This document shows, piece after piece, positions 1-40,189 of a stretch of 40,189 nt of DNA. Both the position numbers and the translations under genes were made by a program. The number at the start of each line of letters is the position of its first letter. Position 1 is the first letter of the stretch. This DNA is from an uncultured Deferribacteres bacterium (GTDB lineage: Bacteria > Zhuqueibacterota > Zhuqueibacteria > Zhuqueibacterales > Geothermadaptataceae): contig CAXHAT010000058.1 of the NCBI GenBank assembly GCA_964014485.1, forward strand, positions 1-40,189, in the 5' to 3' direction. The notes beneath the pieces were generated by a model, which saw only the letters and a program-made list of their open reading frames with translations, made no database searches and had not been told where the DNA came from.

Positions 1-1780
1 ATAGCAGTTTGCGCTGCGCCGTGAGGTGTTGACCGACTTTGATCGTGTAGAGATAAAGACCGCTCGCGACTCGTGTTCCCGAGTCGTCACGCGCATCCCA
101 GACGATGTTGTGCGATCCGGGATTGTACGCATCGGAAACCAGCGTTTTCACCAATTGTCCGGCGCTGTTGTAAATCTTCAGCGAAACCTGGCCCGCCTCG
201 ATCAGATCGAACTGGATCGTCGTGCTCGGGTTGAATGGGTTGGGATAATTCTGATGCAACGCGAAACTGTGAACTGTAAGCTGTGAACTGTGATTAGTTG
301 ACGGTTCACTGTTTACGGTCTTCGGGTTCTCACAGCGATCCAGCGCGCCGCAGTAATCTTCCCAGGCTTTCTTGTAATCCTTGATCGCATCGCCAAAATA
401 CGTGTCACCCGCTTCGGCGTCGCCATCGGCAAGATCGCTGTCGCCGTGATCAATGTCATCGGCCATTTTGTCGGTTGGACTTGGGTCGCACTCAAACGCG
501 TCTTCTCTCTTTTCCAGAGCGATATGACGCGCAAGATCGGCGAGTTCGCTGGCGATTTCGTCGGCGCCATCAGTGTCTTCGCGCGCTTCTTCCAACCTTT
601 CTGCAGCCTCGCGCAACGTGTCGAAAAGGTCTTCTGGATCGGTTGAGGCAAGTGCGTCGTCAAGCGCACCTTTGGCTTCTTGCAACGCACCCAAAGCGTC
701 GGGATCGGTCGCCGGGTCATCGATCAGCGCTTGGACGGCGGCGCAAGCCTCGCTGACAACATCGGCGTTGGAAAGCACAGTAACGGTGACTTCGTCAGTG
801 GCTTCACAGCCGTTTTCATCAGTGACGGTAACAGTGTAAGTCGTGGTGGTTGCCGGTTCAGCCGTCGGGTTGGCGGAGGATGGATCGTCGAGGCCGTCGG
901 TCGGCAACCAGGAGTAGCTCAATACGCCGGTTCCGCCGGAACCCGTCGTTACGCCTCCGATTTGCACGCTCGCGCCTTCGAAAATCTCCGCGTCCGCCCC
1001 GGCGTCGGCGGTTGGATATTTATCATCGGCCAAAACGCGATCGGTCGTTTCCATGTTAATCATCGTGCCGTTGCTGGCGTTTGCCGTCGCGTCAAAAACC
1101 GTTGCGCCGGAGGTTTCATTCATGCGCCAATAGCCAACCAGGCCATTTTCATCGCCATCGAGATTTTTGCACATATTTCCTTCGATATCCGTCTGGCTGC
1201 GAACGACGTTCCAGATTCGGAACTCGTCCATCTTGCCTTTGTGATAGAAAATGCGGCTCGCTTTATTCACCCAACGCCCGACGTCCAGACCGGTCAAAGC
1301 GGGCGCCGGCCCGTCGGAGGTATTTGCGGAAGCAACCAAAATCCCGTCCAGATAAATCGCTTGAAAATTGCCGCCATGTCCTTCGGAGACCAGCGCGACA
1401 TGCGTCCACTTATCCAAATGGGCGCTGTAATCGGTGCTGATTCGACCGGTGCTGGTTTTTGTTCTCGAATAGTCCCAAAACAGAAACTTATTGCTCCAGG
1501 GCGTGTGCGCTTGCAGACGATTGTGGTTGTTGTCTTGAAAACCGCCGGCGCCGAATCCCGAGCCTTGCCTTACTTCCGAAGTGCTGACGTAATTCCAAAA
1601 CTCTACCGTGATCGGCCCGCCGCCGGCAGGCCAAACGAATCCCGGGATGTTGACATATTCACCGCCCGCGTCGAATGCGAGGGCGTTGTCTGTTTGTGCA
1701 TTTGCCTTCTGTACAAAACCGCCGACGGCCGCCGCGACCATGACGGCAAAAAGAATATGAAGGGTCTGTTTGATCTTCAT
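1..1780 (-). CDS. Secreted modular protein (3' end runs off window): signal peptide, LamG/concanavalin-like domain, PKD/Ig-like domain, acidic helical domain, FlgD/T9SS-type C-terminal domain
   Basis: Not in the ORF track (no stop in window). Manual translation from ATG at 1780: MKIKQTLHILFAVMVAAAVGGFVQKANAQTDNALAFD..., LamG-like motifs ITVEFW, KWTHVALV, IYLDG, GKMDEFRIWNVVRS, GLVGYWRMNE. C-terminal HQNYPNPFNPSTTIQFDL...VASGLYLYTIKVGQHLTAQRKLL is closely similar to 1960..4422. Confidence 0.9.
   Translation of the reverse strand, partial: MKIKQTLHILFAVMVAAAVGGFVQKANAQTDNALAFDAGGEYVNIPGFVWPAGGGPITVEFWNYVSTSEVRQGSGFGAGGFQDNNHNRLQAHTPWSNKFLFWDYSRTKTSTGRISTDYSAHLDKWTHVALVSEGHGGNFQAIYLDGILVASANTSDGPAPALTGLDVGRWVNKASRIFYHKGKMDEFRIWNVVRSQTDIEGNMCKNLDGDENGLVGYWRMNETSGATVFDATANASNGTMINMETTDRVLADDKYPTADAGADAEIFEGASVQIGGVTTGSGGTGVLSYSWLPTDGLDDPSSANPTAEPATTTTYTVTVTDENGCEATDEVTVTVLSNADVVSEACAAVQALIDDPATDPDALGALQEAKGALDDALASTDPEDLFDTLREAAERLEEAREDTDGADEIASELADLARHIALEKREDAFECDPSPTDKMADDIDHGDSDLADGDAEAGDTYFGDAIKDYKKAWEDYCGALDRCENPKTVNSEPSTNHSSQLTVHSFALHQNYPNPFNPSTTIQFDLIEAGQVSLKIYNSAGQLVKTLVSDAYNPGSHNIVWDARDDSGTRVASGLYLYTIKVGQHLTAQRKLL
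265..319. repeat. In-frame 7-nt tandem repeat forming the linker before the C-terminal domain
   Basis: ACTGTGA ACTGTAA GCTGTGA ACTGTGA TTAGTTG ACGGTTC ACTGTTT; encodes TVNSEPSTNHSSQLTVHS on the minus strand. Confidence 0.75.
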
Positions 1781-1903
1781 TTCAAGTCTCTCTCGATTAA
1801 ACGGTTGTCAAGAATTCTTGTGAACTGTAATCAATAAACTCTGGCCGCGCTCTGGAAGGAAGCGACCTGAATTGCCTGATGAAAAGGCTCAACGGCAAAG
1901 CGT

Positions 1904-1933
1904 GAATCGCGTCTCCGGCCGGAGACGCGATTC
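1904..1933. terminator. Perfect 30-bp palindrome between the two paralogues (terminator or mRNA-stabilising stem)
   Basis: GAATCGCGTCTCCGG/CCGGAGACGCGATTC, about 26 nt after the stop of 1960..4422; no clear U-tract. Confidence 0.5.
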
Positions 1934-1959
1934 GCCGTTAACCAAAACAGGAGAATGAA

Positions 1960-4422
1960 TTACTTCATGAGCAAAAGCTTGCGCTGCGCGGTGAATTGTT
2001 GCCCGACTTTGATCGTGTAGAGATAAAGCCCGCTGGCCACGCGAGCACCGGAATCGTCGCGCGCATCCCAGACCACTTTGTGCGCGCCGGGAGCGTAATC
2101 GCCGGAAACCAACGAGCGTACAAGCTGGCCTGCGCTGTTGTAAATGTTCAGCGAAACATTGCCCGATTCGATGAGATCGAATTGTATCGTTGTGCTCGGA
2201 TTGAAGGGGTTGGGGTAGTTTTGATGCAGAGCGAAACTGTGAACTGTAATCTGTGAGCTGTTTACCGTTGACTGTTCACTGTTTACAGCCTTCGGGTTCT
2301 CACAGCGATCCAGCGCGTCGCAGTAATCTTCCCACGCTTTGCAATAATCCTTGATGGCGTCGCCGAAGTAGCCGTCATCGTATTCATCATCGCCGTCGGC
2401 CAAATCATTGTCGCCGTCTTCGATGTCATCGGCCATTTTACCGGAAGGGTTGGGATCGCAATCGTAGGCGGCTTCCCGTTTTTCCGTGGCGGTGTGGCGG
2501 GCGCAATCGGCCAAAACACTGGCGACGGGATCGGTGTCCGCGTGTTCTTCGCGCGCTTCTTCCAAAGCTTCAGCGGCGTCGCGCATGGCGTCGAGCGTTT
2601 TCTTGACGTCGCCTTCTTCGGCAAATTCAAAGGCTTCTTCCAAAGCTTCCTTGGCTTCTTCCAAAGGATCGATCGCGTCTTCCGGGGTTCCGGAATCGTC
2701 GATCAGCGCTTGCACATCGGCGCAGGCCTGGGTGATGACATCTTCTTTCGATAGAACCGTGACGGTGACGTCGTCAGTATCGACACAGCCGTTTTCGTCG
2801 GTGACGGTCACGGTGTAGGTGGTGGTGGAATAAATCTCGGCGGTCGGGTTGGCGGATGAAGCATCATCTAAACCAGTGGTCGGCGTCCAGGCAATGGTGA
2901 GCGCCCCGGTTCCGCCGGAGGCCGTGGTCACGCCGCCGATGGCGGTTTCCCCGCCCGCGAAGATCGTCGCATCTGATCCGGCGTCAGCGCTTGGGCTGGC
3001 GAATACTTCAATCACAACGTCATCGGTATCCGTGCCGCCGTTGCCGTCGTCGACGGTGAGTTCAATCGTGTGCGTTCCCACGCTCAGAGAAACAGTCGGA
3101 TTCTCGCCGGTTGCAATCGTGGTCGCGCCTTGTTTCCAGGTGTAAGTCAAAGCATCGCCGTCGGGATCGCTAGAGCCGGAGCCGTCCAGGGTGACGTCCG
3201 CCGAGCCGCCGGAGGTGCAGACTTGCTGATCCTCGCCGGCGTCGCTGGTTGGATCCTGGTTACATGTGATCGTCGGCAGCGAGACGCTGGCAACCGATCC
3301 TGATGCGCCGGCGGTTGGCGCCACATTGATATGAGAGGCAACCGTATTGCCGGGAGCACCGCCCGTGACGTTGGTGGTGTAAACGGAAGCGGGATGCAGG
3401 CTGCCGGACAATTTAATACGCCCTCCCCCCCCGCCGCCGCCGCCCATGCCCCAGCCGCCGGTCGTGGTTGCTTGGGTGCTGCCACCGTCGCCGCCGTGTG
3501 CGCTCAGCAAGGCGTTGGTCAGGGTGATCCCACAGCCGTTCAGCCAAATGCCGCCGCCCGAACCGCCGCCGCCGCCGGATACGCCAAGGGTTGCGCTGAA
3601 AACGCCCATCCCAGGAAGACCGTCGGCGCCGTCGGCGAGAATCGAGCCGTTGATTACGCCAATCGCAGGGGCTGTCAGTATGATTGCTCCGCCGCCATTT
3701 CCGCCAGCGCCGCCGAGGTTAAAATTTGTACTGCCGTGGTTGGCCGCACTGCCGCCGCCCGAGCCTGGCGTCACACCCGGAGGCGCTGCCGCGCCATAGC
3801 TTGGACCGCCCAGTGCGTGAGGAGGAAAATTAAAAAAGGGCGTTCCGCCGGTACCGCCAACGCCGCCGTAGCTTCCACCGCCGCCGCCGGGGCCGTGTAC
3901 GGTACTGCCATAACCTCCACCGTCGCCGCCGCCGGAACCTGAGCCCGCAACGCCGGGCGCCGCTTTTGTCGCCGGGGTTACGCCGCCGGCGAAACCGGCG
4001 CCCGTGCCGTCCAGCGTCCCTTCAATCAGAATCTCGTCCGCGGTAATCGCCAGCGCAACGCCGGGATCGACAAAGACGGTGACCCCGCTGGGGATGTGGA
4101 ATTTCCCCACATTGGTGAACGTGCCGGAAAGCACGTCGCCGTTGCTCGGCGTCAGGTCGGCGCCGCCCAGATCGCTGCCGGAAATCACGGCGTTGATGGT
4201 TCTTGGCGGCGTTATCGGTTGATCACTTTTTATCCTTTTGGCCAGAACGGGCGTTCCGACAACCAGAGTTTGGTCTTCATTCCCCGGCGCGTCGGTCACG
4301 GTCATTTCTCCGGTATTCGCGTCGATGGTATAGATTTTCCCGGTTTGGGCGAAAACGAGATTGGTCAGCCCGAACAAAAAAGTCAGGCAGAGTGTTGTGA
4401 TCGTGGTTTTTATTTTTTGCAT
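1960..4422 (-). CDS. Secreted modular protein: signal peptide, glycine-rich domain, two PKD/Ig-like domains, acidic helical domain, FlgD/T9SS-type C-terminal domain
   Basis: 820-aa ORF with GGAG RBS; signal ...NLVFA-Q; PKD-like ADAGEDQ...LDGSGSSDPDGDALTYTW; C-terminal QNYPNPFNPSTTI...WDARDDSG..VASGLYLY...RKLLLMK. Confidence 0.92.
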   Translation of the reverse strand: MQKIKTTITTLCLTFLFGLTNLVFAQTGKIYTIDANTGEMTVTDAPGNEDQTLVVGTPVLAKRIKSDQPITPPRTINAVISGSDLGGADLTPSNGDVLSGTFTNVGKFHIPSGVTVFVDPGVALAITADEILIEGTLDGTGAGFAGGVTPATKAAPGVAGSGSGGGDGGGYGSTVHGPGGGGGSYGGVGGTGGTPFFNFPPHALGGPSYGAAAPPGVTPGSGGGSAANHGSTNFNLGGAGGNGGGAIILTAPAIGVINGSILADGADGLPGMGVFSATLGVSGGGGGSGGGIWLNGCGITLTNALLSAHGGDGGSTQATTTGGWGMGGGGGGGGRIKLSGSLHPASVYTTNVTGGAPGNTVASHINVAPTAGASGSVASVSLPTITCNQDPTSDAGEDQQVCTSGGSADVTLDGSGSSDPDGDALTYTWKQGATTIATGENPTVSLSVGTHTIELTVDDGNGGTDTDDVVIEVFASPSADAGSDATIFAGGETAIGGVTTASGGTGALTIAWTPTTGLDDASSANPTAEIYSTTTYTVTVTDENGCVDTDDVTVTVLSKEDVITQACADVQALIDDSGTPEDAIDPLEEAKEALEEAFEFAEEGDVKKTLDAMRDAAEALEEAREEHADTDPVASVLADCARHTATEKREAAYDCDPNPSGKMADDIEDGDNDLADGDDEYDDGYFGDAIKDYCKAWEDYCDALDRCENPKAVNSEQSTVNSSQITVHSFALHQNYPNPFNPSTTIQFDLIESGNVSLNIYNSAGQLVRSLVSGDYAPGAHKVVWDARDDSGARVASGLYLYTIKVGQQFTAQRKLLLMK
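2235..2289. repeat. In-frame 7-nt tandem repeat linker
   Basis: ACTGTGA ACTGTAA TCTGTGA GCTGTTT ACCGTTG ACTGTTC ACTGTTT; encodes AVNSEQSTVNSSQITVHS. Confidence 0.8.
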
Positions 4423-4457
4423 GGTTGGTCTCCATTTTTTGAAATTGTTGGGGAGTC

Positions 4458-4497
4458 CAGTAATCAGTAATCAGTGAAAACTGAACACTGGTTACTG
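4458..4497. repeat. Intergenic inverted heptamer array (hairpin)
   Basis: CAGTAATCAGTAATCAGT-gaaa-ACTGAACACTGGTTACTG; 18-nt arms built from a CAGTAAT-type unit. Confidence 0.8.
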
Positions 4498-4501
4498 AGA
4501 A

Positions 4502-5662
4502 CTAAATCCCGGAAGAAGTGCTGAAGTCGTTCTTCTTGAACTCGTTGCCGGAATTGGCGGGAGCGTCGAAGAGATCAACGCCGCCGTTGCCGAGGCTGGT
4601 ATTCTTCTTCACGGTATTGTCATTGCTAGGCCCAGCGCCGCCGCCGCTTCCCGGAGAGAGACGAATGCCGTCGCCGGCGTTATTGTTGGTGATATTGTCC
4701 GAGCCGATGGTGTTGTCGTCGCAGCGCTTGTTGAGAAATATGCCGGTTCCGGATTCCGGACTGGTGACTAACTTGATGTTATCGCTGCAATTGTTGTCTT
4801 TCAGCTCGTTGCCGTCGCTGTCGTGGGACAAAAAGATGCCGGCATTGCCGTTGCCGGTGCAGGTGTTGCCGCTGAACTCGTTGTCGTCGGTATTTCGGGT
4901 GCGAATACCGGCGCGGTAGTTGTTGTTGAACGTGTTCTCGTCGATCTCGTTGTCATGGGAATCTTCCATGAAAATGCCATGCGGTCTGGCCGGGAAATCG
5001 AGATGATCGGAAGAGTTGTTGCCTTTCACTAGACAGTCGGTGCTGTTGAGCAAGGTGATGCCGGCCGCGGTGTTGCTCCCCCCTATAATGTTGAGGAAAC
5101 CTTTGATGTCATTGTCACGCAATTCCACTTCGCTGCTGTTGACTACGGCAACGCCGCCGTCGGCGGGCGCCGTAGTATAAGGGATCACGATAAAATTTTC
5201 CAACACGCCGCCGGTGACGCCGGAGAACTCGACCTTGCCGTCGATCTTGACCAAGCCCTCGGCGGTCAATTCGAGATCGTCGGTGGCAATGAAAACATTC
5301 TCGAAATAGGTTCCCGCCTTGACCTTGATTTTATCGCCGGGAGAAGCGTTGTTGACCGCGGCCTGAATCGTTGAATAATCGTCCGGCACGGTGATTTTAT
5401 CGCCCTGAATGCGGGCGGTTTCGCCGGAGCGGGCGCGATGCAGTTTTGCGTGTTTGGCTCTGTAAGCCTCGGTTTTGGCGCGGTATTCGGCGATGACTTT
5501 ATCGACGGCTTTGCGCATTTGCGCTTCGGTCAGACCGGTTTCGGGATCGACGATGTTCAGGTTTTGCTCATCAAGATCGACGGCGGCGGGCTGGTTCATA
5601 TTTTCGCAGCCCAAAAACGATAATGTTGAAATAAGAATCCCCGTGAGAATTTGCTTTTTCAT
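4502..5662 (-). CDS. Lipoprotein with right-handed parallel beta-helix (NosD/pectin-lyase-like fold)
   Basis: Lipobox SFLG-C; ITVPDDYSTIQAAVNNA cap motif; repeated N-x-GI-x-L...DNxIxxN rungs; GGAG RBS. Confidence 0.88.
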   Translation of the reverse strand: MKKQILTGILISTLSFLGCENMNQPAAVDLDEQNLNIVDPETGLTEAQMRKAVDKVIAEYRAKTEAYRAKHAKLHRARSGETARIQGDKITVPDDYSTIQAAVNNASPGDKIKVKAGTYFENVFIATDDLELTAEGLVKIDGKVEFSGVTGGVLENFIVIPYTTAPADGGVAVVNSSEVELRDNDIKGFLNIIGGSNTAAGITLLNSTDCLVKGNNSSDHLDFPARPHGIFMEDSHDNEIDENTFNNNYRAGIRTRNTDDNEFSGNTCTGNGNAGIFLSHDSDGNELKDNNCSDNIKLVTSPESGTGIFLNKRCDDNTIGSDNITNNNAGDGIRLSPGSGGGAGPSNDNTVKKNTSLGNGGVDLFDAPANSGNEFKKNDFSTSSGI

Positions 5663-5711
5663 AATTTTTGCTCCTCTACTATGATTGGTCGTTTTACGAT
5701 CTTCTGCATTT

Positions 5712-5784
5712 AAGAAACAGCCGACGGACGAGCCCCACGCCCGCCCGCCGACTTCGCCCCTTTGCCTGAAAGCGAATCTGTCGG
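5712..5784 (-). promoter_or_regulatory. Possible leader terminator with overlapping alternative hairpin
   Basis: Minus strand GTCGGCGGGCGGGC-gtggg-GCTCGTCCGTCGGC followed by TGTTTCTT, 50 nt before the start codon; the upstream hairpin CCGAC..TTCGC..GCGAA-GTCGG competes for the same GTCGG. Confidence 0.4.
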
Positions 5785-6130
5785 TTTGTTTTTAAGCATA
5801 GGAGAGCCTGGACGGCGGAGCACGCCCTTCAGCCGTTTGAAAACGAAAAGCAAAAATCAGTTTAAATTGAGGTAAATGTGTGTTTTGCACAGCTCTGCTC
5901 CCGTGACTTTTCGTGTTCGCGATTTAATCGGTTCAATGACAACAAACGTTTGTTCCTCAGGCGCCAGAAAAAGCGTTTCTGCGGATCAAGCCGTTCGTCT
6001 GCGTGTCATTTCGCCCTTATCGCAATCGTCAAGGGAGGAGCATACGCCGGGATGGGTTTCGGTCAGCGGTCTCGATTATCCCGCGCCAACCGAATCTCAG
6101 CGGGTCTCCTGCTTCGAAACAAGAGAAATT

Positions 6131-6230
6131 GTTGGAATGATGGATGAATGGATTGCTGGATTATTAGTAACGGGTTCACAAATGGATTAATATTCCATCA
6201 ATCCATGACTCCAATATTCCATCTTTCCGT
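6131..6230. repeat. Inverted octamer array (nnTGGAnT / nnnTCCAn units)
   Basis: Left GTTGGAAT GATGGATG AATGGATT GCTGGATT; right TATTCCAT CAATCCAT GACTCCAA TATTCCAT CTTTCCGT. Confidence 0.8.
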
Positions 6231-6395
6231 TTGCTCGTTTGAGAATCCGTTCTCAGGAAGGAAGCGCCGCGTTCATGCGTGCGCCTTTTTTGAACACATT
6301 AGGGTAGTACGTCTTGGTCGTGTTCTTTCTTTGTGATCTTTTTGAAGATACCTTTACATAATACAGTCACAGCGAAAAAATGCAGACAAGAAGTC

Positions 6396-6591
6396 TGTTA
6401 GGCCGAAGGCAGTTAGACTGTTGATCTCTGTAAAGTTATTTCTTGCTAATCTTTAGCAAAATTTAAATCTCAAGCAACAAGCGCCAAATCACAAATAAAT
6501 TCCAAACGTCAAAGCTCAAACGAGTGCGAGACTGCGGCCCTTGTTTAGAAAGCCGGTCGTAGATTGGAATTTGATAGTCTTCAGCCTAACA
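6396..6591. repeat. Element with 15-bp terminal inverted repeats enclosing a degenerate heptamer array
   Basis: TGTTAGGCCGAAGGC ... GTCTTCAGCCTAACA (13/15); internal AAATCTC AAGCAAC AAGCGCC AAATCAC AAAT...; no target duplication seen. Confidence 0.5.
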
Positions 6592-6609
6592 ACCTGTTCC
6601 GAAAAATTC

Positions 6610-6677
6610 CGCAACGGGGGAAGCATACGAGCCCTCGGGATTCGAGACCTGGACTCGGATTGCGATACCCCGTTGCG
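6610..6677. repeat. REP-like imperfect hairpin
   Basis: CGCAACGGGG ... CCCCGTTGCG perfect 10-bp arms with partial inner pairing. Confidence 0.5.
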
Positions 6678-6749
6678 TTTATGCTTTTTTGCGTCGCTTC
6701 AATAAGATCATCTTGGCGTAAAGATATGAAAATCAGACTATGGGGTGCA

Positions 6750-6791
6750 TAGGACGAATCTTGCAAAATCTAGGACAAACTTGACATTTTG
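6750..6791. promoter_or_regulatory. Candidate AraC-type tandem binding site
   Basis: TAGGACGAA (6750) and TAGGACAAA (6771), 21 bp apart, the second abutting TTGACA, in the divergent region upstream of an AraC-output HTCS. Confidence 0.35.
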
Positions 6792-6866
6792 TGCCTGGAT
6801 TCAGGATTTTGGCTTTTTTTGCCTTCACTACCTGACACTTTTTAAAGCAACTTCGCGAGTGCCTCA

Positions 6867-6972
6867 AAAAATCCAAAATTGTCATGCTGTAAGCATCTTT
6901 TTCGATCTAACCCTTGAACTCTTGGGGAAATCTGTGCCGGACGCTAACAAAGATTCTTACAGCATGACAATT
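6867..6972. repeat. REP-like palindromic element (GTCAT...ATGAC type); related copy at 26923-27027
   Basis: AATTGTCATGCTGTAAGCATCTTT / AAAGATTCTTACAGCATGACAATT inverted arms (23/24); about 35 nt of the left part is nearly identical to 26923-26957. Confidence 0.85.
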
Positions 6973-7209
6973 CGAGGCATCCTCGCCAAGTCTAAACGGC
7001 AATTTGTAAAAAGTGTCAGGCAGTGAATTTTTTGCCGAGGGTCAGACGGCGAGTGCGAACTTTACGGAAAGTTCTTTTTCTCAAGATTCGTTTCGATTGC
7101 AATTTTCTTTGTCAATGATCAATGTAGATTTTTTTCAGCCGCATACTTCCGCGAATCAGGTAGTTTTTCTAAAACGATTCGCTCGCCGCAGAAAAGGAGC
7201 CCGACAATC

Positions 7210-10200
7210 GTGGTTTTTCCATCAAGCACAAGCGCTTTCAGGACGCTTTTTTTGTTTTTGAGTCTGGTCTGCGCAGACTTGGCGCAAGGAAGGCAAGGCC
7301 GGCCGCTGATCACCAATTACACATCTAAAGATTTTAACGCATTTCATCAAAACTGGATTAGCGTACAGGATCAGCGCGGCGTGATGTTTTTTGGCAACGG
7401 CAGCGGCGTTTTGGAATTCGACGGCGTTGACTGGCGCCTGACGCCTTTGCAAAACGGCAAAAAAGCATACTCGCTCACCGTAGATCGTGAAGGTCGCATT
7501 TTCGTCGGCTCTCTGCGCGAATTCGGATATCTGGCCGCGGACTCCGTTGGAATGTTCCGCTATGTTTCTTTGGTCGATAAGATCAGCGAAGCCGAAACGG
7601 GCGGGGTCGGCATGTGGGGCGCTTATTCTACAAGCCGGGGCGTTTATTTTACTCACAGATCGGGCGTCTATCGTTGGACGGGCGAAAGCCTTGTTCGCCT
7701 AAAACCGGAATCGCGAGCGCATCCGGGCTTTGTTGTCCGAGACACATTGTATATTCGCCAATGGGGACGCGGCCTGACGCGCGTCGAGGACGATTCCCTG
7801 CACTTGCTTCCCGGCGGTGAATTGTTCGCCGAGAAGCGCATCGTCGTGATGACGCCTTATAGTGACAGCCGCATCCTGGCTATCACCAACACAGAAGAAT
7901 TCTATATTTTTGACGGCGCATCCTTTCAGCCATTCATTGCTGAAGCGGCGACGCTTTTAGGCAAAAATCAGTTCTATTCGACGGGAACGACTTTGCCGAA
8001 CGGAAACTTCGCTCTCGCGGCGCATGATCTCGGCATTGTAATTATTGATCGTCAAGGAAAGCTCATTGCAAAAGTCGATAAACAAAACGGCCTGCTCAAT
8101 AACACCGTACGTCATCTATTCGTCGATTCTGACGGCGGTTTGTGGGCGGCCCTGGAAATCGGTCTGTCACGCATCGAAATTCCGTCGCCTTTCAAGTATT
8201 ATGATGAACAATCAGGGATAAACGGAAATGTCCTTGATATTGCCGGACGACAAAACACACTTTTTCTCGGAACGGGGACGGGCGTTGCTTTTTTTGACGA
8301 AGCGGAAGATAAATTTCGTCAGGTTCCCGGCATTGCGGGAAGCACAAGGAGACTTCTTTCTTTCCGATCGCCCCAGTCCGGCCAAACATTTCTTTTGGCG
8401 GCAAACAGGAACGGGGTCTATGAGATTGAGAACAAACTCGCCCGTAAAATTGCCATGCCCGTTTCCCGGGATAATTTTTCACACTCCCTGAAGCAATCCG
8501 CGCTTGATTCCAGCCTGGTGTTTATCGGTCTTGATAAAGGACTGGCGGCTCTGCGTCACAACGGCGAAAAATGGCTCGATCTCGGGAAGGTTTTTGACGT
8601 CGGCGCTGCAGTGCTCAATATTGCCGAGCCGCGAAAAGGCGAGCTATGGTTTGGCGTGCAAGAATCCCGGGTCGTGCGTCTGCGCTATTCGACGCAGGAT
8701 TCCGAAAGTAACTTGCGCGCGATTGATGTTGCGTATTTCAGCCCTGAGCACGGTCTTCCATACGGTAAAATTCTGGCATTTCAGGGCGCGGATAAACCTT
8801 GGTTCTTGACAAGAAGCGGGGCTTATGCCTTTGACGATTCTTCCCAATTCTTTTTCCGCGACAACACTTTTCCAGGCTTTTTCGAGAACGTTTCCGCCCG
8901 AACCAAAATCGCTGACAATTATATTCTTGAAGAAACGCAGGGCGGCGATATTTGGTTAGGCGACGGCACGGCTATCGGTATGGCGCGCCGCCAAGGCAAC
9001 GGCGTTTTTCAAATAGAAAAAACGCCGTACATGCGTTTTTCAGAATTCGCAGTGAATTCAATGTTCTCTGATGAAAATGAAATCGCGTGGTTTGGCGGTC
9101 TGGAGGGCGTCATTCGATATGACGGCAAAATTAAAGGGGACGACGCAACCCGCTTTTCGGCGCTGGTGCGGCGCGTATTTGTCAACGATGATTCTCTGAT
9201 ATTTGGCGGGAATTTTGGAGAAGACGAATCAAAAGCCCGCTCCGCAAAAAATATCTTGAACTACGAAGACCACAACGTGCTGTTTGAATGCGCAGCGACG
9301 ACCTATGAAGCGCCAAGCCATATTCAATACCAGTATTTTCTCGAAGGCTTTGAAAATCGATGGTCGCAATGGACAAAAGAATCAAAAAGAAATTATACCA
9401 ACTTGCCGGAAGGCGACTATCGTTTCCGCGTCCGCGCAAAAAACATTTATGCGCGGACAAGCAGCGAAGACGTATTTGTTTTCTCAATCCTCCCGCCATG
9501 GAGTCGCACCTGGTGGGCGTATGGGGTTTATATTCTTCTATTCGTAAGCGCTTTTTATGGCGTCCTGCGCTATGAAATGAGCCGACAGCGCTTCAAACAT
9601 AATGCGGAAATCGAACGCTTACAGGCCGAACAGCAGCAGCGCGAAGCGGAAAAACTGAAAGAATTGGATCGGATGAAGTCGCAGTTTTTTGCCAATATCT
9701 CGCACGAGTTCCGCACCCCGCTAACTTTGATTTTGGGCCCGGTCGAAAGTCTGCTGAATCGCTTCTCTGATAAAAAATCACAAGGCGAGTTGGGGATCAT
9801 GCAGCGTAACGCGGGGCGCCTGCTGCGCTTGATCAACCAATTGCTCGACCTTTCAAAATTGGAAGCCGGGAAAATGACATTGCGTGCCAGACGAATGGAT
9901 TTCCTCGCCTATTTGAAAGGCGTTGTGATGGCGTTTGAATCGTTGGCGTTGAGTAAGAGCATTACGTTACAAGTTCAGGCGAGGGAGAAACGGATAGAGC
10001 TTTATTTTGACCCCGACAAAATCGAGAAGATTTTTTCAAATTTGATCTCGAACGCCCTAAAGTTTACCCCGGAAGGCGGAAGAATTGTTGTTCAGTGTTT
10101 AGTGAATAGTCGTCAGTTTTCAGCGTCTGGTGATCGGCCTTTAGATGGTGTGCTAAATACCGAGCACTCTTTACTAATCACTGTTCGCGATAGTGGAGTT

Positions 10201-11310
10201 GGTATTTCTCCAGAACGCTTGCCGCATATTTTTGATCGTTTTTATCAGGTGGATGATTCCAACACGCGCGTTCATGAAGGAAGCGGCGTTGGCTTGGCGC
10301 TGGTGAAAGAGTTGGTGGATCTGCACAGCGGCGATATTTCCGTGCGAAGCGAACTGGGCGCGGGGACGACGTTTACGGTTCTTTTGCCGTTTGGAAAAGC
10401 GCATCTGAAGCCGGGGGAGATCATTGAAGAATCTTCCAATTCTCTGCCGTCAGCCGCCGATGTTGAGCTTTTAGCAAATGCTGATCGGCGCCCAAAACCA
10501 ACAAAGATCAAATCCGGGAGCCAAAAGCTAACAGCCAATAGCCAAGAGATCATTCTGCTCATCGAAGACAACCCCGACATGCGCGCGTTTATTCGGCGTC
10601 ATCTGGAGTCGGCTTATCAAATCATCGAAGCCTGCGACGGTGAAAAAGGCGTTGCGAAAGCAATTGAAAACGTCCCCGACCTGGTGATCAGCGATGTTAT
10701 GATGCCTAAGATGGACGGCTTCGAAGTGTGCGCAGCTTTGAAAAATGATGAGAGAACCAGCCACATCCCAGTGATTCTCTTGACGGCGAAAGCGGAGCAG
10801 GAAAACAAGATCGCCGGTCTTGAGATCGGGGCGGATGATTATTTGCTCAAACCGTTCAATGCAAAAGAGCTGCTCACGCGAGTTGGAAACTTGATTACTT
10901 TGCGGCGAAAGTTGCGAGAGCGCTTTGGCGGCGCAACGACACTGAAGCCGAGCGAAATTGCGCAGACCTCAAAAGATAGAGCGTTCCTCGAACGTGCATT
11001 GGACGTCGTGGAAAAAAATCTAACGAATGAAGAATTTGATGTGGAAACGCTCGCCGCTGAATTGACGATGAGCTATACGCAATTGCATCGTAAACTCAAA
11101 GCGCTTACCAATCAGAGCAGCAAGCAGTTCATTCTCTCCATCCGCCTGCAGCGCGCCGCCGATCTTTTGAAAAAGAACGCCGCGACTATAAGCGAAATCG
11201 CATACCAGACCGGTTTCGGCGATCCGAGTTATTTTACGCGACGTTTCAAAAAACATTTTGGCTGTTCACCATCGGTATACAGCCAAAAAGAAAAAGCTCG
11301 GCAACTATAA
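7210..11310 (+). CDS. Hybrid two-component sensor/regulator (beta-propeller sensor, Y_Y_Y, TM, HisKA, HATPase, REC, AraC HTH)
   Basis: 1366 aa; YTNLPEGDYRFRVRAKN, PPWSRTWW TM entry, FFANISHEFRTPLTLI, NLISNALKFT, DSGVGI, GSGVGL, DLVISDVMMPKMDG, GFGDPSYFTRRFKKHFG. Confidence 0.95.
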   Translation: MVFPSSTSAFRTLFLFLSLVCADLAQGRQGRPLITNYTSKDFNAFHQNWISVQDQRGVMFFGNGSGVLEFDGVDWRLTPLQNGKKAYSLTVDREGRIFVGSLREFGYLAADSVGMFRYVSLVDKISEAETGGVGMWGAYSTSRGVYFTHRSGVYRWTGESLVRLKPESRAHPGFVVRDTLYIRQWGRGLTRVEDDSLHLLPGGELFAEKRIVVMTPYSDSRILAITNTEEFYIFDGASFQPFIAEAATLLGKNQFYSTGTTLPNGNFALAAHDLGIVIIDRQGKLIAKVDKQNGLLNNTVRHLFVDSDGGLWAALEIGLSRIEIPSPFKYYDEQSGINGNVLDIAGRQNTLFLGTGTGVAFFDEAEDKFRQVPGIAGSTRRLLSFRSPQSGQTFLLAANRNGVYEIENKLARKIAMPVSRDNFSHSLKQSALDSSLVFIGLDKGLAALRHNGEKWLDLGKVFDVGAAVLNIAEPRKGELWFGVQESRVVRLRYSTQDSESNLRAIDVAYFSPEHGLPYGKILAFQGADKPWFLTRSGAYAFDDSSQFFFRDNTFPGFFENVSARTKIADNYILEETQGGDIWLGDGTAIGMARRQGNGVFQIEKTPYMRFSEFAVNSMFSDENEIAWFGGLEGVIRYDGKIKGDDATRFSALVRRVFVNDDSLIFGGNFGEDESKARSAKNILNYEDHNVLFECAATTYEAPSHIQYQYFLEGFENRWSQWTKESKRNYTNLPEGDYRFRVRAKNIYARTSSEDVFVFSILPPWSRTWWAYGVYILLFVSAFYGVLRYEMSRQRFKHNAEIERLQAEQQQREAEKLKELDRMKSQFFANISHEFRTPLTLILGPVESLLNRFSDKKSQGELGIMQRNAGRLLRLINQLLDLSKLEAGKMTLRARRMDFLAYLKGVVMAFESLALSKSITLQVQAREKRIELYFDPDKIEKIFSNLISNALKFTPEGGRIVVQCLVNSRQFSASGDRPLDGVLNTEHSLLITVRDSGVGISPERLPHIFDRFYQVDDSNTRVHEGSGVGLALVKELVDLHSGDISVRSELGAGTTFTVLLPFGKAHLKPGEIIEESSNSLPSAADVELLANADRRPKPTKIKSGSQKLTANSQEIILLIEDNPDMRAFIRRHLESAYQIIEACDGEKGVAKAIENVPDLVISDVMMPKMDGFEVCAALKNDERTSHIPVILLTAKAEQENKIAGLEIGADDYLLKPFNAKELLTRVGNLITLRRKLRERFGGATTLKPSEIAQTSKDRAFLERALDVVEKNLTNEEFDVETLAAELTMSYTQLHRKLKALTNQSSKQFILSIRLQRAADLLKKNAATISEIAYQTGFGDPSYFTRRFKKHFGCSPSVYSQKEKARQL
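10090..10186. repeat. In-frame inverted heptamer array inside the HATPase domain
   Basis: GTTCAGT GTTTAGT GAATAGT CGTCAGT TTTCAGC ... GCTAAAT ACCGAGC ACTCTTT ACTAATC ACTGTTC; encodes VQCLVNSRQFSA...LNTEHSLLITV. Confidence 0.75.
10519..10546. repeat. In-frame heptamer tandem in the HATPase-REC linker
   Basis: AGCCAAA AGCTAAC AGCCAAT AGCCAAG; encodes SQKLTANSQ. Confidence 0.7.
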
Positions 11311-11374
11311 CCATCCCCAACAATTCAGCCCAATGGGCGCTCTTCAAAGTTTAACGGACGATCCTTGATCCCAC

Positions 11375-13081
11375 TCAAGGTCGATCGATCAGAGTAATTC
11401 GACGAATAACGGTCGGGCTGATTAGCGAATTTGGCGTATTGTGCGGAACGACGTCGTTAATGTACAAAAACTTACCGGTTGGATCGGCGGCGAGATCGTT
11501 GGGCAACGAGAACGTCGCGTTCAGCGCTGCATCGTCTCGGCGACCGCGCTGTCCTGTTCCCGCCAGCAGCGAAACAGTCCCGTCGAGAGCAACGCGATAA
11601 ATCTGATTCGCGCTGCGCCCGACAACGTAAAATTCATCGTTCGCGTATGTGATGTGCCCGTTGTTGCCGCCGGTAATGCTTGCAAACAATGTCACCACAC
11701 GATTTGTATCCACTTTGATCACGCTGCCGTTGCCAAAATTTGCAACGTAGAGATTGCCGAGCGTATCGATGGCGACGCCGTTCGGACAATTAAACAGAAC
11801 GCTCGACGCATACGGCGTGGAAACGCCTTCCGGCGTCACCTTGCGGATGGTGTTGTTGCCGCAATTGGCGACGTAGAGATTGTCTTCTCGGTCGAAGATC
11901 AGGCCGACCGGATTTACAATGCCTTGCGTCACAAAAGTCGAGACCGCGCCGTCCGTCGAAACGCGACTGATGCTGTTCCCGGCAATGTTTGACTGAAAAA
12001 ACTCACCTTTTGAATTAATGGCGTTGCCTGAGGCGCCGTTAAAACCGGCGGCAAACACGCTCACATCACCGTCCGGCGTAATTTTCCAGACTTTGTCGCC
12101 AGGAGTCCCGCCGAGCGAAACGCCGAAATCGGCAGTGTAAACATTGCCGTCCGCATCGACGCACATTCCGCCTGAACCAGCCGGAATTTCTCCGGTAATC
12201 GTATGCACCAGATTTGTGGTCTCTAACCTGAACTCGCCCGAAGGTGCGGACAGAGCATTGCGAATCGCGATCACGCCGTCGGCGACGGAGAGCACGAAAA
12301 CGCGATATTTTGCGTCGCCGGTTATTGGCGCGCCGTCCACGTCCTTTAACTCCGGGGGGAAACGATGCTGAATTGCCTTGCCCGTTTTCGCAACCGGCGC
12401 ATAATTCCCCAACGTCACTGCATCAGCCGCAGCGAGATTGAAAGCTCCCGCTCTTTCAGAAAGCGTTAGCATCACGCGATACTCTGAAATTTTATCTTCC
12501 TGTGCAGCGGCGTCAAACGAAATGCTTAAATCACTGGCGTCGCCGCTATTTTCGATGTCAGCCACGTCGAGATTCGCAGCCGCGACGGCGGTTGAACTGA
12601 GCGTTATGATTTGCGATGCAGCCGAAAGCGCGTTGACGCTTGCGACGGTTCCGTCCGCGACGCTGAGGACGAAAACGCGATAAGCGGTTTCTTCCGTGAT
12701 TGTTTCACCGTCCTTGTCCTTCGCATTTGCGGGCAGCGTCGAACTAAGGTCAACGCCGGTTTTTGCGATGGCGGTATAATTGTCCGACGTCAACGCGTTG
12801 GCCGTTTCCAGTGTAAAGCCGCTCAAATCTTCCGATTTGATCACGATGACGCGATATTCTTTCACGCCGCTTTCGTCAGCCGCTTTACTGAACGCAACTT
12901 GCAAGTCCTGACCGTTGCCGCTATTGCCCGTATCCGCAGCAGAAAGGTTGGTGATTTTTCCGGCTGTCACTTCATTGCCGCCTGGGTCCGAAATATTATC
13001 GCCGCCGCAACGGATGTGGGCAAAAAACAATAACGCCAAGAGCGCAGCCGTCGTCAGACGTTTTCGGTAAATTTGTGTCAT
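11375..13081 (-). CDS. Probable lipoprotein: two copies of a ~120-aa FnIII/Ig-like domain plus NHL/SMP-30-type beta-propeller
   Basis: ATG at 13081 with AGGA RBS preferred over the ORF-track TTG; hydrophobic leader ending HIR-C; NHL-like NPVGLIFDREDNLYVAN and CPNGVAIDTLGNLYVAN. Confidence 0.85.
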   Translation of the reverse strand: MTQIYRKRLTTAALLALLFFAHIRCGGDNISDPGGNEVTAGKITNLSAADTGNSGNGQDLQVAFSKAADESGVKEYRVIVIKSEDLSGFTLETANALTSDNYTAIAKTGVDLSSTLPANAKDKDGETITEETAYRVFVLSVADGTVASVNALSAASQIITLSSTAVAAANLDVADIENSGDASDLSISFDAAAQEDKISEYRVMLTLSERAGAFNLAAADAVTLGNYAPVAKTGKAIQHRFPPELKDVDGAPITGDAKYRVFVLSVADGVIAIRNALSAPSGEFRLETTNLVHTITGEIPAGSGGMCVDADGNVYTADFGVSLGGTPGDKVWKITPDGDVSVFAAGFNGASGNAINSKGEFFQSNIAGNSISRVSTDGAVSTFVTQGIVNPVGLIFDREDNLYVANCGNNTIRKVTPEGVSTPYASSVLFNCPNGVAIDTLGNLYVANFGNGSVIKVDTNRVVTLFASITGGNNGHITYANDEFYVVGRSANQIYRVALDGTVSLLAGTGQRGRRDDAALNATFSLPNDLAADPTGKFLYINDVVPHNTPNSLISPTVIRRITLIDRP

Positions 13082-13123
13082 GAGTTTTTCCTGAGTAATC
13101 AATGAAATAGAATTTCTGCTATT

Positions 13124-13312
13124 CTATTTTCGCCTTCTGATCAGCAGCGCCGCATTCAGCAGGAAGCCGAGCCCCGCGACTATCTCAAGAGCGATCACGA
13201 ACCCGGATTTTTCCGTTGTGGTCAGAAAAACCAGGTCATACACGCCCACGAACAGCATGAGAATCCCGGCGACAATTGTCAGTATCAAAAATTGTTTTCC
13301 TTGATGATTCAT
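13124..13312 (-). CDS. Small two-TM membrane protein
   Basis: 62 aa, GGGAG RBS, two hydrophobic helices, basic C-terminus, co-oriented within the operon. Confidence 0.7.
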   Translation of the reverse strand: MNHQGKQFLILTIVAGILMLFVGVYDLVFLTTTEKSGFVIALEIVAGLGFLLNAALLIRRRK

Positions 13313-13378
13313 TGGTCTCCCTTGTTTGTAGATGCGCCGTACACTGAAAAGGCGATCGACCGAAGCCCAATTCCTTCG

Positions 13379-14962
13379 TCAGAACCGCTTGAATTCCAGC
13401 GGCATAGTGAACACAATGGCGTTATCGTATAACTGCGTCACCTGCGCCGTTTCCGCCTGTACATTTTGCGCGCGAAAATGCAAGCCGATCACGTGTTTAG
13501 GGTTGATGTGGTTCATGATAACGTCACGATTTGCAGCGCTGATCAGCGTGTTGAAAGTGGGGAGAAAAACAACGTCAATCTCTTCATCTTTCAAGTTGAA
13601 ATTTTCGAAGTTCGCGTCGGAATATTGAACGTCGCCAAGATGGAGCAATTTCTTGCCGCCGAGTTGAACGAGATAACCAAAATTTTCAACGCTGGAGAAG
13701 TCGTTGCCAAATTGATTGAAATGGCGCAAGTGCAGCACCGAAAGCTCTATGCCGTTGACCGTCGTATCGACGCGCGTGCGAAAGGCCGGGTTGACTTCCC
13801 AAATCTGACTGGCGCCGCTCAAGACTTGCGGCGGGGCGATGTAGGCGGCGTTTGGATTGGCGTTAAAAAATGCGCGCACCGATTGCGGATTGAAATGATC
13901 GCCGTGGTTGTGCGTCGTCATCGCCAATTCAATCCGCCCGTAAGGCTGCTGTGCGTTTTCGATTTTCGTCGTTTCGGCGCCGGAGAGCACAATCCAGAAT
14001 GTGTTGGTGCGATGCAAACCGTCGATGATAATTTGCAGGCCGGAACTATCGGCCAAAAGCACGCCGTTATTGCCGAGATAAGTCACCTTGACCGTGGTAA
14101 AGGCCAGTGTAATTTCCACCGACGGCTCGGCAAGCCGGTTCGTGTCCGTGATGACGCCGTCGGCAATGCTGAGCACGAAAATCCGGTAAGACACGTTTTC
14201 ACGAACTGGGGCGCCGTCACTGTCCAGTGCGTCCGTCGCCAAAACCGTCTCAAGATCGCCGCCGGTTTTGGCGACGACGGTAAAATTGCCGTCCGCCAAG
14301 GCGTTGGCTTTTTCCAGACTAAAATCAGCGGCGGCTCCGGCCTTGACCACGATAATGCGGTACGCCTCCACCCTGTCTTCGTTCTCCGCACGCTGAAACG
14401 CAACGTGCAAATCTTCGCCATCGCCTTTATTGGTGACGTCATCGACAAAGAGCTCGGAAACGGCGTCGGTTACGGAAATGAGCGTGATTTCCAGAGAAGC
14501 GGCGGACAACGCGTTGGTTGTCGCATTGACGCCGTCCGCCACCGACAAAACGAAAACGCGGTAAGGCGTTTCGTTGACGATGGGATCGCCGTCGCGGTCT
14601 CGTGCGCCGGCGGGCAGCGTCAGTGTGATGTCTTGCCCGGTTTTTGGGGCGGCGGTGTAATTAGCCGCGGGCAATGCTTCCGCTGCGCTCAGATTAAAAG
14701 ATGAGAAGTTGGAAGTTTTTGAAACGATGACGCGATACGAACCGACGCCGCTCTCGTCCGCCGCTTTTGAGAACGAGATTTGCAAATCCTGCCCGTCACG
14801 TAAATTACCGACGTCTGCCACCGCCAGGTTTGACACGGCCGGCGCCGCGACCTCCGTTGGAATTGTGGGAGATGAATTATTGCAATTTGAAATAAAAAAA
14901 AGCGCATTTGCGAGCAGAAAAAGCGTTGCAATTTTTGCGTACCTGAATTGTTTTGAATGCAT
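13379..14962 (-). CDS. Probable lipoprotein: two copies of the same ~120-aa domain plus MBL-fold metallo-hydrolase
   Basis: Start MHSKQF at 14962 with GAGG/GGAG RBS (the longer ORF runs into a MITE); leader ending ISN-C; THNHGDH (HxHxDH), HLGD and GLH motifs. Confidence 0.88.
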   Translation of the reverse strand: MHSKQFRYAKIATLFLLANALFFISNCNNSSPTIPTEVAAPAVSNLAVADVGNLRDGQDLQISFSKAADESGVGSYRVIVSKTSNFSSFNLSAAEALPAANYTAAPKTGQDITLTLPAGARDRDGDPIVNETPYRVFVLSVADGVNATTNALSAASLEITLISVTDAVSELFVDDVTNKGDGEDLHVAFQRAENEDRVEAYRIIVVKAGAAADFSLEKANALADGNFTVVAKTGGDLETVLATDALDSDGAPVRENVSYRIFVLSIADGVITDTNRLAEPSVEITLAFTTVKVTYLGNNGVLLADSSGLQIIIDGLHRTNTFWIVLSGAETTKIENAQQPYGRIELAMTTHNHGDHFNPQSVRAFFNANPNAAYIAPPQVLSGASQIWEVNPAFRTRVDTTVNGIELSVLHLRHFNQFGNDFSSVENFGYLVQLGGKKLLHLGDVQYSDANFENFNLKDEEIDVVFLPTFNTLISAANRDVIMNHINPKHVIGLHFRAQNVQAETAQVTQLYDNAIVFTMPLEFKRF

Positions 14963-14999
14963 TGCTCCAACCTCATGTTTTTTGTCTTTTATCTTGAAT

Positions 15000-15232
15000 C
15001 TGATGTTACGCGCTTGCCAATAATGCATGCTGTAGATTGGTTTTCAGCCAAATCGAATATTGCAATTGGGAATGAAGCTTTCTGACCCTAAAGCGTTTTT
15101 CAAGTTCATTCCTGCGGAGGCGGGAATCCAGAAAATAATGCACTGCCTCTGGATTCCTGCCTCCGCAGGAATGACTCGTAGAGCAAAGCTTTTGGTCAAA
15201 TGCCATATCATTGGTTAGCCGCGTAACATCAG
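15000..15232. mobile_element. MITE-like element, 13-bp TIRs, 6-bp target duplication, internal dRS3/REP-like palindrome
   Basis: TTGAAT|CTGATGTTACGCG...CGCGTAACATCAG|TTGAAT; internal TCATTCCTGCGGAGGCGGGAATCCAGA / TCTGGATTCCTGCCTCCGCAGGAATGA (15106-15174). Confidence 0.85.
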
Positions 15233-15261
15233 TTGAATTTTTTCTTGGCGACGAACTGGCG

Positions 15262-17208
15262 TCATTTGGTGAAAACCATTTTCTTGCTCAGGACGAACTC
15301 TTCCCCTCCCGCTTTCCGCTCCGAAACCCGCAGCCGATAAACATAAACGCCGCTTGGAACGCGACCGCCGGAATCGCTGCGCCCGTCCCAAACGAGTCTG
15401 TGCTCACCTGCATCATTCTGAACATTTGACGCCAAAGTTCGAATCGTGCGCCCCGCGAGATCGAAAACGGCGATGCTGACAAGAGCCTGACCGCCGAGGG
15501 TGTAGCGAATCGTGGTTTTGGGATTAAAAGGATTCGGATAGTTCTGCGCCAGCGAGAATCCGCCCGGCGTGAGGAGACCTGGCTCATCGACCGAGGTGGT
15601 CGCGTCTTCCGTCACAAGCAAAGTCTGGTCGGCTGCGACGGCGCTTCTGATTTCCGATAACCCGGAAGGCCAATCGATGATGAGCGAATCGACCGTTTCG
15701 GCGTCGCCGAGGCCGAAATGCACCTCCAGACTATTTTGCCCGTTGAAGGTGTTCTGCGCCGAAATTTCGCGCATTTGCCAAACTTCCGCGCCGCCAATTT
15801 GCGCCAGCAGGCGAAAACGCGCCCCAATCGCCGATGCGTTCGAAACGGTTCCAACCGCCTTGATTTTGAGCCAATGATTGCCGTTCTCGAGATCGTTGCG
15901 ATAGAGAAAGTTTGGCCTGCCGCCCTGGTTAGAGATCACATTGGCGACGAAAAGATCGAGATCGCCGTCATCGTCATAATCCCCGGCGGTCGCGCCCCAG
16001 CTTTCGTCGGCGTCGGTTGCGAGTACGCCGGACGAAGGACGCGTAAACGTTCCATCCCCGTTGTTTCGGTAAAATTGATTAGGTTGGGTGCGCGCCGCGT
16101 TGGTGACAAACACGTCAAGATCGCCGTCATTATCAAAATCGCCCCAAACATTGCCGAGGGAACGGCCGCCGTCGGTCGTCAGCGGTGCTGAGCTCGCCTT
16201 GGTGTATTCGCCGTCATCGTTGCGATATAAATTGTTCGGCATCCCGCTCGGTCTGCCGCCCCACCAATTCGTTAAAAATGCGTCGAGATCGCCGTCGTTG
16301 TCATAGTCGATCCAGTTCCAAACCTGGCCGTCCACGCGATCCGTCGCAATGGGACGCGTGGTCATTTTTTTGAGCCGCGCCGCGCCTTCTTCCGAAAACA
16401 TGTTTTGAAACAAAAAATCAGGAGCGGTGACGCCGTTTGCCGGGCCGCTGCCAATAAACAAATCGAGATCGCCGTCCAGATCGAAATCCGACCAAGTCGC
16501 GACGGTATAGGGCGCGAGTCCTTGCGTCGCGGGCGAATCGGTGATGCGCGCAAAACTGCCGTCGCCCTTATTTCTAAAAAAATAGTTGGCCACGGGCGTT
16601 CCCGAGATGAAGCCGTTCGGGTGGGTCACGAAAAGATCGACGAAACCGTCCTCATCATAGTCGGCCCAAGTGCAGGCCCAACCGTTGATGACGCTCACGC
16701 CAAAAGCGGAGAACGTTGTGATTGTGCTGAACGCGCCGTTGCTGTCATTGCGCAGCAATTGTGAAGGCGAGCCGGCCAGGAAACAATCGAGGTCTCCGTC
16801 ATTATCGTAATCCGCCCAACTATTGCCGAACGAAAATCGCGTAACCAACGCTCCGGAAAGAATGCGTGTGAAAGAGCCGCCGTCGTTGTTGCGATAAAGA
16901 TAGTTCAGATTGACGCTGCGGTTGCTGACAAAAAGATCGAGATCGCCGTCGGCGTCATAGTCCACCCAAGACGCGCCGGATGAGTTGCCAACGTTGGAAG
17001 CAACAGCGCCGGTTGTCACTCGGACGAAGTTTTGAGAACTGAGAATTTCCGGGAAGACGAGCGCGAGAAAAGAAGCGATTAACAGAAATTTGAAATTGAA
17101 TGAGCGCAAAGCACTCAAGTAAAAGTGGAAACGTTTTTTTCGCGGCAGGAAAACCGCGGAAAACAGGAAGGGCAGAAAATTCTGCTGAAAAATGTCATTG
17201 ATCCGCAT
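15262..17208 (-). CDS. Secreted FG-GAP/VCBS-repeat protein with ASPIC/UnbV domain and FlgD/T9SS-type C-terminal domain (CRTAC1-like)
   Basis: Seven W-x-D-[YF]-DxDGxxD-type repeats; SAIGAR...QNSLEVHFGLG..VDSLIIDWPSG; QNYPNPFNP C-terminal domain. ATG 17208 has a GAGGA RBS but the start is uncertain. Confidence 0.9.
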   Translation of the reverse strand: MRINDIFQQNFLPFLFSAVFLPRKKRFHFYLSALRSFNFKFLLIASFLALVFPEILSSQNFVRVTTGAVASNVGNSSGASWVDYDADGDLDLFVSNRSVNLNYLYRNNDGGSFTRILSGALVTRFSFGNSWADYDNDGDLDCFLAGSPSQLLRNDSNGAFSTITTFSAFGVSVINGWACTWADYDEDGFVDLFVTHPNGFISGTPVANYFFRNKGDGSFARITDSPATQGLAPYTVATWSDFDLDGDLDLFIGSGPANGVTAPDFLFQNMFSEEGAARLKKMTTRPIATDRVDGQVWNWIDYDNDGDLDAFLTNWWGGRPSGMPNNLYRNDDGEYTKASSAPLTTDGGRSLGNVWGDFDNDGDLDVFVTNAARTQPNQFYRNNGDGTFTRPSSGVLATDADESWGATAGDYDDDGDLDLFVANVISNQGGRPNFLYRNDLENGNHWLKIKAVGTVSNASAIGARFRLLAQIGGAEVWQMREISAQNTFNGQNSLEVHFGLGDAETVDSLIIDWPSGLSEIRSAVAADQTLLVTEDATTSVDEPGLLTPGGFSLAQNYPNPFNPKTTIRYTLGGQALVSIAVFDLAGRTIRTLASNVQNDAGEHRLVWDGRSDSGGRVPSGVYVYRLRVSERKAGGEEFVLSKKMVFTK

Positions 17209-17438
17209 CGGTTCGTCCTCTTTTTGGGGTTCGGACGAACATAACAAAACAACTGTTTTCGAGGCTAACAGCTATACTTCAAAATCTAACACATATTCTC
17301 CATTCCGGGATTTTGGGCTTAGTTTAAAAGCGCTGAACAACATGTCGTAGGGGTTCCAGATTTTGACCCCCTACATTTGGCACGCCTTTCGTCCAGAGAC
17401 TATGTTTTTGAATAGCCCCTTGAAATCGCTGAAGCGTT

Positions 17439-20400
17439 TTACTCCGAACTCCGGGAATTCGCGGGAGATCGAAGAAATATTTTTTCGGATACTTGTTCAT
17501 TCCGCGCCGTGAATTCGGAAGGCGACACGTCAAAAAACTCACGAAAACATTTGGCAAAATAGGACAGATTGTTGAAACCGACCTGGAACGCAATCTCCGA
17601 AACGGTTCCGGCGCGTTTTTCCAAAAGTTGGCGCGCGCGTTTTAGCCTCATGCCGCGAATCAACTGGCTGGGAGATTGATCCGTAAGCGCGCGAATCTTG
17701 CGATGGAATTGCGCTTTGCTCATGCCCAGTTTTTGTCGCAGCGCCTCCGCGCCGAAATCCGGATCGTCCAGGTCTGAATCGACGATTTTGCAAATACGCC
17801 GAATAAAAGCTTCGTCGGCGGATTCTACCTCGACGTTCTCAGGTTCAAGTCGGAAATTGCGGGCGAATTTTTCGCGCAAAAGACGGCGCTGCGCGATCAA
17901 ATTGGCGACGCGAGTGCGCAATTCTTCAGCATTGAAAGGTTTGGTGATATAATCGTCCGCACCGGTTTTGAGGCCGGAAATCCTGTTTTCGGCGGAAGCT
18001 TTTGCGGTGAGTAAAATAACGGGGATGTGGTTGGTTTTGTCGTCGTTTTTCAATTTGTCGCAAAGCGCGAAACCGTCCATGCCGGGCATCATCACATCGC
18101 TGATGATCAAATCCGGAATATTTTCCAAAGCTTGCGCCAAGCCGCTCTCGCCCTCGTCGGCGGTAATGATTTCGTATTCATTCGTCAACGTCCGCGCAAT
18201 GTACGTTCGCAAATCCCGGTGATCTTCAATGATGAGAATGAGCGGCGCTTTGCGAACGGCCCTGCCGTTTGCTCCCGATACTTTGCCGTTCGTCCGGCCA
18301 TTGCTCACGCCGTTCCGAGAACCGTTTTTTGAAGATATTCCGTTTGTTTTGAAGCCGTCTATTGCGTTAGCTCTATTCGTGAACTTCAAAGGCGCAGGTT
18401 CAATCGGCAGTTTTACAATAAATTCGCTGCCTTTTCCCGGTTCGCTGATGACGGTGATTTCACCGCCGCAAAGCTCAGCCAATTCTTTCGCCAAAGCGAG
18501 TCCAATCCCGCTTCCCCCAGATTTCTGAGCGCCATTCGAAACGCCGTTTTTGTAAGCTGCATCATCCTGAAAAAAGCGGTCGAAAATAAAAGGCAGTTTG
18601 TCTTCGGCAATGCCCGCCCCCGTATCCTTGACGGTGATCAATAAGCAATGATCAATCATCGATTGCCCAGATTTATCTGAATTCATGGCCGTATTTGAAA
18701 ATTGATCATTGTTCGTCGACAATTGCAAACTGATCTTCCCGCCCTTAGAAGAAAACTTGAACGCATTTGAAAGAAGGTTAAAGAGAATTTTGTCGAGCTT
18801 CTCGTGATCGAATTTACAATGAACTGATGGAATCCTGGTCGTGAATTTGAGTTGAATGCGCTTCTGCTCGGACAGCGCTAAAAATGAATCGACGATATCC
18901 CGGCAAAAAGCGACTGCATCGCCGGGATTTTTTTCAACGCGAAGGTTTCCGGCTTCGATTTTAGCGAAATCGAGCAGTTGATTGATCAGGCGCAGCAATC
19001 GTTTCGCGTTGCGACGCATGGTCGTCATCGTTCGTGATACAGCGGGACTCGGCGCTTTGGCGAGCAATTCATCGAGCGGGCCAAGAATCAAGGTGAGCGG
19101 CGTTCGGAATTCGTGGGTGATGTTGGAGAAAAAGCGTGACTTGATTTCGTCGAGCTTTTGCAGTTTTTCGGATTGCACTTCAATAGTCCGCCTGGCTTGC
19201 TCCGCGAGATTTTTTTGCGTTTCAAGCGCCGCCGTGCGTTCCGCAACAAGCTCTTTCAGCTCGATTTCACGCTGTGCGAGACCGCGTATTCTTGCATGGT
19301 GAAATCCAAAAGCCGTGCCTCCGATCAAGATGAGAATCGAAGTGCGAAACCACCAGGTCTGCCAAAAGGGCGGTGCAATAATGACGCGCACCGAAGCGTC
19401 GTTTTCGCTCCAAACGCCTTCTCCGTTCATCGCACGCGCTCGAAATGTGTATTGGCCCGGACTGACGTTGGTGTAGCTGGCGTAACGGCGGTCATCCGCC
19501 TGAATCCAACGGTCGTCAAAGCCTTCAAGCTTGTAAGCGTAGCGCAGCCCGCCGACTGAAGCGTAATCAAACGAGGTGAACTCAAACGTGAAAAAATTCT
19601 CATGATGCGCCAACTCAATGACTTCCGTTTCCGCGAAAGGTTGGTCGAAAAATAGCGGCTGTTCTTTTTTTCTGAATGCGGTGAGAATGATGCGAGGCGG
19701 CGCAGCGCTTTCCGAGACGCTGTCGGGGTGAAACCAGACGAAACCATTATGTGCTCCAAAGAACAACTCGCCGCGTTTATTTTTGAATTGTGAACCGAGG
19801 CGGAAATAAATTTTTTCGCCGCTATGATTGGGTGAAAAGCGCTTGAAAACTTGCTCTTCGGGATCGTAACGCGTCAACATGTTTTTCGAGGCGATCCAGA
19901 GGCAGCCGCGCGCGTCTTCCAGCATTCCGTCGATCATGTTGCTCGGCAGTCCGTCCTGAGTCAAGAACTGATGAAAAATCAAGTCGTTTTTGGAACCGTC
20001 GGGATCCGCGTAGGACAAACCCCCGCTGTACGTCCCAAGCCACAATCGACCGGGGGCGTGTTTTTCAGCAATAAGCAAATCATGGATGGTCTTGTTGTTG
20101 AGCCCGGTCGGACGATTCAAATCATAAACATAATTATCGAATGTTTCGGTCTCCGGGTTCAAACGGCTCAGACCGCCGAGCTGCGTCCCAACCCAAATCG
20201 CGCCTTCGTGATCTTCCGCGACGGCGTGCACGACATTACTCGGCAAGCTCGCGGCGTCTTCGGCGCGGTTGAAGAAAAAACGATGGTCGCCAGCGTTCCG
20301 ATTGAGGCGAATGAGTCCGGAGCCGTTCGTCCCCAGCCACAACTCGCCGCCGGGACGCTCGAGCAAACACATCAGATTGCTTTGGATAAAAGGCTGGAGA

Positions 20401-22451
20401 GAATCCGGGCGAAAGCGCCGGCGCTCCACTTCATCGAAATTATGTTTGTCGTCGAGCGTCGCCTTGCTCAATTCGCCGTCGAACGACCCGATCCACAGCG
20501 CACGTTCATCACCAAGAGCGCCCTTGACAAACGAAATCGCCGTATTTTCAAACGGCGCCGCCGTCTCCGCTGTAATGTTTGGCGACGCGCCGCCGGGAAT
20601 TTTGCCGTCGTAGCGCAAAAGGCCTTGCGTGGTTCCCAGCCAAAGCGGACCGCCTGTATCTTGAAAAATGGTTTGCACCGCCGGAAAAGAATTTTTACCC
20701 GCTCGCTGAACGATGACATGATGAAAATTGCTTCTTGCCAACCTGTAAATTTTCGGCCCAGTGGTCGCGAGCCAAAAATCACCGCTCGCGTCGACAAAAG
20801 CGGCGCGGGCGTACAGCGCATTTTCGCCATCCGAAGGAATAAAACTTTCGAAAGTCCGCGCTTTAACGTCGATTTGGGACAAGCCGCAGCCCGAAGTTCC
20901 AGCCCACATCGCGCCTCCTGCGTCGGGAAGGAGAAATGAAATCTGGTTGCACTTCGGTCCCGATTGGCCGGTCGAATCGGCAAAAAAACGTTCGAATTCG
21001 CCGGTAGACGGATCAAAACGGTTCAAGCCGTCAGCCGTCCCGATCCAGATCGTCCGACTGCCCGGCGTTGGATCGGGTGTAAGCGCCGTGATTCGATTAT
21101 TCGAGAGCGCGGACGGCGTTTCACTCTGCTGGATCGCCGTTTTCACCTCGTCTAAAACGTTGCTGTCAATCTCCCAAATCTGAACGCCCCACCAATCCGG
21201 TCGCTTCGGCGGAAATGCGTTCCAAACGCCGAAAGCGTGACTGTCGTCGGTGCGATAGTGAATGTTGTAACGCCCCGGCTCTAGGGTGAGCGCTTGAAAT
21301 TGCCAGCGGTTTTTTATGTTGCCGCCGGCGTGGCGCGATTCCGCCAAGGACATTTGCCAAACCGGTTTTTCATTCTTTTCCCGCATTAGCCAAGCTGTGT
21401 CAGCAACCGGCTCCCAATAAGCTTCGCCCAGAGCGGCGACGAGCACGGTCGTGGATTTTTCAAGCAAGAACGCCGACGAAGTGTCTGCATTATTTCCCAG
21501 CCGGACAAGCGCAGCCAGCGGCTCAGCTTGCTGGATGACGGCGTCGATGCGCGAAACCGCCGATTCCGAATACTTTTTGTAGAGCGGGATAAAACGCGGG
21601 TGCTGCGCCAGAAAAATCTGACTCGTTCCAGTTGTGGGATCGAGCCTGTTGAGTCCGCCGCGAAAAGTACCCACCCACAAATCGCCGTTTTCGGCTTCAG
21701 AAAGAGCGGTAATGAAATTGTTGGACAAGCCATGCAATTCACCTCTCAGGCGCAGGTATCGTCTGAAGGTTTGCGTTGCGCGGTCGAATCGATTCAAGCC
21801 GAACGTCGTCCCCGCCCAAATCACATCGTCCCGCGCTTCATAAATGACGCTGACGTCATCGCTGGTAAGCGTGGCGGCGTCTTTCGGATCGTGCAGAAAT
21901 TGCTGAAAAACGCCTCGGTCGCGGTTTTCGCGCTTCAGACGGCAGAGGCCGGCGCTTGTGCCAATCCAAAGGTCGCCTCGCCCGTCTTCGTGCAGCGCGG
22001 TGATTGAATTTGCAGTCAGGGAAGTTGAATCGAAGGGTTGGAAAATGAAGGATTTCACCTCGTAACCGTCATAGCGCAGCAATCCCTCGGAAGTCGCAAT
22101 CCAGATGTAGCCAAAACTGTCTTGCAGCATAGCGCGAATGGATCGTCCGTTCAAGTTCTCGGCGCCTTCGATGCGCTCGAAATGCATGCGGCCGTTCTGA
22201 GCCAAAAGCGGCAACGTCCAGAGAGCCAAAAACCACGCGGACGTCGCCAATCGCAGCAGCTTGGCGCAACGTTTAAATTTTGTTTTTCGATCAGGGATTG
22301 TTTCTGCTCCGGTCAACGCAATAACTTCATTGGTCAGAGCTTGTATTTTCGTCGAATCAGCCGGATTCACGGTGCGGCGGGTTCTTATCCAAAAGTTGGC
22401 GTTGAGGCGTTTGCCGGGTGCGAAAGAATGGCGAAATAGAAGACTGTTCAT
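17439..22451 (-). CDS. Hybrid two-component sensor/regulator with an extra domain inserted in the propeller sensor
   Basis: 1670 aa; Reg_prop-like repeats (LWIGT..GL), YTNVSPGQYTFRARA, PPFWQTWW, ITHEFRTPLTLI, DLIISDVMMPGMDG, GFNNLSYFAKCFREFF. Start position uncertain. Confidence 0.93.
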   Translation of the reverse strand: MNSLLFRHSFAPGKRLNANFWIRTRRTVNPADSTKIQALTNEVIALTGAETIPDRKTKFKRCAKLLRLATSAWFLALWTLPLLAQNGRMHFERIEGAENLNGRSIRAMLQDSFGYIWIATSEGLLRYDGYEVKSFIFQPFDSTSLTANSITALHEDGRGDLWIGTSAGLCRLKRENRDRGVFQQFLHDPKDAATLTSDDVSVIYEARDDVIWAGTTFGLNRFDRATQTFRRYLRLRGELHGLSNNFITALSEAENGDLWVGTFRGGLNRLDPTTGTSQIFLAQHPRFIPLYKKYSESAVSRIDAVIQQAEPLAALVRLGNNADTSSAFLLEKSTTVLVAALGEAYWEPVADTAWLMREKNEKPVWQMSLAESRHAGGNIKNRWQFQALTLEPGRYNIHYRTDDSHAFGVWNAFPPKRPDWWGVQIWEIDSNVLDEVKTAIQQSETPSALSNNRITALTPDPTPGSRTIWIGTADGLNRFDPSTGEFERFFADSTGQSGPKCNQISFLLPDAGGAMWAGTSGCGLSQIDVKARTFESFIPSDGENALYARAAFVDASGDFWLATTGPKIYRLARSNFHHVIVQRAGKNSFPAVQTIFQDTGGPLWLGTTQGLLRYDGKIPGGASPNITAETAAPFENTAISFVKGALGDERALWIGSFDGELSKATLDDKHNFDEVERRRFRPDSLQPFIQSNLMCLLERPGGELWLGTNGSGLIRLNRNAGDHRFFFNRAEDAASLPSNVVHAVAEDHEGAIWVGTQLGGLSRLNPETETFDNYVYDLNRPTGLNNKTIHDLLIAEKHAPGRLWLGTYSGGLSYADPDGSKNDLIFHQFLTQDGLPSNMIDGMLEDARGCLWIASKNMLTRYDPEEQVFKRFSPNHSGEKIYFRLGSQFKNKRGELFFGAHNGFVWFHPDSVSESAAPPRIILTAFRKKEQPLFFDQPFAETEVIELAHHENFFTFEFTSFDYASVGGLRYAYKLEGFDDRWIQADDRRYASYTNVSPGQYTFRARAMNGEGVWSENDASVRVIIAPPFWQTWWFRTSILILIGGTAFGFHHARIRGLAQREIELKELVAERTAALETQKNLAEQARRTIEVQSEKLQKLDEIKSRFFSNITHEFRTPLTLILGPLDELLAKAPSPAVSRTMTTMRRNAKRLLRLINQLLDFAKIEAGNLRVEKNPGDAVAFCRDIVDSFLALSEQKRIQLKFTTRIPSVHCKFDHEKLDKILFNLLSNAFKFSSKGGKISLQLSTNNDQFSNTAMNSDKSGQSMIDHCLLITVKDTGAGIAEDKLPFIFDRFFQDDAAYKNGVSNGAQKSGGSGIGLALAKELAELCGGEITVISEPGKGSEFIVKLPIEPAPLKFTNRANAIDGFKTNGISSKNGSRNGVSNGRTNGKVSGANGRAVRKAPLILIIEDHRDLRTYIARTLTNEYEIITADEGESGLAQALENIPDLIISDVMMPGMDGFALCDKLKNDDKTNHIPVILLTAKASAENRISGLKTGADDYITKPFNAEELRTRVANLIAQRRLLREKFARNFRLEPENVEVESADEAFIRRICKIVDSDLDDPDFGAEALRQKLGMSKAQFHRKIRALTDQSPSQLIRGMRLKRARQLLEKRAGTVSEIAFQVGFNNLSYFAKCFREFFDVSPSEFTARNEQVSEKIFLRSPANSRSSE
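18629..18735. repeat. In-frame inverted heptamer array inside the HATPase domain
   Basis: Plus strand GATCAAT AAGCAAT GATCAAT CATCGAT ... ATTGATC ATTGTTC GTCGACA ATTGCAA ACTGATC; encodes ISLQLSTNNDQFS...SMIDHCLLITV. Confidence 0.75.
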
Positions 22452-22760
22452 CGAGCAAAGAGAACGAAAATTGAATGATGATCTTGGATGAGTCGCTTAT
22501 ACGCCGCTGAAAAAAATCAGTTCATTTCACTGCCGAACGCTTGCAGCCTCATCAAAACTGATGTTTTGCGTTTGCCATTAATCCACGCCGCAGATTGGCT
22601 TCCGTCCGCGTCGATTATTGCAATAGAAAATAGAGGCGTTTAACGTCCAAGACATTTTTCAAAGTCTTTCACGCCCCCGCATGCGCCAGAACAACCACAG
22701 CTACTGAAATTCATTAATCGGCATTATTTCCTTGCTCATTTGCTTTTTCTAAATTACAAT

Positions 22761-22889
22761 CTGATGTTACGCGCCAGCTATGAAGCCAAAGAAACTCCTG
22801 TTAAAGTCATTCCCGCGCAGGCGGGAATGACGTAAAATCGATGTTTCTCTGGTGCTGCTTGAGGAATTTTCAAGAGTGCGTAACATCAG
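22761..22889. mobile_element. Second MITE-like element with the same TIRs, 7-bp target duplication, dRS3-like core
   Basis: TTACAAT|CTGATGTTACGC...GCGTAACATCAG|TTACAAT; internal GTCATTCCCGCGCAGGCGGGAATGAC (22806-22831). Confidence 0.85.
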
Positions 22890-23188
22890 TTACAATTTCC
22901 ATATCAAAGGCTTGCAGCCAAGTCCAAATTGCGATTGAAATACTCACAGCACTTGCTGATCGAACCGTCAAAGCTACGCAGACAGTCTCTCTCCTGTGCG
23001 TTTTTTGTGTCCGAATCTTCTCCAGCTTCATCCCCTCTGGCTTAAGAAATCGAAAATCTACATCAAGCCGTTTCAATATTTTCCCGTTGACTTTTCACAC
23101 GCGGCGTCAAAGCGCTAAAAAAATGTGAAATCAAAACCGTCGCCGCTTCAGCCGAGGAGTTTTAAACACGCTTTTTAGGCAAATCAAG

Positions 23189-24214
23189 ATGGGACGAAAA
23201 GTTCTTTTTATTGGAGTACAGCCGGAAGAAGTTCGGGGAATTCTGACCGAATTTCGCGATGCGCGCGACGCTATTCTATTACGAAGAAATCTGCGCGAAG
23301 CCAAACCTGATCTTTCGCGGAAAGGGACGGTGAGCCTGGTTTTTACGCAACCAGGATATTTGCGCTCGTCAGGCGGTCATACAAAATTCAGACGCAGTCA
23401 ACAGCCCAAAACGCCGCCGCAAACCTTTTGGACTAACGCTCCTGTCCCGGAGATCATCGGCAAAAGTGCGGCTATTCGGGAAATTTGCCGCCTGATTGGG
23501 CGGGCGGTTCGGACAGACTTGCCGGTTTTGTGTCAAGGGTCGATCGGCGTTGGTAAAACACTGGCGGCGCACGCGACCCATTTTTACAGCCGCCGATCAG
23601 GCTTGCCATTGTTTATGATTGACTGCGCTTCCACTTATCCGGCATTGGTTGAAAGCGAAATTTTTGGTCACGTCGAAGGAATTTTGGCGGGTTCGCCTTG
23701 CGGAAATCCCGGCGCATTAGCTGCGGCAAAGGGAGGTTCTCTGATTCTTGCCAACATCGAGGCTTTGTCCAAAGCGTGCCAAGCCAGACTTTTCCAGGCG
23801 CTAAAAACACAAAAATTCAGCCGAACAGGCTCGGCGAAAACATTGAGTATAAATGCGCGCGTTATTGCAACCACACGAATCAACCTTTCGAAAGCGGTCA
23901 CAAGAAATGAATTTCTGGAGAGTTTGCACCGGCTCTTGAGAAAGCGCTCCATTCCCATTCCAGAGCTTCGGCGCCGCAAGGAAGATGTGCCGTTGCTCGT
24001 ACGGCATTTTGTTAAAAGACATGCCCGACTGAACCGCAGAATACACGGCGTTTCTGAAGAAGCGATGTTGAAAATTCAAGAATATGATTGGCCGGGAAAT
24101 GTTCGTCAATTGGAAAACTGCATCCAGCAGGCTTTGATAGTTGAAACCCAAAACTTCATTCGGGCAAGCAGCTTGGCGCTGCCGGAAAATCATAAGAATC
24201 CCGATCTTTTCTAG
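23189..24214 (+). CDS. Degenerate sigma54 enhancer-binding AAA+ protein, no HTH
   Basis: IIGKS, GSIGVGKT, ESEIFGH, YDWPGNVRQLEN present; GAFTGA replaced by GILAGS, Walker B LDEI by LANI; ends just after the AAA+ domain. Confidence 0.8.
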   Translation: MGRKVLFIGVQPEEVRGILTEFRDARDAILLRRNLREAKPDLSRKGTVSLVFTQPGYLRSSGGHTKFRRSQQPKTPPQTFWTNAPVPEIIGKSAAIREICRLIGRAVRTDLPVLCQGSIGVGKTLAAHATHFYSRRSGLPLFMIDCASTYPALVESEIFGHVEGILAGSPCGNPGALAAAKGGSLILANIEALSKACQARLFQALKTQKFSRTGSAKTLSINARVIATTRINLSKAVTRNEFLESLHRLLRKRSIPIPELRRRKEDVPLLVRHFVKRHARLNRRIHGVSEEAMLKIQEYDWPGNVRQLENCIQQALIVETQNFIRASSLALPENHKNPDLF

Positions 24215-24257
24215 AAAATCTTTTATTGGTTACAGCCGCTCGAATAAAGGTTACCGG

Positions 24258-24274
24258 CTCATAAATTTTATGAG
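24258..24274. promoter_or_regulatory. Candidate upstream activator sequence
   Basis: Perfect palindrome CTCATAAA-T-TTTATGAG about 100 bp upstream of a sigma54-like promoter; recurs at 27082-27186. Confidence 0.65.
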
Positions 24275-24371
24275 ATTGAATTTTCAATTTACATTGGACA
24301 GAAATTGACAAATCAGTTTAACTAGTTGTTTCTAATCGAACTTGAAAATCTCATCCGCTTCCAGCGGCTCG

Positions 24372-24386
24372 TGGCACAAGAGTTGT
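24372..24386 (+). promoter_or_regulatory. Sigma54 (-24/-12)-like promoter
   Basis: TGGCAC-AAGAG-TTGT versus consensus TGGCAC-N5-TTGC; -12 is GT rather than GC. Confidence 0.55.
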
Positions 24387-24480
24387 TTTTCCGCTCATAG
24401 TGAAAAATGATCATCATCATGCGTTACGTCACGTCGATCATTCGATAGATTGGGTGAACGTTAACAAAGAGTTTATCGCC

Positions 24481-24852
24481 ATGAGTCAACAAATTTCAGT
24501 GCTTGTGGCGGATGCAGATCAATCGTTCAGAGAATCCATCACAAACCTGCTTTTGATTTGTGGCGTGGATCAAGTGGCGACGACATCGACGCTCGAACAA
24601 GCGGAAGAAAAACTACGCACAACATTCTTCGATGTGATTTTGGTAGACCTGTTTCCGCCCAAAATGAAGGGTTTGCAATTTGCGAAAAAATTTCAAGAGC
24701 GCGCACCGGCCTCAAAAGTCATTTTATTGATCGAAGATCGGAAGCTTCCCGCTTTGCAAAAAAGCGGACGATCGGCGGCGAGCTTCCCGGCGGTGTTAAA
24801 GTCTCACCTCAGCCGAACATTACCGCAACTTTTGCGCGAGGCGACATATTAG
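24481..24852 (+). CDS. Single-domain response regulator (atypical receiver)
   Basis: SVLVADADQSFRE...FDVILVDLFPPKMKGLQF...KVILL; phospho-Asp present, conserved Thr/Ser appears absent. ATG 24481 preferred over GTG 24400. Confidence 0.75.
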   Translation: MSQQISVLVADADQSFRESITNLLLICGVDQVATTSTLEQAEEKLRTTFFDVILVDLFPPKMKGLQFAKKFQERAPASKVILLIEDRKLPALQKSGRSAASFPAVLKSHLSRTLPQLLREATY

Positions 24853-25215
24853 CAAGCGCTTGGTTGGCCGCCAAAGCAACCGTTCTGCCGACCAAGTGCA
24901 CTTGCGGTTTTGCTCGAGAGGCAACTTATCCCGGAGTTAAACGCTTCAGCGTTTGAGTTTGGTTTGCCGCCACAGGCGACGATGAATCGTCGCACTCCGA
25001 AAAATAGTCATTCGAAAGGTTGACTGGTTACCGTTTTCTTGTTCTTCAAAAACGCGGATAATTTGCAGGCTTGATCCGCCTGCCGTTCAACAGCGCGTTG
25101 TCGCATAACTGGCAGCGCGCTGTTGAGCGACTTCCTGGACTGCATCAAGTCGTATCTGAATTCTGAGAATTTTCAGTTTGCCTGAATTCTTGGAGGCAGC
25201 CAAAGGAGCAGAGAC

Positions 25216-26679
25216 GTGGAAGCAAAAAGCAGAGACGTTTCGAAAAGATCTGGGGCTAACGGGCGGATTCCAGGCGCAAACGGCGTCCCTCATGAACTGG
25301 AAAACGTACACAAGGCGATTTTTGATGAAACCGGGGAAGCCATTTTTATCCTCGACCCGGCGAACAGCGAAATCCTCGAGGCCAATAAAACCGCCGCTCA
25401 TTTGTCCGGATATCCAAGCTCGCGACTGCGCGGTCTGCACCTGAACCGCTTTATCCAAGCCAATGGACATTCTCTCCCCAAAGACGCTTTTTCTAAAAAC
25501 AGAGCTGCCGCTTCAGTCACCGTTTTTCGCGTAAAAAACGGCGGGGCGATTCCGATTGAGATAAAAACCAACGTCGTGAGCCAGCCTAACAAGTCATTGC
25601 AACTCGTGTTCGTTCGACAAATTGATCGTCAAAACGACGCTCTGCCTTCGAAAAAGCGCCGGCGCGCATTGAAGCGCAGCCCTCGCAGCACATCTGGCGA
25701 AGCGGCGGAACGTCTGTACGATTTCCCGAACATTATTGGCAGAAGTCGTCAAATCAGAGAGACGTGTCAACGTATCGGGCAGGTCGCAACAACCGATTGC
25801 ACGGTTTTGATTCAGGGTGAAAGCGGCGCCGGAAAGGAAATCATCGCGCAGGCGATTCATTACCATAGTATGCGCGCCGAGGGGCCGTTTGTCAAAGTCA
25901 ATTGCGCGGCTTTACCGGAGGCGCTGCTTGAAAGCGAATTGTTCGGCCATGTCAAAGGCGCATTCACCGGCGCGATGCGTGACCGTCGAGGAAGGTTTCA
26001 ACAGGCCGACCACGGTACGATTTTACTCGACGAGATTAATTCGATGACCTTGGCCGGGCAAGCCAAATTTTTGCGCGTCTTGCAAGACCACGAGTTTCAG
26101 CGCGTCGGCAGTTCAAGCGCCGTTGCCGTTGACGTCCGGGTGATTGTCGCCAGCAACGTTGATTTGCAGCAGGCCGTTTCTAACGGTGCATTTCGCGAGG
26201 ATTTATACTACCGTCTCAACGTTTTCCCTATTTTCATCGCGCCGTTACGTGAAAAGAAAGAAGACGCACCATTGCTCGCGCGTCATTTTCTCAAAAAATA
26301 TAACGTCGCAGTCGGCAAAGACATTCAAGGGTTCGCGCCGGAAGCGACGGCGTTGATGATGCAGCACGATTGGCCGGGCAATGTTCGCGAGCTTAAGAAT
26401 GCAGTGGAGTATGCGGTTATTGTCGGCAAAACCGAATTAATTCAACCGTCCGATTTGCCGTCGAACTTGACGCTTGGCGGCAAACCGGTCGAAAGCGCAC
26501 AAATGATCAGTGGACTCGGTCTGCGCAAACGATTGAACCTGCTTGAAAAAGAAATCATTGTAGAAGCACTGAAACGCGCGCATGGCGTTAAAAAAATCGC
26601 GGCGAAAATTTTGCAAATCGACCCGAGAAACCTGCCGTATTTATTGAAAAAACATCACTTTGCGGACGCAGAGAATTAG
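25216..26679 (+). CDS. PAS-domain sigma54-dependent transcriptional activator (PAS, AAA+, Fis-type HTH)
   Basis: [14 protein letters not shown]...[67 protein letters not shown]-terminal AAKILQI. Confidence 0.93.
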
Positions 26680-26910
26680 CCATTTTTGCTTAAATCCAAC
26701 ATTCGCCTGGATTATTCATAAACTATCAATTCACGTTCAACTCCCCCAATTGTCATCCTCCCACAAAAACGGTGACTGCACAAAACAATCAATCGTAACC
26801 CGAGTTCGACGTAAGATGTAGGTTACAAAAATTGTGTATGGTCGTCTTAAAATCCTCCTTCAAAAAGGGAATAAGACGCCTTTGGCACAAAATGAATTCA
26901 GATATTCTTA

Positions 26911-27051
26911 GAGCGTATTTGGAAAATCCAAAATTGTCATGTTGTAAGCATCTTTTTTAGGCTTTTCCGCAAAAATTGTGGGAACGTTCATGCCTGGCGA
27001 CCCAAAAAGATTCCTACGGAATGACAAGACAGGGACTTTCCAAATGCACTC
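26911..27051. mobile_element. MITE-like element, 15-bp TIRs, TTA duplication, internal GTCAT...ATGAC palindrome
   Basis: TTA|GAGCGTATTTGGAAA...TTTCCAAATGCACTC|TTA (13/15); interior matches the element at 6867-6972. Confidence 0.75.
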
Positions 27052-27081
27052 TTAGAGCGAACTCACGTTACAGCACAAAAA

Positions 27082-27186
27082 TCATAAAAACTCTGAATTT
27101 AATCATAGATTTTATGACTACTTCAAACTGCGACTTCACCATGACTTTTTTTAAGTAGAATCGCAGCGCCTCATAAAATTTATGAC
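27082..27186. promoter_or_regulatory. Cluster of candidate activator-binding palindromes
   Basis: TCATAAA-A-ACTCTGA (27082), TCATAGA-T-TTTATGA (27103), TCATAAA-A-TTTATGA (27171). Confidence 0.65.
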
Positions 27187-27274
27187 TCGCCATTCGAACG
27201 CCTGCCGTTGCCCGCCTAGCTCAAGTGTTTAATAAACATGCCTTAACCGACGAATCACGCCATTTTTCTTGCAC

Positions 27275-27289
27275 TGGCACAGGAATTGT
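27275..27289 (+). promoter_or_regulatory. Sigma54 (-24/-12)-like promoter of the transporter operon
   Basis: TGGCAC-AGGAA-TTGT, same variant as at 24372, about 70 bp before the first start codon. Confidence 0.6.
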
Positions 27290-27361
27290 CAAAAGACGTC
27301 TGTACAGCGACCAACGCAAACTCTGCAATCTGAACTGCATGAATGGTAAGAGGTGTGGAGG

Positions 27362-29716
27362 ATGGAATTCAGACGATTGGTTTTGTTGAGTTTCTTGATT
27401 GTTCCTCTTTTGGCGTCGGCAAATCCTTCCTGGGCGCAGGAAGAAGACGAGGAAGAGGAAATTCCGCCAGGGGCGCGTCCCGTTTTAAAAATCAGTCAAA
27501 TCCCTTCGAACTTTAAATTTGACGGAATTGTCAATGCAAAGAACGGCCAAGCTCCAGACTCTATCGCGAACCTCATTATGGTGGAGCCGGAAGAAGGCGG
27601 TGAACCGGAAAGCCGCACTGTCGTCCGCGCCTTTGCTAACCAAAGTGAATTGATTTTCGCAATCCGGTGTTATGATGATGATCCCGGGGGAATTGTGTCC
27701 TTCTCGAAATCGCGTGATTCTCAGCTCGATTCGGAAGGCGACGTTGTTATGCTCACTTCGGAAGATCATGTTCTTCTCGTGCTCGATACTTTTCTCGACG
27801 GCCGCTCTGGCTATGTTTTCGCGGTTAATCCCAGCGGTGCGCGCTTCGATGGTCTCGTGATTGAGCAAGGCGAAGACGTCAACGGCGACTGGGACACGGT
27901 TTGGGAAGCCAAGACTTCCCGCGACGCTTCCGGCTGGTACGCTGAAATTCGCATTCCGATCAAAAGTCTCAGCTTTAAAAAAGATTTAACTACGTGGGGC
28001 TTCAACGTCCAGCGCAACGTTCAGCGTTTGCAAGAAATCAGCCGTTGGTCGGGAGCGAGCCAGGATTTTGAAATTTTCCAAACCAGCCGCGCCGGACTTT
28101 TGGACGGCCTTCCCTCCTTCGACGTTGGCTTGGGCTTGAGTATTCGCGCCTCGCTCGTCGGTGTTGGGCAAAAACTGGGGCCGGACGAAGACAATGAATT
28201 CGACGGCGACCCGAGCCTGGACATTACCCAAAGGCTGGGGCCGAACTTGACCGCCGCCTTGACGACAAACACCGATTTTGCTGAAACCGAGGTGGACGTT
28301 CGACAAATCAACCTAACGCGCTTCGATCTTTTTTTCCCGGAAAAGCGCTCCTTTTTTCTGCAAGGTTCGGATATTTTTGAATTCGGCGTGGGGCTGGACG
28401 AAGACACGTTCATTCCATTTTTCAGCCGACGCATCGGTCTTATCGGGGCGGGCGAGGACGATTTGGCGGAAATTCCGATTGACGTCGGCGGCAAAATTAA
28501 CGGACGCATTGGCAACACCAATATTGCCGCATTAGTGGTTAACACACGGCAAATTGACAGCCTCGACGTCGGCGACGCTGACGAAGACATAAAAATCCAT
28601 GTGCCTGACGCGACGATGGGCGCGATCCGCATCAACCAGAATATTCTGGAGGAATCATCTATTGGCGCAATGGCGACGTTCGGCGACCAATTTGGCCGCG
28701 CCGACAGTTGGTCGGGCGGACTCGATTTTACCTACCGCACGTCGAATTTTCTGAATGAAAAAAACTTTGTTTTAAGCCTGTGGGGCATGACGAACGATCG
28801 CGAAGATTTGGAAGACGATAAAAACGCCTACGGCCTCCGAATCGAATATCCCAACGAACTTTTCGACCTCAGCTTCGGCGCCGTGCGCGTTGGAGATGGT
28901 TTTGAGCCGTCATTGGCTTTCACGCCGCGCACCGGCGTGCAAATCTGGGATTTCAGCGGCGAGTTCAGACCGCGCCCGTCCTGGGAATTGGTGCGGCAAA
29001 TGACGCACGAAATCGGCTTCCGGCTCTTCGATAATATTGAGAGCAACGAATGGGAAACGTATGAAGTGACGCTCATGCCGCTGAACTGGCAGTTGGAAAG
29101 CGGCGACAGTTTCCAGGGAGGCTTTTTGCTCGAAGGCGACAGACCGGACGAAGCTTTTGAAGTCGCTTCCGACACTGATCTTCCGTCCGCCGATTTTGCT
29201 GGCGAACCTTATGAATGGACGCGGTATTTCGCGGGCTTTCGTACGGCGGAAAAACGAAGGTTCAGCGCGGGACTTGTGTGGGAATTCGGCGATTTTTACA
29301 ACGGCGATTTGAATACCATTGAAGGCCGGGTGGGGTTGAAAGTTTCGTCGTTTCTCACGCTTGAGTTGAGCACGGAGCGCAACACGGGCACGGTCATGGC
29401 GCTGCCGGAAGACACTGAAGAAGAAGACGCCGCCGAATTGGAAGAAACTGATTTTACGGAAGAACTCTTTGGCGCGCGTTTGCAATTGAACTTCTCACCC
29501 GACCTTCAACTGAGCAGCTTGACACAATTCGACAATGAAAGCAACGAACTGGGCGCCAACATCCGTTTGCGTTGGACCTTCGATCCATTGGGCGACTTTT
29601 TTCTGGTTTATAATCACAATTGGGTGCGCGAGACGGACGATGTTCGCGGTGTCAAGCGCTGGCAATTCGTTTCGCGTGAAGTTCCCTTGAAGCTTCAGTA
29701 CGCCCTACGGTTTTAG
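27362..29716 (+). CDS. Outer-membrane protein, CBM9-like N-domain plus DUF5916-type barrel
   Basis: Signal peptide ending SWA-Q; LDTFLDGRSGYVFAVNPSG, WYAEIRIPIKSL, WGFNVQR, NTDFAETEVD..INLTRF.LFFPEKRSFFL, FFSRRIG; C-terminal LQYALRF. Confidence 0.85.
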   Translation: MEFRRLVLLSFLIVPLLASANPSWAQEEDEEEEIPPGARPVLKISQIPSNFKFDGIVNAKNGQAPDSIANLIMVEPEEGGEPESRTVVRAFANQSELIFAIRCYDDDPGGIVSFSKSRDSQLDSEGDVVMLTSEDHVLLVLDTFLDGRSGYVFAVNPSGARFDGLVIEQGEDVNGDWDTVWEAKTSRDASGWYAEIRIPIKSLSFKKDLTTWGFNVQRNVQRLQEISRWSGASQDFEIFQTSRAGLLDGLPSFDVGLGLSIRASLVGVGQKLGPDEDNEFDGDPSLDITQRLGPNLTAALTTNTDFAETEVDVRQINLTRFDLFFPEKRSFFLQGSDIFEFGVGLDEDTFIPFFSRRIGLIGAGEDDLAEIPIDVGGKINGRIGNTNIAALVVNTRQIDSLDVGDADEDIKIHVPDATMGAIRINQNILEESSIGAMATFGDQFGRADSWSGGLDFTYRTSNFLNEKNFVLSLWGMTNDREDLEDDKNAYGLRIEYPNELFDLSFGAVRVGDGFEPSLAFTPRTGVQIWDFSGEFRPRPSWELVRQMTHEIGFRLFDNIESNEWETYEVTLMPLNWQLESGDSFQGGFLLEGDRPDEAFEVASDTDLPSADFAGEPYEWTRYFAGFRTAEKRRFSAGLVWEFGDFYNGDLNTIEGRVGLKVSSFLTLELSTERNTGTVMALPEDTEEEDAAELEETDFTEELFGARLQLNFSPDLQLSSLTQFDNESNELGANIRLRWTFDPLGDFFLVYNHNWVRETDDVRGVKRWQFVSREVPLKLQYALRF

Positions 29717-29722
29717 TTCTGA

Positions 29723-29954
29723 GAAGCTGTTTTAAAAATCCCGTAAGGGTGCTTGATAATAGCCAGGCGATTTATCGCCTGGAACCGATGGTCTCTTATG
29801 ATCTTAAATCCCGCCAGGGACGATTGAGGCTGGAAACGCGATAAAATCTCAACCGTCTCTGACGGGACTCGACAAAAAACAAAACGTCGTCTTCCCCGGA
29901 AGTGAACTTCCGGGCTACTTTCGACCGTCACTGCGAGACTTTTAAAACAGCTTC
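29723..29954. mobile_element. MITE-like element, perfect 15-bp TIRs, TGA duplication, internal multi-hairpin REP-like cargo
   Basis: TGA|GAAGCTGTTTTAAAA...TTTTAAAACAGCTTC|TGA; internal CCAGGCGAT/ATCGCCTGG, ATCCCGCCAGGGACGATTGAG/CTCAACCGTCTCTGACGGGAC, CCCGGAAGT/ACTTCCGGG. Confidence 0.85.
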
Positions 29955-30003
29955 TGAATGACATGAGCAAATAAACATTCCAAAAATCGAGGAGGGTTAA
30001 ATA

Positions 30004-30891
30004 ATGAGCCTATTATGCAGCGGTTTTATTGGGAGGACATTTTCTCTAATGGTGTTTTTCACCTGTCTGAGCATCGCAAGTACGTGCGTTTTGGCGCAGG
30101 ATGAAGAAAAACCTGAAAAGGAATGGGAAGATTTCAATCCGAATAATTTCAGCAATCCGACCAAGGTTGACAACCCGTATTTTCCACTCAATCCCGGTAT
30201 GCGGCTCACCTGGGAAGGATCAACGATTGAAGATGATGGCGAAGAAATTCCTCATAAAGTCGTTTTTACTGTTACCGATCTGATCAAGGTCATCGCAGGC
30301 GTGCGCACAGTTGTCTGCTGGGATCAGGATTACGCCGACGGCGCCTTGGAAGAAACGGAGATCGTTTTCTTTGCGCAGGATGACGAAGGTACAGTTTGGC
30401 ATCTCGGGCAATATCCGGAAGAATACGATGACGGTAAGCTCGTCGCGGCTCCGGCATGGTTGCACGGCATTGAGGACGCCGTTGCGGGCATTATGATGAA
30501 AGCGGAGCCAAAAGTCGGTACGCCCGGTTACTCGCAAGGTTGGGGCCCTGCGGTTGGCTGGACGGATCGCGGCGTGACCTACAAGGTTGGCGAAAAAGCT
30601 GAAACGCCCTATAAAAATTTCGACGATGTTCTGGTGATCAAGGAGTGGGCGAAGGAAGAGCCGGGCGCTTATCAAATCAAATACTATGGGCGCGGCGTCG
30701 GCAATATCAAGGTCGGCTGGGAAGGCGACAGCGATCCGAACAAGGAAACGCTGGCGTTAGTCAAAGTCGAGCATCTTGAAGGCAAGAAGTTGGCGAAGGT
30801 GCGCAAAAGCGTATTAAAGCTCGAGAAAAGCGCATACAAAAACAGCAAAAACGTCTACGCTCACACAACCCCGGCGGAGCAGCGAAAATAG
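30004..30891 (+). CDS. Secreted hypothetical protein
   Basis: 295 aa, GGAGG RBS, signal ending VLA-Q; beta-rich acidic body (VDNPYFPLNPG, FFAQDDEGTVWHLG, KYYGRGVG). Confidence 0.8.
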   Translation: MSLLCSGFIGRTFSLMVFFTCLSIASTCVLAQDEEKPEKEWEDFNPNNFSNPTKVDNPYFPLNPGMRLTWEGSTIEDDGEEIPHKVVFTVTDLIKVIAGVRTVVCWDQDYADGALEETEIVFFAQDDEGTVWHLGQYPEEYDDGKLVAAPAWLHGIEDAVAGIMMKAEPKVGTPGYSQGWGPAVGWTDRGVTYKVGEKAETPYKNFDDVLVIKEWAKEEPGAYQIKYYGRGVGNIKVGWEGDSDPNKETLALVKVEHLEGKKLAKVRKSVLKLEKSAYKNSKNVYAHTTPAEQRK

Positions 30892-30895
30892 GCAA

Positions 30896-30931
30896 AATGG
30901 AGTGTTGGAATCTTGGATTGTTGGAGTGATG
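30896..30931. repeat. Octamer tandem, same unit as 6131-6230
   Basis: AATGGAGT GTTGGAAT CTTGGATT GTTGGAGT GATG directly after the stop codon; opposing arm degenerate. Confidence 0.7.
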
Positions 30932-31108
30932 CGGTTTCAACATTCCGCCGATCCAGAATTCTCACAGCAAACGCTGTTTGAAGCGAGTGTTTAGAACAAG
31001 CCCCCAAGATAATAATTTCTGGAACTGAACCCTAACTGAACTTGCGAGAGCCTTGAAACAACACACTGTCCAATGCTCTTGCGCTCATCGAAAGGAGGAG
31101 GTCTCATT

Positions 31109-34100
31109 ATGATGCGATGGATTATTGGGTCGAGCCTGAAAGGCCGGCTCGTCGTGACTGCTGCTGCTGCACTGCTGATTGTTTTCGGCTTCACGCAGCT
31201 TAGCAAAATGCCGATGGACGCCTTGCCGGAGTTCTCGCGGCCTTATGTGGAAGTTCAGACGGAAGCGCTCGGTCTATCCGCCCAGGAAGTGGAAGCGATG
31301 GTCACAACGCCGATGGAGGCGGACATGCTCAACGGCACGCCCTGGGCTGAAGAAATCCGTTCCGTGTCGATACCAGGCATGTCGTCGATCATTCTCACTT
31401 TCGAAAGAGGAACGGATATTATGCGCGCCCGGCAGGTTGTCACGGAGCGTATGACAGAAATCTTTGCATTGCCGCAGGTTTCGACCCCGCCGACGATGGT
31501 CGATCCGGTCGCCTCAGCCAGCCGATGTCTGGAGATCGGTGTAACCTCGAACACATTGTCTCTGATTGATTTGTCAGTGCTCGCGCGCTGGACGATTGCG
31601 CCCAAACTGATGGGTTTAGATGGCGTCGCAAATGTCTCCATCTGGGGCGAACGCCAGCGGCAGCTTCAGGTGCAGGTCGATCCCGAAAACTTGCGTGCAC
31701 AAGGGCTGACCCTACAGCAAGTCATCAATACCGCCGGCAACTCGCTGTGGTCCTCACCGTTGAGTTATCTTGAAGCCTCAACGCCTGGCACCGGCGGCTG
31801 GATTGAGACACCGAATCAGAGACTAACCGTCAGACATGTTTTACCGATCCAAACGGCGGCGGACTTGGCCCAGGTACCCATCGAAGGCGCGCCCTCGAAG
31901 CGTCTCGGTGATATTGCCACTGTCGTGGAAGACCACCAACCGCTGATCGGTGACGCTTTTGTCAATGATGAAGCTTCACTCATGCTGGTCGTCGAAAAAT
32001 TTCCCTGGGCAAATACCAAAGATGTAACAGGCGAAGTCGAATCGGCGTTGACGTCGTTGAGCCACGGCTTGCCTGGCGTGGAAATGGACCCCACGCTTTT
32101 TCGGCCGGCAACATTCATCGAGCAGGCGGTCGGAAACCTGACCTCGACATTTCTCATCAGCGGCATTCTCCTGATTGTCGCGCTTTTTGCCTTTCTCTTC
32201 AACTGGCGCACGGCGTTGATCAGCACCGTCACGGTTTTGACGTCTGCAATTGTAGCGGGCGGCGTGCTCAACGCTATGGGAATCGAGCTCAACCTGATGA
32301 TCATCGCAGGGTTGATGATCGCCCTCGCCGCGCTGATTGATGATGCGATCGTCGGTATCGAAAACATTGCCCGGCGCTTACGTGAGACGAGTGCGGAAGA
32401 CAGCGGCAAGTCGACGGCAACCATTCTTTATGAAGCTGTGGCAGAGATGCGTAGTCCTCTTCTCTACGCAACGGCGATTATGGTACTGGCTGTTCTGCCG
32501 GTTATGTTCCTCCAAGGCGTATCCGGAGAATTCTTCCAGCCGGTCGCGACCGGCTACTTCCTGGCACTGCTGGCTTCGCTGGCGGTTGCGTTGACTGTGA
32601 CGCCAGCCCTGAGCCTGCTACTTCTTCGCCAAGGCTCCTTGCAAAGCGGAGATTCTCCGATTTCCGGCATATTGCGCGGCATTCATAGCGGACTGTTCGG
32701 GTGGGCGTCGCGCGTACCAAAACCTGCCTTTGCGGCAGTCTGCGTTGTCGCGCTCGTCGGCGTCATCTCAACAGCATTTCTCCGTCAGGAATCTCTGCTG
32801 CCGGATTTAAAGGAAACCAATCTTGTGGTTCGCATGGCAGGCAATCCGGCTGCTTCTCATCCTGCAATGACCCGGGTAACAACGCTAGCCAGCCGCGAGC
32901 TCCGCGGTATTCCGGGCGTCCTCAATGTCAGCGCCCACGTCGGGCGAGCGATCATGTCGGATAAACACACCAATATCAACGCCAGCGACATTTGGGTCAG
33001 TATCGATCCAAACGCCGATTATGATGCGACCGTTGCCGCGGTCAAGGAAACGGTTTCCGGCTACCCCGGCCTGTCGCCTGAAGTATTGACCTATCGTCAG
33101 GCGCAAGTCAGAGAAGAGCTTACGGGAACCGGCGAATCCCTGGTCGTACGCGTTTACGGCGAAGACTTCGACGTCATCCGTCAAAAGGCCGATGAAGTGC
33201 AGAAGATGATGGCGGGCGTCAGCGGTATTGTCGATCCGAAAGTGCAGTATCCCAAGCAAATGCCAACTGTGGAAATCGAGGTCGATATCGAAAGGGCCAA
33301 ACAAATAGGCGTCAAGCCGGGTGACGTCCGCCGGGCCGCCGCCGCTCTGGTGGGAGGCATCACCGTAGGCAGTCTTTTTGAAGAACAGAAAGTATTCGAT
33401 GTGGTGGTGTGGGGCATTCCTGATGTTCGCCACAATATAAGCAATATTCAAAATCTTTTGATCGACAAGCCGGACGGCGGGCATGTACGTTTGAGAGACG
33501 TTGCCGATGTACGTATCGCACCTTCCGCCGCAGAAATCCATCGCGATGCAGTGGCGCGCCGGATAGACGTCGTTGCGGATGTAGACGGTCGCGATCTCGC
33601 CGCTATTGCGGCCGATATCGAAAACGGCGTCGACGGTATCAGCTTCCCGCTCGAATACCGCGCGGAGATCATGGGTGAATATGCCGAGCGCCTTGCCGCC
33701 CAGAACCGCGTTTTGGCATTTGCGATTACTGCCGCAATCGGCATTTTCTTGCTCCTGCAAGTTTTCTTCGGAAGCTGGCGACTTGCGACCGCCGTTTTCC
33801 TGACCCTGCCGATGGCGCTTGCCGGAAGCGCTGTGGCGGCATTCCTGAGCACCGGAGGCCTAGTGTCATTCGGCTCGATTGTCGGATTTGTCGCAGTCTT
33901 TGGCATAGCTGTACGCAACAGTATCACGCTAGTCAATCGCTACCGGCAGCTCGAGAGTGAAGGTGAGGAATTCGGCGCTGAGCTCGTACAACGCGCCACA
34001 AGGGAACGGTCTGGGCCGATCTTGATGACGGCGTTCGCAACCGCACTCATCTTTCTACCCTTTGCATTTGCCGGCAGCATCGCCGGTCTTGAAATCGCGC

Positions 34101-34315
34101 AGCCGCTAGCCGTTGTCGTTTTGGGCGGATTGGTTACTGCGACGCCGCTCACCTTAATGGGCGTTCCTGCCATATACCTGATGTTTGGCGAAGCCCGCGA
34201 AGAAGACCTTGACCTGATTCCGGTCACGGTTATTACCGAGGAAGAAGTTCCCGGCCCCGCCGCAAGCGCTTTTGGAGAAGAAGCTGAAGAAGAATCAACA
34301 AAAGTTAGTCAATAA
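31109..34315 (+). CDS. RND permease subunit 1, CusA/CzcA-like
   Basis: MMRWII after AGGAGG; MPMDALPEF..VEVQT..GLSAQEVE; TM4 IDDAIVGIEN; GIAVRNSI; ERSGPILMTA; PLAVVVLGGL. Confidence 0.93.
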   Translation: MMRWIIGSSLKGRLVVTAAAALLIVFGFTQLSKMPMDALPEFSRPYVEVQTEALGLSAQEVEAMVTTPMEADMLNGTPWAEEIRSVSIPGMSSIILTFERGTDIMRARQVVTERMTEIFALPQVSTPPTMVDPVASASRCLEIGVTSNTLSLIDLSVLARWTIAPKLMGLDGVANVSIWGERQRQLQVQVDPENLRAQGLTLQQVINTAGNSLWSSPLSYLEASTPGTGGWIETPNQRLTVRHVLPIQTAADLAQVPIEGAPSKRLGDIATVVEDHQPLIGDAFVNDEASLMLVVEKFPWANTKDVTGEVESALTSLSHGLPGVEMDPTLFRPATFIEQAVGNLTSTFLISGILLIVALFAFLFNWRTALISTVTVLTSAIVAGGVLNAMGIELNLMIIAGLMIALAALIDDAIVGIENIARRLRETSAEDSGKSTATILYEAVAEMRSPLLYATAIMVLAVLPVMFLQGVSGEFFQPVATGYFLALLASLAVALTVTPALSLLLLRQGSLQSGDSPISGILRGIHSGLFGWASRVPKPAFAAVCVVALVGVISTAFLRQESLLPDLKETNLVVRMAGNPAASHPAMTRVTTLASRELRGIPGVLNVSAHVGRAIMSDKHTNINASDIWVSIDPNADYDATVAAVKETVSGYPGLSPEVLTYRQAQVREELTGTGESLVVRVYGEDFDVIRQKADEVQKMMAGVSGIVDPKVQYPKQMPTVEIEVDIERAKQIGVKPGDVRRAAAALVGGITVGSLFEEQKVFDVVVWGIPDVRHNISNIQNLLIDKPDGGHVRLRDVADVRIAPSAAEIHRDAVARRIDVVADVDGRDLAAIAADIENGVDGISFPLEYRAEIMGEYAERLAAQNRVLAFAITAAIGIFLLLQVFFGSWRLATAVFLTLPMALAGSAVAAFLSTGGLVSFGSIVGFVAVFGIAVRNSITLVNRYRQLESEGEEFGAELVQRATRERSGPILMTAFATALIFLPFAFAGSIAGLEIAQPLAVVVLGGLVTATPLTLMGVPAIYLMFGEAREEDLDLIPVTVITEEEVPGPAASAFGEEAEEESTKVSQ

Positions 34316-34328
34316 CAAGGAGGGAAAG

Positions 34329-34757
34329 ATGCAAACGATTCTCCGTAATCTTTTTACAGCACTGGTTGTCTGCGGCCTGATGTTTTTCGGATGCCAGGGG
34401 CATGGGCACGATGACCACGGCGTACATCCCGCCGAAGTCGAGCCTATTGCAGGGTCTGATCTCAGCAAAATCACTTTGACCGAAAGGGCGATGCAGCGCC
34501 TCGACGTCAAAACCGACGAGGTTCGCGAGCAGGCAGGGAAAAAAACTGTTCCCTACGCCTCGTTGATATACGACCCGCAGGGCCAGACCTGGGTCTATAC
34601 CAGTCCTCAAGCTCGAACCTTTGTACGAGCTAAAGTTGACGTCGACGAAATAAGAGGCGATACGGCCTACTTGAAGGACGGCCCGCCTGCCGGCACAGTC
34701 GTCGCGACAGTAGCTGTGGCGGAAATCTACGGGACGGAATTCGAGGTAGGACATTAA
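34329..34757 (+). CDS. His-rich lipoprotein resembling a truncated RND periplasmic adaptor
   Basis: ATG after AAGGAGG; lipobox MFFG-C then QGHGHDDHGVH; ITLTERAMQRLDVKT joined directly to VPYASLIY..WVY..TFVRAKV..DGPPAGTVVATVAVAEIYG; 142 aa. Confidence 0.8.
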   Translation: MQTILRNLFTALVVCGLMFFGCQGHGHDDHGVHPAEVEPIAGSDLSKITLTERAMQRLDVKTDEVREQAGKKTVPYASLIYDPQGQTWVYTSPQARTFVRAKVDVDEIRGDTAYLKDGPPAGTVVATVAVAEIYGTEFEVGH

Positions 34758-34761
34758 AGAA

Positions 34762-34840
34762 GGGGCAAAGGTGCAAAGTGACATAGGAGCAGAGTATTGA
34801 ATCTTTGCTCCTATGATCCTTTGCCGCTTTGTTCCTTTGA
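34762..34840. repeat. Inverted octamer array overlapping the four-helix-bundle 3' end
   Basis: GGGGCAAA GGTGCAAA GTGACATA GGAGCAGA G ... CTTTGCTC CTATGATC CTTTGCCG CTTTGTTC CTTTGA. Confidence 0.88.
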
Positions 34841-35191
34841 TTTCAACTTTCGAATGAGGCTGCTGAGCATTCTTTCGAGTTCACGGCTGGCTTCGAAGGT
34901 TGAATCAAAGTCAGTCCTACTTAAAAATTCCAGGTTTTTGGCAATTTCCAGTTGCGTTTGAAATTCGAAAAGCGATCCCATCGCGATTTGAAGAAATCGG
35001 AGATAATCTTTTGTTGTCTGTCGACCAAAACCTTCCGCGATGTTACTCGGCACGGAAACAGCCGACCGCCTTAACTGGTTGGTCAATCCGTACCGTTCTT
35101 CTCGCGGAAACGCCTGCGACAATCGATAAATATTCGTCACAAGCTGCATGGATTTTTGCCAGACAATGAGTTCACGAAAAGTTTTGATCAT
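34811..35191 (-). CDS. Four-helix-bundle protein (TIGR02436 / 23S rRNA IVS protein family)
   Basis: FRELIVWQKSM, FPREERYGLTNQLRRSAVSVPSNIAEGFGR, FLQIAMGSLFEFQTQLEIA; ATG 35191 has a GGGAG RBS. Confidence 0.93.
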   Translation of the reverse strand: MIKTFRELIVWQKSMQLVTNIYRLSQAFPREERYGLTNQLRRSAVSVPSNIAEGFGRQTTKDYLRFLQIAMGSLFEFQTQLEIAKNLEFLSRTDFDSTFEASRELERMLSSLIRKLKSKEQSGKGS

Positions 35192-35278
35192 GACGCTTCT
35201 CCCGCTCAACATCCCGCATAATTGAATTGATCAGGCTTAACTAAAGAAATCATGTTTTTCATCCAACAAAGATAATCC

Positions 35279-35364
35279 AAAGGAGCAAAACGATTTGCGA
35301 AGCGTGCGAACTTTTCACCTAAGCCTTTGCCGCTCTGGCCCTTTGCTCCTTTGTCCCTTTGTAC
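35279..35364. repeat. Octamer array on the other flank of the four-helix-bundle gene
   Basis: AAAGGAGCAAA ... CTTTGCCG CTCTGGCC CTTTGCTC CTTTGTCC CTTTGTAC. Confidence 0.85.
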
Positions 35365-35386
35365 CCAAAAACCGCGAGGTTTTAAA

Positions 35387-38300
35387 ATGTTACGTTGGAT
35401 TGTAGGATCGAGCCTGAAGTTCAGGTATCTCGTCCTTGCCGGTGCGCTCGGATTGATGTACTTCGGCGTCAGGCAGCTTGAAAAAATGCCCGTGGACGTC
35501 TTTCCCGAATTCGCCCCGCCGATGGTGGAGATTCAGACGATCAGCCTCGGGCTTTCTCCGGAAGAAGTCGAATCACTGGTTACCGTACCGCTGGAGCATG
35601 TGCTGGCCGGAATCCCCGGCATGACCGTCATGCGCTCCCGGTCGGTTCCGCAGTTGTCAGCAATCAAAATGTATTTCGAGCGTGACACCGATTTGATGCT
35701 GGCGCGGCAGTTGGTGAACGAGCGCCTGGCAACCGTCACCCCGACGTTACCGCCTTGGGCCAGCCCGCCGATTCTTCTGCCGCCGCTGTCGGCGACAAGC
35801 CGGATGATAAAAATCGGTATTTCGTCGAAAGAGCGATCCGTCATCGATTTGTCGATGATCACCTACTGGACGATTCAGCAGCGTATCAAGCGCGTCCCCG
35901 GCGTGGCCAACGTCGCCATCTGGGGCGAACGCATTGAAATGTTGCAAGTGAACGTTGTCCCGGACAAAATGAAAGAGCACAAGGTGACGCTGGATGAAGT
36001 CATGGATGCGACGGCCGACGCTCTCGACGTCGGCTTGTTCCGCTGGTCAGACGGGCACTACGTCGGCTCCGGCGGTTGGGTGGATACCCCGAACCAGCGG
36101 TTGCAAGTCCGCCATATCCTGCCTATGGCCAAGGATTATGAAAACGTCACGGCGGACGAGCTGGGCAATGTGCCGCTTGCGATCAGGAATGGCCGGCAGC
36201 TCTATCTCAAGGACGTCGCCGAAGTCGTGATCGGCCACCAGCCGTTGATTGGCGACGGCATCATCAACGACGACGTCGGCCTGTTGCTCATTGTGGAAAA
36301 ATTCCCCTGGGGCAACACCCTGCAGGTGACCAAGGGCGTTGAAGAAGCCATGGCAGCGGTAAAACCCGGGCTGCCCCCGGATATCGAGATCGACACGGCC
36401 ATCTTCAGGCCCGCCACATTCATCGAGACGGCCATAAGCAACCTCAACACCGCGCTGCTCATCTCCGCGGTTCTGGTGATTATGGTGCTGTTTGCCTTTC
36501 TCTATGAGTGGCGCACGGCGCTGATCAGTTGCACGGCGATTCCCCTGTCGCTCATGACCGCTATGATTGTGCTTTATCTGCAAGGTGCAATCATCAACAC
36601 GATGATTTTAGCAGGGCTTATCATCGCCCTGGGAGCGGTGGTCGACGACGCCATCGTCGACGTTGAAAACATCGTGCGCCGCCTGCGCCAATTTCGCAAG
36701 GAAGGCAAAAAGATTTCACTTGGCAGAACGATACTGATGGCGTCGATAGAGGTGCGCCACGCCATCATCTTCTCAACGTTGATCGAGATTGCGGCTTTGT
36801 TGCCGGTCTTTTTTATGGAAGGTCTGTCCGGCGCCTTTTTCAAGCCGCTTGCCATGGCCTTTTCGATTGCAATTGTCGCCTCCACGCTTGTGGCGTTGAC
36901 CGTTACGCCGGCGATGGCCTTTCTGTTGTTTCGCAATGCGCCGTTGGAGAAGCGCGAGTCCCCGCTCACGCGTCGGCTGCATAGTGGATACAACAAGCTG
37001 CTCGCCAAAATTGTCGATAAGCCGCGCACCGCTTATGCTACTGTCGCCGTCGTTGTGTTGGCCGGCGTCTTGATCTGGCCGCGGCTGGGACAGTCTCTGC
37101 TGCCGGACTTCAAGGAAAGGGATTTCCTGATGCACTGGCTGACCAAACCCGCCACCTCCTTGCAGGAGATGCGGCGGAGCACTATCGACAGCGGCAAGGA
37201 ACTGCTCGCTCTCCCCGGCATTCTCAATTTCGGCGACCACATCGGCCAGGCGCTGATCATGGATGAAGTCGTCGGAATATACTTTGCCGAGCACTGGGTC
37301 AGCGTCGATCCCGCGGTGGATTATGACGAGGCCCTGGCCAGTATCCAGGAAGTGGTCGACGGCTATCCTGGAATTTATCGCGATGTTCAGACCTATCTCA
37401 AAGAGCGCATACGCGAAGTGCTGACCGGCACCTCGGAGGCCATCGTGGTGCGCATCTTTGGCAGCGAGTTGGAAATGCTGGAGGAAAAAGCGCATGACGT
37501 CAAGGACGCGCTCGAAAACATACCAGGCATTATCGACTTGCACATTTCGTTTCAGGAACAGATTCCGCATATCGAAGTTAAGGTCGACCTCGAGAAGGCG
37601 CAAAAATACGGTCTCAAACCTGGTGACATTCGCCGGACCGCGACGACAATGATCGCCGGAGAGGAAGCTGGTGATATTCATGTTGCCAACCGCACTTACG
37701 ACGTCAACGTCTGGAGCATCCCGGCGGCGCGCAACAGCCTGACCGACGTCAAGGAAATGTTGATCGACGTGCCCGGCGGCGGCCATGTGCAATTACAGGA
37801 CGTGGCCAGCGTTGAAGTTAAACCGACGCCCAATGTCGTGTATCGCGAACATCTCAAGCGGCGCATGGACGTCGGCGGCAATGTGCGCGGGCGCGATCTT
37901 GGCGAAGTCTATCGTGACGTCGAGGCTGCGCTGGCGACTGTAGATTTTCCACAGGAATACTACCCGGTGCTGCTGGGAGAGTACACGGAGAGACAGGCTG
38001 CGCAAGATAAAATGCTCATCTTTGCCGTCATTGCCGCGATCGCCATTTTCCTGCTCTTGTACACATCATTCAAGAGCGGGCGTCTGGCAACAATTTCCTT
38101 TGTCCTCTTGCCCTCGGCCCTGGTTGGCGGCGTGATCGCGGCGTGGATGGGCGACGGGGTCATCTCGCTCGGCTCGATGGTGGGCTTTCTCACCGTGCTG
38201 GGGATTTCCGCACGCAACGGCATTTTGATGATCAACCACTTTCAACAACTCGAAGATCAGGAAGGCATGAGATTTGGGCCTGAGCTGGTGCTTCGTGGTG

Positions 38301-38554
38301 CGAAAGAACGATTGGCGCCTATCTTGATGACGGCGACGACAACTGGCCTGGCTTTGATTCCGCTTGTTGTCGCCGGTCAGATTCCCGGTAACGAGATTGA
38401 GCATCCGATGGCGGTTGTGATTCTCGGCGGATTGATTACTTCAACGCTGATCAACCTGTTCGTCGTCCCCTCGCTCTACCTGAAATTCGGCGAACGCAAG
38501 GCTCCGGATCCCGCGTTTCAACTACAATTCGCCACAAGCGTTTTTAGTAAATAG
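35387..38554 (+). CDS. RND permease subunit 2, CusA/CzcA-like
   Basis: Start MLRWIV at 35387 (the ORF-track extension is repeat-derived); MPVDVFPEF, GLSPEEVESLVTVPLE, VVDDAIVDVEN, GISARNGI, ERLAPILMTA, PMAVVILGGL. Confidence 0.95.
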   Translation: MLRWIVGSSLKFRYLVLAGALGLMYFGVRQLEKMPVDVFPEFAPPMVEIQTISLGLSPEEVESLVTVPLEHVLAGIPGMTVMRSRSVPQLSAIKMYFERDTDLMLARQLVNERLATVTPTLPPWASPPILLPPLSATSRMIKIGISSKERSVIDLSMITYWTIQQRIKRVPGVANVAIWGERIEMLQVNVVPDKMKEHKVTLDEVMDATADALDVGLFRWSDGHYVGSGGWVDTPNQRLQVRHILPMAKDYENVTADELGNVPLAIRNGRQLYLKDVAEVVIGHQPLIGDGIINDDVGLLLIVEKFPWGNTLQVTKGVEEAMAAVKPGLPPDIEIDTAIFRPATFIETAISNLNTALLISAVLVIMVLFAFLYEWRTALISCTAIPLSLMTAMIVLYLQGAIINTMILAGLIIALGAVVDDAIVDVENIVRRLRQFRKEGKKISLGRTILMASIEVRHAIIFSTLIEIAALLPVFFMEGLSGAFFKPLAMAFSIAIVASTLVALTVTPAMAFLLFRNAPLEKRESPLTRRLHSGYNKLLAKIVDKPRTAYATVAVVVLAGVLIWPRLGQSLLPDFKERDFLMHWLTKPATSLQEMRRSTIDSGKELLALPGILNFGDHIGQALIMDEVVGIYFAEHWVSVDPAVDYDEALASIQEVVDGYPGIYRDVQTYLKERIREVLTGTSEAIVVRIFGSELEMLEEKAHDVKDALENIPGIIDLHISFQEQIPHIEVKVDLEKAQKYGLKPGDIRRTATTMIAGEEAGDIHVANRTYDVNVWSIPAARNSLTDVKEMLIDVPGGGHVQLQDVASVEVKPTPNVVYREHLKRRMDVGGNVRGRDLGEVYRDVEAALATVDFPQEYYPVLLGEYTERQAAQDKMLIFAVIAAIAIFLLLYTSFKSGRLATISFVLLPSALVGGVIAAWMGDGVISLGSMVGFLTVLGISARNGILMINHFQQLEDQEGMRFGPELVLRGAKERLAPILMTATTTGLALIPLVVAGQIPGNEIEHPMAVVILGGLITSTLINLFVVPSLYLKFGERKAPDPAFQLQFATSVFSK

Positions 38555-38643
38555 AAGTGACAAAGGGGCAAAGGCACAAAGTTTTTCTACGAATACTGCA
38601 TCAAAACACTCTGTGCCTTTGATCCTTTGCGCCTTTGCCCCTT
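38555..38643. repeat. Third, gene-less copy of the inverted octamer array
   Basis: AAGTGACA AAGGGGCA AAGGCACA AAG ... CTCTGTGC CTTTGATC CTTTGCGC CTTTGCCC CTT. Confidence 0.88.
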
Positions 38644-38669
38644 CCCAAAATTTCCTTCCTCCCCCATTC

Positions 38670-38741
38670 AATGTTCCGACCGGTGCGGGCGGCCCAGAGA
38701 AACAGCCAGTTTCTCTTGATCGTCCCGCCGGACGGGGCATT
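38670..38741 (+). other. Long imperfect RNA hairpin before the porin gene
   Basis: AATGTTCCG/CGGGGCATT, CCGG/CCGG, GGGCGG/TCGTCC, AGAGAAAC/GTTTCTCT; G-U pairs favour the plus strand. Confidence 0.55.
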
Positions 38742-38772
38742 TGTTCTACACAAATCAGCGAGAGAATGAATC

Positions 38773-39930
38773 ATGAAAGATAGTGACGAAGCTTTTCGAT
38801 CATTCCGCATCCGAGGAATGAAGCGCATTATCCTCGCCTTCCTGAGCACAGCATCGTTTTTCATAATGACCAATCAAGTTATGGCGCAGATCGACTCTGG
38901 CCTGAAGTTCAAAGGCGATTTTCGTTTACGCTACGAGAACACCAATAATATCCAATTCGTGACGAGCCGAAGCGACGTAAACAACAACCGTCACCGCGAA
39001 GTCGTGCGTTTTCGAGCAAGTATGACAAAGCAGATGAGCGAATATTTGACGTTTGGAACACGGCTGGCTTCAGGTTCGCGCGAAGACCCGAACACGGCGG
39101 ACGTTACCTTGGGGCAATTCGTTGATGATATTCAGATTGGGCTGGATCAGGCTTTTCTCAGCTATAAAAAAGACGGTCTTTTTTTCACCGGCGGCAAGTT
39201 TTCAAATCCGTTTATGAAAACCGATCTTGTTTGGGACGGCGACGTCAATCCGCAAGGCGTGACCGCGGGCTACGCTTCGACCGGCTCCGGAAATGCTTCC
39301 GCAAAAATCACAGGCATCTATTCCATCGTCGATGAACGGACGCTCGTCTCCGACAGCTACATGACCGGCGGCCAGATTCAGCTCGGCGTTAAAGCAGGCG
39401 AGAACGCCAGCCTGACTTTTGCAGGCGCATACTACGATTACACGATAAAAAGCCTGAGTAACGCCGACGCCGGCGATACGCGCAGCAATTTTCTCAACGC
39501 AGACGAAACGGGCTACCTTTCCGACTTCGATTTGCTTGATTTCATCGTCTCCCTTGAGTACCGAGGAGCAGGCGAGAAAACCCCGATTCGTTTTGTGGGC
39601 GATTTCGTCAAAAATCGCGGCGCCGTCAATGATGAAGATTCCGGCATTATGCTGGACTTGTTTGTCGGTCGCGCCTCGCAAAAGAAAGACGTGCGTGTGC
39701 GCTATGGTTATTCTCAAACAGACACGGACGCGGTCTTCGCCGCCTTCTCCAACGACAACACCACTATCGCGACCAATTACCAACAGCACACGGTGACTTG
39801 TGAATACGTTGCGTTAGAGAACACAATTTTCAATCTGACCTGGTACATCCATCGCCGCAACAAGGTTCCGGAAGGCGTAGACAACGAATTCATTTCCCGC
39901 CTGCGCTTGAACGCCGTCGTGAAATTTTAG
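38773..39930 (+). CDS. Putative outer-membrane porin (Porin_5-like)
   Basis: LKFKGDFRLRYE, RLASG..DPNT..TLG, LDQAF, GGKFSNPF..TDLVWDGDVNPQG, TNYQQH, C-terminal VVKF; alternative start at 38818. Confidence 0.85.
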   Translation: MKDSDEAFRSFRIRGMKRIILAFLSTASFFIMTNQVMAQIDSGLKFKGDFRLRYENTNNIQFVTSRSDVNNNRHREVVRFRASMTKQMSEYLTFGTRLASGSREDPNTADVTLGQFVDDIQIGLDQAFLSYKKDGLFFTGGKFSNPFMKTDLVWDGDVNPQGVTAGYASTGSGNASAKITGIYSIVDERTLVSDSYMTGGQIQLGVKAGENASLTFAGAYYDYTIKSLSNADAGDTRSNFLNADETGYLSDFDLLDFIVSLEYRGAGEKTPIRFVGDFVKNRGAVNDEDSGIMLDLFVGRASQKKDVRVRYGYSQTDTDAVFAAFSNDNTTIATNYQQHTVTCEYVALENTIFNLTWYIHRRNKVPEGVDNEFISRLRLNAVVKF

Positions 39931-39942
39931 GAGGAGAAAATA

Positions 39943-40189
39943 TTGTTAAAAATACGCCTGTTCGTATGGCTTTTGTTGATTGCAAGCTTTTACGGTTGCA
40001 TTCAAGAAAAAGAGCCGCAGCCGCAGAATGTCGTGGAAAGCGCCGATCAGAACGATGAGCAACAAGCCGAGCAAAAAATGTCGTCATCCAGCATCGCCAC
40101 AATGCAGGATGACGGTTCGATTCGTCTCGTGGTCAGAACAACCGGCAAGTCCGGTCTTTCGGCGGACGTTGTTATCACCTATAAGCCGG
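39943..40189 (+). CDS. Lipoprotein of unknown function (partial, runs off window)
   Basis: TTG after AGGAGGAG; MLKIRLFVWLLLIASFYG-C IQEKEPQ...IATMQDDGSIRLVVRT...; open to the window end. Confidence 0.7.
   Translation, partial: MLKIRLFVWLLLIASFYGCIQEKEPQPQNVVESADQNDEQQAEQKMSSSSIATMQDDGSIRLVVRTTGKSGLSADVVITYKP

What the first reader, a model, noticed from the sequence alone, without database searches (positions are those of the whole stretch)
34762..38643. Four-helix-bundle gene bracketed by inverted octamer arrays, with an empty copy nearby: candidate repeat-guided mobile cassette
Seen: an antisense TIGR02436-type gene interrupts the RND operon. Both flanks carry arrays of an 8-nt unit (xxxCAAAG / CTTTGxxx), its last codons and stop (KEQSGKGS*) lie in the array, and a third hairpin of the same unit at 38555-38643 has no gene. 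Known: this family has no assigned function and shares its fold with Avd, the nucleic-acid-binding accessory protein of diversity-generating retroelements. Inference: the arrays are the insertion, excision or recognition sites of a small transposase-less cassette, and the protein may bind these hairpins.
Basis: partly seen in the sequence, partly recalled or inferred. Interest (0 to 1): 0.8.

Follow-up and report, generated by a model that had tools for sequence, protein, structure and literature searches.

The report
Octamer-armed four-helix-bundle mobile gene cassette
A small gene of unknown function, wrapped in mirror-image runs of an 8-base repeat, sits inside an efflux-pump operon at a spot where related bacteria have no such gene, and because the repeat type follows the protein's lineage across phyla, the protein likely recognises its own repeat and travels with it as a mobile cassette.

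Summary
Observation confirmed, with one refinement: there are four arms (A-B-gene-A-B), not two. The TIGR02436/PF05635 gene (34811-35191, minus) is absent from all 9 complete orthologous adaptor-RND2 junctions. Six of them hold a gene-less heptamer hairpin, the arm type of a different family clade. Among homologues at 57% identity or more, 58 of 70 period calls are 8-nt, in several phyla; below 57%, 69 of 89 are 7-nt. The genome holds 42 CAAAG-octamer arrays (controls 0-6), most without a gene, five as hairpins in a prophage. Helix-4 Arg110 occurs in 52 of 78 octamer and 1 of 101 heptamer loci, but the independent-pair test on supported branches is not significant. Best reading (0.55): a transposase-less cassette whose protein, likely a pentamer, binds its own arms and whose hairpins persist as solos. 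Binding, excision and the mobilising enzyme are untested, and no empty allele or circle was seen in shallow contigs. Against: some array-rich genomes lack the cognate gene. The scan has noted this class before on other DNA (181 notes, mostly heptamer, one 8-mer). I found no paper linking gene and repeats.

The parts
34329..34757 (+). Host adaptor-like gene of the RND operon; ends ...GH* at the same place in all 9 orthologues compared
34759..34794 (+). Arm A1: about 4 units xxxCAAAG, starting right after the adaptor stop codon
34803..34842 (+). Arm B1: 5 units CTTTGxxx; pairs with A1 (z -8.07); on the minus strand it encodes KEQSGKGS* of the four-helix-bundle gene
34811..35191 (-). TIGR02436/PF05635 four-helix-bundle gene (ORF open from 35212), GC 0.44 against 0.55-0.57 for its neighbours; octamer clade, with R110 and R114
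35199..35203 (-). GGGAG, a Shine-Dalgarno-like word upstream of ATG 35191
   Evidence: sequence
35264..35290 (+). Arm A2: weak, decayed CAAAG units; pairs with B2 in the local fold
35297..35303 (+). GCGAAGC in the loop of the A2/B2 hairpin; the same word is the centre of the loop palindrome in several prophage solo hairpins
35325..35364 (+). Arm B2: 5 units CTTTGxxx, ending 22 nt before the RND2 start; in the whole-cassette fold it pairs with A1 and puts the gene in the loop (z -5.44)
35387..38554 (+). Host RND permease 2 (PF00873)
38555..38643 (.). Solo, gene-less A-loop-B hairpin of the same unit, starting at the RND2 stop; not seen by eye at this junction in 10 orthologous stretches

Best explanation
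This is a horizontally acquired, transposase-less cassette, a PF05635 gene between inverted arrays of an 8-nt unit, whose protein likely forms a pentamer that likely binds its own arms, so that gene and repeat type would travel and evolve together. Shown: gain or loss at this junction, many unrelated insertion sites, dispersed solo hairpins, and a unit that tracks protein lineage. Inferred: the pentamer reads a 4-5-unit arm (roughly one unit per subunit) through a helix-4 surface (R110/R114). A host enzyme, not the cassette, would supply the chemistry. The A-B-gene-A-B form would interconvert with a solo A-B hairpin by recombination between the two direct-repeat hairpins. Because A-B is symmetric, entry could be in either direction, which would explain the rare antisense orientation here. 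Solo hairpins would be gene-less derivatives that can outlive the gene.
For: Gene absent at 9 of 9 complete orthologous junctions. A close gene is found in only 3 of 166 other genomes of the phylum, while 60-67% relatives occur in Bacteroidota, Planctomycetota and Ignavibacteriota. The 53 R110 loci fall into 28 distinct neighbour pairs. Period tracks the tree: 19 changes against a shuffled mean of 52.6, 0 of 500 as low. The 7 family genes of this one genome carry different units by eye, so the host does not set the unit. Second, independent pair: the TGCTGG-heptamer clade gene is in 7 of 41 genomes, all among the 17 that have that array and none of the 24 without; its flanks are TGCTGG-type in 5 of 5 loci read. 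G049 has the octamer gene with R110/R114 and the most CAAAG arrays (131). R110 predicted 8-nt flanks in 11 of 11 new loci. Arms have 4-5 units in 33 of 53 upstream and 40 of 53 downstream cases. The model matches pentameric Xcc0516 (TM 0.82, rmsd 0.7) and Avd 4DWL (TM 0.72). Avd binds a stem-loop with all five protomers (10.1101/2023.10.23.563531, passages).
Against: No binding, circle or excision was observed. Laid contigs show no joint skipping the cassette, though they are shallow and from 2 studies. Array-rich genomes without a detected cognate gene exist: G048 (116 CAAAG hits), G011 (72 TGCTGG hits, 100% complete) and G024. G036 has the gene but only 2 hits. Residue covariation is not significant on supported branches (6 pairs; 1.7:0 and 2.1:0). 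N-terminal positions 11, 15 and 22 also covary, so linkage of gene ends to flanks could produce it. 26 of 78 octamer loci lack R110. The unit-count rule is loose (101 of 530 shuffled flanks give 3 or more units), and 17 of 53 loci share one site. No sigma-70-like promoter was found for the antisense gene (0 found, 0.7 expected). No catalytic activity is known for the family.
Confidence: 0.55

Rival explanations
1. Passive passenger. The hairpins are host REP-like elements spread by some other enzyme (for example an HUH/RAYT-type transposase). The gene, once caught between arms, moves only by homologous recombination into hairpins of the same unit, and the protein does nothing to the repeats.
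For: Solo hairpins abound without a detected cognate gene. The genome has 7 Y1_Tnp matches. A GxxExxY gene of this genome also has inverted short-unit arms by eye. No sense-strand folding bias: sense folds better in 10, antisense in 18, which fits a DNA-level element. Co-inheritance alone gives unit-lineage tracking.
Against: The same octamer vocabulary is kept around proteins only about 60% identical in different phyla. Only 2 other small ORFs of 2022 are bracketed. Helix-4 residues top the list of 276 tests on 21 unsupported pairs (R110 9.1:0, K114 10.5:0). The family is strongly conserved.
Confidence: 0.22
2. Regulator with its sites. The protein is a laterally transferred RNA-binding regulator, the arms around the gene are autoregulatory sites, and the solo hairpins at operon junctions are a regulon that tunes translation or decay of downstream genes.
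For: The first arm starts within 11 nt of the upstream stop in 19 of 28 co-directional cases. The gene is co-directional with both neighbours in 101 of 142 loci. A repeat-binding protein as the mobile element was proposed for TAACTGA repeats (PMC4679880, passage).
Against: The same junction carries different unit families, or none, in different relatives. Sites include prophage structural-gene gaps. No mRNA-strand bias in folding or G-U pairs (21 against 29 A-C). Here the gene is antisense.
Confidence: 0.13
3. mRNA intervening sequence. As in 23S rRNA IVS elements, the outer arms pair in the operon transcript and RNase III cuts the unit out, which makes it a tolerated, near-neutral insert.
For: The whole-cassette fold pairs the outer arms with the gene in the loop (z -5.44). 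Same protein family as S23p, and RNase III excises the Coxiella IVS (PMC4990558, passages).
Against: It explains tolerance, not spread or unit-lineage tracking. No sense-strand advantage genome-wide. Cutting would split the RND mRNA.
Confidence: 0.1

Closest known systems
ORF-bearing intervening sequences of 23S rRNA (S23p; Coxiella burnetii, Leptospira; PMC4990558, passages seen)
   Same: Same protein family (PF05635/TIGR02436); ORF enclosed by complementary ends that can form a long stem; sporadic, horizontally acquired.
   Different: Lies between protein genes, not in rRNA; arms are degenerate tandem octamers; four arms; antisense; many gene-less solo copies in the genome.
Paired intergenic 7/8-nt repeat arrays: Xanthomonas GGGAATC (PMC4692102), Geobacter metallireducens paired four-octamer sites (PMC2700814), Beggiatoaceae TAACTGA (PMC4679880); passages seen
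   Same: Inverted pairs of short-unit arrays between aligned genes, with the G-rich arm just after a stop codon (here the 5' arm has G>C in 59 of 64 hairpins) and about four or five units per arm.
   Different: The passages I saw treat them as G-quadruplex, regulator-binding or translational elements and name no partner gene. Here a PF05635 gene clade carries the same unit as its arms.
Avd of diversity-generating retroelements (PDB 4DWL, 8UB7; bioRxiv 10.1101/2023.10.23.563531, passages seen)
   Same: Same fold (TM 0.72); Avd is a pentamer that binds a stem-loop using all five protomers.
   Different: 12% identity; below the Avd cut-offs (24.2 of 80 bits; 29.9 of 40 bits); no reverse transcriptase on this contig.
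REP/REPIN elements with RAYT transposases, and MITEs (recalled, not from a call)
   Same: Short intergenic hairpins that come and go between relatives, with a rare gene-bearing form and many gene-less forms.
   Different: The cargo gene has no HUH or DDE transposase domain; arms are tandem arrays rather than single palindromes; no target duplication is evident by inspection.

Membership tests
TIGR02436 / PF05635 four-helix-bundle protein | HMM score above the curated cut-off | tested here: met
   138.9 against 24 bits; 140.6 against 33.8 bits
[quoted passage not shown]
   pLDDT 94.5, four helices; 2GSC TM 0.82, rmsd 0.7
TIGR02436 / PF05635 four-helix-bundle protein | Homopentamer | not tested
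   Inferred from 49% identity to the five-chain 2GSC structure
23S rRNA intervening sequence (S23p type) | Located inside an rRNA gene | tested here: not met
   Between adaptor and RND2 genes; no rRNA family match
23S rRNA intervening sequence (S23p type) | Complementary ends forming a stem around the ORF | tested here: met
   Predicted only: outer arms pair, z -5.44
23S rRNA intervening sequence (S23p type) | Excised from RNA by RNase III | not testable with these tools
   No RNA holder listed
DGR Avd accessory gene | Avd HMM cut-off, and an adjacent RT with template repeat | tested here: not met
   24.2 of 80 and 29.9 of 40 bits; none of 6 RVT_1 matches is on C58
Insertion sequence / MITE | Encoded transposase (IS) or no ORF (MITE) | tested here: not met
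   The only ORF with a family match is PF05635
Insertion sequence / MITE | Target-site duplication | tested here: inconclusive
   None evident by inspection of the junction; no near-identical empty allele available; not tested systematically
REP/REPIN-RAYT | HUH (Y1) transposase flanked by its REPs | tested here: not met
   None of 7 Y1_Tnp matches is on C58; the flanked gene is PF05635. Mobilisation in trans was not tested.
Mobile cassette (functional class) | Presence/absence at orthologous sites and occupation of unrelated sites | tested here: met
   0 of 9 orthologous junctions; 28 neighbour pairs among 53 loci
Mobile cassette (functional class) | Excised or circular intermediate, or precise empty allele in the same population | tested here: inconclusive
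   No joint in contigs of 4 runs at depth about 2-6

The most novel reading that the evidence does not exclude
PF05635 proteins are the specificity factors of an undescribed class of self-spreading elements. Each protein clade is a pentameric reader tuned, through helix-4 residues such as R110/R114 versus K114, to a 7- or 8-nt unit. It seeds its own repeat at operon junctions genome-wide, possibly by recruiting a host reverse transcriptase as Avd does. This would be the source of the long-unexplained excess of 7-8-nt intergenic repeats in bacteria.
Probability: 0.3. Interest if true: 0.9.

Novelty: new variant of a known kind. Interest (0 to 1): 0.68.

Why it matters
It gives a very large orphan protein family a concrete candidate ligand, and gives the unexplained paired 7/8-nt repeats of many bacteria a candidate partner gene. 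The octamer clade against its heptamer neighbours offers a direct swap experiment (unit length against two helix-4 residues). If the protein drives spread, it would be a mobile-element class with no transposase of its own, and a small, potentially retunable repeat-reading ring.

Tried and rejected
Sequencing runs: no RNA holder listed. Contigs of 4 DNA runs showed no joint skipping the cassette and are too shallow to count against excision. Prophage C55 relatives, wanted to date its hairpins: none in viral contigs or in 166 other phylum genomes. Rfam: two chance microRNA-hairpin hits far below cut-off. Promoter and terminator scan: none found, about as expected by chance, so a simple intrinsic terminator is not supported. 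mRNA-strand selection on hairpins: not seen. The formal independent-pair test was inconclusive twice (2 starred pairs; 6 starred pairs). In one search R110 ranked second, behind position 51. The idea that four-arm cassettes are preferentially antisense was rejected: 21 of 24 AB-gene-AB loci are clearly co-directional, and the window is the only antisense-in-operon case among 53 (the script classed the window itself as A-gene-AB). The invariant terminal AG is forced by my register rule and is not used as evidence. The careful tree did not finish, so one search is the quick tree. The window's own row was ambiguous with 150-nt flanks and 8-nt with 200-nt flanks. The first genome-wide bracket test was too strict and missed the window's gene. 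No complex prediction was run. Geobacter supplements: 12 of 19 files searched, no hits, 7 unseen. The DGR preprint's supplement, which names the RNA-contacting Avd residues, was not seen, so R110/R114 could not be mapped onto the Avd RNA face.
Full report
Anatomy. On the + strand the operon runs RND1 (31112-34315), adaptor-like gene (34329-34757), a 632-nt junction, RND2 (35387-38554), then a porin. In the junction lie arm A1 (34759-34794, xxxCAAAG units, starting at the adaptor stop), arm B1 (34803-34842, CTTTGxxx), the antisense TIGR02436/PF05635 gene (34811-35191), a weak arm A2 (35264-35290) and arm B2 (35325-35364). The gene's last codons are read from B1. Each flank folds as a hairpin (z -8.07 and -3.69), and the whole unit can fold with its outer arms paired (z -5.44). 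A gene-less hairpin starts at the RND2 stop (38555-38643; z -4.35). The gene is AT-richer than its neighbours (GC 0.44 against 0.55-0.57).

Not chance, and not unique. The genome has 42 arrays with this core, against 0-6 for each of 9 rearranged cores. Five full hairpins fill gene gaps of contig C55, a prophage by its terminase, portal, capsid and Gam genes. A general scan found 108 heptamer and 97 octamer arrays against 5 and 5 after shuffling, forming 64 hairpins. Their 5' arm has G>C in 59, and the first arm starts within 11 nt of the upstream stop in 19 of 28 co-directional gaps. The sense strand folds better in only 10 of 28. By a loose rule made after seeing the data, 56 of the 64 use units that also flank a resident PF05635 gene. 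The genome has 9 PF05635 matches, 7 above cut-off. By eye all 7 have arrays on at least one side, each with a different unit, while the 2 weak matches look like DGR Avd genes without arrays. Under one strict rule, 3 of the 7 and only 2 other of 2022 small ORFs are bracketed on both sides.

Filled versus empty. Ten orthologous operon stretches were fetched. Nine include the whole junction; L010 starts 134 nt before RND2. None has the gene, and junctions are 126-415 nt long. Six carry a gene-less TGCTGG-type heptamer hairpin just after the same GH* stop (two with a weak statistical arm, read by eye), one carries another heptamer, and two have none. An RND2 tree places an empty junction (G001) as sister to the rest, on a long outgroup branch, and leaves the window unresolved among TGCTGG-bearing clades. 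Independent colonisation and replacement therefore cannot be told apart. The TGCTGG unit is the arm of another PF05635 clade (5 of 5 loci). That gene is in 7 of 41 genomes, all among the 17 with the array, though all 17 are one family and so not independent. This genome has no TGCTGG doublet: the junction carries the repeat family resident in each host.

The unit follows the protein. From homologous loci were scored. At 57% identity or more, 58 are 8-nt, 12 are 7-nt and 8 uncalled. Below 57%, 19 are 8-nt, 69 are 7-nt, 1 is 9-nt and 13 uncalled. On the quick tree of 165 distinct proteins the 8-nt label needs 19 changes against 52.6 shuffled. The window falls in a branch (SH-aLRT 92, not starred) of 69 rows with 55 octamer and 5 heptamer calls, spanning Bacteroidota, Planctomycetota, Ignavibacteriota and Cloacimonadota. 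In its own phylum only 3 of 166 other genomes have a match at E<=1e-33, and one of these has 7-nt flanks. CAAAG triplets occur in 27 of 167 phylum genomes. The top counts are G049 (131; has the gene), G048 (116; gene not found), this genome (33), G147 (12) and G103 (11), and G036 has the gene with only 2 (30 of 47 family matches were fetched and part of the output was cut). Arrays therefore also exist without a detected cognate gene.

A candidate specificity surface. Arg110 was the column most associated with period. In 92 further loci (67 usable, 59 counted), all 11 with R110 were 8-nt, while those without were 37 7-nt and 11 8-nt. Over 179 non-redundant rows, R110 is in 52 of 78 octamer and 1 of 101 heptamer loci, and K114 in 74 of 101 heptamer and 4 of 78 octamer loci. 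On a tree built without helix 4, the formal test has only 6 supported pairs and is not significant. On 21 unsupported pairs R110 (9.1:0) and K114 (10.5:0) lead 276 tests, followed by positions 117, 11, 113 and 121. This is a lead only: R110 may be a single-origin clade marker, and gene ends may be linked to flanks. Arms have 4-5 units in 33 of 53 and 40 of 53 cases, which suits a pentamer, but the rule is loose and 17 loci share one site. The model matches Xcc0516 (TM 0.82) and Avd (TM 0.72).

Mechanism. I commit to a transposase-less cassette whose pentamer binds its own arms, with the chemistry borrowed from the host (0.55). Presence/absence, site diversity (28 neighbour pairs among 53 loci), solos and lineage tracking are shown. 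Binding, pop-out between the two direct-repeat hairpins and two-way re-entry are inferred. The gene is co-directional with both neighbours in 101 of 142 loci and antisense to both in 7, so this copy is unusual. Rivals are a passive passenger of host hairpins (0.22), a regulator with its sites (0.13) and an RNase III-excised mRNA insert (0.10).

Literature. I saw passages only, of PMC4990558, PMC4692102, PMC2700814 (supplements 12 of 19), PMC4679880, PMC3936711, PMC10910872, PMC8700078 and bioRxiv 10.1101/2023.10.23.563531 (supplement not seen). They describe the IVS, the paired repeats and Avd separately. Eight full-text searches listed no paper linking PF05635 genes to flanking 7/8-nt arrays; most subscription journals are not covered. 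REP/RAYT and MITE features are recalled. The scan itself holds 181 notes on the class, including an 8-mer Flavobacterium case and a note that the unit follows lineage. These are unchecked and not counted as support. A word search of the scan for period-linked residues returned nothing.

Verdict. Real feature; a new variant of the ORF-bearing intervening-sequence kind, outside rRNA; interest 0.68; categorical novelty is possible (0.3) if the protein proves to read and spread its own repeat.

Noticed in passing
window 2235-2283 (minus-strand ORF 1960-4422) and 265-310: A heptamer hairpin (AACTGTG / CTGTTCA type) lies in frame inside a secreted-looking protein and reads VNSEQSTVNSSQITVHS just before the C-terminal domain. 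A near-duplicate of this C-terminal region with the same array lies at 200-720.
   Followed up: no
window 4458-4495: A further gene-less heptamer hairpin (CAGTAAT ... ACTGGTTACTG) fills the gap between two co-directional minus-strand genes.
   Followed up: no
L246 (G000:C55) 2658-16735: A prophage with a Mu Gam-like gene has CAAAG hairpins at five gene gaps plus heptamer arrays. Several loops hold the palindrome GCGGAGCGAAGCTCCGC. No relatives were found.
   Followed up: partly
L244 (G000:C359) about 1360-1420 and 1880-1910: A GxxExxY (TIGR04256) gene is bracketed by inverted arms of a roughly 9-nt unit (GACGGGATT / AATCCCGTC), by eye: an unrelated small gene with the same cassette layout.
   Followed up: no
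L247 (G000:C463) 492-1170: A roughly 160-aa ORF with no PHROGs match is bracketed on both sides by full CAAAG hairpins, one of only two non-PF05635 small ORFs so flanked.
   Followed up: partly
L002, L003, L009 adaptor-RND2 junctions: REP-doublet-like palindromic inserts (CCCCTTGTGGG ... CCCACAAGGGG) are nested in the loop of the heptamer hairpin, so the loops collect further elements.
   Followed up: no
L224-L235, L241-L243: A second CAAAG-containing octamer family starting GCCACAAAG forms gene-less hairpins in several phylum genomes and may have a different partner gene.
   Followed up: no
G000:C135 7245-8777 and G000:C343 849-1400: Two Avd-like genes, one beside a reverse transcriptase and one followed by a template-repeat-like stretch, suggest diversity-generating retroelements in this genome.
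   Followed up: no
L009 (G014:C3) between RND1 and the adaptor: About 4 kb of extra genes, starting with an ABC ATPase-like ORF, are inserted at the RND1-adaptor junction.
   Followed up: no
window 35387-38554: RND2 is closer to genomes of the sister family (79-81%) than to the one same-family orthologue (74%), which hints that the operon itself moved.
   Followed up: partly
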